From positions 1 to 45,559 of the forward strand of contig JAIFLS010000012.1 in NCBI GenBank assembly GCA_020048935.1: a DNA stretch of 45,559 nucleotides. Reading direction: 5' to 3'. Origin of the DNA: a bacterium. GTDB taxonomy: Bacteria > Verrucomicrobiota > Kiritimatiellia > UBA8416. The translations under genes and the position numbers were made by a program. Numbering within the stretch: position 1 is the stretch's first letter; each line of letters begins with the position of its first letter. The notes beneath the pieces are model-generated. The model had not been told where the DNA came from and did not search any database. It saw only the letters and a program-made list of their open reading frames with translations. Of the stretch, positions 1 to 45,559 are shown one piece after another.

Positions 1-2
1 GC

Positions 3-866
3 GTGGACGAGGGCAACCGGATCGCCAAGGAGACCGCTGCGGCCCTGGCGGAGATTGTCGGCGGGATTGTGAAGGTCGGTGATCTGGTCGGAGAAATGGC
101 GGCGGCCTCGAACGAGCAGGCGCAGGGCATCGCGCAGATCAGTCAGGGGCTGGGGCAAATTGATCAGGTCACGCAGCAGAACACGGCGACGGCCGAGGAG
201 ACGGCGGCGGCAGCGGAAGAGCTTTCGGGTCAGGCCGAGGAGTTGCGCGGGCTGGTTGGGCAGTTCAAGCTGAAAGGGCAGACCGCAGACCACAGACCGA
301 AGACTGAAGACCACAGACCGAAGACTGATGGCCAAGGACGGAAGACTGAAGGCGGCAGGCCAGCAAAGGCGATTACTGCTGGTGGTGGGTGGGATTCGAT
401 GCAGAAGCCTGCTTCCAGTTCGGTATCGGATGATGTGCGTACTTCCCAGCAGGGAGGAAATGATGATTCACGGGGTGAAGTGCTGAAGTGGACGACGGCC
501 TTGTCAGTTAGCAATCGAAAACTGGATGATCAGCACAAGAATCTTGTTCGGCTCGTGAACGACATGTACGTGGCGATGCGTGGCGGCAAAGCCAATAGTG
601 TGGTGTCTTCGATTTTGGACGAGCTCGTGCAATACACCGTAACGCATTTTGCGGAAGAAGAGGCGATGATGAAGCTTTACAAGTATCCCGGATTGGAGGC
701 GCAGTGTGCGATGCATCATGAATTGGTGCGTCAGGTTGGAGAGATTCGGGAGCAATTCAATAGCGGCATGCCTGTGGGCACCAAGATGTTCAATTTCCTG
801 AAAGGCTGGCTGGTCAACCATATTCAAGCCGAGGATAAGAAATACAGCACCTATATGCCCGCATGA
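3..866 (+). CDS. Methyl-accepting chemotaxis protein, C-terminal part (5' end outside window), fused to a C-terminal bacteriohemerythrin domain (DcrH-like)
   Basis: The first ~95 aa are an MCP signalling hairpin (ASNEQAQGIAQISQGLGQIDQVTQQNTATAEETAAAAEELSGQAEEL). The last ~130 aa (nt ~477-863) carry the hemerythrin iron-ligand pattern DDQHK / THFAEEE / AMHHEL / VNHIQAEDKKY. The ORF is open to the window edge. Confidence 0.85.
   Translation: MDEGNRIAKETAAALAEIVGGIVKVGDLVGEMAAASNEQAQGIAQISQGLGQIDQVTQQNTATAEETAAAAEELSGQAEELRGLVGQFKLKGQTADHRPKTEDHRPKTDGQGRKTEGGRPAKAITAGGGWDSMQKPASSSVSDDVRTSQQGGNDDSRGEVLKWTTALSVSNRKLDDQHKNLVRLVNDMYVAMRGGKANSVVSSILDELVQYTVTHFAEEEAMMKLYKYPGLEAQCAMHHELVRQVGEIREQFNSGMPVGTKMFNFLKGWLVNHIQAEDKKYSTYMPA
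288..350 (+). repeat. In-frame 21-bp tandem repeat x3 (DHRPKTE / DHRPKTD / GQGRKTE) in the linker between the MCP and hemerythrin domains
   Basis: gaccacagaccgaagactgaa (288-308) and gaccacagaccgaagactgat (309-329) match at 20/21. A third unit at 330-350 matches at 17/21. Position 288 is a codon start in the ORF frame. Confidence 0.9.
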
Positions 867-914
867 CACGCTTGAGGGCAATGGAATTTGGTGATATTGG
901 TACCATTGGAGGTT

Positions 915-1304
915 ATGATGAGCAGGGTTCTGATTGCGGATGACGATGTCACATCTCGCAAAATGCTCGGTATGATGATCGTTGCCTTGGGGCATACCCC
1001 CATTTTCAGCCCTGATGGACAGCACGCCTTGGAGTCCCTGCAGAGTGATGAAAGCATTGAACTTCTGATTACCGATGTCATGATGCCGCGATTGGATGGC
1101 AGAGGACTGATCCGTAAGTTGCGAGCAACCCAGGAGCATCGGTGTTTGCCAGTGATTGTCGTGTCGTCGGTCGTTGGCCCCAAAGATATTGCGGATCTAT
1201 TGAAACTGGGGGCTTCCCGGTTTCAGCCGAAACCGATCGATCTTCGTGAACTGACTGAGAATATCGAGGCGGTAATGGGGGGGCGGGGGGCCGAGCAGGA
1301 CTGA
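915..1304 (+). CDS. Single-domain response regulator (receiver only)
   Basis: VLIADDD ... LITDVMMPRLDG ... VVSS ... FQPKP give the acidic pocket, phospho-Asp, Ser/Thr and Lys of a REC domain. GGAGG lies at 908-912, so ATG 915 or 918 is preferred over the track start at 888. Confidence 0.85.
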   Translation: MMSRVLIADDDVTSRKMLGMMIVALGHTPIFSPDGQHALESLQSDESIELLITDVMMPRLDGRGLIRKLRATQEHRCLPVIVVSSVVGPKDIADLLKLGASRFQPKPIDLRELTENIEAVMGGRGAEQD

Positions 1305-1345
1305 TTTTCAGTTTAATCGTATTTGTCAATGATGGGCGGAGCACA

Positions 1346-3730
1346 ATGAGTACAACCGATGATATTGAGTTGATTGAATCCTTTGTGGTGGAATCTCTGG
1401 ATATGCTTGATGAGGTCGAGCCGATCTTTGTCGAACTGGACGGTTCGACGGCGCTCGAATTGAATGCCGAGGCGATTGGCGCGGCATTTCGTTTGTATCA
1501 TTCAATCAAGGGGGCGTCGTCGTTTCTTGGCTTTGCGAACGTAACGGGTATTACGCATACGGCCGAGACGCTGCTTGGCATGTTGCGCAGTGGTACGATC
1601 TCGATCAGTAGTGAGTTTGTTGCCGCCCAGTTGGAGACCATTGATGTTTTGCGGTCGATCTTTCTCCAGATTCAGGAGACGCGCCGTGATGACGGCTTTG
1701 AGTCCCAGCGAGATTCGATTGTCGAGCATTTGCAAGCGGTAATGGATGGCAAGCCAGTGGCCGTCGAGCCTCCTCCCCCCGAGCCGGCGCTAGAGGTCCC
1801 TATGCAAGGTGGGGTTGTCGGGGAAACGCAGGGCAATGCGCTAGCGAACACTAACGAAGTGGACGAAATCCCAGAGTTTGTTATCAGCGGTGAGATGCGA
1901 AACCGGTTTTGCCAGGATTCAGCGGAAGTACTGGATGAAGCCGAGCAGGCTCTGCTGTCGCTCGAGAAGGCTACGGGAGATGCGCGCATGGCGCTGGTGG
2001 CCGAGGCGTTTCGGCATTTGCATAGTTTCAAGGGAAATTGTGGTTTTATGCAGCTCGGTGATCTTGAGAGGCTCAGTCACAAGATGGAGACGGTGCTGGG
2101 GACGATGCGGGATGGAGGGATTGAGCCGAATGACAGTAATATCAGCATTCTGCTGAAGACGCTTGACCTGCTCAAGGGTTCACTTGCAAAAGTTGCAGGG
2201 GGTGGCGATGGTGCCATCATCAGTTGCCGGGGCATGCTGCAGTTTATCGATGAGATGGTCCTGAATACGCGGGCTGTCGAGACCGTTGGCAAGCGGCCTG
2301 TGGAGGCGCCGATGGATGTCGTGCCCAAGATCGAGGTTGCCGTTCCCGCCCCTGTTGTTGATCCTCCAGTGGTTGCCAGGGCCGTTCCTACTCCTGTAGT
2401 TCCCCCGTCAGTGGTTGCCAAGGTTGAGTCGATCAAGAAAAGTGCTCCTGCAGGCGACGTTTTGCCACCCGCTGAAGCCGATGATCCTGCCTTGGCGGCG
2501 AAGTCAACGGAAGCTCGCGGTTCCGCCGCGTCGCCGGTGGCTTCGCAAGGGAGCATCCGGGTGGATGTGGATAAACTGGATTTGCTGATTAACCTGGTTG
2601 GTGAGTTGATTATTGCCGAGGCCATGGTGCTACGTAATCCGACCCTGCTGGGGATCGAGGATGAGTCTCTGGAGCGAGGCATTCATCAGTTGCGCCGGGT
2701 TTCGGCCGACTTGCAGGACGTGGCGATGTCGGTGCGTATGATCCCGCTGGCTTCCACGTTCCGGCGGATGATCCGCCTGGTGCATGATACGGCCAAGAAG
2801 AGCGGCAAGCAGGTTGCGTTGTCGTTGATGGGGGAAGACACCGAAGTGGATAAGAATGTCATCGAGCAGATCGGGGATCCGCTGGTGCATATTATCCGCA
2901 ATTCTGTTGATCATGGCATTGAACCGCCTGAAGAACGAATCAAGGCTGGCAAGAACCCGGAAGGAAGCGTGGTGGTTGAGGCACGTCATGAGGGTGGTGC
3001 CGTCTGGATTATCATTCGCGACGACGGACGAGGCTTGAATCGCGCCAAGATCCAGCAGAAGGCGATGCAGAAGGGCTTGCTGAAGGGCAACCCCGAAGAT
3101 CAGACGGATGAGGAAATCTATTCGATGATCTTTCATGCCGGATTTTCAACAGCCGATACGGTGACGGATCTGTCCGGTCGCGGGGTGGGCATGGATGTCG
3201 TCAAAAAGAATATTGAGAAACTCAACGGCAAAGTTCGGGTCAAGAGTGTCCCCGGCAAGGGGACCGACGTTATTATGCAGATTCCCCTCACGATGGCGAT
3301 CATCGACGGGATGCTAGTCCGGGTGGGAGATGGTCAATATACGTTGCCGTTGCTGGCGATCCGCGAGTGCATTCCGCATCCAGACCTGAAACGGTTCACC
3401 GTTACGCCTGATGGTGTTGAGAGCATTCTTGTGCGCGGTGAGATGATTCCCGTCTTGCGGTTGCACCAGATGTTCAAGAAGGTGGGGGCGGTGACTGACC
3501 TTTCAAAAGGCATTCTGGTCGTTGTCCAGGCCGACAATGAGCCGGTGGCGCTGCTTGTCGATGAATTGATGGGGCAGCAGGAAACCGTGATCAAGGGGTT
3601 GTCCGGCTATCTGGGGACCGCACGCGGAATCTCGGGTTGTACCGTGATGGGAAATGGCGAAGTGAGTCTGATTATTGATGTGGCTAGTCTGATTGCGATG
3701 CAGACCGAGAGGTTGGGCGATGAAGGATAA
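1346..3730 (+). CDS. cheA: Chemotaxis histidine kinase CheA with two N-terminal HPt (P1) domains
   Basis: HPt motifs are LYHSIKGASSF (His codon 1499-1501) and HLHSFKGNCGF (His codon 2021-2023). A Pro/Val-rich linker follows, then the dimerisation segment IRVDVDKLDLLINLVGELII. The ATPase boxes are HIIRNSVDHGIE, DDGRGL and GRGVGMDVV. The C-terminus has a CheW-like P5 domain. Confidence 0.95.
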   Translation: MSTTDDIELIESFVVESLDMLDEVEPIFVELDGSTALELNAEAIGAAFRLYHSIKGASSFLGFANVTGITHTAETLLGMLRSGTISISSEFVAAQLETIDVLRSIFLQIQETRRDDGFESQRDSIVEHLQAVMDGKPVAVEPPPPEPALEVPMQGGVVGETQGNALANTNEVDEIPEFVISGEMRNRFCQDSAEVLDEAEQALLSLEKATGDARMALVAEAFRHLHSFKGNCGFMQLGDLERLSHKMETVLGTMRDGGIEPNDSNISILLKTLDLLKGSLAKVAGGGDGAIISCRGMLQFIDEMVLNTRAVETVGKRPVEAPMDVVPKIEVAVPAPVVDPPVVARAVPTPVVPPSVVAKVESIKKSAPAGDVLPPAEADDPALAAKSTEARGSAASPVASQGSIRVDVDKLDLLINLVGELIIAEAMVLRNPTLLGIEDESLERGIHQLRRVSADLQDVAMSVRMIPLASTFRRMIRLVHDTAKKSGKQVALSLMGEDTEVDKNVIEQIGDPLVHIIRNSVDHGIEPPEERIKAGKNPEGSVVVEARHEGGAVWIIIRDDGRGLNRAKIQQKAMQKGLLKGNPEDQTDEEIYSMIFHAGFSTADTVTDLSGRGVGMDVVKKNIEKLNGKVRVKSVPGKGTDVIMQIPLTMAIIDGMLVRVGDGQYTLPLLAIRECIPHPDLKRFTVTPDGVESILVRGEMIPVLRLHQMFKKVGAVTDLSKGILVVVQADNEPVALLVDELMGQQETVIKGLSGYLGTARGISGCTVMGNGEVSLIIDVASLIAMQTERLGDEG

Positions 3731-4571
3731 CCCGATGCCGGATGATTCGCGCCTGACGGAATCTGAGTTCCTGGCGATCCGTACGCTGGTGTATGACCGT
3801 TTCGGGATCAATCTGACCGATCAGAAACGGAATCTGGTGGTGGGGCGTTTGCAGAAGGTACTGCGCATCCATCACTTCTCGACGTTTGGCGAATATCTTG
3901 ATTTCCTGAATGCAGATACCTCCGGGGAGGCGCTGTCGGATCTGATCGACCGTATCTCGACGAATCACACTTTTTTCTTTCGTGAGCCCGAGCATTTCCG
4001 ATTCATGACGGCGGTGGCGCTACCCTTGCTGAGTCGTACGCTTGCGGAGCGTCATGAGCGTGACCTGCGAATCTGGAGTGCCGGATGTTCGTCGGGGGAA
4101 GAGCCCTACTCGATTGTGATGACGCTGCAGATGTTTTTCGGCCATGCCTACAAGCAGTGGACGGCGGGTGTTCTGGCCACGGATATTTCAGCGCATGTTT
4201 TGAGGCATGCGGCGCGTGGGATCTATCCGCTGGAGCGGTTGGCGAAGACACCAGCCGACATCCGGGCTCGTTACTTTGAGCCCGTGGATGCGGACACCAT
4301 ACGGGTGAAACCGGAGGTGCAGGCGGATGTGACCTTCCGGCGGTTGAACTTCATGAGTGAATCGTTCCCGTTCAAGAAGCCATTCCACATCATCTTCTGC
4401 AGGAATGTCATGATCTATTTCGATGCGCCGACCCGGGCGGCCTTGATGAAGAAATTTTATGACGTGCTGGCACCCGGGGGCTATTTGTTGATCGGGCATT
4501 CTGAATCACTCGGACGGGACAGTGTTTACTTCGATTATGTGCAACCGGCCGTTTACCAAAGGAAACCGTGA
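3720..4571 (+). CDS. cheR: Chemotaxis protein methyltransferase CheR
   Basis: Motifs TNHTFFFRE, IWSAGCSSGEEPYS, FCRNVMIYFD and GGYLLIGHSE are present. ATG 3720 overlaps the cheA stop; the track start at 3693 lies deep inside cheA. Confidence 0.93.
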   Translation: MKDNPMPDDSRLTESEFLAIRTLVYDRFGINLTDQKRNLVVGRLQKVLRIHHFSTFGEYLDFLNADTSGEALSDLIDRISTNHTFFFREPEHFRFMTAVALPLLSRTLAERHERDLRIWSAGCSSGEEPYSIVMTLQMFFGHAYKQWTAGVLATDISAHVLRHAARGIYPLERLAKTPADIRARYFEPVDADTIRVKPEVQADVTFRRLNFMSESFPFKKPFHIIFCRNVMIYFDAPTRAALMKKFYDVLAPGGYLLIGHSESLGRDSVYFDYVQPAVYQRKP

Positions 4572-5626
4572 TGCGTAAGATCAAGGTCTTGGTGGTGGAT
4601 GATATGGCGATGGTGCGCGAGATCCTGGCGCAGGGGCTTGCGATGGATCCGATGATTGAGGTGGTCGCGACAGCGGCAGACCCTTTTATTGCACGGGACC
4701 GGATTATCGAGTATAAGCCGGATGTGATGACGCTGGATGTGGAAATGCCGAAGATGGATGGCGTTGAGTTCCTGCATCGATTGATGCCGCAGTATCCGAT
4801 TCCCGTGGTGATGGTCAGTTCCTTGACAGAGCGGGGCAAGCAGATCACGCTGGATGCCTTGCAGGCGGGGGCCGTGGATTTCGTGTCGAAGCCGAAAACC
4901 GACATTGCCCGCGGGTTGAATGCGATGCTGGTTGAATTACGCACGAAGATCAAAATCGCCTCTACCGCGAATGTCTCGCATTGGAAACGCAGCCGCGAGA
5001 CGCTGGCAATCACCCCGCGGCCGCTCAGGGTCGGCACAGCAGCATTGTCCGAGTCTACCGACAAGATCATTGCGATTGGTGCCTCCACGGGAGGGACGGA
5101 GGCCATCCGTCAAGTGATTACTCGTTTTCCGGCTGTGACGCCCGGTGTGGTGATTGTGCAGCATATGCCGGCGGGGTTCACGAAAATGTTTTCAGAGCGG
5201 CTTAATACGCTATGCGCAATGGAGGTCAAGGAGGCCGAACATGATGACCGCGTCCTGCAGGGGCGGATACTCGTGGCCCCGGGGGGAATGCACATGTCGC
5301 TGGTCCGTTCGGGCGGTGTATACCGGGTGTGCGTGCAGCCGGGGGATACGGTAAATGGTCATTGCCCCTCGGTGGAGGTGCTAATGCGGTCAGTGGCGCA
5401 GTATGCGGGTGCGAATGCCGTGGGGGTGATGTTGACCGGCATGGGAGGGGACGGTGCGGACGGCATGAAGGCGATGCGGGAAGCAGGGGCGCGCACCTTT
5501 GCGCAGGATGAAGCCTCCTGCGTGGTCTTCGGTATGCCGAAGGTGGCATGGGAGCGTGGTGGTGTTGAACGGTTGGTGCCTCTCGTTAACATGGCGGATG
5601 CGGTGCTAGACGTATTTGGTGGTTAA
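4571..5626 (+). CDS. cheB: Protein-glutamate methylesterase/glutaminase CheB (REC + methylesterase)
   Basis: The REC part reads KVLVVDDMAMVRE ... MTLDVEMPKMDG. The esterase part reads [21 protein letters not shown] and GMGGDG. The start is ATG 4571 (TGATG overlap with the cheR stop) or GTG 4568. Confidence 0.95.
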   Translation: MRKIKVLVVDDMAMVREILAQGLAMDPMIEVVATAADPFIARDRIIEYKPDVMTLDVEMPKMDGVEFLHRLMPQYPIPVVMVSSLTERGKQITLDALQAGAVDFVSKPKTDIARGLNAMLVELRTKIKIASTANVSHWKRSRETLAITPRPLRVGTAALSESTDKIIAIGASTGGTEAIRQVITRFPAVTPGVVIVQHMPAGFTKMFSERLNTLCAMEVKEAEHDDRVLQGRILVAPGGMHMSLVRSGGVYRVCVQPGDTVNGHCPSVEVLMRSVAQYAGANAVGVMLTGMGGDGADGMKAMREAGARTFAQDEASCVVFGMPKVAWERGGVERLVPLVNMADAVLDVFGG

Positions 5627-5628
5627 TC

Positions 5629-6117
5629 ATGGCGACAATACTCATCGGAATAGGTGGAGTTGGCGCGTCGTGTACCCCCGGCGATATTCTCAAGACAATG
5701 GCGCTGGGTTCATGCGTGGCCGTGGTTCTTCTCGTTCCACAGACGCGGTGCGTGGGCATGGTGCACGTGGCGCTGCCGGATTCTGCGCTGGATGAAAAGA
5801 AGAAGCTGCTGGTGCCGGGGCATTTTGCCGATACGGGCGTTCCTGCATTATATGACGAAGTCTGTCGTGTTGGCGGGCGGGTGGCGATGCGGGATGTGTA
5901 TGTCAAGATCGCGGGGGGGGCCAACGTGCTGGGGGCGGCGTCGATGTTTGATATCGGGCGACGCAATGTACTGGCGGTGAAGAAAGCCCTTTGGATGATG
6001 GGCTCCGGGCCGATGGCCGAGCATGTTGAGGGCAATATCAGCCGCACGGTGACGATCAGTATCGATGCGGGAACGGTTGAACTCTCTTCGCCGTCGAAAG
6101 GAGTCTGGATATTATGA
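5629..6117 (+). CDS. cheD: Chemoreceptor glutamine deamidase CheD
   Basis: ALGSCVAVVLL ... GMVHVALP give the Cys/His catalytic context. The size is ~160 aa and the position is directly after cheB. Confidence 0.85.
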   Translation: MATILIGIGGVGASCTPGDILKTMALGSCVAVVLLVPQTRCVGMVHVALPDSALDEKKKLLVPGHFADTGVPALYDEVCRVGGRVAMRDVYVKIAGGANVLGAASMFDIGRRNVLAVKKALWMMGSGPMAEHVEGNISRTVTISIDAGTVELSSPSKGVWIL

Positions 6118-6962
6118 ATCTTGAGCTTAAGGATGCGGTCAAGGCGATCAAGCCGTTGTCCCCGGCGCTGGTCACGTTGCTAGGCGTCACTGCTTCTGCG
6201 GAGCATTCGCTCAATGATGTGTTGAAGGTGATTCAATTCGATTCCGTCCTAACCGCGAAGCTCTTGCAGGCTGCCAATTCTGCGGCGTTTCGGCGTTCAC
6301 AGGAAGTGGAGTCGGTGAGTATGGCTGTCACGCTTCTGGGCGAGCGGTTTGTGGTCGGAATGGCAATGGATTTGTGTTCGGATGGTTTTTTCGAACAACC
6401 GTTGGCTGGGTACGAGAGTGCCGCTGGCGATTTGTGGCGGCACAGTATCAAGACGGCGTTGGCCGCGCGACTGGTCTGCCGGTATGCGCGTGTGCCGGTT
6501 GACAGCAATCAGGCGTTCACGGGGGGGATCCTGCATGATATTGGCAAAGTGGTGCTGTCGACGTTTCTCGAGGGAGCGGCGAGGGGGATGGCGTTAGCCG
6601 CGTTGGAAGGGCATTTTAGCTATCTTGAAGCGGAGCGCGAGAAGTTGGGTGGGGATCATTGTGAAGCGGGGGACGCTCTGGCGGTGCAGTGGCGGTTACC
6701 GGCTTGTTACCGTGCTGTCATTGCCTGGCATCACTCGCCGGATGGGGCCCCGGAGGCGCTGGTTCCTCTGGTGTATGCCGTTCATCTCGGTGATGCCTTG
6801 GCCATGATGAGTGGTGCCGGGACCGGATCCGACAGTTTGCTGTATCCCTTGAATCCTCGGCATCAGGATTTTTTTGATCTGAGTTCGGAGAGCGTTCAGC
6901 GAGTGTTGCTGGATTTGGAGAATGAATTTGCCATGATAACTGATTCGATGGCGTCAACGTAG
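6114..6962 (+). CDS. HDOD-domain protein (paralogue 1 of 4)
   Basis: Motifs are VIQFDSVLTAKLLQAANSAAF, VESVSMAVTLLG, LWRHSIKTA and GGILHDIGKVVL. An ATGA overlap links it to the cheD stop. Confidence 0.85.
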   Translation: MNLELKDAVKAIKPLSPALVTLLGVTASAEHSLNDVLKVIQFDSVLTAKLLQAANSAAFRRSQEVESVSMAVTLLGERFVVGMAMDLCSDGFFEQPLAGYESAAGDLWRHSIKTALAARLVCRYARVPVDSNQAFTGGILHDIGKVVLSTFLEGAARGMALAALEGHFSYLEAEREKLGGDHCEAGDALAVQWRLPACYRAVIAWHHSPDGAPEALVPLVYAVHLGDALAMMSGAGTGSDSLLYPLNPRHQDFFDLSSESVQRVLLDLENEFAMITDSMAST

Positions 6963-6980
6963 GGAATGGGAGGGAAGACC

Positions 6981-7379
6981 ATGAAGAAAGTTCTGATTGT
7001 GGATGATTCGGCGACGGCCCGGATGTTTGTCCAGCGCTGTCTTGAAATTTCCCGGGCGTTTGAAGGTGCTGTATATATCGAGGCCTCGACCGGAGCGGAG
7101 GCGATGCAGCAGTTACAACAACATCAGGGTCAAATCGACGTGGTGTTTACCGATCTGGTTATGCCTGAGATGGATGGAGAATCGCTGGCTCGTCATATCA
7201 TAGCCAGTCCGCGGTATCACGACATTCCGATCGTGTGCATTACCAGCGCGGGGAATGAGGCCAAGGAGAAACAGTTGCTGGCTATTGGGGTTCGGGCGGT
7301 TGTAAAAAAGCCTGTTTCGCCGGCCAAACTGGCAGAGGTGCTGCACGCTTTGCGCCACTCTGAAAGCGAGTCTGTATAA
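6981..7379 (+). CDS. CheY-like single-domain response regulator
   Basis: KVLIVDDSATARM ... VFTDLVMPEMDG ... CITSAG ... VKKPV are receiver motifs. GGGAGGG lies 5-6 nt upstream of ATG 6981; the track start is 6966. Confidence 0.85.
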   Translation: MKKVLIVDDSATARMFVQRCLEISRAFEGAVYIEASTGAEAMQQLQQHQGQIDVVFTDLVMPEMDGESLARHIIASPRYHDIPIVCITSAGNEAKEKQLLAIGVRAVVKKPVSPAKLAEVLHALRHSESESV

Positions 7380-7396
7380 ACGGTAACGAGGTCAAA

Positions 7397-7906
7397 ATGT
7401 GGGATGATCTAAAGAAGACTAAGCCGCTGCCGCCGGAGGCGGTTCATGCCGAGGCTGGACGAAGCGAGAAAATTGCCGTTCTGGCGAAGGTCCGTGCGTC
7501 CCTGCGTCAATCGCTTGAGGATATGTTGTTCCTGCCGGTGGCTGAAGAGGGCATGTTCATGGCGGAACTCCCCGTTCTTAGCCCAATTGCAGGCACGGTA
7601 TCCATCCTGATGACCGAACCCCAGGCACGCGCCATGGCGCTAGGTTGTTATGCCGTTCAGCCGTCTGATCTGACGAGAGATATGGTGCAGGATATGGTGG
7701 CTGAACTGGTAAATACCGTTGCTGGCAATCTGGTCGCGTCGTTACTAAGGTCTGATCAGTTGTTCTCGCTGGGGCTTCCCAGTGTAACGATCTGCAATCA
7801 CATCCGGCATGATCATCCGCAGGCAACGTTCTATATTCGGTTGGGCAACGACGTCTTTCAACTTGTAATCGCGGGAGATGATCTGCTTGGATGCATTTTT
7901 GGCTAG
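7397..7906 (+). CDS. cheX: CheX-type CheY-P phosphatase (paralogue 1 of 3)
   Basis: The CheC/CheX/FliY active-site motif D-x3-E-x2-N is present as DMVAELVN. The conserved Pro lies 22 residues after the Asn (LGLP). The size is ~165 aa and the gene is adjacent to a CheY-like gene. Confidence 0.65.
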   Translation: MWDDLKKTKPLPPEAVHAEAGRSEKIAVLAKVRASLRQSLEDMLFLPVAEEGMFMAELPVLSPIAGTVSILMTEPQARAMALGCYAVQPSDLTRDMVQDMVAELVNTVAGNLVASLLRSDQLFSLGLPSVTICNHIRHDHPQATFYIRLGNDVFQLVIAGDDLLGCIFG

Positions 7907-7916
7907 AGGTCTAGCC
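7901..7916. terminator. Short GC hairpin (GGCTAG-aggt-CTAGCC) containing both convergent stop codons
   Basis: The 6-bp stem spans the TAG of cheX (7904-7906) and the TAG of the minus-strand J-domain gene (7911-7913). A T5 run lies upstream on the + strand only, so this is not a canonical intrinsic terminator. Confidence 0.25.
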
Positions 7917-8453
7917 GGCGGTCATGGATTGGGATAGGAAATCGTAAGCTTCGTTGATCAGGGACATTTTCCGGTTATCGCCACCGGCATCGGGATGGAA
8001 CTTGCGCGCCAGGATGCGTCGACGCCGTGCCAGTGATTGCGGATCAATCTGTTCATCCAGGTTGAAGAGGTTGCGGAAGGCGGTGGTCTTGTCTGCATGA
8101 CTATGGCGTTCGATGTCTTCAAAGAAGTCGTGTGTCAAGCTGTCAAGCTGCCGTTCGAAGCGCCGGGCTTCGATTTCCTCGCGCAGTTCACGGCTGGTGG
8201 TGTAGCGAGCAATGAAAAAGAGAACGGCCCGCTTGTCGAACTGGGTAAAGCGTCCCAGCGCCTCAAAGGGTTTGGCCTCGTTGTCGCGGCGGAACCAGAG
8301 TACGCAGCGGCCATCAATCCAGGGGTGCAGCGTGACCTTGAACCGGTACTCATCGACCGTGATCTCAGAGAGCACTTCGGCGAAGTCCAAATCCAGCAGT
8401 AGAGCCTCGTTTTGTCCACATATTGTGTTCGTCTTTATCATCGACCGCATCAT
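7911..8453 (-). CDS. Hypothetical protein with a C-terminal J-domain core (HPD motif)
   Basis: The C-terminus RRRILARKFHPDAGGDNRKMSLINEAYDFL corresponds to J-domain helix II, HPD and helix III. I do not recognise the N-terminal ~130 aa. No clear Shine-Dalgarno sequence is present, so the start is uncertain (8453, 8450 or 8441). Confidence 0.6.
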   Translation of the reverse strand: MMRSMIKTNTICGQNEALLLDLDFAEVLSEITVDEYRFKVTLHPWIDGRCVLWFRRDNEAKPFEALGRFTQFDKRAVLFFIARYTTSRELREEIEARRFERQLDSLTHDFFEDIERHSHADKTTAFRNLFNLDEQIDPQSLARRRRILARKFHPDAGGDNRKMSLINEAYDFLSQSMTAG

Positions 8454-8569
8454 ATAGTTGATGATGGTAGCGAGTCAATCCGCAATTGATTTTTGTTGTC
8501 ATGTGGACCTGTCTTGGCTACTTTTCAGTGTGGTATATTCATTAGTTACTTAAACCGGAGGCGGCAAGC

Positions 8570-11533
8570 TTGCAATCAGATCGCATCGTAAACGAGAAGG
8601 ACTCAGCCCTGGTTGCTGATAACGGCTATGTGGCCATTGTCAACGATGATCCGATTCAGTTGGTCGTGCTGGCTGGCTTAGTTGCTAAAATGGGCTTGCG
8701 TGCGGCGTGTTTCGCGGGTGCCGAGGAAGCGCTTGAAAGCATGAGCCTGACCGATCCGCCTTTACTGGTTGTGACGGATATCTATATGCCCTCGATCGAT
8801 GGCTGGCGCTTCTGCCGCCTCTTGAGATCCCCTGAATACGCCGGCTTTAACCGGGTCCCGATTCTCGTCGTGTCCGCGACGTTTTCCGGCGAGGAACAGG
8901 ATCGAATCGCTGCCGATGTGGGGGCTGAGGCATTTCTGCCTTGTCCAATTGATGGCGGGATGTTTATTGATACGGTATGGCTGCTTCTCAATGGGCGGCC
9001 CGTACGCCCTTGCCCGCATGTCCTGATTGTGGATGATGATCCTGAATTCTCCCGATTGATGGCGACGGGGTTCGGCGAACACGGCTATCGCGTTACGGAG
9101 GCGGCGACCTGCCGGTCGGCAAGGACGGTGTTTGAGAACGAGCATGTGGATGTCGCGTTGCTTGACATCGGCCTGCCCGACGGGCGGGGCGATGCGTTTC
9201 TGCGGCAGTCTCATGACGAGGGTGGTGACACGGTTTTCATCATCATCAGCGGGACGCCGCATCCTGATGACTACTTGACCTGGATGAAAAGCGGGGCGTC
9301 GGCCAGTCTGCAGAAACCCTTTACGGTTGCCTATCTGCTTGAGATTTGCGCCAGGGCGCGGCGGGAAAAATCGTTATTGCGGGTCGAGGCCTTGCTGGAA
9401 TTGCGCACACGTGAGCTGCTGGAACGCGAAAAGGAGCGAGAGAAGCTTCAGGCGCGACTGGTCCAGGCGCAGAAAATGGAGACGGTTGGCCGGTTGGCGG
9501 GTGGCGTTGCGCACGATTTCAACAATATGCTAGGGGTCATTCTCGGGAATACCGAACTGGCGATGGATTTTGTAGACGCCGCCGACCCGCTGTTTGACAA
9601 TCTCAAGGAAGTACGCAATGCGGCGGTGCGCTCGGCGGATATTACGCGGCAGTTGCTGACCTTCTCGCGCAAGCAAACCGTTGCTCCCGTCGCGGTTGAT
9701 CTCAATGCGCAGTTGGAAGGTATGCTCAAGATGCTGCGCCGCCTGGTGACCGAGGATGTTACGATCCGGTGGACGCCGGGTGGCCATCTGTGGTCGGTCC
9801 TGATTGATCCCTGTCAGGTTGACCAAATGCTCGCGAACCTTTGCGTTAACGCCCGTGATGCGATTGAGCGCCCGGGGGGCAGTATCACGATCGCAACCGA
9901 TAATGTGACGCTGGATCGCCGGTTCTGCGATTATCATGCCGGTTGTGCGCCCGGACGGTATGTGTGCATACATGTGGGCGATAATGGTTGCGGCATGACG
10001 GCTGAGGTGCTTGAACACGCGTTTGAACCGTTTTATACCACGAAGGAAGTGGGCGAGGGGACCGGCCTCGGGTTGGCGACGGTGTATGGCATTGTAAAAC
10101 AGAACCACGGGCATGTGACAATCGACAGTGCCCCCGGCAATGGGACGGACGTCCGTATTTACCTGCCGCAACATGCAGCGGCAGTCGCTGAAACCAAGTC
10201 TGAAGTCGAGTTGCCGATTCCATGCGGGCATGGTGAGACCATATTGGTTGTGGAGGACGAATCGGCAATCCTGTATCTTTGCGCCTTGCTGCTGAAGCGG
10301 CAGCGTTACAACGTGCTGGCCGCACCGGGGCCGGCCGATGCCATCCGTCTGGCGCGCGAGCCTGGTGTTGCTGTCGATGTACTGCTGACCGATGTGATCA
10401 TGCCGGGGATGAATGGGCGGGAATTGGAAGCGGAAGTGCGGCAGTTGCACCCCGGCATGAAAAGTATTTTCATGTCGGGCTACACGTCTGACATTATTGA
10501 CAAGCAGGGCATTATGAACGCCGGGACGCATTTCATCCAGAAGCCCTTTGTCGCGCGTGATCTGGCGCACAAGTTGCAGGATGTACTGGCGGCGGATGCG
10601 GGCCCCCCCCCCCTTCCGTCGGCATTGTTACGCGAACCGAGTGCGGATCGCGTGCCTGCCGCGTGTGCCGCTGGCGATGCACCGCGGTCTGACAAGCCGT
10701 TGTCCGCGCCGGATGCCCCCGTGCGGGACGCCGCCCGCGAGGGTGATACGGCGCATTTGCAGATTTCGCGAAACCTGCAGCAACAGCGTCGGATTGAATC
10801 CATCGGGCGGTTGGCCAGAGGGGTTGCGAACGATTGCAATAATTTAATCATGGTGATCCAGTGGTACGCGGAACAGGCATTGGAGCTTATACCTCCGTCT
10901 CATTCCGCCCGGCAGTGGTTGGGCAAGATCCTGAGTGCCGCGGGCGAGTCCGCGGAATTGACGCGTCAGATGTTGTCCCGCCAGATGCTTGAATTTTCCC
11001 GTGATCAGGCGGCGCAGCCGGAAGTTGTCGACCTGCGTGTCCTGGCGGACACGCTCAAGCTTCTACATCGCCTGCTTCCTGACACGATTTCTATTTCCAT
11101 GGATCCGGGGCATGCGGTATGGCCGGTCTTCATCGATTCGGGGCAGTTGGACCAAATCCTGTTTAATCTCTGCTTGAATGCGCAGGACGCGATTGGTGAG
11201 ACGGAGGGCGAGATCCGGGTCGGGATTGAGAACGATAAGGGTGGGGAGCGGCTCGCGCTCAGGGTTCCCGGTTTCACGGCTGGTGATTATGTGCGGCTGT
11301 ATGTTGGCGACAGCGGCTGCGGCATGGATACGAACGTGCTTAACCATCTTTTTGATCCCTTTTTCACGACAAAAAATGAACGTGCCGGTCTTGGGCTGAC
11401 CACGGTGTCCGGCATCGTCAAGCAGAATGAGGGATACATTCTGGCGTCCAGCGAAGTCGGGAAAGGGTCGCTGATCGAGATTTACCTGCCACGTTATATT
11501 GCCGGCGTTCATGGCGTGGAGCAAGCGACATAA
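8570..11533 (+). CDS. Multidomain sensor protein: REC-REC-HisKA-HATPase-REC-(degenerate HisKA)-HATPase
   Basis: The start is TTG 8570, with GGAGG at 8557-8561. The receivers are marked by VVTDIYMPSIDG, LLDIGLPDGRG and LLTDVIMPGMNG. Kinase core 1 reads GGVAHDFNNML / LANLCVNARDAI / DNGCGM / GTGLGLATVYG. Kinase core 2 reads RGVANDCNNLI / LFNLCLNAQDAI / DSGCGM / AGLGLTTVSG. Confidence 0.85.
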   Translation: MQSDRIVNEKDSALVADNGYVAIVNDDPIQLVVLAGLVAKMGLRAACFAGAEEALESMSLTDPPLLVVTDIYMPSIDGWRFCRLLRSPEYAGFNRVPILVVSATFSGEEQDRIAADVGAEAFLPCPIDGGMFIDTVWLLLNGRPVRPCPHVLIVDDDPEFSRLMATGFGEHGYRVTEAATCRSARTVFENEHVDVALLDIGLPDGRGDAFLRQSHDEGGDTVFIIISGTPHPDDYLTWMKSGASASLQKPFTVAYLLEICARARREKSLLRVEALLELRTRELLEREKEREKLQARLVQAQKMETVGRLAGGVAHDFNNMLGVILGNTELAMDFVDAADPLFDNLKEVRNAAVRSADITRQLLTFSRKQTVAPVAVDLNAQLEGMLKMLRRLVTEDVTIRWTPGGHLWSVLIDPCQVDQMLANLCVNARDAIERPGGSITIATDNVTLDRRFCDYHAGCAPGRYVCIHVGDNGCGMTAEVLEHAFEPFYTTKEVGEGTGLGLATVYGIVKQNHGHVTIDSAPGNGTDVRIYLPQHAAAVAETKSEVELPIPCGHGETILVVEDESAILYLCALLLKRQRYNVLAAPGPADAIRLAREPGVAVDVLLTDVIMPGMNGRELEAEVRQLHPGMKSIFMSGYTSDIIDKQGIMNAGTHFIQKPFVARDLAHKLQDVLAADAGPPPLPSALLREPSADRVPAACAAGDAPRSDKPLSAPDAPVRDAAREGDTAHLQISRNLQQQRRIESIGRLARGVANDCNNLIMVIQWYAEQALELIPPSHSARQWLGKILSAAGESAELTRQMLSRQMLEFSRDQAAQPEVVDLRVLADTLKLLHRLLPDTISISMDPGHAVWPVFIDSGQLDQILFNLCLNAQDAIGETEGEIRVGIENDKGGERLALRVPGFTAGDYVRLYVGDSGCGMDTNVLNHLFDPFFTTKNERAGLGLTTVSGIVKQNEGYILASSEVGKGSLIEIYLPRYIAGVHGVEQAT
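10603..10613 (+). repeat. Poly-C(11) homopolymer inside the coding sequence (GPPPL)
   Basis: Counted directly: ggc ccc ccc ccc ctt gives C at positions 10603-10613. It lies in the linker between the third receiver and the second kinase module. Confidence 0.9.
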
Positions 11534-11558
11534 TGGGAGTTGGTGATGGGGGCGTGCC

Positions 11559-11909
11559 ATGCATGATGTGCAGATCGATCAGCTTCGCGTGGGTGATGTG
11601 GTTGCCGGCGATGTGCGCGATGTGTCGGGGAAAGTGCTTGTTCGTAAAGGCCTGGTCCTGACGGCCCGGTATTTGCGCGCACTACGGATGTGGGGGACGG
11701 AAACCGTTGCGATTGATGGCGAGGATCAATCCGCCCCGGCGCCAGCGGTGACGATTTCGCCGGCGGAGGAGGCGCAGGCACGGTCAGTGCTTGAACGGCG
11801 GTTCCTGCTTGCTCCGGTAACGCATCCGGCGATGGCCCGCCTTTTTGAGCTCAGCTTGAAACGGCAATTTCTGGCATGGCATGCCGAGGCGGGACATCAT
11901 GAAATTTGA
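11559..11909 (+). CDS. Small hypothetical protein (116 aa)
   Basis: The ORF is in operon context, 25 bp after the upstream stop, and it overlaps the HDOD start by 11 bp. The N-terminus IDQLRVGDVVAGDVRDVSGKVLVRKGLVLT...LRMWGTETVAID is vaguely like the N-terminal region seen on some HD-GYP/HDOD-associated proteins, from memory only. Confidence 0.45.
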   Translation: MHDVQIDQLRVGDVVAGDVRDVSGKVLVRKGLVLTARYLRALRMWGTETVAIDGEDQSAPAPAVTISPAEEAQARSVLERRFLLAPVTHPAMARLFELSLKRQFLAWHAEAGHHEI

Positions 11910-12756
11910 ATCGGCTGACGACCTTGTTGCCAACGTGCAGACGATCCCTTCCCTGCCGGCGGTGTTTGACCGGATTAATAAGGTTGCCAACCAGCCCTCG
12001 GCCGCGCTTATGGATGTGGCGGGGGTTATCAGTGAGGATGTCGGACTGAGTTCACGACTATTGAAGCTGGTTAATAGTGCCTATTTCGGTTTTCCCTCGC
12101 GTATTGAAAGCGTGACGAAAGCATGTGTGATCGTGGGCACGCGGCAAATCCGCCAACTTGCATTGGCGACGTCGGTTGTCAACGTCTTCAAATCCGTGCC
12201 GCCGGATATTCTGAATATGCAGATGTTCTGGCGGCACAGCGTCGGATGCGCCATGGCCGCCCGCACCGTGGCGATGATCGGGGGTGCCCAGGATGTTGAG
12301 AGCCATTTCGTGCTGGGGCTGCTTCACGATGTCGGACGGCTGGTCATGTTACAGACGATGCCGGATGAGACCGCGCGTGTCATCCGTGAGTCATACGACG
12401 CGAATTGCCTGACACATGACCTGGAGCGGCGCCGGTTCGGATTCACGCATGCGGATGTGGGCAGTGCGCTCTTGAAACGCTGGGGGCTGCCCCCGGTTGT
12501 GGTGGAGGCGGTAGGCCGGCATCATACGCCGGTTGAGGCGCCGTGCAACCAGCACGAGGCGGCTTGCGTCCATTATTGTGATATTGTGGTGCATGCACTG
12601 GGTATCGGCCAAAGCGGGAATCCGATGGTACCGCCGATGGATGAAACCGCCTGGGATGTGCTTGGTCTTGAACCCGAGGCTGCCGATGCGGTGGTTGCGC
12701 AGCTTGACACGCAGATTGAGGAGCTTGCCGACCAGTTTTGCGGGGGTGCGCAGTGA
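11899..12756 (+). CDS. HDOD-domain protein (paralogue 2 of 4)
   Basis: Motifs are [54 protein letters not shown] and [14 protein letters not shown] 11899 is preferred over the track start 11881. Confidence 0.85.
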
Positions 12757-15038
12757 GCCCCTCCGGCCACCCTGATTACCGTCTTGAGAATCATGACGCG
12801 GGACGGGAATCCGTCGGGGATAGCGGTACGCTCTGGACACTGGATGCCTTGAGTATCGTGCAATCCTTTGTCGGCGCCCCGGGCGGCGGGACGCTGCGGG
12901 GGAATCCTGCCTTAGCGGAAATCTACGCCGAGGGGGCCGTGCATATTCGCGCATTGCTTCCCGATATCGCTGAATTCGGGATCATGCTGCTTGATGCGTC
13001 GCATCTGGATATGACGTTTGCATTTTGCGACCCGGAATCCTCGCGAGCACGCTTGCAGGCCGAGGTCGATGCCCAGATTGATGCCGGGATTGTGGGCTGG
13101 GCGCTTCGGCAAGGACAGCTTTGCATTACGCCGTCGCTGGTGGTGCCGGACCGGCATGTGATCCTGCGTCTACTGGCAACACGATTTGATCGGCTTGGAA
13201 TGTTTGTGGGGATCATCCGTGAGGACCCGCTGGCAGCATCCCCGATCGTTGGCGAATTGCTGGCGCTTTTGCTGACCGGGTTGTCGACGGCGATCGAAAG
13301 CTGCAAGCTGCAGGATCAGTTGCTGGCGGCGAATCGTGATCTTGAGAACCGGATTGCGGAACGGACGTCCGAGCTGGTGGAGGAAACCCGTCGGGCAAAC
13401 GATCTGGCTAGTCGCGCGGATGCCGCTAATATTGCCAAGAGTGAGTTCCTGGCCAACATGAGTCATGAGATCCGGACGCCGTTGAATGGTGTGACCGGCA
13501 TGGTCGCGATGTTACGGGATTCTCCACTGTCGGAAGCGCAGCGCCAATATGCCGAGGTTGCCAATTCAAGTGCGCAATCATTACTGGAAGTATTGAATGG
13601 GATTCTTGACTTATCGAAAATCGAGTCCGGGAAGTTGACCCTGGATATCGAGAATGTCAACCTTCACGGTCTGCTGGATGGCGTGCGAAAAATTTACGCG
13701 ATGCGTGCCGTTACTAAAAACCTTGGCTTTCGTTGCGAAATTGATCGGGGTGTCCCTGCCGGTGTGCGCTGCGATCCTGTACGTTTACGCCAGGTGCTGA
13801 TGAATTTGCTCGACAATGCCGTCAAATTCACGAAACAAGGCGAAGTCAGTTTACGGGTTTCCGTGGTCCGCGATCACGACGATGGCGGACCCTCTGGTGC
13901 AGATGCCGTCTGCCTTCGTTTTTCGGTCTGCGATTCGGGGATTGGCATTCCGGCCGACAAGCAGCATTTGTTATTCCAGAAATTCTCGCAGGTGGATGGG
14001 TCCGTGTCGCGGCGGTTTGGCGGGACAGGGCTCGGGTTGGCGATCTCCTACCAGCTTGTCGAGATGATGGGCGGGAAGTTCGAGGTCCAGAGCGAGGTTG
14101 GCAAGGGCACCGAATTCAGTTTTACGGCTTGCTTTGTATGCGTAGGCGCGCATGAACTGCCTATCGCCGGTTTTGGTGCGAGTGGCGTTCCTGGGGCAAC
14201 GCCCGACTTCAGGGGCAACGACGTGCATGTGCTGTTGGTGGAGGATAACCTCACGAATCAGCAGGTGGCTTGCGGCATGCTACAGAAAATGGGGATTATT
14301 GCGGACGTTGCCAGCAATGGGGCTGAGGCTCTCAACAGGGTTCGGAGTCGCGCATACGATCTGGTGTTGATGGATTGCCAGATGCCGGTCATGGATGGCA
14401 TGACCGCCACCCGTTCTCTTCGGTCCATGCAGCCATCCGCTACGCAACCCCTGGCCACTTTGCCATCGGTTCCCGTCGTGGCGATGACGGCGCATGCATT
14501 ACAAGGCGACCGTGAAATCTGCATCGCTGCCGGCATGAACGATTATCTTGCCAAGCCGGTGGCCACGGATGCGCTTGGGGCGATTCTGAATAAATGGCTG
14601 CCGGTGCACAAGCGTGCAAGCCAGTATGTTGCCGTACCCCCCTTCACGGCCGGGAATCAAACCGCCGATGCATCAGCGCGCAGCACGCCATGTGCAGTAT
14701 GGAATCAAGCGGAAATGCGAAAGAGGCTGCTTGGGGATGATGACCTTATCGCTCGCGTCCTCAATGACTACCTTAAACAGGTGCCTGGGCAGTTAAGCGC
14801 ATTGCGCGATTCGCTCTTGAAGGCAGAGCGGCAGGAGTTGAAGCGGATGGCGCACACGTTGAAGGGCTCCTCTGCCAGTGTCGGTGCGGACGTGTTGAGC
14901 GCGGCGGCATTCAAAGTCGAGCAGGCCGCACAAGCTTTTGATGCGGATTTCCTGACGGCGCAGATGGATGTGCTCGATCAGGAATTTGCGCGACTTAAAG
15001 AGGTCATGGCATTGGGTGGTGCCGTTTGTACTTGCTAA
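12738..15038 (+). CDS. Tripartite hybrid sensor kinase (N-terminal GAF-like sensor, HisKA, HATPase, REC, HPt)
   Basis: The H-box is [16 protein letters not shown]. The ATPase boxes are [15 protein letters not shown] and [10 protein letters not shown]. The REC part reads VLLVEDN ... [11 protein letters not shown] ... YLAKPV. The C-terminal HPt reads [14 protein letters not shown]. The start is TTG 12738 or GTG 12753 (GTGA overlap with the HDOD stop). The sensor-domain call is weak. Confidence 0.85.
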
Positions 15039-15066
15039 GATAACACTTCAACCGTAGGATTCCCGG

Positions 15067-17676
15067 ATGCACTCAAATACTGTCACGCTTGATGATATCC
15101 GCGAGTGGGCTGGCCAAGCAGCGGGTGAGTTCATGCTCCTCGGTCCCTCGGATTTGCAGGGGCTTGCGCGCCTGGTCAAATCCCTGCAACAAAAAGCCTC
15201 TGAGTGTGCCGTTGCTGAGAATGCTGAGAATGTGCGCGCTTATGCCGATTCGCTGCTCAGAGCATCGGGAACGCTCAAGGCAATCATATTGAATGAGGCT
15301 CCTGATAAGGAGGCTGCCTTGGACACGGTTGCCGGTGTGCTTGATCAGGGGCAATCGCTTGGGTTGCATCCGGAGCGGGGCGGTCGCGCCAAACAGGACC
15401 CTGCGGTTTCGCAGGATGCGGCGACGGACACCACTGCCTCCGCCGCAACGAAAGGCGAATATGCGCCCTGGGTGGATGATGAGATTGTCGCCGCGTATGT
15501 CGAGCAGCAGGTGGCGGTGTTGCCTGAGATGGAGCAGCAGATCCTTGCCTATGAATCGCAACCGGATCCGGCCTTGGTTTCGGCGCTGCGACGCACGATT
15601 CATACCCTGAAGGGAGAGTCGGGGGTCGTCGGCGCCATGAATGTCGAAAAGGCTTGTCATCGGCTCGAGGATTACCTGAATGAGTCGACGATCGCGATGG
15701 CGACCGACGTGCTGCTGGCGGCGATCGACTGGATCGGTAATGCCGTGCGTTCGTTTGGCACCAGCGGGGAACAGGTTGATCCAGCCCCCGTCCTTGCCTT
15801 GTTCGAGGGGAATGATTCGTTGCAGAAGGGGAACGACGAACCGGAGGGCGAAGCCGTCGTCCCGACCGCGACCGTCCCGATGGATGCCCCCGTGTCGAAA
15901 GCGCCCGCCACCACGGTTCCTATTTCCGACCGCGACCTGGCCAATGATTTCGTGACTGAATCCCAGGAACATTTTGAAGCTGCCGATGAGAATCTGCTAG
16001 TTCTCGAGAAAGACCCGACCAATAAGGAATCGATCGGGGCTGTTTTCAGGGCGTTCCATACCATCAAGGGGGTTTCCGGCTTTCTCGGGTTAACACCTGT
16101 CGGGGAGCTTGCGCATGCGGCGGAAACGTTGCTCGATGAGATTCGCAAAGGCAAGCATTCATTTAAGGGGGGGGCCGTTGAAGCCACATTTAACGCGCTT
16201 GATCTTTTAAAGGTTATGATTGGTGATTTGCACGTTGCGTTGGAAAAGAATACGGATTTTCCCGTACGCCCGGAGGTCGAGTCTAGTATCAAGGTGCTTC
16301 GGGCGATTACTGAACGGAAAGAGCCTGATATGCCTGATGCTGGCTTGCCGCCCGCCGTGGTGCCGGTCGCGGAACCTGTCGCCATAAAACCAACCGTGGA
16401 GCGAGGACAGCCTGTATCGACTGAAGCGACTGCGCCGAAGGCACCGGAACACAAGCACAAGCCTGCTGCTGAAACCAAGGCGGCAGGGGATGCTGCCGCC
16501 AAGGCCACGGGGGAAGCGGGCGGCACGATGAAGGTGGATGCGAGCCGGATCGACCTGCTGCTGGACACGATTGGTGAACTGGTGATTGCGGAGGCGATTG
16601 TGGCTGGCGATCCGGATATCCAGGCCATCAAATCGCTGAGGCTTGAGAAGAATCTTGCATTGCTTGGCAAGATTACGCGGTCCCTGCAGGATATGGGAAT
16701 GTCGATGCGTCTCGTTCCGATTGACCCTGTTTTCCGGAAAATGGCCCGTCTGGTGCGTGATCTTTCGCATAAGTCAGGGAAGAAAGTTGATCTTAAGATC
16801 GAAGGTGGTGAGACTGAGATTGACAAAAGCATGGTCGACAAGCTTGGCGATCCGCTTGTTCATATGATTCGGAACTCAATGGATCATGGTCTTGAATCTT
16901 CGGAGGATCGTTTGGCGGCTGGAAAGCCCGAGGTCGGTGTAATTACGTTGCGGGCGTATCATAAGGGTGGCAGCATACAAATCGATATCGAGGATAATGG
17001 CCGTGGCTTGAATCGCGAGGCGATTGTGAACAAGGCCATTGAGAGGAATCTGATCCGCAGTGGCGAGGGAATGTCGGATCAGGAAATCTTCGCTCTCATT
17101 TTCGAGCCTGGCTTCTCGACTGCAGCCAAAATCACAGAAATATCGGGACGCGGGGTTGGTATGGATGTGGTTAGGCGCAATGTCGAGTCACTCCGTGGTA
17201 ATGTCATCATCCGGTCAACGCCCGGAGAGGGTTCTGTTTTCACTCTAGCGCTACCGCTGACAACAGCCATCATTGATGGATTGCTTGCCAGGGTCGGTGC
17301 GGAGATCTTTATCCTGCCAACGCTCTCGGTTCTGGAATCCTTCCGCCCCTTGGATGGCCAGATCCACCCAGTGGGAGGGCAGGGTGAGGTTGTGTCATTT
17401 CGTGATATGCTACTTCCGCTTTACCGTTTGTCCGCGATTCTTAATGTGCCGAATGCCCATTCCGATCCTTGCCAAGCGATTATCATGGTGATTGAAGATT
17501 CCGGCAGATACTGGGGCTTGATGGTTGATGAGTTGCTTGGTCAGCAACAAGTGGTCATCAAAAGTATCGGGGACGGGGTTGGTGTGGTGCCTGGCATTGC
17601 CGGCGCCAGTATCCTGGCCGATGGACGTCCAGGACTGATTCTTGACACAGCCGGCATCATTCGTTTGGTTTCGTAG
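15067..17676 (+). CDS. cheA: Second CheA-type histidine kinase, again with two HPt (P1) domains
   Basis: The HPt motifs are TIHTLKGESGVVGA (His codon 15601-15603) and AFHTIKGVSGFLGL (His codon 16057-16059). Further motifs are MKVDASRIDLLLDTIGELVI, HMIRNSMDHGLE, DNGRGL and GRGVGMDVV. A CheW-like C-terminus is present. Confidence 0.93.
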   Translation: MHSNTVTLDDIREWAGQAAGEFMLLGPSDLQGLARLVKSLQQKASECAVAENAENVRAYADSLLRASGTLKAIILNEAPDKEAALDTVAGVLDQGQSLGLHPERGGRAKQDPAVSQDAATDTTASAATKGEYAPWVDDEIVAAYVEQQVAVLPEMEQQILAYESQPDPALVSALRRTIHTLKGESGVVGAMNVEKACHRLEDYLNESTIAMATDVLLAAIDWIGNAVRSFGTSGEQVDPAPVLALFEGNDSLQKGNDEPEGEAVVPTATVPMDAPVSKAPATTVPISDRDLANDFVTESQEHFEAADENLLVLEKDPTNKESIGAVFRAFHTIKGVSGFLGLTPVGELAHAAETLLDEIRKGKHSFKGGAVEATFNALDLLKVMIGDLHVALEKNTDFPVRPEVESSIKVLRAITERKEPDMPDAGLPPAVVPVAEPVAIKPTVERGQPVSTEATAPKAPEHKHKPAAETKAAGDAAAKATGEAGGTMKVDASRIDLLLDTIGELVIAEAIVAGDPDIQAIKSLRLEKNLALLGKITRSLQDMGMSMRLVPIDPVFRKMARLVRDLSHKSGKKVDLKIEGGETEIDKSMVDKLGDPLVHMIRNSMDHGLESSEDRLAAGKPEVGVITLRAYHKGGSIQIDIEDNGRGLNREAIVNKAIERNLIRSGEGMSDQEIFALIFEPGFSTAAKITEISGRGVGMDVVRRNVESLRGNVIIRSTPGEGSVFTLALPLTTAIIDGLLARVGAEIFILPTLSVLESFRPLDGQIHPVGGQGEVVSFRDMLLPLYRLSAILNVPNAHSDPCQAIIMVIEDSGRYWGLMVDELLGQQQVVIKSIGDGVGVVPGIAGASILADGRPGLILDTAGIIRLVS

Positions 17677-17723
17677 ACAGCAAACGGAGCGGCAGGAACG
17701 CACACGAGATATAAGGTTCAGGT

Positions 17724-18212
17724 ATGCGAATTATAAAGGATCCCGTATTGGACGGGTGGGAATTGGCCGAGAGTGACGAGGACACACGGATCCTGCCAAG
17801 CGGGCCCTTTGTGCCATGCAAGCCGGATCGCATTCTGGTTGTGGATGACGAACAGTCAGTGCGCAGTGCCACGATACGGATACTCCGGCAGGAACTGGGC
17901 GGTGCTTATGCGTATGACGAAGCGATAAACGGCCAGGATGCGGTCACGGTGTTCATGCGCGAGCATCATAAGGTGATTCTGCTGGATTTATTGATGCCGG
18001 TCCTGGGTGGCAAGCAGGCGGCGCATCAGATTCTTGATTTATGTGCGGAGTCGCAATGGGAGACACCCGCGATTATCTTTCGTACCGGCTATGCTCCGCC
18101 GGGGGATGTCCGGAATCTCGTTGCCTGCGATCCGGCCCATTGCCTGTTGCGCAAACCGGTGCGCAATCAAACGCTGGTCAGGGCCGTGCGGGGACGACTG
18201 GGACAGGATTGA
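17724..18212 (+). CDS. Response regulator receiver protein with a ~35-aa N-terminal extension
   Basis: ILVVDDEQSVRS ... ILLDLLMPVLGG ... FRTGY ... LLRKPV are receiver motifs. Confidence 0.75.
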   Translation: MRIIKDPVLDGWELAESDEDTRILPSGPFVPCKPDRILVVDDEQSVRSATIRILRQELGGAYAYDEAINGQDAVTVFMREHHKVILLDLLMPVLGGKQAAHQILDLCAESQWETPAIIFRTGYAPPGDVRNLVACDPAHCLLRKPVRNQTLVRAVRGRLGQD

Positions 18213-20817
18213 CGTCATCGAGAATCTCGCGCACCTTGGCGGCGAGTGCGTCGCAGGAGGCAGGCTTGCTGATGAAGTTGACGCCTTCCTGGAGAATGCC
18301 GCGATGGGCGATGATGTCGGCGGTGTAGCCGGACATGTAGAGTACCTGCATCGCGGGATGTTCTGCTACTAGTTTATCGGCCAATTCGCGACCGCTCATG
18401 CCTGGCATCACCACGTCGGTCAGCAGCAGGTCGATGCCGTTCGCGAAGTCGGCTGCAAGGCGTAACGCCACCTCGGCCGATTCCGCTTCGTACACGGTAT
18501 ACCCGAGTTTCTTGAGCTGTATGCTCATGGAGGTGCGTACGCTTCGTTCGTCCTCTACCAGCATGATCGTCTCGGACCCGCTGCGCGGCAGGATTTTCTG
18601 CTCGTTTTTCTGCACGATGGCCGTCTCCCGGGCGCACGGCAGGTAGATCCGGAAGGTTGTGCCTTCGCCGGGCTCGCTATAGACATTGAAGAATCCGCTG
18701 TTCTGCTTGACGATGCCGTAGACCGTGGCCAGTCCGAGCCCCGTGCCTTTGCCTTGAGCCTTGGTGGTGAAGAAGGGCTCGAATATGTGTTTCAGCGTCT
18801 CTCTGTCCATGCCGCAGCCGTCATCGCTGACCGCCAGCATGGCATAGTCACCGGGGGTGGCTTCGGTTTGATCCGTGCAGATGGCGGCGTCGACAGACAC
18901 ATTCCGCGTTTCGATACTCAGCGTACCCCCGCGGCCCCCGATCGCATCGCGTGCATTGACACAGAGGTTGGCGAGAACCTGGTCAAACTGGCCGGGATCA
19001 ATCTTCACCAGCCACGTTTCTGCGCCTGGCTGCCAGGATAGGTTGATATCCTCCCCGATCAGCCGCCGCAACATATTGAGCATGCTCCTGACCGCATTGT
19101 TGAGATCCAGCAGTTGCGGGGCAACGGTCTGCTGGCGGGCAAAGGCCAGCAGTTGCCGGGTGAGATTGGCCGCGCGCTCGGTCTCGAGCTTGATCTCATC
19201 GAGCCACTCGTGCACCGGATGATCAGGTGCAAGATCCTCGCTGCCCAGGTCGACATAGCTCATGACGCCCATCAGCATGTTGTTGAAATCATGCGCCACG
19301 CCGCCCGCCAGGCGTCCGATCGAATCCAGTTTCTGTGCATGGGTAAGCTGGAGTTGGAGCTGTTCGCGCTCGGCTTCCGCTTGTTTTGCGTCGGTTACGT
19401 CCCGGGCGATACCAACAAATCTCGATAGGGTTCCGGATACGTCGTGGATGGGTCCCCCGTTGGAGACGTGCCAGCGCCAGGATCCGTCACGGCGGACAAT
19501 CCGGTATTCGACGTTATTCTGTCGTTCGCCGTTCAATAGCGCTTTTTCGAGAATCGACCGGTATCGCTGGCGGTCCTCGGGGTGGATATAGGGATAGAAG
19601 GCGTTGCCGATTGCGTGTTCGGCGGGTTCGCCCATGAAATCGTTCCAATTGGGCGAAACATAGGTAATGACGCCTTCCGGCGAGAGGGCATAAACGAGGT
19701 CATTGGCATTCTCGACGAAAGACCGGAACTGCTGCTCGCTACGGCGCAAGGATTCGCTGGTACGGGCCAGTTTGATCTGGCTGTAGGAGAAACTGGAAAT
19801 CATGCCGATCATGTTGCAGTAGAAGGCCATCACCTTGTCGACCGTCTCCCGCGACCAGCGTGGAATGCGGCGGTAGGCTGCGAGATAAGCGGCCTCATCG
19901 AATCCATAACGATGTGCCTGCTCGCGGAACACATCCAGTTCCGGCACTTCATCATCAAACAGGAACTGACAGAGAAAGAGATTCCCCATATGCTTTTTGC
20001 CGATCATGACCGGGGTGGCGATATCCCACATGTTGTTTTTGCACTTGTATGCCTTGAACGTCCCCGGTTCGATGCCGGCGGAGTGCCGGACGTTGCTTTC
20101 GATGCAGTTCCTGAGGGTGTCTGGATGGGAGCGGTGAAAGTTTGTGCAGATATCCTGCCAACCTGTCCTGGCGATTACATTGCCATCTGTATCAACAATA
20201 CCTACACCAATGTCTGTCAGGGCGTGGAAGTCATCCATCAGCGATTGGAGTTGCGTGCAGTCAACAACATCCGCCAGCGTCAGTAGTTCGAGTTCGTCTG
20301 CCGGATCGAGAAGCGCATTCAGTTTCGCCTGCACCCGGCCTTCGCTTGCCTGTAATGCGAACTCCATCTTTTTAAGCGCCGTCACATCCGTGTGCGTGCC
20401 GAACATCAGCAGGGCGGATCCGTTTTCGTCATTTGCTATGACGCGGCCTTGAGCGCGAATCCATAGCCAATGTCCATCCTTGTGCCGCATGCGGAATTCG
20501 CATTCGTAGTTCGGGGTTTCCCCCCCGATGCATGCTGTCAGGCGCCGGACGGCCTCGTCGCGGTCGTCGGGATGCACCAGACGCTTCCATGTCGAATGGT
20601 TGCAGGGCGTCAGTTCGCTGATGGTGTAGCCGAGCATCGCCGCCCACTGCTCATTGAATACCGTGTGGTTGGTCTGCAGGTTCCGCTCCCAGGTTCCCAG
20701 TCCGGAGTTCTCGCTGATAAGCCTGAGTTCCTGTTGTTTTGCTTCCAGCTCCCGGCTCAAATAGGCGATCTGCGCTTCCGTCTGTTCATTCCCGGCGATG
20801 TCATGGACGTGATTCAC
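18178..20817 (-). CDS. Hybrid sensor kinase: PAS - PocR-like - PAS - HisKA - HATPase - REC
   Basis: The start is GTG 20817, preceded by GGAGGA. The PAS blocks include HPDD ... FRMRHKDGHWLWIRAQG and IHPEDR ... YRIVRRDGSWRWH. The PocR-like stretch LQSLMDDFHALTDIGVGIVDTDGNVIA ... YKCKNNMWDIATPVMIGKKHMGNLFLCQF lies at nt ~19783-20265. The H-box is GGVAHDFNNML. The REC part reads IMLVEDE ... LLTDVVMPGMSG. Confidence 0.85.
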   Translation of the reverse strand: MNHVHDIAGNEQTEAQIAYLSRELEAKQQELRLISENSGLGTWERNLQTNHTVFNEQWAAMLGYTISELTPCNHSTWKRLVHPDDRDEAVRRLTACIGGETPNYECEFRMRHKDGHWLWIRAQGRVIANDENGSALLMFGTHTDVTALKKMEFALQASEGRVQAKLNALLDPADELELLTLADVVDCTQLQSLMDDFHALTDIGVGIVDTDGNVIARTGWQDICTNFHRSHPDTLRNCIESNVRHSAGIEPGTFKAYKCKNNMWDIATPVMIGKKHMGNLFLCQFLFDDEVPELDVFREQAHRYGFDEAAYLAAYRRIPRWSRETVDKVMAFYCNMIGMISSFSYSQIKLARTSESLRRSEQQFRSFVENANDLVYALSPEGVITYVSPNWNDFMGEPAEHAIGNAFYPYIHPEDRQRYRSILEKALLNGERQNNVEYRIVRRDGSWRWHVSNGGPIHDVSGTLSRFVGIARDVTDAKQAEAEREQLQLQLTHAQKLDSIGRLAGGVAHDFNNMLMGVMSYVDLGSEDLAPDHPVHEWLDEIKLETERAANLTRQLLAFARQQTVAPQLLDLNNAVRSMLNMLRRLIGEDINLSWQPGAETWLVKIDPGQFDQVLANLCVNARDAIGGRGGTLSIETRNVSVDAAICTDQTEATPGDYAMLAVSDDGCGMDRETLKHIFEPFFTTKAQGKGTGLGLATVYGIVKQNSGFFNVYSEPGEGTTFRIYLPCARETAIVQKNEQKILPRSGSETIMLVEDERSVRTSMSIQLKKLGYTVYEAESAEVALRLAADFANGIDLLLTDVVMPGMSGRELADKLVAEHPAMQVLYMSGYTADIIAHRGILQEGVNFISKPASCDALAAKVREILDDVNPVPVVPARP

Positions 20818-22852
20818 TTGCTGTCCTCCATTGGGCGTTCATCCCCCCCGCGGGCGCTGAGCCCAGCACCTCGCGTATTTTCCCGGCGAGGGCATCGCGG
20901 GTGACCGGTTTGCTGACGAAATTGACGCCCTCCTCGAGTATGCCGTGATGGGCGATAACGTCGGCACTATAGCCGGACATATAGAGCACCTTCATCGCCG
21001 GATAGCGCGACGTCAGTGTTTCGGCCAGCTCGCGACCGCTCATGCCTGGCATGATCACGTCGGTCAGCAGCAGGTCGATGCCGTCCGCGTGTTCGGTTAC
21101 CAGGCGCAATGCCACCTCGGGCGATTCCGCCACAAGCACGCTGTAACCGAGGCCTTTGAGAAGGATGTTCAGGGTAAAGCGAACGTTTTTTTCATCTTCA
21201 ACCAGCATGACGGTCTCGTTTCCGCCGTGCGGCGGGTTGCCAGCGCTGGCAGGCGCTTGTCGGGGCTCTTCCGCGACGTCCTTATCCGCCACGACGTCTT
21301 CCGCTTCGACACGCGGCAGGTAGATGTGGAATGACGAGCCCTTGCCCGGTTCGCTGTCGACGCTCAGGAAACCGTTGTTCTGCTTGACAATCCCGTAGAC
21401 CGTGGCCAGGCCGAGACCGCAGCCTTCGTCCAGGCGCTTGTTGGTGAAAAACGGTTCGAAGATTTTGTCGAGCGTCTCGCGGTCCATGCCGCAGCCGTTG
21501 TCGCGGATCGTCAGCAAGACATGCTCGCCCGGATTGGCGTCGGCCTGATCTGCACAGAAGGCGGCATCAAGAGGTGCGTTGCGCGTCTCGAGCGTTATCC
21601 TACCCGCGCGGGTACCGATGGCATCACGCGCGTTGATGCAAAGGTTGGCGAGGATCTGGTCAAGCTGGCCGGGGTCCAGCCTGACGGCCCATAGATCAGC
21701 CCCCGGCTGCCAGTCCAGGTCGATATCCTCGCCAATCAGTCGTCGCAGCATCTTGAGCATCTTCCCGACGGCGTCATTGATGGCCATCACCTTCGGCGCA
21801 ATTGGCTGCTGGCGGGCAAAGGCCAGTAGTTGACGGGTCAGATCAGCGGCGTGCTCGACCCCCTGCGTGATCGCATCCACCCATTTGATCGCCGGATGCC
21901 CGGGGGGAATGGCCGAGCGACAAAGCTCGGCATATCCGCTAACCCCCATGAGCGTGTTATTGAAATCGTGGGCCACGCCGCCGGCCAATCGGCCGATGGC
22001 ATCCAGCCTGCGGGCTTTCTGCACCTGCAGCAGCAGTTTTTCCTTCTCGGCCTCCGCCCGCTTGCGCTCGGTGAAGTCGCGGAACGCCCAGACGCGCCCC
22101 ACGATCTCGACACCGACTCTCTGCGGTTGTGAGTAACGCTCGAAAAGACGCCCGTCCTTGAATTCGATCGAGTCGAAACTGGATGTTTCCGGCTGGGCAT
22201 GGAGCTGCTCTATTCTGGTCAGGAACCCTCGCGGATCGACAAGTTGATCCAGGATGGGGTTGAAGGCGGCGGCATCATCCCGGCAGTCAAGGACCTCCTG
22301 CGGAATACGCCACATCCTGGCGAAATTCTCGTTATAGCGCATGATGACGCCGTTGAGGTTAACGACCAGAATCCCTTCCGCCGTCGATTCCAGTGCGGCC
22401 GTCAGCAGGGAGTTGGACGATTGCAACGCTTCCTCCACTTGCTTGCGTTCGGTGATGTCCTGCGCCTGGATGGCGATATCCGCTCCGATCGGGATCACCA
22501 CAAGGCGCAGCCAGGTCGGTTTTGATGCGTCGTCCCCGACATGGAAATCTTCCATGATCCGCACGTTCCCGCTGTTCGCGACATACCGATAAGTCTCGAA
22601 AACGGATGTGCCGCGACTGGTGGGAAACCGCTCCAGCAGGCGTTTCCCGACGATGCGTTGCGGGGCGGTGCCATTCATGCGGGCGTTTTCCGGGTTCTCG
22701 TAGATCCAGGTGAAATCGATAATCGCACCGTTTTTGTTGCGCACGGGTTGCAGGATGCTGAATCCGTCAGGAGCGTGTTCCATCGCCAGCCGGAAACGCG
22801 CATCATCAGCCGCATCCGGGTTGGACGGTTGGACGTTTTCGTTGTTTAACAT
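20801..22852 (-). CDS. Hybrid sensor kinase: PAS-PAS-HisKA-HATPase-REC (tandem paralogue of the downstream gene)
   Basis: Motifs are LTAALESTAEGILVVNLNG (PAS), GGVAHDFNNTLMGV, LANLCINARDAI, DNGCGM and GLGLATVYGIVKQN. The REC part reads VMLVEDE ... LLTDVIMPGMSG. Confidence 0.88.
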   Translation of the reverse strand: MLNNENVQPSNPDAADDARFRLAMEHAPDGFSILQPVRNKNGAIIDFTWIYENPENARMNGTAPQRIVGKRLLERFPTSRGTSVFETYRYVANSGNVRIMEDFHVGDDASKPTWLRLVVIPIGADIAIQAQDITERKQVEEALQSSNSLLTAALESTAEGILVVNLNGVIMRYNENFARMWRIPQEVLDCRDDAAAFNPILDQLVDPRGFLTRIEQLHAQPETSSFDSIEFKDGRLFERYSQPQRVGVEIVGRVWAFRDFTERKRAEAEKEKLLLQVQKARRLDAIGRLAGGVAHDFNNTLMGVSGYAELCRSAIPPGHPAIKWVDAITQGVEHAADLTRQLLAFARQQPIAPKVMAINDAVGKMLKMLRRLIGEDIDLDWQPGADLWAVRLDPGQLDQILANLCINARDAIGTRAGRITLETRNAPLDAAFCADQADANPGEHVLLTIRDNGCGMDRETLDKIFEPFFTNKRLDEGCGLGLATVYGIVKQNNGFLSVDSEPGKGSSFHIYLPRVEAEDVVADKDVAEEPRQAPASAGNPPHGGNETVMLVEDEKNVRFTLNILLKGLGYSVLVAESPEVALRLVTEHADGIDLLLTDVIMPGMSGRELAETLTSRYPAMKVLYMSGYSADVIAHHGILEEGVNFVSKPVTRDALAGKIREVLGSAPAGGMNAQWRTASESRP

Positions 22853-22895
22853 CCCTCGACTCGCTTATTTACGTGGAATTCCTGTCAATTGGTGG

Positions 22896-24530
22896 TCACT
22901 GGGGGAGGGGGGGCGCATCCGTGCGCTTCTGAAGGACGGTGCATATTGCCGATTGGAGGCGTCCTTGCGTGATCGGTTTGGACACGACCAGGTCGACGCC
23001 TGGGATTTCCAGCCCCCTGGCGTTGATCAGATCGCCATACCCGGTCACCAGGATGACCGGCATATCAGCTTTTATACGTTTTGCCCGCGTGGCGACCACG
23101 TCACCGCTCATCTCCATCATCGCCCGGTCTGTCATTACCAGATCGAATGTCCCTGCTGCCAGCCGCGCAAGCCCGGTCTCGGCATCCTCGAATATCTCGA
23201 CGTCGTGTCCTTCCGCCTCGAGAAAGCGTTTGAGAACCTGTAGCGAGGCCGCATCATCGTCGATGACAAGAACACGCAGGAAGGGAATCTCGATCAGGGG
23301 GGGGGGCGTCTTGCTGACTTTCGGGGTTCTGCTTTCCGGCAGCGAGATCGTCACGCAGGTCCCATGTCCCTCGCGGCTCTCGATGGTTATATCGCCGCCA
23401 TGCCGGCGCGCAATGTTGCAGCACATCGCCAGGCCGAGTCCGGACCCGTTTTCGCCCTTGGTCGAGAAAAACGGTTCCATGCAGCGTGCTGCGGTTTCCG
23501 GCGACATGCCCGCACCATCGTCCGACACGCTCAGGTGAATCATCGCATTATCCGCACAGGCGCTGCTGATCCGTATCGTGCCCTCGTGGTCGATGGCATG
23601 TGCGGAATTAATCACGAGGTTGATCAGCATCTGATGCAATTGCGATTCGCTGGCGGACACGTCGGGCGTCTGGCCGATATCGTTGATGATCCGTATGCGT
23701 TTCCCTTCCGCCAGCCAGCCCGTGAGCGTCTGCTTGATAACCTTGTCAACCAGTGGGCGCAGCGCGACGGGCGCGACCGCCCGCGGGGCGTCATCCGAGT
23801 AGAATCCGCGTAGGCGCTGGACAACCGATTGCGCATCCCTAGCGGCCGAAAGCACGGTGTCCAGTATCTCGATCTGCTCCTGCGAGCCGCCATCGGTTTT
23901 TATCTGCATCAGCAGATAGTCGGTTAATCCGAGAATCGGCATGAGGGCGTTATTGAAGTCGTGTGCAATACCGCTGGCCAGTTGCCCCAGGGCGTTCAGG
24001 CGTTCCTGCCGTTCGATTTTCGCGTGGGTCATGCGTACGCTCTCAAGCGCGGCGGTCAACTGGTCGTTGCTCGCCTGCAGGGCCTTCGTGCGTGCGGCCA
24101 CCAGGTCCTCCAGGTCGTGCAGGTAAGCCGCCTTTTCCTGTTCAAGCTGTTTGCAGCGATCATCGGTTGCCTTGATTTTGGCCGCCTTCTCGACGGCACG
24201 ACACAACACGTCGTCAGGGGTCGGTTTGATCAAGTAGTCCGCGGCTCCGTTCCGAACCGCCTCCGCCGCTCCGTCCAGGGTCGGCGCCCCGGTCATCATG
24301 ATTATTTGGGTGGCTAATCCGCGTTGACGGACGGCCTTGAGCAGTTCGATCCCGTCATCGCCGGGCATCACAATGTCCGTCAGGATGACATCGACGTCGT
24401 GTTGCAGTAGTATACCTATGGCCTCTGCGGTGCTTTCCGCCGTTACCACCTGGTGGTTATCCTTCTGGAGGCGTTTCTGCATCATCAGGCGCATCGACAC
24501 TTCATCATCAACAACTAATATAAACGCCAT
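22896..24530 (-). CDS. REC-HisKA-HATPase-REC sensor kinase
   Basis: ATG 24530 is preceded by AGGAGCGTGAT; the track start 24635 adds 35 aa with no RBS. Motifs are ILVVDDEVSM ... ILTDIVMPGDDG, then SGIAHDFNNALMPI, INLVINSAHAI, DDGAGM and GSGLGLAMC, then VLVIDDD ... VMTDRAMMEMSG. Confidence 0.85.
   Translation of the reverse strand: MAFILVVDDEVSMRLMMQKRLQKDNHQVVTAESTAEAIGILLQHDVDVILTDIVMPGDDGIELLKAVRQRGLATQIIMMTGAPTLDGAAEAVRNGAADYLIKPTPDDVLCRAVEKAAKIKATDDRCKQLEQEKAAYLHDLEDLVAARTKALQASNDQLTAALESVRMTHAKIERQERLNALGQLASGIAHDFNNALMPILGLTDYLLMQIKTDGGSQEQIEILDTVLSAARDAQSVVQRLRGFYSDDAPRAVAPVALRPLVDKVIKQTLTGWLAEGKRIRIINDIGQTPDVSASESQLHQMLINLVINSAHAIDHEGTIRISSACADNAMIHLSVSDDGAGMSPETAARCMEPFFSTKGENGSGLGLAMCCNIARRHGGDITIESREGHGTCVTISLPESRTPKVSKTPPPLIEIPFLRVLVIDDDAASLQVLKRFLEAEGHDVEIFEDAETGLARLAAGTFDLVMTDRAMMEMSGDVVATRAKRIKADMPVILVTGYGDLINARGLEIPGVDLVVSKPITQGRLQSAICTVLQKRTDAPPLPQ
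23297..23306 (-). repeat. Poly-C(10) on the coding (minus) strand, encoding TPPPL
   Basis: Ten consecutive G on the + strand were counted at 23297-23306. The tract lies in the linker between the ATPase core and the C-terminal receiver. Confidence 0.9.
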
Positions 24531-24826
24531 ATCACGCTCCTGAGGCAACCAGTATCCGCCGCTTGTCAACTTGACCCCGTGATACCCAGAGTCAACAAGT
24601 GATTCCAGAGTAATACAGAAGTTGAAAGGGCGCAAGCCGGAACTCGTGTGAGCAGCGATTCGCGATTCTTACGATGGAGTCTTCCCGAGTCCATCCTGCA
24701 CGGTTGCGAGAATGGACTCGAACGCGATGGTCTTGGGGAGAATGATCTCGTCGGTTCCGACCTGGTTGCGCCGCGTGGCTTCCTTGTTGCTGACCAAGGC
24801 GGTTTTGTCCGCCACCGCGATTATTA

Positions 24827-25501
24827 TCACCGATTGTTACCCAGGACGTGGGAGGGGGCAGCGGGTTGAACCGATGACAGCATGTCCTTGTCAGCGAGGT
24901 AGACGGCGATGTCGCTGCGATTCCAGTCTTGTTCGCGCATGACGATATCCTGTGCATGCTTGATATCGCGGACATCCTGGTACTGGCCGTTGCTGGACAT
25001 CCAGAATGTTCCGTTATGGCGGCCGATGACGATGGCGTGGGCTTCATTCTTGTTTTTGGCATTGAGGATATACATGCTGGCGTCCAAGCCGCGAGCTAAG
25101 CAGATATCCCGGACTGTGGCTGCGAAATCCTCGCAATCGCCCAGGTGCCGGTTCCAGGTCTCCAGGCTGGTTTGCCAGTGATCGGTGGTGTCCGCGGCGT
25201 AACGGATGCGGGAACTGACGGCCTCGCAGATTGCCTGTGGCGTTGTTGCCGTTACGTTGCGGGCAACCCATGCCGTGACGGGGGGACGCGGGCCGTTGGA
25301 TTGCGGTTCCGCCGCTGACAAGGGAAACGCATTCAACGGCTGCTGCGGTGTTCTTGCCTCTGCATGGCGGGCTTTGTAGGCAGCCCAGGCCGCGCGGAAT
25401 TCCGGGTCTTCGGCGATGGACCGGTTTGAGGCGCTGGCGGGGATCGCGATCAGGATGACACTGGCGGCAATGATTTGCAATGTTCGTCCAGGTTTCTGCA
25501 T
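24827..25501 (-). CDS. Secreted transglutaminase-like / papain-fold cysteine peptidase (BTLCP, LapG-like family candidate)
   Basis: A signal peptide is present (MQKPGRTLQIIAASVILIAIPASA/SN). The Cys motif is GDCEDFA and the His motif EAHAIV lies 32 aa later. The third catalytic residue is not confidently placed. GGAG lies 8 nt upstream of the ATG. Confidence 0.5.
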   Translation of the reverse strand: MQKPGRTLQIIAASVILIAIPASASNRSIAEDPEFRAAWAAYKARHAEARTPQQPLNAFPLSAAEPQSNGPRPPVTAWVARNVTATTPQAICEAVSSRIRYAADTTDHWQTSLETWNRHLGDCEDFAATVRDICLARGLDASMYILNAKNKNEAHAIVIGRHNGTFWMSSNGQYQDVRDIKHAQDIVMREQDWNRSDIAVYLADKDMLSSVQPAAPSHVLGNNR

Positions 25502-25546
25502 CGTTTAGACTCCGTGTTTGCGTGTTGCTTGACGGAGTCTTCTATC

Positions 25547-25561
25547 GCAGTGATCGTGCCA
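25547..25561 (-). promoter_or_regulatory. Sigma-54 type -24/-12 promoter candidate (TGGCAC-gatca-CTGC) reading toward the peptidase gene
   Basis: The minus strand reads TGGCACGATCACTGC against the consensus TGGCAC-N5-TTGC, with GG and GC at the correct spacing. It lies ~45 nt upstream of ATG 25501 with an SD in between. An NtrC-type activator gene is immediately upstream. Confidence 0.5.
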
Positions 25562-25649
25562 ATCTCTTTATTATTTCATAAGATGTTGTTTTACAGTGCG
25601 ATATGATTATTAGTCTGGATGATCCGGAAAAAATACAGCGCATCAGATG

Positions 25650-25665
25650 TGTCCGCAGGCGGACA
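25650..25665. promoter_or_regulatory. Perfect dyad TGTCCGC-ag-GCGGACA, candidate enhancer (UAS) for the sigma-54 promoter
   Basis: The arms are 7 bp with a 2-nt spacer, which is too tight a loop for an RNA hairpin. The dyad lies ~90-105 bp upstream of the -24 element. An AT-rich stretch (25561-25640) separates the two. Confidence 0.35.
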
Positions 25666-25697
25666 GGTCAATGGTCATGTGTTCGAATCCGTTCAGG

Positions 25698-27137
25698 TTA
25701 GCTGGATCCGATATCGTGCGCGGCCATCATGCGGTAGAGCTTGGGTCGGCTAATGCCAAGGAGTCGGGCTGTGGCGGCAACGTTACTGTTGGCGGTGGCC
25801 AGCGCCCGCCGGATAAGGGTTGCTTCCGCCTCTTTGAGGTTAAGTGGCAAATCGCCGTCAGAGAACCGTGCGTCTGCGGCGGGAGGACTGCTGGCCTGCG
25901 GGCTCTCGGTAAGCGGGCCCTCGCAGTGGATATGGTTGGCGTAAATGGTTCCGCCACGGCACAGAATCAGGGCGCGCTCAACGATGTTCCTTAATTCGCG
26001 GACATTTCCAGGAAAATCATGTTTCGCCAGTGCTGCCAATGCCGTGTCATCAAATTCAGAGGGTGGAATCCCCATTTCCGTGGATATCAGTTTATTGAAA
26101 TGGTGTGCAAGAAACGGTATTTCCGTTCTCCTCTGCCGTAGCGGGGGGAGGGTGATGGTATAGCCAGCCAACCGGTAATAGAGATCGGAGCGAAATTTGC
26201 GGTTGGTGATTTGGTCCGCGATATTGGCATTGGTGGCCGCCACAATGCGCACGTTAACCTGTCGAGCCTTCGGGGCGCCAACCGCTGTGACGGCCCCATC
26301 TTCCAGAACCCGGAGGAGTTTTGTCTGCATTTCGAGGGGCATATCGCCAATCTCATCAAGAAAAAGGGTCCCGCTATCGGCAAGCTCGAAGCAGCCTTTG
26401 CGATCGGCAACTGCACCGGTAAAGGCCCCCCTGATATGCCCGAACAGGGTTGATTCAGCGAGTTCGGCCGGCACCGCCGAACAATTGATCGGCACGAATG
26501 GATTACGTGCTCGTGCACTGCCGAAATGGATGGCTCGCGCGATCAGTTCCTTGCCCGTGCCGCTTTCGCCTGTGATCAGGACCGAAGTGGCGGGCGACTT
26601 GCAGATGAGCTGGACATCATGCATCACCCGCTTCATGGCCGGTGACTGGCTGACCATGCCGGAAATCCCGCTGCGTTCGCGTTCCTGCCCGGATAAAAAC
26701 GAGACTTGAGCAGCCAGCAGATCGCGTTCCTCTGCGACCTGCCGGTAACGCAAGGTCCGGCTGATGGTCTGGGTGATCATATCCTTATCAACGGGTTTCT
26801 CGAAAAAATCAAACGCGCCTAGTTTCAGTGCCTTGATGGCGTCCTCTTTGTCGGCGGTTCCGGTAATGACGATCACATCGGTCTGAGGGCTGATTTTCTT
26901 GGCTTTTTCCAGGACATCATGACCGGACAACCCCGGCATGCAAAGGTCGGTGATCAGGATATCAGCGGGCGTGTGCGCCAGGGACTCAAGGCAGGCGATC
27001 GGATCGGTATACACCGTTGAATGGCAGTCAAGCAATTTAAGATAGGATCGGATCGTAATGCCAATGCGCTGGTCATCATCCAGAATCACGACATGGACCT
27101 GGCGCGATAGGGATTTCGCTTCAACTTCCATGGGCAT
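25698..27137 (-). CDS. Sigma-54-dependent response regulator (NtrC family: REC + AAA+ + Fis-type HTH)
   Basis: The REC part reads VVILDDD ... ILITDLCMPGLSG ... FFEKPV. The Walker A is GESGTGKELIARAIH. The sigma-54 contact loop GAFTGA is intact, and DEIGDMPLEMQTKLLRVLE follows. The C-terminal HTH reads NVAATARLLGISRPKLYRMM. Confidence 0.92.
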   Translation of the reverse strand: MPMEVEAKSLSRQVHVVILDDDQRIGITIRSYLKLLDCHSTVYTDPIACLESLAHTPADILITDLCMPGLSGHDVLEKAKKISPQTDVIVITGTADKEDAIKALKLGAFDFFEKPVDKDMITQTISRTLRYRQVAEERDLLAAQVSFLSGQERERSGISGMVSQSPAMKRVMHDVQLICKSPATSVLITGESGTGKELIARAIHFGSARARNPFVPINCSAVPAELAESTLFGHIRGAFTGAVADRKGCFELADSGTLFLDEIGDMPLEMQTKLLRVLEDGAVTAVGAPKARQVNVRIVAATNANIADQITNRKFRSDLYYRLAGYTITLPPLRQRRTEIPFLAHHFNKLISTEMGIPPSEFDDTALAALAKHDFPGNVRELRNIVERALILCRGGTIYANHIHCEGPLTESPQASSPPAADARFSDGDLPLNLKEAEATLIRRALATANSNVAATARLLGISRPKLYRMMAAHDIGSS

Positions 27138-27175
27138 CTCCGGGGTTGTTGCATCTGGCTGGCATTGAAAAACCG

Positions 27176-28704
<1,529 letters not shown>

Positions 28705-28713
28705 ACGGGGTCT

Positions 28714-29193
28714 CTAACTGAATTTGAGCAGCGCGACCACCGGATTGCCATCTGTAAGCAGCTTTACAGCTCCAGGTAACTGCTGAAAGCGCATCACGTC
28801 ATCTGGCTTGATCGCGGTTGCTGAAGGAGCCGAAAGTAAAAACGTGGTTTCTACCCCGAAGAGGGTTGCCGTCAGTGCCCCGGCCACGATATTCGACCAT
28901 TCCTTGATGGCGTCTATCGTTTCCGTATCGCCAACGTCTTCAGGTTCGAGGCCAAGTACATTTGCCGCGATTTCCTTTGCCTGTGCAACCGGCACGGCAA
29001 CCTGCAATTCGCCGCACTGCGCGCTGCCGGTGAAGGCCACCACGGCTGATATATAATCATCGGCGGGGAGGGTGGGGGGGGCATCACCACTGTCGATTTC
29101 GGCAAAAACAAAGGCGAAATCCTCCAACGTGCCAACCAGTGTCTGTTTTAGCGAATCAAGGATCGCATCATCTTGTACAGGTTTCATCTCCAT
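28714..29193 (-). CDS. cheX: CheX-type phosphatase (paralogue 2 of 3)
   Basis: D-x3-E-x2-N is present as DAIKEWSN, with Pro 22 residues after the Asn (LSAP). The size is ~160 aa. Confidence 0.6.
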   Translation of the reverse strand: MEMKPVQDDAILDSLKQTLVGTLEDFAFVFAEIDSGDAPPTLPADDYISAVVAFTGSAQCGELQVAVPVAQAKEIAANVLGLEPEDVGDTETIDAIKEWSNIVAGALTATLFGVETTFLLSAPSATAIKPDDVMRFQQLPGAVKLLTDGNPVVALLKFS

Positions 29194-29248
29194 GCTTGGG
29201 CTCCTGGCTGAGTTTCTCCGGAACGGTGCGCTTGCTTGGGTTCACCCG

Positions 29249-30121
29249 TTAAATGAGTGACATCAGGATGTCCGACTTGGTCGATTCCTCGTGGACTTCA
29301 TCCACGATAAGGGATATATCCGATACGGATAAGCCAAGGCGCTTCCAGACGGCTTGCACACATGCCGGATCAGCAAGATCTCCACCGTCACCGATCTTTT
29401 CGCGATTGCAGATGTAGTTGGCCATGTGGCAAAGGGAGGTCGCTTCCCAATACTCGGGTGGTGCTGAATCGGGATCGTGGTGCCAGAGTATCGGCAGCAT
29501 CAGGTCTTCTGTCATGTTCCATTTGCCGCAAAGCCACCCGCCGAGTGCTGCATGATCGATTCCGGCCGCCTCCAGCTCTGCGCGGTAAAGGCTCATTGGC
29601 GTTGAGCTGGCCAACTCAAGCGCGGCATGGAACTCATCGGCCATGAATTGATCCATGATCAGCTTGCCGATATCGTGGAGCAGGCCGACAAGTCGCAAGG
29701 ACTCGTTGGTATGTCTTTTCTTCAAATTCGGTTTCGCATGATTATTCACGACACAAGCCGCAATCCCTACGCTGATGGAATGCCGCCAGAATTCATCGCG
29801 GTTGAAAGTGCCGCCTTGCTGATTACCGAATGCAGAGAAAATGGACGTGGAAAGGGCAATGTTATTGGTGGCGGTCAACCCCAGGCGGGCCACCGCCTGC
29901 TGCACGGACTGTATTTCTACCCCGCCCGCATACAGGGATGAGTTCACGACCTTGAGGATCCGTGCGGTAATCGCCGGGTCGTCCTCGATAAGGTGTGCAA
30001 TCGATTTTGCATTTGAATTCGGGTCGCGTACGGCAGCCGACAGCTTGTTCATAACGAGCGGTAGTGTCGGCAGGTTGCGTACGCCGTTCAGGATATCGAT
30101 GATTTCGTTAATGCTTTTCAT
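29249..30121 (-). CDS. HDOD-domain protein (paralogue 4 of 4)
   Basis: Motifs are LPTLPLVMNKL, LIEDDPAITARILKVVNSSLY, IQSVQQAVARLG, FWRHSISVG and GLLHDIGKLIM. Confidence 0.85.
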   Translation of the reverse strand: MKSINEIIDILNGVRNLPTLPLVMNKLSAAVRDPNSNAKSIAHLIEDDPAITARILKVVNSSLYAGGVEIQSVQQAVARLGLTATNNIALSTSIFSAFGNQQGGTFNRDEFWRHSISVGIAACVVNNHAKPNLKKRHTNESLRLVGLLHDIGKLIMDQFMADEFHAALELASSTPMSLYRAELEAAGIDHAALGGWLCGKWNMTEDLMLPILWHHDPDSAPPEYWEATSLCHMANYICNREKIGDGGDLADPACVQAVWKRLGLSVSDISLIVDEVHEESTKSDILMSLI

Positions 30122-30165
30122 TAGCAGCCGCAGCCTTTCTGATGGGATTGCGTATGAGTTGTCAA

Positions 30166-30567
30166 TTAATCTGTTGTGGTGTTCTCGGGAGTCTTGCCAA
30201 GCAGGCGCGACATGATATCGCGAATGCCTTCGGGCGTAAAGGGTTTGTTTAGATATTCACGCACACCCCGGGCCTTGAGCTCGCGCATGCGCATCTCGCT
30301 GCGGTCGGTGCTGACAATGACCACAGGTGTTTCCTTTAATTTCCCTTGACGTTCCATTTCCTCGACCATCTCGACCCCGTTCATCACCGGCATGTTAAGG
30401 TCGGCAAACATCAGGTCAATCCATTGGGCATCGAGTATGTCAATGGCTTCACGCCCGTTGGTCGCCTCGAAGATCTCACCGATATCCTCGCCGGTCATGC
30501 GTACCGCACGTCCGACGACTTTGCGTACAATTGCGGAATCATCAACAATTAAAATATTGTAAGCCAT
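30166..30567 (-). CDS. cheY: CheY-like response regulator
   Basis: [12 protein letters not shown] ... MFADLNMPVMNG ... IVSTD ... YLNKPFTPE are CheY-like motifs. The protein is 133 aa. Confidence 0.85.
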   Translation of the reverse strand: MAYNILIVDDSAIVRKVVGRAVRMTGEDIGEIFEATNGREAIDILDAQWIDLMFADLNMPVMNGVEMVEEMERQGKLKETPVVIVSTDRSEMRMRELKARGVREYLNKPFTPEGIRDIMSRLLGKTPENTTTD

Positions 30568-30596
30568 CGGATGTGCTCCTGTATTCTAGCAAGTAT

Positions 30597-31484
30597 TTAT
30601 GTCTTGTCGCATTCGGGTTGGATGATCGAATCCCATTCATTCATTTTCTCAAGCGTGATGCTGGCAACCTGCTCAATATCCTGGGAGCGTAGCCCCAGCC
30701 TGACCGCCCCATCTTCGGTGACGATATACCGGAATCCGTCAATCCCGTCACCCACGCCAAGACTATATACCAGCGTATCGGCTAAATGCACCATTAAAGC
30801 GGTTTCCCGGTACTCCGTGGCTAAATTCGGGTGGTGGTGGTGGTTCACAATGGCGATCAACTCCTCTGGGAAGGCCCACTTTTCCATCAACCATGCGCCC
30901 GCCTGTGGGTGACTGACGCCTAGAATGTTGATTTCAATCTGATCAAAGGCGGCGTCGGAATCACGCAATTGGGCGTCAAATTCACGGCGGTTCTCCTGTA
31001 CGAACGGGTCTAGCACGATTTTTCCCATATCATGCACGAGCCCTGCCGTGAAAAGCATTTCCTTCGGGTGACGTCCAAGGCTTAAAGCCAGTGTTTCGGC
31101 GGTCAGGGCGACGCCGATCGAATGCTTGAGCAGCGTATGCGGTTCCAAGTCGTAGCCGTCGAGTTTCATGGCCAGGTGTGAGGCAAGCCCCTGTGCCATG
31201 ATTATGCGAAACAGCCGTTTCGAACCCAGTCGCACAAACGCCTGTTGCAGCGAATCGATCCGCTGTGATCCTGAAAACGCGGCAGAATTGACGGCTTTGA
31301 GGATATTCATGGTAATGCCGGGATCGAAGCGTACGCTATCGGCAAGTTGTTTGAAATCCAGTTCCGGATCGTTTGCGTGTGCCATCAGGTCCTTGAGCAT
31401 GGCTGGCATCCGAGGATGCACATCCACGGCCTTGTGAATGCGTTCGAGCGTGATGTCCTTGTCGTGTTTTGTTTTTTTGATCAT
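30597..31484 (-). CDS. HDOD-domain protein (paralogue 3 of 4)
   Basis: Motifs are SVRFDPGITMNILKAVNSAAF, IDSLQQAFVRLG, LLKHSIGVA and AGLVHDMGKIVL. Confidence 0.85.
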   Translation of the reverse strand: MIKKTKHDKDITLERIHKAVDVHPRMPAMLKDLMAHANDPELDFKQLADSVRFDPGITMNILKAVNSAAFSGSQRIDSLQQAFVRLGSKRLFRIIMAQGLASHLAMKLDGYDLEPHTLLKHSIGVALTAETLALSLGRHPKEMLFTAGLVHDMGKIVLDPFVQENRREFDAQLRDSDAAFDQIEINILGVSHPQAGAWLMEKWAFPEELIAIVNHHHHPNLATEYRETALMVHLADTLVYSLGVGDGIDGFRYIVTEDGAVRLGLRSQDIEQVASITLEKMNEWDSIIQPECDKT

Positions 31485-31487
31485 GCT

Positions 31488-31967
31488 CTAGAACTCACTT
31501 TCCACGCCGGAGGACCGAAGTGTGCAGCGCCCGCTGCCGATTTCGAGCCTTAACGTTCTTGATAAGGAGCCGCCGACCTGCTCGGCCTTGATCATCAATC
31601 CGTTTTTCCACAGGATCTTACGAAGCACCGTGTGGTTACGCTCCCCGATTCGGAAGAGGTTGCTGTTGTCCAGAATCCGTGCGCAACCGGCGACCTTTAT
31701 TATGGCGCGCGATCGGTTTACGCCGAGATCGAAGAGCATGGTGAGGAATTTCATCATTCCTGAATCAACAAACATAAACGGCTTCACTTCCGCTTTCTGG
31801 GGGTCAACGCTCGCGATCGGCAGCATGCAGTGAATGATGCCGCCTACCTGCACGCCGGGGTCGTATATGGCAACGCCTACGCATGAGCCCAGTGAGTAGG
31901 TGACCAGGACGTCATCGGGTTTATTCGAAACCTTACCGTCGGCTATATCAATTATTATCTGACTCAT
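31488..31967 (-). CDS. cheD: CheD deamidase, second copy
   Basis: Motifs are SLGSCVGVAIYDP and GGIIHCMLP. It overlaps cheR by 4 bp. Confidence 0.85.
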   Translation of the reverse strand: MSQIIIDIADGKVSNKPDDVLVTYSLGSCVGVAIYDPGVQVGGIIHCMLPIASVDPQKAEVKPFMFVDSGMMKFLTMLFDLGVNRSRAIIKVAGCARILDNSNLFRIGERNHTVLRKILWKNGLMIKAEQVGGSLSRTLRLEIGSGRCTLRSSGVESEF

Positions 31968-32782
31968 TTTATGTACACCGACGGTTTAACGCTGCGGAAA
32001 TTCCCCAGCATGCCCGATAAGCTTTCCGCATGCCCGACCATCAGGATGCCGCCGGGTTTCAATAAGCGCCATATCTCATCGAGCAGTCCTTTCCTGACTT
32101 TGTTATCGAAATAGATCATGACATTGCGGCAGAATACAATATCGAACGGGCCTTTCATCGGATATGGCGGTCGCGCGAGATTCAAGCGGGCAAAGGAAAG
32201 CATGCGGCGCAGTTCATCATTCACGACATAGCTGCGGTTGGCGGCGTCTGCCGGTTCTTTCCTGAAGAACCGGCGGGTCATGGATTCGGGCACCTTTTCG
32301 AGATGCCGCGGTTCGTAGCGACCGGCTTTGGCAACATCAAGCGCGCGCGTGGAAATGTCCGTGGCCAGAATCTTGAAGTCGCTAACGTCGGGAATCGCGG
32401 CTCTTGCCGTCATGGCGATGGTATAGGGTTCCTCTCCTGTCGAGGAGGCGGCGCACCAGATGCGATACGAGCGCTGGCCGCCGCCGTGCCATTGCTGGAG
32501 CAGCTCGGTGAGCAACTGGAAGTGATGTTCTTCACGAAAGAAGTAGGTGACGTTGGTGGAAATGGCGTTAAGCATCTCGACAAGCTCGTCGCCGTCCTTA
32601 TCGTCCTTTACCAGACGATAATACTCCTCATAACGGCCAATCCCGAGCGCTCGCATGCGTTTCCCCATGCGCGAGGCCACCAGCGCTTCCTTCTGCGGAC
32701 CCAGATGGATGCCTGCCTTGTCGTAGACAAGCTCGCAAAACCGGCTGAACATTTCGGCACTTAAATTTTCATTATTATTCAT
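31964..32782 (-). CDS. cheR: CheR methyltransferase, second copy
   Basis: Motifs are TNVTYFFRE, IWCAASSTGEEPYT, FCRNVMIYFD and GGILMVGHAE. Confidence 0.93.
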   Translation of the reverse strand: MNNNENLSAEMFSRFCELVYDKAGIHLGPQKEALVASRMGKRMRALGIGRYEEYYRLVKDDKDGDELVEMLNAISTNVTYFFREEHHFQLLTELLQQWHGGGQRSYRIWCAASSTGEEPYTIAMTARAAIPDVSDFKILATDISTRALDVAKAGRYEPRHLEKVPESMTRRFFRKEPADAANRSYVVNDELRRMLSFARLNLARPPYPMKGPFDIVFCRNVMIYFDNKVRKGLLDEIWRLLKPGGILMVGHAESLSGMLGNFRSVKPSVYIK

Positions 32783-32964
32783 GCGGGCTCAAGATTATGT
32801 GTAAACCGGTTCGTTATCAACCATAAAGAATGGAAAAAACATACAGGGTTGCGTAATTTGATTTATGGCGTTATGTTTATAGACGTTGGTGAACATGTGG
32901 CTCTCTTTCCGTCAGGCAAGTTCGCCGTTTCAAGTCGAATATTATAAGAGGGAGTTTGGGCAGT

Positions 32965-34005
32965 ATGAACGATACGAATGATGCCGGGAGCACGTCTCCG
33001 TTGGGGCGCGACGGTGTGGGGCGCTGTGCGGTTGCGTGTCCGATGTGCGGGCATGTGCAAACGCAGTACCGGTTGAATCCACGCATGTACTGGTATAACG
33101 ATCTTGATCTGGATCGCAAGCCTTCTGGTTTCCAATGCCTGAAGGGGCTTGCGGGGCTGTATCCTCCGCTTTATGATTTGTGGCATTGCCCGAAATGCCA
33201 TTTTACGACGCATAACCGGACGTTTCCCGATCCGCTGAAAAATGTGTTCATCGAAAAAGGGCTTGTGCAGAGGCACTTGGCGGAAGCGGCCAAGCCGGAG
33301 ACGGCCTTTTCGCGCGTGTGTGAGGTACTCGGGGCGGATCAGAATATCGATAAGGTCGATTTTGAATCCGCTATCCGCTGTGCGTTACTGGCCGTTTATT
33401 TCGACACCTTCATCGTCGGACTCTTGAGGCAGGGCTATGCGGCGTTGGCTCGAAGCTGCTTAAGGCTGGCGTGGTTGCACCGTGACTGGGCATCAATGGA
33501 TGCTGATTACGATTCCAAGAGCACGGCATCAAGAGCTAAGCTCGAAAAGCTTGCCGTCTATTGGTCGGATATTCCCCGATCAGAGAATGATGCCTTGAGG
33601 TTGGCCTGCGTTCATTATGAGGCCGCCCTGAACGAAGCGTCTGTTGAAAATGATCCCATGGAAACGGCTACGATTCTCATGCATTTGGCGCGAATTTGCC
33701 TGCAGATGGGGGATACAAGCTCGCCCGCCAAGCATCTGGAGGCATGTCGCCGCGGTGCGATGGAAGAGCAAAACCGACTGGCTGCGGTCATGCACGAGGA
33801 TGATCGGCGCCGAGAACTGCCTGAAGATGAACGAGGTCAACTGGTTTCCGCCAGCCGGCGAATCAAGACGATGATTGATGACTGTGGCGACCTTCATGCG
33901 GAAATCCGCCGTTTGCAGGCAACGACGAAGACGACGGGAACGTCAAGTCAGGTGAAAAGCCCTGAAACGAAGAAAGGGTTGCTTAAAGGGTTTTTCGGTG
34001 GGTGA
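32965..34005 (+). CDS. Zinc-ribbon plus helical-repeat protein, DUF2225-like (from memory)
   Basis: Two CxxC pairs (CPMCGH ... CPKCHF) flank YPPLYDLWH. A helical TPR-like remainder follows, with a basic/charged C-terminus. ATG 32965 is preferred over TTG 32956 on RBS spacing. The gene lies 24 bp upstream of fliO. Confidence 0.5.
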   Translation: MNDTNDAGSTSPLGRDGVGRCAVACPMCGHVQTQYRLNPRMYWYNDLDLDRKPSGFQCLKGLAGLYPPLYDLWHCPKCHFTTHNRTFPDPLKNVFIEKGLVQRHLAEAAKPETAFSRVCEVLGADQNIDKVDFESAIRCALLAVYFDTFIVGLLRQGYAALARSCLRLAWLHRDWASMDADYDSKSTASRAKLEKLAVYWSDIPRSENDALRLACVHYEAALNEASVENDPMETATILMHLARICLQMGDTSSPAKHLEACRRGAMEEQNRLAAVMHEDDRRRELPEDERGQLVSASRRIKTMIDDCGDLHAEIRRLQATTKTTGTSSQVKSPETKKGLLKGFFGG

Positions 34006-34029
34006 TCAGCCGAAATAGGCTTCAGTGGC

Positions 34030-34521
34030 ATGTCGGGTGCTAATAGCTCCGGCATGAGATTGAACTTTTCTCGATATTGTCGCCCAGCGCTTCTTCTTGT
34101 TGTGATATTGCTTTCGATGCGAACGGCGCTTTGCGCCGACCAAACGAATGCAAATGACAAGGCCACGGCGTCGCGAGAGGTGCCCGCCTGGGTCTCGCAG
34201 TCATCCAGCGGTTCCGCTGATACGCTGGCCCGGCCCGGCAGTTATGGCACTTTACGCTCGATGGCGGCGTTGCTGGCCGTGCTGGGCGGGTTGTTCGGGG
34301 TGCATGTGCTTCTGCGCCGACGCGTTGTGCGATGGTCCAGCCCTGATCTTCAGTCGTTGCGCGTGTTGGCCCGAAAACGGTTCGGTGCACGGCAGGAACT
34401 GGTTGTGGTCGAATGGGAGGGGCAGCGCCTGCTCCTGGGGACGGGACCTGGTTATATTACCCGACTTAGCCGTATGGCGTCGGCACCAATCCCGCAGGGA
34501 GCAAAGGAACAGGATTCATGA
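34030..34521 (+). CDS. fliO: Flagellar export protein FliO (candidate)
   Basis: The single TM is MAALLAVLGGLFGVHVLLRR, followed by LRVLARKRFGARQELVVVEWEGQRLLLGTGPGYITRL. An ATGA overlap links it to fliP. The N-terminal ~70 aa are atypically long. Confidence 0.6.
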   Translation: MSGANSSGMRLNFSRYCRPALLLVVILLSMRTALCADQTNANDKATASREVPAWVSQSSSGSADTLARPGSYGTLRSMAALLAVLGGLFGVHVLLRRRVVRWSSPDLQSLRVLARKRFGARQELVVVEWEGQRLLLGTGPGYITRLSRMASAPIPQGAKEQDS

Positions 34522-35351
34522 ACGGCCTCTGGTCTAGCTGTGCTTTCTCTCTTGTGCTTCGTATCCCTGTGCTCGCGATTGCGCTGGTTGTGCTTTCGTT
34601 AGGTGCGCAGCGTGCTTTTTCGCAGGATGCGGGGGGCATAACGGCGCCCGCCTTGAGCGGAATGTCCAGTCCGGCGGGGCCGCTAGGGGTCCAGATTCGT
34701 TTTGACGGGGGCGAATCTCCGGAGTCGCTCTCAACAGGGATTCGGATCCTGATCATGATGACCGTGTTGTCTCTGGCTCCATCGGGTTTGATCATGTTGA
34801 CAGGTTTTACGCGTATTCTGATTGTACTGAGCATCGTCAGGCGCGCGATCGGTCTCCAGTCAGCCCCACCGAATCAGCTTATTGCCGGGTTGGCCATGTT
34901 CCTGACGTTTTTCGTAATGCGTCCCGTATTCGAAGAAATTCATAAGAATGCCTGGGAGCCGTTGCGTGCCGGTGCGATTAGCGACATGGAGGCATGGGAT
35001 CGGGCGGCGGCACCGCTGCGGACTTTCATGCTGCGGCAGAGCGGTGAGTCGGAGTTGCGCTTGTTTCATGAGTTGGCAAACGAGCCGATCCCCGAAAAAC
35101 CGGAAGAGGTTAAGCTTAGTGTGCTAGTGCCAGCGTTCATGGTCAGTGAATTGAAAACGGCTTTTCAGATGGGGTTCCTCGTTTGGCTACCTTTTCTAGT
35201 GATTGATCTTGTCCTGGCGTCTTCGTTGATGGCATTGGGGATGATGATGCTGCCGCCGATGATGATCTCGTTGCCCATTAAAGTCTTGTTCTTCGTGCTG
35301 GCGGACGGGTGGACGATTGTGATTCATGGGTTGGTAAAAAGCTTCTTGTGA
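34518..35351 (+). CDS. fliP: Flagellar type III export apparatus protein FliP
   Basis: Motifs are ILIMMTVLSLAPSGLIMLTGFTRILIVLSIVRRAIG, APPNQLIAGLAMFLTFFVM and AFQMGFLVWLPFLVIDLV. Confidence 0.95.
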   Translation: MNGLWSSCAFSLVLRIPVLAIALVVLSLGAQRAFSQDAGGITAPALSGMSSPAGPLGVQIRFDGGESPESLSTGIRILIMMTVLSLAPSGLIMLTGFTRILIVLSIVRRAIGLQSAPPNQLIAGLAMFLTFFVMRPVFEEIHKNAWEPLRAGAISDMEAWDRAAAPLRTFMLRQSGESELRLFHELANEPIPEKPEEVKLSVLVPAFMVSELKTAFQMGFLVWLPFLVIDLVLASSLMALGMMMLPPMMISLPIKVLFFVLADGWTIVIHGLVKSFL

Positions 35352-35375
35352 TTGATGCGTGAAAGGTGAGCGACT

Positions 35376-35639
35376 ATGACACCACAAATGGCATTGGAAT
35401 TATCTAACCGCGCGATGATGATCGCGCTACAGCTATCCTTGCCGATGCTCTTGACCGCCATGATTGTCGGCGTTGTGGTCAACATCTTTCAAACGATAAC
35501 CTCGATTAAGGACCAGAGTTTGGCGTTTGTTCCCAAGATCCTGGCTGCGGCGGCGGTAACGGGGATTTCGATGCCCTGGGGCATCCAGATGATGAGTGTC
35601 TATTTTCGCGATATGTACCAGCTCCTGGGTGGGCTGTAG
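35376..35639 (+). CDS. fliQ: Flagellar export protein FliQ
   Basis: The protein is 87 aa. Motifs are LPMLLTAMIVGVVVNIFQTITSIKDQSLAFVPKI. Confidence 0.93.
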   Translation: MTPQMALELSNRAMMIALQLSLPMLLTAMIVGVVVNIFQTITSIKDQSLAFVPKILAAAAVTGISMPWGIQMMSVYFRDMYQLLGGL

Positions 35640-35641
35640 TC

Positions 35642-36418
35642 ATGACCGTGCTGCTGGGGGATTATCCGGTTGTCCTGTTAATGGTGTTCTTCCGGGTGAG
35701 TGGTGTCCTGCTGGTTCTGCCGTTCTTCGGCATCCCGGCGGACAGCGGGTGGTTGCTGGCGGGAGCTTCGCTGCCGTTGACGCTACTTTTCGCCAGCGTA
35801 ATTCCTCCCTCCTGGAGTGCCGCAGCCGCCGCCCTGACCACAACGGGCGACTTCGTGCTGGCGATTTTTGGCGAAACGATGCTGGGCGCGGCGATCGGGT
35901 TGGTTTGCGGGATTTTTATTAATGCTTTCGTGGTTGCCGGTGAACTTGCCAGCAGCGGATGTTCGCTGTCAATGGCCGAGGAACTGGACCCGGAAACCGG
36001 CGAGTCCTCGGATGTGCTGACACAGGTTTGGCGCATGCTTTTCCTGGTTACGGTGCTGGCAATCGATGCGCACCTGATGGTCTTCCGCATCCTGGCGCAC
36101 ACGTTCGAGCAACTACCCGTGCCGTGGGTCGGTTGGGTGGACGGCGGACGCGACCTGGCATTGCTCGGCGGCACTGCATTCCGTGCAGGGGTGTCGATCG
36201 CGCTGCCGATTATGCTGGTTTCATTGCTGGTCAGTATCGGTATGGCCTTGATCGCTCGCATGGCCTCTGGGTTTGATGTCATGTACCTCTCGCTGCCATT
36301 CCACTTACTACTCGGATTGAGTGTTTTTGCACTTACCTTGTTGCTGGGTGGCGGACTCCTGCGCACTATGGCATATCAGATGCTATCATCCTTGTCTCGG
36401 TTCCTGGGATGGTATTGA
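35642..36418 (+). CDS. fliR: Flagellar export protein FliR
   Basis: This is a polytopic 258-aa protein directly after fliQ. The opening FFRVSGVLLVLPFFG is typical of FliR. Confidence 0.88.
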   Translation: MTVLLGDYPVVLLMVFFRVSGVLLVLPFFGIPADSGWLLAGASLPLTLLFASVIPPSWSAAAAALTTTGDFVLAIFGETMLGAAIGLVCGIFINAFVVAGELASSGCSLSMAEELDPETGESSDVLTQVWRMLFLVTVLAIDAHLMVFRILAHTFEQLPVPWVGWVDGGRDLALLGGTAFRAGVSIALPIMLVSLLVSIGMALIARMASGFDVMYLSLPFHLLLGLSVFALTLLLGGGLLRTMAYQMLSSLSRFLGWY

Positions 36419-36463
36419 TCATCGTGATGCATGTGGGGTTTTACCCCATGAAAAGCAGGGGTT

Positions 36464-37600
36464 ATGGAAGGCAAAGAAGGCAAAAGCGAGAGAGCGACCA
36501 GTAAGCGGCGCTCTGATCAGCGTGAAAAAGGCAATCTGGCCGTATCGCAGGAAATCATCACGGTGGCCGTATTATTCCTGACTGTGATCCTGCTCCGACA
36601 GGGATTCCCTTCGTATCTGGCTGGAACTCGCCGCATGCTTGAAGTCAGTTGCATGGCGATGACTGCAAATGACGCATGGAGCGGAATTTGGTTGCAGCAG
36701 CAATACTGGCAGGGACTCGGAGCTGTCTTGCGCGTTATCGCGCCGCTATTGAGCGGAATCCTGCTGGCGGGGATTGTCGGCAGCGTCGGCCAGACGGGCC
36801 CCTATTTTAGTTGGGAGGCTTTTCAGGCTGGCGGCCTCAAGGCGCTTGACCCGATCAAGGGGGCCAAGAAGCTATTCTCGTTCAAGTCGGTGACCAAGCT
36901 GCTGATGACGCTGGCGAAAATTGGCTTGATCGCGGGTGTCATGACCCTTATTTGGCGGCGCAAGTGGATGACAGTTGCCCAGTTGCATGATTTTGACTTG
37001 AGTTCGGCGGTCGGCTGGATGGGGCATAATCTCTATACGTCGGTCATGGCGATTGTCGTGTTGGCGATCTGCATTGCCGTCGTGGATTTCGTGATCACCT
37101 ACCGTCGGCATGAGAAAAGCATGATGATGTCCAAGCAGGAGGTCAAGGATGAGCGCAAGCAGTACGAAATGAAACCCGAGGTCAAACGGGCGCAATTTCG
37201 CAAGATGCGGTCATTGACCATTTCCAGGATGGTGGCGGAAGTTCCGAAAGCGACGGTTATCATCACAAACCCGACGCGGGTGGCGGTGGCGATCAAGTAT
37301 AATCCCGCCGAGATGGATGCACCCCAGGTTGTCGCCAAGGGCTTGCGCATCCGGGCCATGCGCATTCGCGAACTGGCGGCAAAGCACGGTATCCCGATTG
37401 TGGAGCGCCCGCCACTGGCACGCGCCTTGTATCGGTCGGTGCCGACGGGGCGGTCTATTCCCGCAGGGTTGTTCGAGGGTGTTGCAGAAGTTCTGGCGTA
37501 TCTGCATCGGTTGGGGTACCGGCTGGAAGGAATTGCGGGACAGAAGGTTCCGGCGGGAAATTCCGATAAGCAGGAAGGACGAGGGGAGTCATGGCTCTAA
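36464..37600 (+). CDS. flhB: Flagellar export switch protein FlhB
   Basis: The N-terminus is SERATSKRRSDQREKGNLAVSQE and four TM segments follow. MSKQEVKDERKQYEMKPEVK is present. The autocleavage-site region reads VIITNPTRVAVAIKY, with N269/P270 at nt 37268-37273. Confidence 0.93.
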   Translation: MEGKEGKSERATSKRRSDQREKGNLAVSQEIITVAVLFLTVILLRQGFPSYLAGTRRMLEVSCMAMTANDAWSGIWLQQQYWQGLGAVLRVIAPLLSGILLAGIVGSVGQTGPYFSWEAFQAGGLKALDPIKGAKKLFSFKSVTKLLMTLAKIGLIAGVMTLIWRRKWMTVAQLHDFDLSSAVGWMGHNLYTSVMAIVVLAICIAVVDFVITYRRHEKSMMMSKQEVKDERKQYEMKPEVKRAQFRKMRSLTISRMVAEVPKATVIITNPTRVAVAIKYNPAEMDAPQVVAKGLRIRAMRIRELAAKHGIPIVERPPLARALYRSVPTGRSIPAGLFEGVAEVLAYLHRLGYRLEGIAGQKVPAGNSDKQEGRGESWL

Positions 37601-39690
37601 AGGACTTTAGGCATTCCGATTTGCTGGTGGCCGGGGCAATGGTCCTGATCTTGTCCGTGCTGATTCTCCCGATTCCGACCCCCCTGCTGGATGTGATGCT
37701 TGTGCTAAGTATCGCCATGTCGGTGCTTGTTCTTTTTATCACGCTTCAGTTGAAGGATGCCCTTCAGCTTTCCTCATTTCCTTCCATGCTGCTGATGCTG
37801 ACGCTTTTCCGGCTGGCTCTCAATGTTGCCACCACACGCCAGATTCTGCTCACGGGTTTTGCTGGCAACGTGATCCAGTCTTTTGGCGATTTCGTGGTGG
37901 GTGGCAACTATGTTGTCGGTGTGGTTATCTTCCTAATCCTGGTGCTTGTGAATTTCATGGTGATCACCAAGGGATCGGGGCGCATCGCCGAGGTGGCGGC
38001 CCGGTTTACGCTGGATGCCATGCCAGGCAAGCAGATGAGTATCGATGCCGATCTGAATGCCGGGCTGATTGATGAAGCGACAGCCCTGCGTCGTCGCGAG
38101 GGGCTTTCCAACGAGGCTGATTTCTACGGGGCGATGGATGGTGCCAGCAAGTTTGTCAAAGGCGATGCGGTGGCCGGCCTCGTCATTACCGCCATCAATA
38201 TCGCTGGCGGTTTTGCGATCGGCATGATGCAGCAGGGTATGGGTGCGATCGAGGCCTTGCAGAAATATACACTTCTGACGGTGGGTGATGGCCTTGTCTC
38301 GCAGATTCCCGCGTTGGTGGTCTCGACGGCAGCCGGCATGCTGGTGACACGCGCCGCTTCGGATCAAAGCCTAGGCGAAGACATCAAATCGCAGCTTTTC
38401 ATGCGACCCAAGCCTCTGTATGCGACGGGTGGCATGCTCGGTGCCATGGCGCTGGTGCCGGGGCTGCCGTTCATGCCGTTTATCCTGCTCGCGATGACGA
38501 TGGGCGGCATCGGGTATTCGCTACGCAAGTTGCCGCCGCCGTCGGAAACCACATCTGCGCCGGGGGGGGCAAAGAAAAAGGCGCTGCCGGGGAGTGTAGA
38601 GGCGAAAGCGTTGCCCATGAGTCGCCCAGCGGATATACCGGATGTGAGCGCGATGGATGTTGAAATCGGCTTTGGTCTGGTTCCTCTGGTTGACCGCGGC
38701 CAAGGAGGCACTTTGCTGGATCGCATTACCACGATTCGGCAACAGATTGCCGAAGACCTCGGCTTCATTCTCCCGCCGGTAAATGTGCATGATAACGCCC
38801 GGTTGCGCAATACGGAGTATGCGATCCGTGTCCGTGGCCTAGAGGTGGCGCGCGGTGTTTTGCAGCCGCAGCATTGGTTGGCGGTCGATGCCACTGGCGA
38901 TGTGCGATTTGAGGGCCCGGCACCGGTTAAGGAACCCACCTTCGGATTCCGGGCGTGGTGGGTGACCTCCGCGCAACGCGAACTGGCCGAGGCTCGCGGA
39001 ATGACGGTTGTGGATGCCAGCGGTGTCCTCAGTACGCATCTGGCTGAGACGATTCGCCGCCATGCCGGGGATCTGCTGGGGCGGCAGGATGTCAGCGAAA
39101 TGATTGAAAATGTCAAACAGAAGCATGCGTCGGTTGTGCAGGAGTTGATTCCCGCCCGTCTCAGCATCGGTGTTGTACATCGCGTGCTTCAATATTTGCT
39201 GCGTGAACGCGTTTCGGTTCGCGATCTTGCCTTGATCCTGGAAACGCTTTCTGATCATGCTGCCAAAACACAGGATCCGGTGATTCTTGGCGAACTGTGC
39301 CGCCGCTCCCTTGGTGGTCATATTGTGGGGGCCTATCTTGAGGCTGGCAACCGACTTCCCGCCATCGCGCTGCACCCGGAGCTTGAATCCGCGATGCAAA
39401 GCGCGATTCATCGCGAGAACGGTGACCTGGGCGTATTGGCTTTACCTCCGGTGCAGGTGCAGTCTATTCTGAAAAGCGTTGAAACCATTCTGCAGGCGGC
39501 TCGCAAAAAGAATCGCCATCCGGTATTGGTTGCACTTCCGGTTTTACGGCGGCATATCCGTCGATTAATCGAAGCGCAGGAGCGAGATCTGGCTGTGCTT
39601 TCATTTGTGGAAATACCGGATTTTGTTGATATTGATGTTATCGGGTTGATCAAGACTCCTTCGGGGCAAGCAGGCAAGGGAGATGCGTGA
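37591..39690 (+). CDS. flhA: Flagellar export gate protein FlhA
   Basis: Motifs are ILPIPTPLLDVMLVLSIAMSVLVL, GNYVVGVVIFLILVLVNFMVITKGSGRIAEVAARFTLDAMPGKQMSIDADL and FYGAMDGASKFVKGDA. Confidence 0.97.
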   Translation: MALKDFRHSDLLVAGAMVLILSVLILPIPTPLLDVMLVLSIAMSVLVLFITLQLKDALQLSSFPSMLLMLTLFRLALNVATTRQILLTGFAGNVIQSFGDFVVGGNYVVGVVIFLILVLVNFMVITKGSGRIAEVAARFTLDAMPGKQMSIDADLNAGLIDEATALRRREGLSNEADFYGAMDGASKFVKGDAVAGLVITAINIAGGFAIGMMQQGMGAIEALQKYTLLTVGDGLVSQIPALVVSTAAGMLVTRAASDQSLGEDIKSQLFMRPKPLYATGGMLGAMALVPGLPFMPFILLAMTMGGIGYSLRKLPPPSETTSAPGGAKKKALPGSVEAKALPMSRPADIPDVSAMDVEIGFGLVPLVDRGQGGTLLDRITTIRQQIAEDLGFILPPVNVHDNARLRNTEYAIRVRGLEVARGVLQPQHWLAVDATGDVRFEGPAPVKEPTFGFRAWWVTSAQRELAEARGMTVVDASGVLSTHLAETIRRHAGDLLGRQDVSEMIENVKQKHASVVQELIPARLSIGVVHRVLQYLLRERVSVRDLALILETLSDHAAKTQDPVILGELCRRSLGGHIVGAYLEAGNRLPAIALHPELESAMQSAIHRENGDLGVLALPPVQVQSILKSVETILQAARKKNRHPVLVALPVLRRHIRRLIEAQERDLAVLSFVEIPDFVDIDVIGLIKTPSGQAGKGDA

Positions 39691-39691
39691 G

Positions 39692-40906
39692 ATGAAGATC
39701 CGCCGTTATAAAGGCTCGAGTCGCGAAGAACTCTACCAGTTGATTAACAAGGAGATGGGGCCGAACGCGGTCGTCGTGGCTCCAGAGACTACGGGTGGGG
39801 GGCTATTGACGCGCGGCAAGAAGTATGAATTGATTGCGATTCTGGAGGATGCGGATGAGTCGGGGGCGTCAATCGCAAAGGCGGCCCCTGCGGGGGGGGC
39901 GGCCGACCCTGCGGTCGCAGACGATATGAACCGGTGGCAGCGTATACAGACCAGGCAGTGGCGCGAACTGCAAACGAAGATGAGTCAAATCCAGAAGACC
40001 GTGGATACGTTGCAGGCCGGGCCTCATGCCCCCGTCGGCGTTGCGCCGGATTCCCTGCCTGAGCATGCGGCACTGTGGGACTCGCGTTTCGTTGAATGGG
40101 CAAGGCGGGAAAAAATGGAACTGCTGGACGCCGATGCGCAACAAGTACGCGCTATCCTAGGCGATTCCCTGCCGATCGATGAGCATTTCCAGTTTAAGGG
40201 ACAGCAGAAAAAGCCGCATATTATTGTCCTGATCGGTCCCACCGGATCCGGCAAGACTACGACATTGGCCAAGATGGCCGCAATCTGTGCGCATCAGGAG
40301 CGTTTGCGTGTCGGTATCGTCAGTATCGATACCTACCGGGTGGCGGCGGTCGATCAGATCCGCGAGTATGCCTCGCTGCTGGATATGGAGTTACGCGTTG
40401 CGTTCTCGGCGGACGAGGCGCGTGTTGCGATTGCAGAGCTCGCGGACAACGACGTGATCCTGGTGGATACGCCAGGCCGCACCCATTTTGATGAGATGGG
40501 GCTTGCCGTCAGTCACAAGGTCCTGCGGGGAATGGGGGAAGTGACGGTCTTGTTAACGCTTCCGGCGACCTTGAGTATCAACGATCTGGCCGATACGCTG
40601 CAGGGATTCAAGCGCTTTCAGCCGCGCTATCTTGTCGTGACGAAAGTGGATGAGACGCGCCAGCCGGTTCTTTTCACGGCATTGCCTTTCGAAACGGATT
40701 TGAAGGTTGCGTTTGTGACCAATGGGCAGCGGGTCCCGCAGGATATTTTCCCCGGTGACGCCGAGCGGATTGGCGCGCTACTGATGCCGTCGCGAGGGAG
40801 CGTTGAGCCGCCGCCCAAGCCGTTCAGTTCGGTTTTGCAAGACCGCGTCGACAGTGTTCACGCAACGCGTGCCCGTGCCGCGGATGATGCCGGAGGCAGA
40901 CAATGA
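39692..40906 (+). CDS. flhF: Flagellar SRP-type GTPase FlhF
   Basis: The MKIRRYKG start is typical; an alternative ATG lies at 39683. The G1 box is GPTGSGKTTT, G3 is DTPGR and G4 is TKVDET. Confidence 0.9.
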   Translation: MKIRRYKGSSREELYQLINKEMGPNAVVVAPETTGGGLLTRGKKYELIAILEDADESGASIAKAAPAGGAADPAVADDMNRWQRIQTRQWRELQTKMSQIQKTVDTLQAGPHAPVGVAPDSLPEHAALWDSRFVEWARREKMELLDADAQQVRAILGDSLPIDEHFQFKGQQKKPHIIVLIGPTGSGKTTTLAKMAAICAHQERLRVGIVSIDTYRVAAVDQIREYASLLDMELRVAFSADEARVAIAELADNDVILVDTPGRTHFDEMGLAVSHKVLRGMGEVTVLLTLPATLSINDLADTLQGFKRFQPRYLVVTKVDETRQPVLFTALPFETDLKVAFVTNGQRVPQDIFPGDAERIGALLMPSRGSVEPPPKPFSSVLQDRVDSVHATRARAADDAGGRQ

Positions 40907-41832
40907 ATATCGGTAGGAACCCTAATGACCACGCCGGGGATCAGGCTGCCGCCTTGCGTCCGTCCACACCCTTGAGTAAAAAGATAGCGCCACCCCCTGT
41001 CGGTGCGCGTTGTATCGCGATCGGGAGCGGCAAAGGCGGTGTCGGCAAAACCGTGGTTTCGGTCGGATTGGCGCTATCGTTATGCGAGCGCGGTCAGCGT
41101 GTTCTTCTGTTTGATGGGGATATGGGGCTGGCAAACGTGGATTTGCAGATGGGGTTGGTGCCTGCCTTTACGATCCAGGATGTCATCTTCGGGCATTGTT
41201 CGCTTGAGAATGCATGTATGCGCATCGAGGGGGGGCCGGATGTGCTGGTGTCTGCCTCCGGTGCTCCCGAACTGGCTGATCTTAGTCCGGCAAGGCGCCA
41301 ACTGTTTATTGAGGATCTCTTCCGGTTCTCGTCAAATTATGATTATTTCCTGATTGACACCGGTGCCGGCATCGGGCGTGGCAGCACGGACTTCCTGGCC
41401 GCCTGTCCTGAGGTGCTTGTTGTGTTGACCAACGAACCAACCTCGCTGATGGATGCGTATGCCTTGATCAAGACACTGCATCTGCGGGGAGAGGTACATG
41501 GGCTCGGGGTGATCGTGAATATGGTGGACTCGCTTGACGAAGGCGAGCGGGTTTTCTCTCGACTCAATGCGATTGCCCGGCAGTTTCTCGGTGTGTCGTT
41601 AGCACTGGCGGGCGTTCTGGTTTATGATCGGCAGGTCTCGGATGCGATTCGTCAACAGCAAAGCATTGTCCGCTATGCCAGTGGGGGGGCGGTTGCACAT
41701 TGCTTGCGTGATATTGCCCGCCATATCGAAACCCGCCCTCGGCAACAGGTGGTGCCGCTGAGTTTGGCGCAGTGGGGAAAACAGTGGGAAGTGACGGCGT
41801 TTCTTTCGGCCGAAGGGGATAAGGCATTATGA
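40903..41832 (+). CDS. flhG: MinD/ParA-type ATPase FlhG (FleN/YlxH)
   Basis: The deviant Walker A is GSGKGGVGKT. The N-terminal DQAAALR matches the DQAxxLR motif that activates FlhF. ATGA overlaps link it to its neighbours. Confidence 0.9.
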   Translation: MNIGRNPNDHAGDQAAALRPSTPLSKKIAPPPVGARCIAIGSGKGGVGKTVVSVGLALSLCERGQRVLLFDGDMGLANVDLQMGLVPAFTIQDVIFGHCSLENACMRIEGGPDVLVSASGAPELADLSPARRQLFIEDLFRFSSNYDYFLIDTGAGIGRGSTDFLAACPEVLVVLTNEPTSLMDAYALIKTLHLRGEVHGLGVIVNMVDSLDEGERVFSRLNAIARQFLGVSLALAGVLVYDRQVSDAIRQQQSIVRYASGGAVAHCLRDIARHIETRPRQQVVPLSLAQWGKQWEVTAFLSAEGDKAL

Positions 41833-42140
41833 AGGCACTCTTATGTCAGATTGCATTGATTGTAGGCGGGATCGTGGCCGCCCTGTCGCTTGGGGTTAAC
41901 TTGCTACGGGATATGGAGCTGTTCACGGCGGTTTTCCGCGCCATCCTTGTTTTTATCGGTACCGTCACTATCATTTTTCTCTTCCTGCATCTTTTTTCTG
42001 TGATCCTGGTTCGTTTTGTTGCCGAACAGGTGGTCCAGCAACGCAGTCATGCCGATGACGAACAGAATAAGACAAAGCAAGCCGGGGCCTTTGTGCGCAC
42101 ACGCGCCGGAACGGCACCAAAAGCGATTGAGTCGAAATGA
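41829..42140 (+). CDS. Small two-TM membrane protein, unknown function
   Basis: The protein is 103 aa with two hydrophobic helices (IALIVGGIVAALSLGV and ILVFIGTVTIIFLFLHLFSVILV) and a basic tail. ATGA overlaps occur at both ends, with the flhG stop and the fliA start. Confidence 0.65.
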   Translation: MKALLCQIALIVGGIVAALSLGVNLLRDMELFTAVFRAILVFIGTVTIIFLFLHLFSVILVRFVAEQVVQQRSHADDEQNKTKQAGAFVRTRAGTAPKAIESK

Positions 42141-42910
42141 GTACGCAAACGACCGAAATCAATGATGAGGAATGTGCTGCCTTATGGGCGACGCATGTCG
42201 CGGCCCCATCGGAAGGCACGGTCGCTCGCCTCGTCGAGTTTTACCTTCCGATGGTGCGCCAAACCGTCGCGCTGATGTCGGTTTATTGCCGGCCGGACCT
42301 TGACCGGGACGACTTGATCCAGCATGCCATGATGGGGTTGTGGCAGTGCATCGAAAAGTTTGATCCTCTACGCCAGATCCAGTTTCGCAGCTTTGCGATG
42401 CCGCGGATCCGTGGGGCGGTGCTGGATGCGCTGCGTCGGCATGACCCGTTGAGCCGGAGCGACCGCGCACTTCTGAAAACATTGCAGGATTCGGTGACGC
42501 TATACAGTCATCAGCACCAGGCGGTTCCGGATGACGAAACCCTGGCGGCACTGGCCGATATTGATGTTGACCGGTTGCATGATCTAACCGCGCGTGCGCA
42601 GCCTGTTCTCTCGCTGGATGGCGTCGGGCTCGAGGATATGGATGGCAATGGGCAGAGTCTTGGAGACCGTTTGGTTGACGATAAGGCGCCGGACCCCCGC
42701 CTGGAGACGGTGCGCAATGAGCAGGGAGCCCTGTTCCGGAAAGCTTTTAGACGTTTGCCTTCACGACAGCAGAAAATCCTCTATTTGTACTATTACGAAG
42801 ACTTAACTTTAAAGGATATAGGCGCGACTCTCGACCTGACAGAGGCGCGTATCTGCCAGTTGCATGCAACGGCACTGCTATTTTTGAAAGCGTTGATGAA
42901 GAGCGCGTAA
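42137..42910 (+). CDS. fliA: Flagellar sigma factor FliA (sigma-28)
   Basis: Region 2 reads DLIQHAMMGLWQCIEKFDP ... FRSFAMPRIRGAVLDALRR. Region 4 reads LPSRQQKILYLYYYEDLTLKDIGATLDLTEARICQLH. The position after flhFG fits. Confidence 0.9.
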   Translation: MSTQTTEINDEECAALWATHVAAPSEGTVARLVEFYLPMVRQTVALMSVYCRPDLDRDDLIQHAMMGLWQCIEKFDPLRQIQFRSFAMPRIRGAVLDALRRHDPLSRSDRALLKTLQDSVTLYSHQHQAVPDDETLAALADIDVDRLHDLTARAQPVLSLDGVGLEDMDGNGQSLGDRLVDDKAPDPRLETVRNEQGALFRKAFRRLPSRQQKILYLYYYEDLTLKDIGATLDLTEARICQLHATALLFLKALMKSA

Positions 42911-42939
42911 GCCAGGACGTGGTAGAAACGAAGGATGCG

Positions 42940-43239
42940 ATGAGCAGTTCATTGAGTGCAAGTGATGGTGGAGGCTTGGTGGGGAAGGATGGGCTTGCCC
43001 CGTCGGAGTCGTTGCACCGCGTTTCATCCATCGATCAGAATGCGTCACGAAAGGATGACGCATCGTCCCGAAACCAGGAGAATCCGCGTCATCGTCGTCC
43101 GCCGGTCGAGGACCGTATCGAACTCAGTGAGGATGCGCTCCGTGAGGCTCTGTCGAGTCCTCGGCAGTTGCCGGAAGACACCGATCCCGCGCAGGAAGTC
43201 CCCGATTTACCGCCGGTATCCTTCCGTGCGCAAGTTTAA
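42940..43239 (+). CDS. Acidic, low-complexity hypothetical protein (possible FlgM-like anti-sigma factor, unproven)
   Basis: The ORF starts 9-30 bp after the fliA stop (GTG 42919 or ATG 42940). Its composition predicts disorder. IELSEDALREAL is only faintly FlgM-like. The ORF fills what would otherwise be a 330-bp gap. Confidence 0.3.
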   Translation: MSSSLSASDGGGLVGKDGLAPSESLHRVSSIDQNASRKDDASSRNQENPRHRRPPVEDRIELSEDALREALSSPRQLPEDTDPAQEVPDLPPVSFRAQV

Positions 43240-43246
43240 CGGTTTT

Positions 43247-43753
43247 TCAGGACACGCTGATCTGCGTATAAAACACGTCGGCGTTTAGCGTGACCGGCGC
43301 GACCATGGTGAGCTTGACACCCGATGGGGTACAAAGATGGTGGTTGGCACCAACCGCGATCGTCGGCAGCGAGAGTGACAGCAGGAACCCTTTCTCGGAA
43401 AGTCGTGTCTTGGCTCCTCCGGCAGCCATATTGGCCAGTTCACCCACAACGTCATTCAGTTCATCCGAGGCTACTTCAGCATCACTCTCCATCATCATCA
43501 TGCTTCTGAAAATCAGCTTTGCCAACTCTTCGGGGAAAATAAGCGAGAGTTGAGCGCGTACTTCGATGCCGCTTTCTGGGTGTGTGCCTGAAAGGCTGAT
43601 GGTTCCTGAGACATTTCCGGTGGGGGCACCATTTTCCTTTGATGCAATGTCCCCTACCGAAACAGGGATCATGACCATTTGGGCAAATGCGTCTTCAATG
43701 CTCGCGAAAACGGCCGGGGGTATCATCATCAATAATTCACTTGTACTGCTCAT
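43247..43753 (-). CDS. cheX: CheX-type phosphatase (paralogue 3 of 3, most canonical)
   Basis: The motif is DVVGELAN (D-x3-E-x2-N), followed by MAAGGAKTRL, with Pro 22 residues after the Asn (LSLP). The gene lies directly downstream of cheY. Confidence 0.7.
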   Translation of the reverse strand: MSSTSELLMMIPPAVFASIEDAFAQMVMIPVSVGDIASKENGAPTGNVSGTISLSGTHPESGIEVRAQLSLIFPEELAKLIFRSMMMMESDAEVASDELNDVVGELANMAAGGAKTRLSEKGFLLSLSLPTIAVGANHHLCTPSGVKLTMVAPVTLNADVFYTQISVS

Positions 43754-43781
43754 GAATCGGTCCTTGCTGTATTCGTTGGTG

Positions 43782-44162
43782 TTAACTGCCCAGGATTTCC
43801 TGCATTTTAGCCTTGAGGGTTTCGGGGGTGAACGGTTTTACAATGTAAGCATTAGCCCCGCAAGTTAATGCCTCGATGACATCGTCCTTCGCCCCTTCTG
43901 TCGTTACCATCATGATGGGAATTTTGCCGTAGGACGGCAGGCTGCGAAGTCTCTTGATCAGCTCCAAACCGTCCATGTTCGGCATATTCCAGTCAGTCAG
44001 CACACAGTCAAACTGCGCATTCTCGCAAAGCTGGATCGCTTCCTGTCCGTCGGCGGCTTCGGTGACATCGTTGAAGCCGCAGCGGGCAAGCGTCATCTTA
44101 AGGATGCGACGCATGGTAGAGGAATCATCGGCTACCAGTATTTTTGTATCTGATGCGCTCAT
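43782..44162 (-). CDS. cheY: Chemotaxis response regulator CheY
   Basis: KILVADDSSTMRRILK ... VLTDWNMPNMDGLELIKRLR ... MVTTEG ... YIVKPFTPETLKAKM are canonical CheY motifs. The protein is 126 aa. Confidence 0.93.
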   Translation of the reverse strand: MSASDTKILVADDSSTMRRILKMTLARCGFNDVTEAADGQEAIQLCENAQFDCVLTDWNMPNMDGLELIKRLRSLPSYGKIPIMMVTTEGAKDDVIEALTCGANAYIVKPFTPETLKAKMQEILGS

Positions 44163-44331
44163 AAGCTCTCCATCTGTGTTGGTTTTCAGAGAAAATCATC
44201 GCGGGCGGCAAAGATTGTGTAAGTACGCAGTAGAGTATTAGACGAAGTTCAATCAGAATTCAATCATTAAAAACGAGGGCGTAAACGGTGAAGTGATTGG
44301 TAAGCCCGGGGTGTTATTGCCGGTTTGCCGG

Positions 44332-44346
44332 TGGCACTGGATCTGC
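44332..44346 (+). promoter_or_regulatory. Sigma-54-like element TGGCAC-tggat-CTGC upstream of flgL (geometry problematic)
   Basis: It has the same TGGCAC-N5-CTGC core as the candidate at 25547-25561. The -12 GC is only ~14 nt from the flgL ATG, which implies a near-leaderless transcript. Confidence 0.25.
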
Positions 44347-44359
44347 TAACAGTCAAGGC

Positions 44360-45286
44360 ATGCGAATTACACCAGATATGAATATGCGAATGATGTCAGG
44401 TGCCATGCTGCGGCATCAACAAACGTTGTTCGATGTGCGGCGGCAAATGTCCTCCGGACGAAAAGTCAATCTGGCCTCCGATGATCCTGGTGCTTATGAG
44501 GCGATCCAGGGCTTGAAATCGGATTTGTCGCAGTTGTCGCAGTTTGAGCGGAATTCCAATATGGCCCGGCATTATCTAACGATGCTGGATAGCAGCCTGG
44601 ACAAGACCGTGAACCTGGTGCATCAGGCTAGTGAGTTGGCCGTGCGCGCGAGCGATGCCACATTGGATCCCGGTGCGCGTGAGGCCATGGCACAACAGGC
44701 GGATCAATTATTGCAATCGCTTTTGGCCGTGGCTAACAGTTCGGAGGGCGGCCGCTATAATTTTGCCGGACTGAGGGCGAGTGAGAAACCGTATGTCGAA
44801 CAGGTTGATCCGGTAACCGGTAGGATTTCCGCTGTGGTATATGCGGGAAGCGAAGAGACCCGGATGATCAAGACCGGCCCGGAGCAATACGCGGCGACCA
44901 ATATTGCAGGGAGTCAGTCGGTAGGCGAGGGCGGCATATTCCAGACATCGACACGCGATTTATTTGATAGTGTGATTCGTTTGCGCGATTCGCTGTCGGC
45001 TGGTGTGAATGGTGCGGAAACCGATAACCTTGAACGGCTGAACGATGATTTAAATCATGTGCTGGGCCAAGTTAGCCTGAATGGTGCTCGGCATGAACAG
45101 GTCATTATGAATGAGTCCTACCTGCGTGAGATGCAATTGACAAACCAGCAGTCTCTTGCATCGCTGGATTCCGTTGATATGGCGGAAGCCGCCATGCAGC
45201 TTTCGCAGGCGCAAACAGCTTATCAAGCGGCCCTTCACGGTACTTCAACCCTGATGCAGCAAGTGTCCCTGCTGAATTACATGTAA
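44360..45286 (+). CDS. flgL: Flagellar hook-associated protein 3 FlgL (flagellin superfamily)
   Basis: The MRITPDM start is typical. Motifs are LASDDPGAYE, GGRYNFAG and the C-terminal DSVDMAEAAMQLSQAQTAYQAAL ... VSLLNYM. The track start 44297 lies upstream of the conserved N-terminus. Confidence 0.85.
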   Translation: MRITPDMNMRMMSGAMLRHQQTLFDVRRQMSSGRKVNLASDDPGAYEAIQGLKSDLSQLSQFERNSNMARHYLTMLDSSLDKTVNLVHQASELAVRASDATLDPGAREAMAQQADQLLQSLLAVANSSEGGRYNFAGLRASEKPYVEQVDPVTGRISAVVYAGSEETRMIKTGPEQYAATNIAGSQSVGEGGIFQTSTRDLFDSVIRLRDSLSAGVNGAETDNLERLNDDLNHVLGQVSLNGARHEQVIMNESYLREMQLTNQQSLASLDSVDMAEAAMQLSQAQTAYQAALHGTSTLMQQVSLLNYM

Positions 45287-45347
45287 GCCCGCCGCCCACT
45301 GGGGTGGGCAAAAACGAGGGTGGTAACTTTCTGGGGAGATCGGAAAA

Positions 45348-45418
45348 CGACTACGGCGACGACTACGGCTGACGCGGGTGTAAGGTCGAATCGTAATCCG
45401 TAGTCGTCGCCGTAGTCG
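45348..45418. repeat. 21-bp perfect inverted repeat (cgactacggcgacgactacgg / ccgtagtcgtcgccgtagtcg) with a 29-nt loop
   Basis: The arms at 45348-45368 and 45398-45418 were read directly. Each arm is itself an internal near-duplication of gactacgg. The repeat is flanked by a GGTAACTTT-containing direct repeat (45318-45335 and 45490-45508). Confidence 0.85.
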
Positions 45419-45559
45419 TCCACCGAAAACTGAGTCAAAATGGCCAAGTTATAGGCAAGCCAGCCGCTCGGGGCTCCGGGCGAAAATGAATGGGTAACTT
45501 TTTTGGTGGAACGCGACCTCCGGGCGCGTTATGACCGTGGTGTGTGCATGGGTTGTCCA

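Follow-up and report, generated by a model that had tools for sequence, protein, structure and literature searches.

Does a histidine kinase whose second core lacks the phospho-acceptor histidine represent a pseudokinase by design or a phosphorelay that has lost one of its stations? The window considered here (the whole stretch of DNA that was analysed, 45,559 nucleotides long) raises this question by virtue of a single gene. Located at 8570..11533 on the forward strand (TTG start, stop codon included), it codes for a soluble hybrid histidine kinase of 987 aa with two kinase cores, the second of which carries an Asn, Asn754, in its H-box. The first-pass annotation interpreted this core as a pseudokinase module built into an intramolecular relay. 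Below, we consider the protein, its locus and its relatives, and then the readings that they permit.

Domain Architecture of the Kinase

A GGAGG sequence lies 8 nt upstream of the TTG start. Pfam recognized three Response_reg and two HATPase_c stretches in the protein, with one HisKA stretch above threshold (aa 307–369), which bears out the REC-REC-DHp/CA-REC-DHp/CA layout described earlier; it might be abbreviated as R-R-T1-R3-T2, each transmitter (T) being one DHp/CA core. No Pfam match to PAS was found in the window kinase, nor were there any transmembrane or PAS sensor regions in it.

All three receivers retain the phosphorylatable aspartate (D70, D199 and D608). REC1 (8627..8992, aa 20–141), which keeps D70, is atypical in having Asn25 for the first acidic residue and Cys125 (in LPCP) for the conserved Lys, both invariant across the family. 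REC2 (9017..9325, aa 150–252) is canonical, with D155/D156, D199, S227 and K249. From its alpha5, a continuous helix (aa 253–332) leads into DHp1 and, together with alpha2 of DHp1, covers 9326..9670. The H-box of core 1 reads GGVAHDFNNML, H315 being encoded by CAC at 9512–9514, and CA1, the ATP-binding catalytic domain of this core (9689..10168), has intact N, G1, F and G2 boxes. REC3 (10238..10591, aa 557–674) is a CckA-type intermediary receiver with the D608 codon at 10391–10393, K658, and the FxSGY motif in the form of FMSGY (aa 634–638).

Between REC3 and DHp2 there is a Pro/Ala-rich linker of about 50 aa (10598..10747), predicted with low confidence to be devoid of regular structure; it includes the longest homopolymer of the window, a C11 tract at 10603..10613 coding for G-PPP-L. 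The helical hairpin of DHp2 (10748..11002, aa 727–811) carries the H-box RGVANDCNNLI, with the AAC codon of Asn754 (10829..10831) at the phospho-acceptor position, followed by the family-specific MVIQWYAEQ. Within the same hairpin, 12 nt at 10913..10924, flanked on both sides by GGCA microhomology, encode QWLG 782–785, including the invariant W783 and L784. Finally, CA2, the catalytic domain of core 2 (11021..11494), has N870, D914xGxG918, F931/F932 and G940xGL943 present. All of these features lie on the forward strand.

A full-length AlphaFold model predicted a single helix (253–332) from REC2 into DHp1 and an unstructured, low-confidence linker (677–726) between REC3 and DHp2. Domain boundaries and secondary structure from this model are usable; the predicted domain arrangement is uninformative, being silent on which DHp docks REC3, because pTM is 0.31 and pLDDT is low in both DHp hairpins.

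Asn754 and the State of Core 2

The two cores share 42% identity over an alignment of 261 aa (E = 4e-64), in which N754 faces H315. Among solved structures, the best relative of T2 is 5IDJ, the DHp-CA of CckA (E = 2.6e-36); N754 also matches the His of its GGVAHDFNNLL, and as far as sequence matching goes, the fold of T2 is fixed by this match. Against the HisKA profile, DHp2 gave a weak match (13.4 bits, E = 0.083, cut-off 26.9) with a register equal to that of core 1: residues 12–73 of DHp2 align to profile positions 3–63, and residues 12–74 of DHp1 to 3–64. Core 1 itself scored just 31–32 bits; the CckA-like subfamily is poorly covered by the HisKA model. Hence, all three alignments place Asn754 at the phospho-His position, as the first-pass annotation had read it. 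The worry that the true phospho-His might be situated elsewhere in core 2 was answered by the homologues, among which no alternative conserved acceptor His was found near N754. One candidate, H776 of the hairpin loop, was rejected as a substitute acceptor, since it varies among orthologues. DHp helix 1 of core 2 is thus left in the window allele without a phospho-acceptor His, and the claim that this core is not phosphorylatable at the canonical site stands.

The rest of core 2 is preserved. All of the motifs quoted in support of intact N, G1, F and G2 boxes were located, namely LFNLCLNAQDAI (864–875), DSGCGM (914–919), FDPFFTTK (928–935) and AGLGLTTVSG (939–948), and residues N870, D914, G916, G918, F931, F932, G940, G942 and L943 are invariant in eight two-core homologues. 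The remainder of the H-[E/D]-x-x-[T/N] motif, as defined in PMC3510030, is also kept, with D755 at H+1 and N758 at H+4. Core 2 had further been described as a paralogous copy of core 1. In a broad sense this is correct, given the 42% identity; however, core 2 is no recent internal duplicate, since it is closer to hundreds of other CckA-type kinases (45–51% identity) than to core 1.

Genomic Context

The kinase gene sits in a chemotaxis/flagellar signalling island. Upstream, on the reverse strand, there is a divergent gene for a 180-aa protein with a weak C-terminal J-domain (7911..8453), syntenic in close orthologous loci. Downstream, on the forward strand, the kinase gene is immediately followed by a gene for a conserved 116-aa protein with a weak DUF3391 match (11559..11909), found in every orthologous locus, even in the distant L006, and by a conserved partner gene coding for an HDOD-domain protein (11881..12756). 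The next conserved neighbour is a 766-aa hybrid kinase of HisKA-HATPase-REC-Hpt layout (12738..15038, forward), a candidate source of phosphate for REC1 and REC2. Then comes the second CheA of the locus (15067..17676, forward), composed of two Hpt stretches, a dimerisation domain, HATPase and a CheW domain, and conserved downstream in close orthologous loci. The last gene of the co-directional run (17724..18212, forward) encodes a stand-alone receiver of 162 aa, which might be one candidate terminal acceptor. Scanning for sigma-70 promoters and terminators around the operon yielded no more sites than shuffled sequence did.

A Whole Transmitter as the Probable Second Relay Histidine

The window kinase is a cytoplasmic R-R-T1-R3-T2 hybrid from a small family of uncultured PVC-group bacteria (Verrucomicrobiota and relatives). 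Its orthologues came from an exhaustive search of representative sequences; when core 2 alone was used in a word-indexed homology search, nothing but generic single-core CckA-type kinases was returned, and the true orthologues were not listed. Scanning genome contigs of representatives added a relative with 48% identity in Verrucomicrobia bacterium UBA6015. In the two-core homologues other than the Asn lineage, neither transmitter lacks the phospho-acceptor His or any of the ATP-binding boxes. Between His-bearing orthologues, dN/dS equals 0.18–0.27 for DHp2 plus CA2 and 0.10–0.16 for core 1; judging from these ratios, both transmitters are under purifying selection in the family. Low dN/dS, together with the invariant ATP-binding residues, argues that T2 is functional in the His-bearing family.

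Overall, the family resembles the transmitter-receiver-transmitter relays of the TodS type, the order of its steps being assigned by analogy. We consider it probable that such a relay family is what we are dealing with, and that H754N is a recent, lineage-private loss of its His2. Phosphorylation of REC2, perhaps by the neighbouring CheA or the HK-REC-Hpt protein, would act through the continuous helix into DHp1 and set the autokinase activity of T1 at H315. From H315, phosphate would move to D608 of REC3, serving as a CckA-type shuttle receiver on its flexible 50-aa linker. H754 of DHp2 would take it over from REC3 and pass it on to a terminal response regulator that is a protein of its own. 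The overall path would be His1-Asp1-His2-Asp2, as in the T-R-T-R type of TodS, with T2 filling the position held by ChpT or an Hpt domain downstream of CckA. No obvious dedicated terminal regulator is encoded adjoining the kinase gene. Two-transmitter proteins make up 51 of the 4650 hybrid kinases in a genome census, which found them enriched among hybrid kinases and proposed T2 as a phosphotransfer domain (PMC3018481).

The intramolecular relay suggested by the first-pass annotation is therefore plausible, having a studied precedent in TodS, but the window allele carries Asn754 where His2 is expected. In the window lineage, H754N would delete His2, so that T2 could neither autophosphorylate nor take phosphate from REC3, and the relay would terminate at REC3. 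The Asn form of T2, still equipped with D755, N758 and the RR-docking helix, might at most bind or dephosphorylate a partner. Residual phosphatase activity of T2 is possible because D755 and N758 are retained: in HisKA kinases, phosphatase activity depends on T/N at H+4, and His-to-Ala mutants may retain much of it (PMC3510030).

It is conceivable, although we think it unlikely, that T2 is instead an independent kinase regulated by REC3 or by REC1/REC2 and equipped with its own regulator, in which case H754N would shut down one output and leave a parallel one running. The N, G1, F and G2 boxes of CA2, complete and invariant in the family, would be needless for a pure phosphotransfer domain, and the second transmitter of TodS also retains autokinase activity (PMC3018481). 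Regulation of histidine kinases by receivers is moreover common, the LvrB-type REC-HK model matching REC2-T1 here. However, REC3 is of the CckA shuttle type, as seen from FMSGY, and the linker leading from it to DHp2 is long, unstructured and without a signalling helix, which speaks against REC3 exerting a rigid allosteric control over T2. The relay and independent-kinase readings of T2 are not mutually exclusive.

Origin and Fate of the Asn Allele

Whichever role T2 has in the family, its histidine is the rule. His occupies position 754 in all seven other two-core homologues (43–83% identity), and in the sister population, which shares 92% amino-acid and 95.4% nucleotide identity with the window, it is encoded by CAC. 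All orthologues with DNA outside the Asn lineage have CAC or CAT at this codon: CAC in L003 (95.4% nucleotide identity), L008 and L005, and CAT in L006. Considering all fetched proteins, His is found in 401 of 406 aligned cores, the remaining five being near-identical Asn proteins of the window lineage. Besides the window, contigs L004, L009, L010, L011, L012 and L013 carry the AAC codon, and Asn754 also occurs in proteins P0121, P0123, P0125 and P0127; Asn is confined to a cluster with at least 99.6% nucleotide identity. Beyond the window, the allele is found in seven more assemblies, which stem from at least six samples (JGI 3300001765, 3300028549, 3300033509, 3300033514 and 3300033564; ENA ERZ2286749). 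Of the 221 alignment columns in which the seven other homologues do not vary, five differ in the window, H754N being the sole radical change. As to whether orthologues conserve the Asn, then, they carry His, so the change is strain-specific. By these sequence comparisons, H754N is a real, recent and lineage-private single-base change, CAC to AAC.

What has become of T2 since this change is less straightforward to read. Derived amino-acid changes in T2 were not in excess on the window branch (five versus seven on the sister branch), nor was dN/dS of T2 raised between window and sister (0.40 for T2 and 0.48 for T1, over a short branch). Decay is thus not demonstrable from substitutions, as there is no excess of T2 changes and dN/dS is no higher than in T1, and the argument for it is drawn entirely from two indel lesions. 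In contig L004, C10 replaces C11 at 10603–10613, and the resulting frameshift leaves a 758-aa product without core 2. In contig L011, also of the Asn lineage, the 12 nt encoding QWLG 782–785 are deleted between the GGCA microhomologies, together with W783 and L784, which are invariant in the family. These lesions hint at incipient decay of core 2 in the Asn lineage, each being seen in one assembly, one in an error-prone homopolymer and the other on a contig of 3.8x coverage. Such evidence suggests that T2 of the Asn lineage is now under relaxed constraint, and for this reason, we read H754N as a loss of function and not as the gain of a new one.

Occurrence in at least six samples means at least that the allele is not strongly deleterious, and it could be adaptive. 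A selected H754N, turning T2 into a pure phosphatase or sink so that the output would be kept down and T1 and REC3 would go on signalling via another Hpt route, seems to us rather improbable. It corresponds to the phosphatase-only module considered by the first-pass annotation, recast as an allele of a population. In its favour, the allele is fixed in the seven further assemblies, is the sole radical change at an otherwise invariant site, and leaves D755, N758 and the ATP-binding boxes in place. It is T/N and not His that is phosphatase-specific in HisKA kinases (PMC3510030), and dead kinase variants can be adaptive, as exemplified by the ChrS pseudokinase in laboratory evolution (PMC9491836). 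Yet a frameshift removing T2 and a deletion of invariant DHp2 residues in the same lineage would be unexpected under positive maintenance, and in some kinases, PleC H610A among them, phosphatase activity is lost along with the His (PMC3510030).

The C11 tract invites one more speculation. Located shortly before core 2, it arose from C8 through a pair of point changes, and it is tempting to imagine a contingency module in which slippage of C11 switches between R-R-T-R-T and a CckA-like R-R-T-R, H754N being a second, fixed uncoupling of the output. We find this doubtful; if true, it would mean that inactivation of the last kinase core is a way for natural populations to tune a chemosensory phosphorelay.

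That core 2 could be a conserved pseudokinase module designed as such, a trait of the family in the manner of DivL with its Tyr for His, appears highly improbable. The remainder of core 2 is indeed intact, and bacterial examples of such modules exist in DivL (PMC4211667, PMC5361649) and PsmA (PMC12963549). But His is present in the seven other two-core homologues and in the 92%-identical sister proteins, whereas Asn never leaves the narrow cluster described above, so the designed module proposed by the first-pass annotation is not supported and a pseudokinase at the level of the family was rejected. Least of all do we believe in a sequencing or assembly error, for although a single nucleotide separates the codon from that of the sister lineage, AAC recurs in seven further assemblies that differ in project and assembler (JGI, ENA and an NCBI/Logan copy), and this worry has been set aside.

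Implications and Comparison with Known Systems

Two kinase cores in one protein, the second of them dead, do not amount to a novel signalling design; proteins with two transmitters have been counted in censuses, and the kind has been dissected in TodS. The PVC-bacterial transmitter-receiver-transmitter family is small and uncharacterised, and the window protein is an ordinary member in kind that happens to carry a natural kinase-dead allele. As a single polypeptide, the family is convenient for studying the reasons for which an entire transmitter serves as His2 in some relays. Natural matched alleles are at hand, His754 in the sister and Asn754 in the window, about 8% of residues differing, which comes near to an experimenter's kinase-dead control. 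The frameshift and the deletion hint, in addition, at the fate of a relay module after its His has been lost. As a lesson for annotation, a degenerate H-box in a single metagenomic contig should be compared with close relatives before a pseudokinase is called.

The closest likeness in layout is to TodS, TmoS and StyS of Pseudomonas (T-R-T), in which two complete DHp/CA modules likewise flank an internal receiver within one soluble polypeptide; this likeness is drawn from domain layout and not from sequence. TodS runs His1-Asp1-His2-Asp2, the His of the second transmitter being the phosphotransfer site (PMC4321377, PMC3018481). As in TodS, both histidines are conserved in the seven other members of our family, while the window allele has H315 and D608 but N754. 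TodS has a PAS domain before each transmitter and no N-terminal receivers; the window kinase has two N-terminal receivers in place of sensors and a bare flexible linker before T2. Relatives P0004, P0006, P0007 and P0008 have PAS before T1 only. Furthermore, unlike TodS with its adjacent DNA-binding partner TodT, the window kinase has no adjoining DNA-binding regulator and belongs to a che/flagellar locus. Alternating transmitters and receivers are also seen, again as a likeness of layout, in RedCDEF of Myxococcus xanthus (T1-R1R2-T2-R3), where the second transmitter does not autophosphorylate and its phosphate comes from a receiver (PMC3018481); unlike here, the Red domains are divided among four proteins.

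With DivL, PsmA and ChrS, the window kinase shares a core that is unphosphorylatable at the canonical His and otherwise keeps its fold (PMC4211667, PMC5361649, PMC12963549, PMC9491836). The degenerate sites of DivL and PsmA are conserved as traits of their families and tied to a new role, unlike Asn754, which is a single-base change in one population. Nearest in spirit among pseudokinases is the laboratory-evolved ChrS, a case of recent mutational inactivation.

Finally, T1 and REC3 taken together find their best matches in the NCBIfam models of CckA, the scores of 568 and 487 bits against the CckA equivalogs NF046020 and NF046026 being far under the cut-off of 1000. REC3 has the FxSGY motif described for the intermediary receiver of CckA (PMC9981736). 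Unlike CckA, the window kinase is without transmembrane or PAS sensor regions, and its host is a PVC bacterium instead of an alphaproteobacterium. Acting downstream of CckA, the phosphotransferase ChpT is dimeric and has a kinase-like DHp/CA fold (PMC3433190). In the window kinase, a DHp/CA module is fused at the place where ChpT receives phosphate from the receiver. The CA-like domain of ChpT is degenerate, unlike CA2, which has complete ATP-binding boxes. Overall, the family might be regarded as a fused analogue of CckA and a ChpT-like station, in which the second core would, judging by its boxes, be fully ATP-competent.

Architecture of the two-core kinase

The gene at 8570–11533 on the forward strand opens with a TTG codon, preceded by GGAGG 8 nt before it, and encodes a protein of 987 aa with the order REC-REC-DHp/CA-REC-DHp/CA. 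We refer to its two transmitters as T1 and T2 (cores 1 and 2, respectively) and to its receivers as REC1–REC3. Above threshold, Pfam models matched three receiver stretches, two HATPase_c stretches and a single HisKA domain, that of core 1; the DHp domain of core 2 matched the HisKA model weakly (E = 0.083), in a register identical to that of core 1. When the two cores were aligned with each other (42% identity across 261 residues, E = 4e-64), His315 (CAC, 9512–9514) faced Asn754 (AAC, 10829–10831). The solved DHp-CA structure of CckA, 5IDJ, likewise placed the phospho-His of its GGVAHDFNNLL motif opposite Asn754 (E = 2.6e-36). The N, G1, F and G2 boxes that the first-pass annotation had quoted for core 2 are all present. 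Its observation, an Asn at the acceptor site of core 2 in the correct H-box register, was confirmed in every detail.

The AlphaFold model (mean pLDDT 68, pTM 0.31) is confident for the REC and CA domains. It shows a single continuous helix running from REC2 into DHp1 (residues 253–332), places N754 in the first helix of DHp2 and leaves the linker between REC3 and DHp2 (677–726) structure-less and of low confidence. Alignment with CheY showed that the phospho-Asp is kept in all three receivers (D70, D199 and D608) and that REC2 and REC3 are canonical. REC1 (8627–8992) keeps D70, but Asn25 stands in for its first acidic residue and the universally conserved receiver Lys is replaced by Cys125, within an LPCP motif at 8936–8947. 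Since C125-P126 is invariant across the family, REC1 is an atypical receiver, possibly one that is no normal phospho-acceptor.

Residue 754 across relatives

A whole-protein search returned seven other clusters sharing the two-core architecture: P0002 (83% identical to the window protein), P0003 (71%), P0005 from Verrucomicrobia bacterium UBA6015 (48%), and P0004, P0006, P0007 and P0008, in which PAS domains are inserted ahead of core 1. In the alignment, all seven carry His at the core-2 acceptor position. From the same family, an exhaustive search of 1.84 billion cluster representatives with core 2 as the query recovered P0002 and P0004–P0007, plus five other two-core proteins, and every two-core protein recovered had His in both cores. 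Among all fetched proteins, His was found in 401 of 406 aligned cores; the five with Asn all belong to the window lineage. Within the 90% cluster of the window protein, P0122 and P0124, at 92% identity, have GVAHDCNN, and the near-identical P0121, P0123, P0125 and P0127 have GVANDCNN. Codon 754 is CAC in the sister population (contig L003, 95.4% identical over the gene) and in the related contigs L005 and L008, and CAT in L006. Out of 221 columns that do not vary among the other seven homologues, the window protein departs at five: the conservative V127I, L210F, C221T and M225I, and then H754N. Judged from these alignments, Asn754 is not a feature of the family, and the ancestral residue at this position is His.

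The AAC codon occurs in assemblies from JGI samples 3300001765, 3300028549, 3300033509, 3300033514 and 3300033564 and from ENA ERZ2286749, which are 99.6–100% identical to the window gene, and this rules out a sequencing error at codon 754. Asn754 is fixed in one natural population and is a recent natural allele, predicted to be kinase-dead. The first-pass annotation had suggested a pseudokinase for core 2 and had named His in orthologues as a finding that would refute it. Such His residues were found in 7/7 homologues and in the 92%-identical cluster members, and core 2 is not a conserved, DivL-like pseudokinase; the observation stands, and its interpretation is only partly supported.

The ATP lid ahead of the core-2 G2 box (11375–11395, aa 936–942) is two residues shorter in the close clade P0001–P0003 (K-NERAGLGL), whereas more distant two-core homologues have a longer lid, e.g., KPPGKGSGMGL, with the GxGL core retained.

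Constraint on core 2 and the proposed relay

Among His-bearing orthologues, dN/dS was 0.18–0.27 for DHp2 and CA2, close to the values for core 1 (0.10–0.16) and for the receivers, and the ATP-binding residues N870, D914, G916, G918, F931, F932, G940, G942 and L943 are invariant. Core 2 is thus maintained in the family as a transmitter, and one that probably binds ATP. On the short window branch, substitution counts showed no relaxed constraint on T2. Three single-core relatives of 659–675 aa (P0017, P0054 and P0101), for which Pfam lists REC, HisKA and HATPase_c domains, match the N-terminal two-thirds of the query at 51–54% identity, which makes core 2 look like an addition at the C terminus of a simpler R-R-T-R kinase.

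CckA NCBIfam models gave the best match for T1 plus REC3, far below the equivalog cut-off. REC3 contains FMSGY, an instance of the FxSGY motif identified in the intermediary receiver of CckA, which carries phosphate from one DHp domain to another and undergoes no allosteric change in doing so (PMC9981736). In the AlphaFold model, the connection between REC3 and DHp2 is a flexible linker and not a signalling helix. Proteins with two transmitters are over-represented among hybrid kinases (51/4650), and T2 has been proposed to serve in them as a phosphotransfer station (PMC3018481). A His1-Asp1-His2-Asp2 relay was shown for the T-R-T kinase TodS (PMC4321377), and ChpT, itself kinase-like in structure, takes phosphate from the CckA receiver (PMC3433190). 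From this evidence, we infer a path in which inputs would reach REC2 (and perhaps the atypical REC1), T1 would autophosphorylate H315, and the phosphate would pass to D608, then to H754 and finally to a separate regulator. In the window lineage, H754N removes His2; T2 would then be unable to autophosphorylate or to take up phosphate from REC3, where the relay would end.

Loss of function or a phosphatase-locked allele

The main rival reading is that H754N is an adaptive, "phosphatase-locked" allele. T2 of the Asn lineage keeps D755 and N758; in HisKA kinases, the residue specific to phosphatase activity is the T/N at H+4, and that activity often survives in part when the His is mutated (PMC3510030). 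Hence, residual partner binding or dephosphorylation by the Asn form is possible.

Two Asn-lineage assemblies carry further lesions, both within the T2 segment. The first (L004), otherwise 99.87% identical, has C10 for C11 at 10603–10613 and would encode a 758-aa protein without T2. This tract, the longest homopolymer in the window, sits in the REC3–DHp2 linker; at the same place the sister lineage reads GCAC8, an interrupted tract two bases different, and L008 has C6. The C10/C11 difference reflects either slippage, in the manner of a contingency locus, or a homopolymer sequencing error. The second assembly (ENA contig, L011:3919 region) has lost 12 nt in frame, with GGCA microhomology on either side, at the equivalent of window positions 10913–10924. 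The loss takes out QWLG 782–785; W783 and L784 are invariant in 8/8 two-core homologues. Both lesions could be artefacts because each comes from one assembly, the former in a homopolymer and the latter on a contig at 3.8x coverage. If both are real, they point to T2 as a module turned dispensable. Overall, we favour plain loss of function for H754N over the phosphatase-locked allele.

Another long homopolymer (G10 on the forward strand, C10 in the coding sense) lies at 23297–23306, in a REC-REC-HisKA-HATPase gene (22896–24635, reverse strand) whose REC-REC-HK order is the same as that of the N-terminal part of the two-core kinase.

The signalling locus

The region 3–45286 is an exceptionally dense signalling island with two each of CheA, CheB, CheR and CheD, four CheX-like proteins, four HDOD proteins, at least six stand-alone receivers, five hybrid kinases and an NtrC-type activator, and it adjoins fliO, fliP, fliR, flhB, flhA, flhF, flhG, fliA and a flagellin gene. 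Receivers lie at 888–1304, 6966–7379 and 17724–18212 and, on the reverse strand, at 28228–28704, 30166–30567 and 43782–44162; the NtrC-type activator is at 25698–27137, also on the reverse strand. The first che cluster, on the forward strand, is headed by a fragment cut by the window edge (3–866), in which the C-terminal portion of a methyl-accepting chemotaxis protein is joined to a hemerythrin domain that may sense O2 or iron. CheY, CheA, CheR, CheB, CheD, HDOD, CheY and CheX follow. Beyond a divergent J-domain-like gene on the reverse strand, the two-core kinase begins a forward run comprising a 116-aa protein, an HDOD protein, a HisKA-HATPase-REC-Hpt hybrid kinase, the second CheA and a receiver. 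The reverse strand then carries two PAS hybrid kinases, the REC-REC-HK, a transglutaminase-like protein and the NtrC-type activator, followed by a further che set (CheB, REC, CheX, HDOD, REC, HDOD, CheD, CheR). A DUF2225 gene and the run from fliO to fliA occupy the forward strand, and the window closes with CheX and CheY (reverse) and flagellin (forward). The closest named relatives of FlhA come from Verrucomicrobia (78%), then Spartobacteria, Lentisphaerota and Kiritimatiellae (58–60%), which by sequence identifies the host as an uncultured PVC-group bacterium.

The block of two-core kinase, 116-aa protein, HDOD and HK-REC-Hpt is syntenic in L003, L005, L008 and L009–L013, and parts of it are still linked in the distant L006 and L007 loci. 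The 116-aa gene (11559–11909, weak DUF3391 match) and the HDOD gene (11881–12756) occur together in the vicinity of the two-core kinase at all orthologous loci, and in the close ones they follow it directly; in the 48%-identical Verrucomicrobia UBA6015-type locus, the pair is kept with other genes inserted between. Divergence from the sister population L003 is mosaic: the operon is 95–99% identical except at ~13350–15085, inside the hybrid kinase gene (12738–15038), where the DHp-CA-REC-Hpt portion is only 62–84% identical. Of the derived amino-acid changes here, 78 fall to the window and 31 to L003; there is also a 10-aa deletion, and the catalytic His, Asp and Hpt-His are intact. This stretch resembles a recombination tract of ~1.7 kb.

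Comparison with known systems

In its working, the two-core protein may be likened to a TodS-type T-R-T relay kinase or to a fused CckA-ChpT pair. However, TodS has PAS sensors and an adjacent DNA-binding partner, and the window protein has neither; nor is it a CckA equivalog or a conserved pseudokinase of the DivL kind. A T-R-T relay kinase has both His residues present, and the window allele lacks one of them. The family as such, though uncharacterised, falls within a kind of kinase already known.

Follow-up and report, generated by a model that had tools for sequence, protein, structure and literature searches.

NtrC-type sigma-54 promoters with IHF, such as glnHp2, nifH and Pu, are served by activators with a receiver domain (REC), an AAA+ domain carrying GAFTGA, and a Fis-type HTH. 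The locus described here is of the same build, with candidate dyad upstream activating sequences (UAS) at about -120 and about -150, an AT-rich, IHF-like putative bend site, and GG and GC doublets at -24 and -12. It differs in that its enhancer-binding protein (EBP) is not an equivalog of the named EBPs, the best NCBIfam scores being far below the cutoffs, in that the UAS is a nested palindrome of four half-sites, and in having a secreted, peptidase-like protein as its target.

For the E. coli glnKp sigma-54 promoter, an anti-Shine-Dalgarno (anti-SD) motif centred near -4 was found experimentally to silence translation of read-through RNA (Levy et al. 2017, bioRxiv 10.1101/086108). The same is predicted here, namely an anti-SD just 5' of the start, which is left untranscribed by its own promoter and would pair with the SD only in read-through RNA. 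In contrast to the 3-5-nt motifs known before, the helix has 10-20 pairs here, takes in everything between the -12 element and the start codon, and is made up of arms that co-vary across distant lineages.

The target protein resembles LapG and the BTLCP family (Peptidase_C93, PF06035) in its signal peptide, transglutaminase-like fold, GDCED(F/Y)A active/Ca2+-site motif and catalytic His, and LapG is its top match by sequence and by fold. Unlike LapG, it has WxSSxG in place of ILDN, which contains the catalytic Asp, as well as a conserved N-terminal motif, AIAEDPEFRAAW, and a dedicated sigma-54 activator; LapD/LapA or type I secretion genes are not found nearby. In the fold search, the CPR-C4 cysteine protease (PDB 7ob6/7pjo) scored comparably and reached the highest TM when normalised to the query (0.39-0.41), but its identity is 12-14% and no match was found at the sequence level. 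With regard to signalling, the Che3-CrdA/CrdS system of Myxococcus xanthus (PMC3147164) is similar in that a Che-like cluster (CheR, CheB, CheD, CheX) is accompanied by the gene of an NtrC-like EBP, with a histidine kinase as separate partner; the direct 5' position of CheA-REC relative to the EBP gene in one related locus (L173) adds to this similarity. It differs from the present case, where the EBP-protease pair also occurs without Che genes and the candidate kinase is a soluble REC-HK-REC hybrid. In the literature, no paper was found that combines sigma-54 with transglutaminase-like cysteine proteinases.

The features of the locus are compiled in Table 1; "window" designates the whole stretch of 45,559 nucleotides (45.6 kb) that was analysed, and related loci are given L numbers. 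All elements of the original prediction, which had been made from the DNA letters of the window, were recovered at their positions upon reading of the minus strand.

Table 1. Coordinates of features in the window (tilde, approximate position).
Feature	Position	Strand	Remarks
CheA (two Hpt domains) and REC protein	15067-18212	+	CheA at 15067-17676; orthologues 56-57% identical directly 5' of the EBP-protease pair in L173
Soluble hybrid kinase, REC-HisKA-HATPase-REC (Pfam)	22896-24530	-	likely start Met36 of the ORF opening at 24635
Secreted transglutaminase-like cysteine-peptidase-like protein	24827-25501	-	224 aa
Signal peptide	~aa 1-24		...IPASA-SN; N-terminal, hydrophobic
His155 codon	25037-25039	-
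Cys123 codon	25133-25135	-
SSNG motif	aa 169-172	-
Hairpin	25496-25550	-	5' arm 25532-25540 plus -12 element 25546-25550; 3' arm 25507-25515 plus 25496-25500
Shine-Dalgarno GGAG	25510-25513	-	8 nt spacing to ATG 25501
Predicted transcription start	~25535	-	expected ~12 nt 3' of the GC
Predicted sigma-54 promoter TGGCACGATCACTGC	25547-25561	-	GG 25559-25560, GC 25547-25548
AT-rich spacer, UAS to promoter	25561-25640	-	31% G+C
IHF-like site AAACAACATCTTA	25579-25591	-	1 mismatch to WATCAANNNNTTR; not in the original prediction
Core UAS dyad TGTCCGC-CT-GCGGACA	25650-25665	-	perfect; centre ~-122
Distal imperfect dyad TGAACGGATTCGAACA	25680-25695	-	centre ~-152, 30 bp upstream of the core dyad; not in the original prediction
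EBP: REC, AAA+ with GAFTGA, HTH_8	25698-27137	-	479 aa; stop codon 25700-25698
Che-like cluster upstream of EBP	27176-32782	-	CheR, CheD, HDOD, REC, HDOD, CheX, REC, CheB

The gene upstream of the protease-like gene had been read as a sigma-54 activator, and it indeed encodes a complete NtrC-class protein with GAFTGA and HTH_8. Pfam analysis revealed Sigma54_activat (3.6e-66, 222 bits), Response_reg, AAA_lid_14 and HTH_8; in the EBP alignment, GAFTGA, the Walker A/B motifs and the receiver Asp residues are invariant, and the HTH region is conserved among the orthologues. An EBP orthologue (53-69% identical) is adjacent to the protease gene or nearby in most of about 15 loci, in otherwise unrelated neighbourhoods. 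Orthologues of 64-69% identity lie directly 5' of the protease gene in L004, L006, L009, L094/L174 and L173, and in L013 an orthologue of 53% is placed convergently downstream of it. The closest named relatives of both proteins come from metagenome-assembled genomes of the PVC group, the annotations being Lentisphaerae, Kiritimatiellia and Verrucomicrobia.

The kinase encoded 3' of the protease gene is 61%, 55% and 56% identical to those at the same position in L007, L011 and L093, respectively, and kinase orthologues of 40-42% adjoin the EBP gene in L013, L175 and L176. EBP, protease and soluble REC-HK-REC kinase are the conserved module, and the kinase is a candidate for the one acting on the EBP. 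The chemosensory connection put forward in the original prediction is real in the lineage of the window and is reinforced by L173, in which CheA, REC, EBP and protease are contiguous, but the module is not restricted to it: Che linkage was seen in two lineages only, the EBP-protease pair stands without Che genes in L004, L006, L009 and L174, and the REC-HK-REC kinase is the more widely conserved partner. In the window, the EBP gene starts 38 nt past the CheB stop, and for this reason the Che-like operon probably ends with it. Behind the protease gene lies a 296-bp spacer, which was considered as a degenerate copy of the REC gene found there in L011; no similarity to that gene was found.

In the protease-like protein, the predicted GDCEDFA (Cys123) and HAIV (His155) motifs are present behind an N-terminal signal sequence. 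Neither residue varies in the 13 close or the 43 diverse sequences compared, and GDCED, His155 and WxSSxG are conserved across the 43 diverse representatives. The best PDB sequence match was LapG (4u65_E), aligned on GDCEDYA. Structure prediction, which had been proposed as a check, yielded a transglutaminase-like fold nearest LapG, with LapG, CPR-C4 and 3isr as the best matches; the model is confident only at residues ~80-200 (mean pLDDT 66.8), and TM-scores to LapG were 0.31-0.41.

Membership in the LapG/Peptidase_C93 family, as originally assigned, was not borne out. PF06035 scored 26.0 bits against a cutoff of 27, and NCBIfam gave no match, including CystProtLapG at E<=0.01; in a control on the latter model, a Pseudomonas BTLCP homologue reached 232 bits, which is below the 320-bit cutoff. 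Where LapG carries its catalytic Asp within (I/L)LDN, ~17 residues past the His, the protein has WMSSNG. Of this stretch, S169 and G172 never vary and S170 hardly does, and none of the family members that were inspected has an Asp there. A LapD-like or LapA-like partner was likewise missing from the 45-kb window and from ~20 related loci. Since LapG membership fails and no LapD/LapA gene is near, a role of the circuit in a motile/sessile switch is conjecture. The protein appears to represent a distinct LapG-related subfamily with WxSSxG as the putative third active-site element, which is widespread in metagenomes (~100 clusters at 50% identity).

There is close to an even chance that the product is not a LapG-type, adhesin-releasing protease, but another transglutaminase-fold enzyme, for instance an amidase acting on the cell wall or on isopeptides or one that processes a signalling component, or else a non-catalytic binding protein. 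SSxG in place of the LapG Asp would suit this reading, as would the conserved neighbours, all of which are signalling proteins in a window devoid of LapD/LapA, and the occurrence of pseudomurein endoisopeptidases next to CPR-C4 among the fold neighbours. Against it stand the Cys, the His and the DCED Ca2+-site motif of LapG, from whose invariance catalysis of a LapG-like kind can be argued. An active peptidase is a rather likely identity of the product.

Within the 196-bp gap between the EBP stop and the protease-like gene, the -24/-12 match TGGCACGATCACTGC has the place and orientation originally given, with precisely 10 nt between its GG and GC doublets. Its -24 part matches completely, whereas the -12 part is CTGC and not TTGC; in comparison with TGGCAC-N5-TTGCW there are 2 mismatches, the -12 element being CTGCG rather than TTGCW. 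In the 45.6-kb window, TGGCAC-N6-TGC was observed three times versus 0.74 expected, and counts of at least three occurred in 6 of 100 shuffles; within the window alone, the motif evidence for a promoter is modest. The significance of the elements derives from the recurrence of their order and spacing before homologous genes in unrelated neighbourhoods: in ~15 independent related loci, the UAS, the IHF-like site, TGGCAC-N5-YTGC and an SD-covering hairpin follow each other in the same order. In all homologous loci examined that had enough upstream sequence, TGGCA[CT]-N5-NTGC was found 28-60 nt 5' of the start codon, and it is also kept where no EBP gene adjoins or where an unrelated or divergent gene lies upstream. 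A promoter scan revealed no sigma-70-like promoter on the strand of the protease gene, and rpoN is absent from the 45.6-kb window.

The perfect dyad of the original prediction is present; on its own it is unremarkable, because the 45.6-kb window contains 17 perfect palindromes with 7-bp arms. It was found to be the inner pair of a conserved UAS, GTGTTCAC-nC-TGTCCGC-ATGT-GAnCAC-ATT-GAACA, in which four TGTYC-type half-sites are nested; the outer half-sites are degenerate in the window. This TGTYC-N6-GRACA-centred block lies ~100 bp 5' of -24, at a fixed distance in 12 loci. As the criterion for NtrC-class sites, a dyad position 80-150 bp upstream of the promoter was applied. The distal dyad, which belongs to a direct-repeat family, D2 (22-mer, 73% identical, spacing 30), and was seen in the window and L001 only, is a candidate second site for an EBP dimer. 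A diverged clade, whose EBP is 33% identical, has another repeated motif, TTCTCA/TGAGAA, at the UAS position, and such a change of motif is what co-evolution of activator and site would produce.

The AT-rich stretch of ~80 bp, suggested previously as a bend or IHF region, has the lowest G+C of all 80-bp windows in the 45.6 kb (mean 56%). The IHF consensus is matched perfectly in L001 (AATCAACATCTTA), a 91%-related locus, and matched or nearly so at the same offset in L004, L006, L007, L008 and L011, the form across loci being WATCAA-N4-TTR; as a short, degenerate motif in AT-rich DNA it is weak evidence. Taken over ~15 loci, phylogenetic footprinting backs the predicted enhancer-dependent layout of UAS, bend or IHF region, -24/-12 element and SD.

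A 9-bp perfect inverted repeat forms the core of the hairpin over the SD and start codon. That it might straddle the predicted transcription start had been raised as a concern, and its 5' arm does lie mostly upstream of this start; as a problem for the promoter call, the concern did not hold, since a read-through insulator fits this position. In the window, the 5' arm is a CT-rich anti-SD between the -12 element and about +4, of which the 9-bp repeat occupies -5 to +4, and the 3' arm covers GGAG and the start codon. Folding of the window hairpin gave an MFE of -19.3 kcal/mol with z = -4.9 (-2.7 to -7.8 across loci). Ten of the 14 pairs in the window would be lost if transcription begins at the sigma-54 start, and the predicted probability of the SD being unpaired is 0.11 in read-through RNA versus 0.52 in native RNA; across loci, SD accessibility rises from 0.1-0.4 to 0.34-0.75.

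The helix is kept, with differing sequences, in 15 of 16 loci, L009 being without hairpin; in the same proportion of loci the 5' arm is found at about -15 to +8 around the predicted start. The arms begin 3-8 nt past the -12 GC, even in lineages with unrelated arm sequences. In a MAFFT alignment of 11 leaders the window stem was one column out of register, and pairs were therefore counted on 8 leaders of equal length. There, 84% of the cells were paired compared with 32-45% in slid controls, and 9 hairpin pairs change on both sides. Other lineages were analysed by per-sequence folding and by a self-versus-non-self duplex test, where the untranscribed -11..-1 segment gave -6.2 kcal/mol with its own SD/AUG and -3.2 with those of other loci, a result reached in 0 of 20000 permutations. 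For the outer, untranscribed helix alone, the signal in the close 8-sequence alignment was modest, with 3 co-varying pairs (reached by 94 of 500 shuffles), and the strand asymmetry towards sense RNA over antisense was weak (11 of 16 loci). No Rfam family was detected in 24400-25900 at E<=1. A terminator function of dyad or hairpin was rejected, a U-tract being absent and the terminator scan being empty on the strand of the gene, also between the EBP and protease genes. In L094, one weak terminator candidate was seen.

Read-through insulation is, as suggested by folding and arm-SD complementarity, the rather likely main role of the hairpin, for which fold-back inhibition of the IS10/IS50 transposase mRNAs is a comparable case. 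The inner 4-7 bp of the stem remain in the native transcript and are its best-covarying part, and for this reason the hairpin may also act in the native mRNA. It is conceivable, if unlikely, that this is its actual function, with the residual stem CCGU...ACGG stabilising the mRNA or tuning translation, for example as a thermometer or as a target of a protein or sRNA, and with the extension of the repeat 5' of the start being functionless. The clearest compensatory changes, at pairs 16-22, indeed fall into this retained inner helix, and the native SD is still partly covered, its unpaired probability staying below 1. The specific complementarity of the untranscribed segment to its own SD region and the onset of the arms close behind the -12 GC in lineages with unrelated arms argue against this, as does the weakness of the native stems, most loci having values of -0.8 to -6 kcal/mol. 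That the repeat is an operator in the DNA, bound by a dimeric repressor over the start site, as could be read from the perfect inverted repeat at -5 to +4 in the window, is highly improbable because an operator would conserve sequence and not pairing, whereas the arms differ completely between lineages with complementarity retained, the helices contain G-U pairs and bulges, and the distance between the arms ranges between 7 and 16 nt.

The putative insulating hairpin also bears on the notion that the -24/-12 match is fortuitous and that the gene owes its expression to read-through of the Che/EBP operon or to a promoter that escaped recognition: the non-significant motif count in the window alone and the missing terminator after the EBP gene would agree with this, but we consider it very improbable given that all homologous loci have the motif in this position, even behind unrelated or divergent genes, and a hairpin that would block translation of read-through RNA and make expression by this route ineffective. 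The promoter arrangement is a regulatory architecture of a standard kind, well supported and conserved. Its conservation beside this activator gene across many bacteria that are uncultured makes a genuine EBP- and sigma-54-dependent promoter of the protease-like gene very probable.

Overall, we regard as probable an explanation in which the protease-like gene has an enhancer-dependent promoter of its own, combined with an insulator hairpin and an exported enzyme. The REC domain of the EBP would be phosphorylated by the soluble REC-HK-REC kinase and/or, in the lineage of the window, by a Che-type kinase. The EBP would then bind the TGTYC-N6-GRACA-centred UAS at ~-122, with a second site at ~-152, and the AT-rich IHF-like region at ~-50 would bend the DNA such that the EBP meets sigma-54 RNA polymerase at TGGCAC-N5-CTGC. 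ATP hydrolysis would open the promoter, with the start near 25535. The resulting transcript would lack the 5' hairpin arm, so that its ribosome-binding site should be largely free, and read-through RNA from the EBP/Che operon would form the complete hairpin, in which GGAG and AUG are hidden. As a consequence, translation of the gene would depend on firing of the enhancer. Its product would be exported to the periplasm by the Sec signal peptide, as a Cys/His enzyme with the Ca2+-site motif DCED from the distinct LapG-related subfamily.

Tentatively, EBP, protease-like protein and REC-HK-REC kinase might constitute a previously undescribed, self-contained signalling cassette of PVC-type and related uncultured bacteria, in which an Asp-less, LapG-related periplasmic enzyme would be the sole dedicated sigma-54 output, kept off both by enhancer dependence and by a conserved translational insulator. 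If so, the double off-control would point to a processing event in the periplasm that is irreversible or costly, such as commitment to a change of lifestyle, and the hairpin would be the first sigma-54 promoter insulator for which co-variation demonstrates natural selection. Promoter-encoded insulation was earlier known mainly from a synthetic library and E. coli glnKp, and natural phylogenetic support is added here. The analysis also delimits a subfamily of LapG-like enzymes with WxSSxG as the differing, putative third active-site element, and it defines, in uncultured lineages, a candidate regulon consisting of an uncharacterised activator, a probable DNA motif, a single conserved target and a probable kinase.

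The window is an island of signalling and motility genes: besides two Che-like clusters it has a further CheA, a number of hybrid kinases and the flagellar export genes up to fliA. Its minus-strand Che-like cluster (CheR-CheD-HDOD-REC-HDOD-CheX-REC-CheB) ends 38 nt before the activator (EBP) gene, for which Pfam revealed REC, AAA+ (Sigma54_activat, 222 bits) and HTH_8 domains; the GAFTGA motif and the receiver acidic residues were intact in the alignment. 3' of the peptidase-like gene, a REC-HisKA-HATPase-REC kinase and two PAS/PocR hybrid kinases are encoded. Four HDOD-domain proteins are scattered through both Che-like clusters (6114-6962, 11881-12756, 29249-31484), and at the window edge (3-866, plus strand) a partial MCP is joined to a hemerythrin domain.

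The 196-bp gap on the minus strand between the EBP stop codon (25698-25700) and ATG 25501 was found to hold all elements of the complete promoter layout proposed in the original prediction, an observation that is hereby confirmed, and the layout was conserved across related loci. Judged from the window alone, the gap elements are weak matches. The promoter site has two mismatches to TGGCAC-N5-TTGCW; TGGCAC-N6-TGC occurs three times in the window versus 0.74 expected, a count attained by 6 of 100 shuffles, and 17 perfect palindromes with 7-bp arms are present.

Features of the gap between the activator gene and the peptidase-like gene
Feature	Position	Strand	Basis or remark
Second dyad TGAACGGATTCGAACA, imperfect	-152; 30 bp 5' of core dyad	-	Direct-repeat family D2; absent from the original prediction
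Core dyad TGTCCGC-CT-GCGGACA	25650-25665	-	Perfect palindrome
AT-rich stretch, 31% G+C	25561-25640	-	Lowest-G+C 80-bp window of 45.6 kb
IHF-like site AAACAACATCTTA	25579-25591	-	Motif match; absent from the original prediction
Sigma-54 promoter match TGGCACGATCACTGC	25547-25561	-	Sequence reading and motif search
Inverted repeat, perfect, 9 bp	25507-25515 / 25532-25540	-	Repeat search
GGAG (Shine-Dalgarno, SD)	25510-25513	-	8 nt ahead of ATG 25501

A search of 5.8 billion sequences yielded only 14 close homologues of the 224-aa peptidase-like protein, and their loci were compared together with more from genome and metagenome scans (L numbers denote such loci). The motif TGGCA[CT]-N5-NTGC was found 28-60 nt ahead of the start codon in all loci examined having enough upstream sequence, and was also kept in L007 and L008, whose upstream genes are unrelated or divergently oriented. 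Neither a sigma-70-like promoter nor a terminator was found in the EBP-to-gene interval of the window, L004 and L009. Conservation strongly supports reading the site as a sigma-54 promoter. In L009 (5990-6040), ATA occupies the canonical start position, and the open reading frame begins instead with an ATG that lies 2 nt from where sigma-54 transcription is predicted to start, adding 10 residues. Elsewhere in the window, a second good -24/-12 match, TGGCACTGGATCTGC (44332-44346, plus strand), lies just 5' of a flagellin/FlgL-like gene, whose likely start, ATG 44360 (MRITPD...), is only 2 nt away from the point where the transcript is predicted to begin; the sigma-54 transcript would then be almost leaderless, unless the match arose by chance.

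Anchoring the upstream regions on -24 revealed a conserved block ~100 bp further 5' with the consensus GTGTTCAC-nC-TGTCCGC-ATGT-GAnCAC-ATT-GAACA. In this upstream activating sequence (UAS) of four half-sites, the perfect dyad of the window forms the inner pair, and the outer half-sites are degenerate in the window; the second dyad may compensate for them. Sequences matching or nearly matching WATCAANNNNTTR were located ~25-35 bp 5' of -24 in most loci, as exemplified by AATCAACATCTTA in L001, CATCAATTGGTTA in L004 and CATCAACCACTTA in L008. A distant clade (L014, L015, L099, L101; protein 31-38% identical) has the same layout, with sigma-54 promoter and hairpin kept and with different upstream repeats, TTCTCA/TGAGAA; in L014, L015 and L099, where the locus reaches far enough to include it, the adjacent activator is only 33-34% identical, as co-evolution of activator and site would predict. 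Just 3' of the peptidase stop (24795-24825, minus strand), a GGCGG-ACAAAA-CCGCC hairpin without U-tract includes another GCGGACA, the UAS half-site sequence; the REC-HK-REC kinase gene follows 296 bp 3' of the peptidase-like gene.

With the sigma-54 start placed by the convention GG = -24, GC = -12, the predicted start (~25535) falls inside the 5' arm of the inverted repeat, bearing out the suggestion that the repeat may straddle it. Other loci share the arrangement: the 5' arm of a helix pairing with the SD/AUG region lies between ~-15 and +8 in 15 of 16 loci, so that a transcript beginning at the sigma-54 start would lose 40-85% of the pairs, folding energies changing from -8 to -25 kcal/mol to -1 to -12 kcal/mol. 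The hairpins are far more stable than shuffled sequence (z -2.7 to -7.8); L009 has no SD-sequestering hairpin. In an ungapped alignment of eight leaders, counted against slid controls and 500 shuffles, 84% of cells were paired versus 32-45% in the slid controls, and nine pairs were altered on both sides, which none of the 500 shuffles attained. The outer, untranscribed helix alone showed 84% pairing and modest co-variation. Because the arms of different lineages show no sequence relationship (window, GACUCCGU; L004, GUCAUUCCCCGUA; L099, UCUGCUGG; L013, GAUCUCC; L014, GUCUGCACCGAU), pairing with own versus other SD regions was tested directly. Pairing of the -11..-1 segment, which lies outside any sigma-54-initiated transcript, averaged -6.2 kcal/mol with the SD/AUG region of the same locus and -3.2 kcal/mol with SD regions taken from other loci; 0 of 20000 permutations attained this. 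The SD is predicted to be unpaired with a probability of 0.10-0.40 in read-through RNA and of 0.34-0.75 when the RNA begins at the promoter.

This arrangement resembles the fold-back inhibition of IS10/IS50. It is also the one demonstrated by experiment for the Escherichia coli glnKp insulator, where a CT-rich anti-SD centred near -4, untranscribed by its own promoter, silences read-through translation (bioRxiv 10.1101/086108). Together, arm geometry, stability, own-SD pairing, SD accessibility and the likeness to glnKp lead to the conclusion that the most likely function of the repeat is to keep RNA that reads through from the EBP/Che operon from being translated into the gene product. The hairpin may also act in the native, promoter-initiated mRNA, since the inner 4-7 bp of the stem stay in that RNA and co-vary best. 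Sense-versus-antisense asymmetry was weak. In most loci, the -12 element (CTGCG/TTGCG; window 25546-25550) is complementary to AUGCAG, the start codon and codon 2 (25496-25500), which lets the hairpin of read-through RNA reach as far as the start codon; this could be coincidental, because both sequences are independently constrained.

All members of the peptidase-like family have an N-terminal hydrophobic signal sequence, followed by ASA|SN in the window protein and by a conserved AIAEDPEFRAAW motif in close homologues. GDCED (Cys123), His155 and W-x-S-S-x-G were invariant or nearly so in 13 close and 43 diverse sequences, upholding the predicted signal-peptide protein with a GDCEDFA ... HAIV pattern. 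Pfam scores were sub-threshold (Peptidase_C93, 26.0 versus a cutoff of 27; Transglut_core, 20.1 versus 23), and no NCBIfam model matched, the LapG equivalog model included. A profile search of PDB sequences retrieved LapG (4u65_E, E = 0.012), aligned on GDCEDYA. The AlphaFold model, confident at residues ~80-200, best matched LapG (4u65, 4fgq, 4fgp, 4fgo), CPR-C4 (7ob6, 7pjo) and 3isr at TM 0.31-0.41. Whereas the LapG-like fold and the Cys/His and Ca2+-site motifs are kept, SSxG replaces the (I/L)LDN stretch that carries the catalytic Asp in the canonical BTLCPs compared. The proposed LapG relationship therefore holds for fold, Cys/His and GDCED but not for family membership, and the protein represents a separate subfamily of ~102 clusters (50% identity) at E<=1e-30. 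The adhesin-release and motile/sessile output proposed for it is unsupported, since no LapD-like, LapA-like or type I secretion genes were found within the window or related loci.

In L004, L006, L009, L094/L174 and L173, an activator orthologue 64-69% identical immediately precedes the peptidase-like gene. The orthologue of L011 is one gene away; others are convergent and 3' (L013/L096, 53%) or at 1.5 kb (L176, 54%). Neighbourhoods are otherwise unrelated. The REC-HK-REC kinase is orthologous (55-61% identical) to kinases that follow the peptidase-like gene 3' in L007, L011 and L093, and 40-42% identical to kinases adjoining the activator in L013, L175 and L176. The conserved unit is thus activator, peptidase-like gene and soluble hybrid kinase. 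In L001/L002, from a 91%-related organism, two internal deletions reduce the kinase gene (counterpart of window 22896-24530) to a 152-aa fragment (~6970-7430), activator, promoter and peptidase gene being intact. In L008 (858-6313), a peptidase homologue with sigma-54 promoter and UAS has no adjoining activator; it adjoins a caspase-like Peptidase_C14 gene, with a CHAT-domain gene near.

The gene order CheA-REC-activator-peptidase in L173, where CheA and REC share 56-57% identity with the products of the window genes at 15067-17676 and 17724-18212, indicates that the predicted Che link is genuine but lineage-specific and not central to the module. Myxococcus xanthus Che3-CrdA/CrdS (PMC3147164) is a precedent for Che-like signalling that acts on an NtrC-type activator having its own, distinct kinase. 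In L175 (Lentisphaerae), an activator orthologue (55%) occurs without the peptidase gene, and TGTGTTC repeats and a sigma-54 promoter, TGGCACGGCAGCTGC, precede a HATPase-only, kinase-like gene (region 6413-6705), implying that the wider activator family has other targets.

That the EBP binds this DNA, where transcription starts, which protein donates the phosphate, and the insulating and proteolytic functions are all inferred from sequence. The comparison defines a conserved activator-peptidase-kinase cassette, adds a probable activator binding motif and provides evidence for the start-straddling hairpin as a selected read-through insulator.

Follow-up and report, generated by a model that had tools for sequence, protein, structure and literature searches.

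Why should HDOD, a domain of unknown function, recur among chemosensory genes, and with which of their products might it work? We analysed a stretch of bacterial DNA of 45,559 nucleotides (GCA_020048935.1 JAIFLS010000012.1:1-45559, called the window below), in which Pfam identified four HDOD (PF08668) genes, each of which exceeds the gathering score of 22.9 bits by a wide margin (Table 1). A sequence-only reading had placed four HDOD genes within signalling operons, in three gene orders, and both descriptions were borne out. Cluster 1 (plus strand) runs cheD1, HDOD1, cheY1, cheX1; cluster 2 (minus strand) runs cheR2, cheD2, HDOD3, cheY2, HDOD4, cheX2, REC, cheB2; and the kinase operon (plus strand) consists of a small open reading frame (ORF), HDOD2, a hybrid kinase (HK-REC-Hpt) and cheA2. 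The range 28714–31484 that this reading had singled out contains cheX2, HDOD4, cheY2 and HDOD3 only, with cheD2 just outside it (31488–31967). [quoted passage not shown]

Table 1 Signalling genes of the window, with the Pfam evidence for each.
Feature	Position	Strand	Evidence
Single-domain REC, head of Che cluster 1	888–1304	+	Response_reg 63.8 bits
cheA1 (two Hpt stretches, dimerisation domain, HATPase, CheW-like domain)	1346–3730	+	Pfam
cheR1, methyltransferase	3693–4571	+	CheR 194.7 bits
cheB1, methylesterase	4568–5626	+	CheB_methylest + REC
cheD1, receptor deamidase family	5629–6117	+	CheD 74.6 bits
HDOD1	6114–6962	+	HDOD 150.7 bits
cheY1, module CheY	6966–7379	+	REC 76 bits
cheX1, CheY-P phosphatase family	7397–7906	+	CheX 33.2 bits
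Small ORF, 116 aa, weakly DUF3391-like	11559–11909	+	DUF3391 E = 9.6e-4, below cut-off
HDOD2	11881–12756	+	HDOD 213.6 bits
Hybrid histidine kinase (HisKA, HATPase, REC, Hpt)	12738–15038	+	Pfam
cheA2	15067–17676	+	Pfam
REC protein, last gene of kinase operon	17724–18212	+	REC 44.9 bits; also in locus L008
cheB2	27176–28231	-	CheB_methylest 212.6 bits
REC protein, cluster 2	28228–28704	-	REC
cheX2	28714–29193	-	CheX 39.9 bits
HDOD4	29249–30121	-	HDOD 185.9 bits
cheY2, module CheY	30166–30567	-	REC 86.8 bits
HDOD3	30597–31484	-	HDOD 156 bits + HD 44.9 bits
cheD2	31488–31967	-	CheD 78.3 bits
cheR2	31964–32782	-	CheR 194.6 bits
cheX3, paired with cheY3, no HDOD (contrast gene)	43247–43753	-	CheX 56.9 bits
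cheY3, canonical motor-type CheY outside the HDOD modules (contrast gene)	43782–44162	-	REC 112.5 bits

The repetition of cheD-HDOD-cheY-cheX in two independently oriented operons had been taken to argue for a functional unit. Each cluster 1 component, however, found its best match within the window in its cluster 2 counterpart, which indicates that the clusters are ancient paralogues, 25–52% identical component by component (CheR, 38%; CheB, 52%; CheD, 34%; HDOD1/HDOD3, 30%; CheY, 31%; CheX, 25%). Because they are paralogous copies, the repeated order within this genome is one event, not two, and the argument from repetition fails.

Support for a non-chance association of HDOD with che genes comes instead from other genomes, where the proposed unit proved to be real and the suggested survey of gene neighbourhoods showed HDOD beside CheY and CheX across several phyla. 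The order cheD-HDOD-cheY-cheX was found in Desulfuromonadales, Desulfobulbaceae, Syntrophaceae, KSB1, Krumholzibacteriota and Phycisphaerae; in Geothermobacter ehrlichii it forms part of cheA-cheW-cheR-cheB-cheD-HDOD-cheY-cheX, and a Desulfobulbaceae metagenome-assembled genome (MAG) has the same order with mcp in place of cheW. In the window and related loci, cheD preceded HDOD in 21 of 21 unfused neighbour pairs, with REC and CheX no more than a few genes further on in 16 of these pairs. Among the matches listed for 160 sampled HDOD loci, cheD lay directly upstream in 13 and was fused to HDOD in a single ORF in 12, frequencies that are not unbiased estimates, both locus samples having been drawn with patterns from CheD-linked HDODs and limited to 600 raw matches. 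HDOD1 has orthologous context in L005, L007 and L010, and HDOD3 orthologues of 40–68% identity lie in the same context as HDOD3. The cluster 2 order cheR-cheD-HDOD-REC-HDOD-cheX-...-cheB is kept in L001 and L003 (HDOD3 orthologue 54–58% identical), and its downstream part is kept, to the end of the retrieved sequence, in L008, a closer relative (HDOD2 80% identical). No module locus has a CheC-family gene next to cheD; Pfam calls CheX only, with several CheX paralogues in some loci (L005 and L007).

The four HDODs fall into three kinds, formed by HDOD1 with HDOD3, by HDOD4 and by HDOD2. They had earlier been treated as one kind, which holds for HDOD1 and HDOD3, sharing a CheD-linked type that we term GY, and not for the other two. 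GY-type HDODs were defined here by a G-Y pair lying some 41 residues ahead of the HD dyad together with Thr in F-T-x-G-L-L-H-D; the GY motif reads LAGYES in HDOD1 and LDGYDL in HDOD3, and was absent from HDOD2 and HDOD4 in the four-paralogue alignment. All of the best 120 homologues of HDOD1 were of GY type (120/120), and GY with T146 occurred in 31/31 CheD-linked HDODs versus 11–14% of 131 others. Among the matches listed in the two scan samples, CheD linkage was seen for 24 of 33 GY-type HDODs versus 0 of 107 others (Fisher p = 6e-20). CheD-adjacent and CheD-fused HDODs grouped together in a neighbour-joining tree, our trees being quick ones, without support values. GY-type HDODs without cheD often adjoin or are fused to REC (L036, L057, L107 and L115), and the one in L006 lies amid unrelated genes.

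HDOD4 is a lineage-specific second HDOD, non-GY, that was added after cheY in a narrow clade: among the loci examined it occurred in L001, L003 and L008 only, and it lay outside the CheD-linked clade in the tree. The cluster 2 REC, 59% identical (tblastn) to residues 281–410 of a 411-aa protein of L008, is the remnant of a 409–423-aa HATPase-REC gene of relatives. HDOD2 (285 aa in its database copy, so that translation may truly start some six codons after 11881) is a mainstream non-GY HDOD linked to the hybrid kinase. At E <= 1e-20 it matched 3700 homologues from many phyla, 0 of the best 120 being of GY type, and it grouped with kinase-linked HDODs in the tree. Its surroundings point to a separate, widespread unit of small DUF3391-like ORF, HDOD and hybrid kinase, a trio kept in L008 (80% identity) and L009 (51% identity). 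Homologues of the small ORF lie directly upstream of HDOD in both these loci, and ORFs matching it lie upstream of HDOD in 14 further loci, abutting in most. Cluster 2 is without a cheA of its own, and in L008 the kinase operon is directly convergent to the cluster 2 genes; CheA2 is the likely kinase for cluster 2.

All four HDODs share an invariant set of metal ligands, H, HD, H and HH (five His and one Asp, as in PDB 3HC1 and a subset of HDODs), which in HDOD1 comprises H110, H141, D142, H182, H206 and H207, invariant in a 24-sequence alignment (A2); the same set was present in sampled non-Che HDODs. An AlphaFold2 model of HDOD3 (pLDDT 88.4) contained helices only, with 9QZK, 3HC1, 3M1T and 3MEM as best Foldseek matches (E = 1e-8 to 3e-10, TM 0.70–0.74); the fold of HDOD1, HDOD2 and HDOD4 was judged by sequence alone. 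HDOD is an HD-superfamily helical bundle and not of the CheC/CheX/FliY fold by which a CheC-type partner inserts a receptor-mimicking helix into CheD, and Pfam CheC and CheX matched none of the HDODs. Neither the Pfam HD_5 model nor a GYP motif (HHExxDGxGYP) following the HH pair was found in any of the four, the residues there reading, for example, HHDPDSAPPEY. For the predicted di-metal pocket of five His and one Asp, a structural role is conceivable, as is a redox or metal input.

CheD is the most constant partner of GY-type HDODs, as judged from fusions and tight gene coupling. The TGA stop of cheD1 overlaps the ATG of HDOD1 (ATGA), and cheD2 and HDOD3 share a frame with only TAG and AGC between them. 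The 12 single-ORF CheD~HDOD fusions, 8 of which were confirmed by Pfam, have CheD at the N-terminus and retain the Cys and His of CheD as well as the metal ligands of HDOD. Because several of them are surrounded by housekeeping genes and have neither cheY nor cheX within 5–6 kb, control by CheY is not universal. The catalytic Cys and His are present in CheD1 (motifs GSCVAV and VHVALP) and CheD2 (GSCVGV and IHCMLP), both of which score below NCBIfam equivalog cut-offs, the best being the Thermotoga type at about 101–103 bits versus 240. In the literature we found no paper that links HDOD with CheD.

The sequence-only reading had named HDOD as the partner of CheY-P; it left out CheD, and the part of it concerning CheY gained support from fusions in the slot after cheD, which suggest that HDOD acts jointly with the CheY encoded beside it. 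In P0427 (locus L170, NCBI genome assembly) an HDOD~REC protein occupies the slot mcp-cheA-cheW-cheR-cheB-cheD-[fusion]-cheX, and its REC is sister to CheY1 in the neighbour-joining tree; in P0418 (L171, Logan contig) a REC~HDOD protein occupies cheD-[fusion]-cheY-cheX, and its N-terminal REC, fused to a GY-type HDOD, pairs in the REC tree with the single-domain REC at the head of cluster 1. On two contigs the N-terminal half of HDOD is fused to CheX. A further REC-HDOD candidate (L152) was discarded as a true HD-GYP protein bearing the HHExxDGxGYP signature.

The module CheYs are a paralogue distinct from motor CheY. Identity to E. coli CheY was 33% for CheY1, 26% for CheY2 and 46% for CheY3; judged by similarity to E. 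coli or Thermotoga CheY, including the DWNMPNMDG and KPF signatures, CheY1 and CheY2 fall outside the canonical motor type, and DWNMPNMDG is present in CheY3. They formed two clades mirroring their HDODs in the tree, with CheY2 inside a clade of RECs that follow HDOD3-type genes, and in L010, L014 and L033 a module CheY and a canonical CheY occur in one cluster. Phospho-acceptor residues are present in CheY2 and, as DD, D57, T/S87 and K109, in CheY1. A single D/S-x3-E-x2-N active-site motif defines the CheX family; CheX1 (DMVAELVN) and CheX2 (DAIKEWSN) carry it as D-x3-E-x2-N and exceed the Pfam cut-off of 27 bits. Because the phospho-acceptor residues and this phosphatase motif are both kept, it is reasonable to suppose, as the earlier reading did, that CheX resets CheY-P.

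We propose, tentatively and with a confidence somewhat short of even, that HDOD1 and HDOD3 represent a distinct GY subfamily of predicted metal-binding HDOD proteins, and that this subfamily forms an integral accessory part of chemosensory pathways using CheD and CheX. GY-type HDOD would make the physical link from CheD to the module CheY and would correspond in function to CheC in the CheC-CheD-CheY-P adaptation loop of Bacillus and Thermotoga. CheA (CheA1 for cluster 1, CheA2 for cluster 2) would phosphorylate the module CheY; CheY-P would bind HDOD and change how HDOD holds or positions CheD; and CheD would then act differently on receptors, by deamidation or demethylation, with activation of the kinase. 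Dephosphorylation of CheY-P by CheX would reset the loop. A domain of unknown function would thereby gain two concrete candidate partners, CheD and a dedicated CheY.

Against this proposal, one of the several CheX paralogues in L005 and L007 could be the real partner of CheD, and full conservation of the metal ligands would be no less expected of an enzyme or a sensor than of a mere adaptor. HDOD could be an output enzyme, a metal-dependent hydrolase or HD-type di-iron oxygenase that CheY-P activates and that acts on a small molecule or nucleotide, with CheD only docking it at the receptor array. The invariance of all six di-iron ligands of 3HC1 (PMC12075610), the receiver-controlled architecture of the REC~HDOD and HDOD~REC fusions, Foldseek tail matches to the HD enzymes PgpH and PhnZ, and the weak phosphodiesterase activity of the DVU0330 HDOD domain on bis-pNPP (PMC4114195) all speak for it. 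We nevertheless consider it unlikely: DVU0330 did not hydrolyse c-di-GMP or other tested substrates and GsmR was without activity (PMC4114195), no HDOD has a known physiological substrate, the GYP motif is missing from all four HDODs, SadB functions without ligand binding (PMC12075610), and an enzymatic role by itself leaves unexplained the retention of the catalytic Cys and His by CheD in the fused proteins. Were the di-iron pocket instead to read O2, NO, redox state or iron and pass this to the Che pathway via CheD and CheY, HDOD would be an intracellular input for energy taxis or aerotaxis in anaerobes. The conserved metal site agrees with this, as do the iron-based sensor domain of the MCP in cluster 1 and the lineages that carry the module, mostly Desulfobacterota and MAG-derived candidate phyla, which live without oxygen; we judge such a sensor quite improbable, since the case is purely circumstantial and the sampled non-Che HDODs have the same ligands, so that these are not specific to the Che-linked subfamily.

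The simple model of the sequence-only reading, which makes HDOD the terminal target of CheY-P in place of the flagellar switch, leaves resetting to CheX and treats CheD as a mere neighbour, draws on the fusions of HDOD with REC in the module slot, on the differences between the module CheYs and canonical motor CheY, and on the GY-type HDODs without cheD that often lie beside or are fused to REC. The model is very doubtful in view of the 12 CheD~HDOD fusions, most of them with neither cheY nor cheX nearby, the 21/21 cheD-then-HDOD adjacencies, and a CheD linkage that was exclusive to the GY subfamily among the matches listed in the scan samples. That HDOD genes are passengers retained in signalling operons, with no functional link, might be suspected from the abundance of the domain (55,436 representative clusters) and its many unrelated contexts, such as that of the GY-type gene of L006, yet it is scarcely credible: the cross-phyla gene order, the independent fusions with CheD, REC and CheX, and the Fisher test already strongly disfavour it.

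The bridging role that we favour has its closest parallel in the CheC-CheD-CheY-P module of Bacillus subtilis and Thermotoga maritima. In both systems cheD is closely coupled to a neighbouring gene whose product is in turn linked to CheY-P, and in B. subtilis CheY-P strengthens the CheC-CheD interaction (PMC3513319). Both systems have a CheC/CheX-family phosphatase in the operon and a CheD that keeps its catalytic Cys and His. The partner here, however, is an all-helical HD-superfamily protein and not of the CheC fold, so the analogy is functional only; cheD precedes its partner, whereas cheC precedes cheD there; and the phosphatase here, being of CheX type, has only one D-x3-E-x2-N site. On our side the likeness is one of genes: cheD lies beside HDOD, and both CheD~HDOD and HDOD~REC fusions occur.

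HD-GYP phosphodiesterases of the RpfG type resemble HDODs in their HD-superfamily metal site and frequent receiver control, and DUF3391, a weak match for the small ORF that precedes HDOD2, occurs at the N-terminus of HD-GYP proteins; they differ in carrying the GYP motif and HHExxDGxGYP signature that the four HDODs are without. An HD-superfamily gene inside a che cluster has been described before: Tran et al. 2008 proposed a chemotaxis-like signalling role for a stand-alone HD-domain gene in the group-alpha clusters of Geobacter, described as restricted to Geobacteraceae, with no CheD, CheY or CheX link, fusions or subfamily described (PMC2577667). PDB 3HC1, a stand-alone HDOD from Geobacter sulfurreducens whose structure contains a di-iron site, shares with ours its fold (TM 0.72 to HDOD3), length class and five-His, one-Asp ligands (PMC12075610), but lacks the GY motif in the alignment. 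Receiver-controlled HDODs are known in the REC-HDOD response regulators GsmR of Xanthomonas campestris and DVU0330 of Desulfovibrio vulgaris (PMC4114195), an architecture shared by P0418 and P0427; GsmR has motility-related phenotypes (PMC4114195, PMC11004494). In the window, by contrast, HDOD and REC are separate genes of a Che operon, the HDOD being of the CheD-linked GY subtype, and the window HDODs keep all ligands, whereas the conserved His is missing in GsmR. The best structural match to HDOD3 was SadB of Pseudomonas (YbaK-HDOD, PDB 9QZK; TM 0.74). It differs in having lost three ligand histidines, in its YbaK domain, in targeting AmrZ for proteolysis and in acting outside Che operons; as a non-catalytic adaptor (PMC12075610), it nevertheless sets an example of how an HDOD can govern motility and biofilm formation through protein-protein contacts rather than as an enzyme.

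Pfam annotation of all long ORFs showed the window to be a signalling-gene-dense region and confirmed its four HDOD (PF08668) genes, HDOD1 to HDOD4. Each lies in a signalling operon and in the order given by the sequence-only reading, with the caveat that cheD2 falls just beyond the interval assigned to the cluster 2 order. The MCP fragment that opens the window ends in a hemerythrin, an iron-based sensor domain. Scans of 25000–33200 for promoter-like sites (9 vs 5.8 ± 2.7 in shuffled sequence) and terminator-like sites (8 vs 9.5) found no excess and added no operon boundaries to what the short intergenic gaps show.

Signalling and flagellar genes of the window, from Pfam annotation of its long ORFs
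Feature	Position	Strand	Group or remark
MCP–hemerythrin fragment	3–866	+	C-terminal part of MCP, directly upstream of cluster 1
REC	888–1304	+	head of cluster 1
cheA1	1346–3730	+	cluster 1
cheR1	3693–4571	+	cluster 1
cheB1	4568–5626	+	cluster 1
cheD1	5629–6117	+	cluster 1
HDOD1	6114–6962	+	cluster 1
cheY1	6966–7379	+	cluster 1
cheX1	7397–7906	+	cluster 1
REC/HK protein	8570–11533	+	kinase operon
116-aa ORF	11559–11909	+	kinase operon
HDOD2	11881–12756	+	kinase operon
hybrid HK–REC–Hpt	12738–15038	+	kinase operon
cheA2	15067–17676	+	kinase operon
REC	17724–18212	+	kinase operon
NtrC-type regulator, transglutaminase-like protein, three hybrid kinases (one with PocR domain)	18178–27137	−	downstream of cluster 2
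cheB2	27176–28231	−	cluster 2
REC, 158 aa	28228–28704	−	cluster 2, after cheX2
cheX2	28714–29193	−	cluster 2
HDOD4	29249–30121	−	cluster 2
cheY2	30166–30567	−	cluster 2
HDOD3	30597–31484	−	cluster 2
cheD2	31488–31967	−	cluster 2
cheR2	31964–32782	−	cluster 2
DUF2225 gene	32956–34005	+	divergent from cheR2, directly before fliO
fliOPQR, flhBAFG, fliA and flagellin gene	34030–45286		flagellar export genes and flagellin
cheY3–cheX3	43247–44162	−	third cheY–cheX pair, between fliA and flagellin gene, no HDOD

The repeat of one gene order in the two independently oriented che clusters had been taken to argue for a functional unit, an argument that does not survive comparison of their products. Components of cluster 1 always found their best in-window match in cluster 2 (CheR 38% identity, CheB 52%, CheD 34%, HDOD1/HDOD3 30%, CheY 31% and CheX 25%). 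The clusters are thus ancient paralogues within one genome, the order was inherited once and counts once, and the linkage of HDOD to che genes must be tested in other genomes.

A profile of Che-linked HDODs was run against GTDB species genomes, yielding 80 loci that we annotated with HMMs built from the window and related loci; metagenome contigs, scanned next, yielded 80 more. The top match in the GTDB genomes was a KSB1 protein at 43%, with none close to the window, whose own proteins were seen only in metagenome records of JGI and ENA. The synteny proved to be conserved: the cheD–HDOD–REC–CheX module was found in several phyla, and is complete in KSB1, Krumholzibacteriota, Phycisphaerae and Syntrophaceae genomes, among others. 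Within the 160 loci, cheD lay immediately 5′ of HDOD in 13; this and the other frequencies from the two scans are enriched rather than unbiased, because both used peptide patterns from Che-linked HDODs and took in at most 600 raw matches. When the window and all fetched loci were considered, cheD came first in 21/21 unfused cheD/HDOD pairs, with REC and CheX among the next few genes in 16, and in 11 directly, in the order REC, CheX. For HDOD1, several hundred homologues were found (40–74% identity), the named ones from Desulfuromonadales, Desulfobulbaceae and Syntrophobacteraceae; Geothermobacter ehrlichii has the order cheA–cheW–cheR–cheB–cheD–HDOD–cheY–cheX and a Desulfobulbaceae MAG the same with mcp replacing cheW, both with extra CheX paralogues. 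HDOD3 orthologues form a sharply bounded set (40–68% identity, next matches ≤34%), and two contigs carrying them show cheR–cheD–HDOD–REC–HDOD–cheX–(HATPase–REC)–cheB.

Cluster 2 itself lacks a cheA gene. On the contig of a closer relative (L008), found via an 80%-identical HDOD2, the HDOD2/cheA2 operon is directly convergent to the cluster 2 genes. We therefore regard cheA2 and cluster 2 as most likely a single Che system, separated in the window by ~9 kb of genes additional to those of L008 (18178–27137). The 158-aa receiver after cheX2 corresponds, at 59% identity, to the C-terminal receiver of a 409–423-aa HATPase–REC protein of relatives, indicating that the kinase-like part was lost in the window.

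Linkage to CheD is specific to one HDOD subfamily. CheD-adjacent and CheD-fused HDODs grouped in the HDOD1 and HDOD3 clades of a neighbour-joining tree (102 HDOD domains), and HDOD2 and HDOD4 fell outside these. A Gly-Tyr pair (G110-Y111 in HDOD3 numbering, ~41 residues before the HD dyad) was present in 100% of 31 CheD-linked HDODs vs 11–14% of 131 others, and T146 in 97% vs 28% of the same sets. This ‘GY’ motif occurred in 120/120 top HDOD1 homologues and in the first 46 HDOD3 matches (the window protein itself and orthologues), and in 0/120 HDOD2 homologues. Across the two scan samples, 24/33 GY-type HDODs were CheD-linked vs 0/107 others (Fisher p = 6e-20); at least four of the nine GY-type HDODs without cheD adjoin, or are fused with, a REC domain. 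The signature is a simple annotation marker separating Che-linked HDODs from the rest.

The two non-GY paralogues have other affinities. HDOD4, seen only in close relatives (L001, L003 and L008), is a lineage-specific second HDOD, placed after CheY, and HDOD2, with 3700 matches at E ≤ 1e-20 from many phyla, is a member of the large mainstream HDOD family. The 116-aa ORF of the kinase operon is weakly DUF3391-like, and matches to it were found in many unrelated genomes upstream of non-GY stand-alone HDODs, mostly abutting them, at L008:9664–10014, L009:7655–8011 and 14 other loci (L111, L019, L018, L034, L109, L099, L104, L042, L037, L145, L110, L026, L053 and L035). ORF and HDOD are another conserved gene pair, distinct from the cheD-linked one and accompanied in the window by a hybrid kinase; the pair recalls a split DUF3391/HD-GYP protein. 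Further HDOD architectures were seen among homologues (P0051, P0059 and P0060; P0449; P0056 and ~40 Treponema-type proteins). Some combine HDOD with PF05157 (T2SSE_N), the c-di-GMP-binding MshEN domain; P0449 is a 602-aa tandem HDOD–HDOD protein; and a large family of ~495–506 aa (two are Treponema per NCBI) has ~200 N-terminal residues without annotation.

CheD and GY-type HDOD are closely coupled in the window itself. cheD1 and HDOD1 overlap by ATGA (6114–6117, + strand), and cheD2 and HDOD3 are in frame with only TAG and one codon between them (31484–31490, − strand). From the sequence, one substitution at this TAG would yield a CheD~HDOD fusion as in other lineages, and such fusions could have originated from an arrangement of this kind. 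The two scans found CheD (N-terminal) and HDOD (C-terminal) in a single ORF in 12 loci, 8 of them confirmed by Pfam; in the fusions both the catalytic residues of CheD (Cys and His) and the ligands of HDOD are intact. Carriers are Desulfarculia, Desulfosarcina, Desulfatitalea, Desulfobacterales, Desulfobulbaceae, Syntrophobacteraceae, Bacteriovoracaceae and metagenome bins. Many of these fusions have no cheY or cheX nearby, showing that the CheD–HDOD pair can act with no dedicated CheY encoded next to it.

Two loci (L103:6159–6911 and L106:3374–3901) encode CheX joined to just the N-terminal half of HDOD (positions 5–88 of 196 in Pfam), in che clusters that also hold a full-length HDOD followed by cheB; cheD precedes this HDOD in L103, and L106 begins too near the gene to show what lies upstream. 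Two apparent links were discarded. A conserved S-x-QQA in HDOD, considered as a mimic of the receptor site modified by CheD, occurs in HDODs generally, whether or not they are linked to CheD, and fails the spacing of methylation sites. A ‘REC–HDOD next to cheD’ in L152, seemingly a three-way link, carries HHEKLDGTGYP and matches Pfam HD_5, and is an HD-GYP regulator.

HDOD has also been joined to receivers. When the profile of CheD-linked HDODs was searched against 1.84 billion representative proteins, the top 150 matches included two multi-domain proteins, both Pfam-confirmed. P0427 is HDOD~REC, in the order mcp–cheA–cheW–cheR–cheB–cheD–[HDOD~REC]–cheX (L170, an NCBI assembly), and P0418 is REC~HDOD, in the order cheA–cheW–mcp–cheR–cheB–cheD–[REC~HDOD]–cheY–cheX (L171); other lineages have thus joined HDOD to a receiver in the slot of HDOD1 and HDOD3. 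In a neighbour-joining tree of small receivers, CheY1 was a neighbour of the fused REC of P0427, and module CheYs formed two clades mirroring the HDOD1-type and HDOD3-type clades. A separate ‘canonical’ clade held E. coli CheY, CheY3 and the second CheYs of three fetched loci (L010, L014 and L033). Identity to E. coli CheY is 46% for CheY3, 33% for CheY1 and 26% for CheY2. CheY3 carries DWNMPNMDG; CheY1 and CheY2 retain the acidic pocket, phospho-Asp, T/S and K, and CheX1 and CheX2 retain D-x3-E-x2-N. CheY3, whose gene adjoins the flagellin gene, is probably the real motor-binding CheY, so that CheY1 and CheY2 could serve other targets. In the tree, the first receiver of cluster 1 (888–1304) pairs with the N-terminal REC of P0418, there fused to a GY-type HDOD, and may be a second receiver talking to HDOD1.

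Among solved structures, the best sequence matches of the HDOD proteins are the HDOD entries 3M1T, 3HC1, 9QZK (SadB) and 1VQR (Cj0248), and an AlphaFold2 model of HDOD3 (pLDDT 88.4) is all-helical and superposes on SadB, 3HC1 and 3M1T with TM about 0.7. The GYP motif is absent from all four HDODs, which are therefore not HD-GYP enzymes, and NCBIfam offers no specific model for them, only a generic HDIG domain. H, HD, H and HH are kept in all four; five His and one Asp of these positions bind two iron ions in 3HC1 (PMC12075610). As the metal site is fully conserved, we keep two other readings alive, and it speaks for each: that HDOD is an enzyme controlled by CheY-P, or that it is a redox or metal sensor.

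The sequence-only reading had made HDOD the partner or output of CheY-P, with CheX resetting the signal. That reading is partly supported: this partnership and reset are plausible, but CheD was overlooked and the four HDODs are heterogeneous. What we observe is a conserved gene module, specific to the GY subfamily, with HDOD fusions to CheD, to the module receiver and, in part, to CheX. From this we infer a physical link between the module CheY and CheD through GY-type HDOD, with HDOD supplying a CheD-binding, CheY-P-sensing role and a CheX-type phosphatase the dephosphorylation. Tentatively, and as a possibility rather than an expectation, GY-type HDODs may be an unrecognised class of chemotaxis accessory protein that, in many non-model phyla, stands in for CheC as the partner of CheD under CheY-P control, with a di-iron pocket that may also feed in intracellular redox state or oxygen. 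If true, HDOD would for the first time have a defined molecular role, and bacterial chemotaxis a further branch for adaptation or feedback that is new.

To our knowledge, HDOD is among the commonest bacterial signalling domains and its mechanism is not known; as many as 55,436 representative clusters were matched by the profile of CheD-linked HDODs (alignment A3). The module gives HDOD two candidate partners, a dedicated CheY and CheD, with CheX as the enzyme that resets the signal, the natural fusions are complexes expressible ready-made, and the long-standing question of HDOD function is now directly testable. Our results also suggest a mode of CheD regulation for the many chemosensory systems in which CheD and CheX are present with no cheC beside cheD, as found in Desulfobacterota, KSB1, Krumholzibacteriota and Planctomycetota, phyla in which, as far as we know, chemotaxis has barely been studied. 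HDOD, REC–HDOD regulators and the motility phenotypes of HDOD mutants are already known (PMC4114195, PMC11813219, PMC11004494), the phenotypes recurring in knock-outs without explanation (PMC11813219, PMC11004494), and in Geobacter a stand-alone HD-domain gene of the ‘alpha’ che clusters was pointed out by Tran et al. (2008), who guessed at a signalling role (PMC2577667). Our literature search found no paper treating HDOD and CheD together, nor HDOD, CheX and CheD, and neither the GY subfamily nor these HDOD fusions were described in what it found; we rate the system as a chemosensory pathway in which one accessory component had not been described.

The closest working analogy for the HDOD–CheD–CheY link is the loop of Bacillus subtilis, in which CheC binds CheD more strongly with CheY-P and so controls the action of CheD on receptors (PMC3513319). 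The likeness is functional only, HDOD being no CheC because the folds are unrelated. For an HDOD adaptor that works without ligand binding, SadB provides the precedent (PMC12075610).
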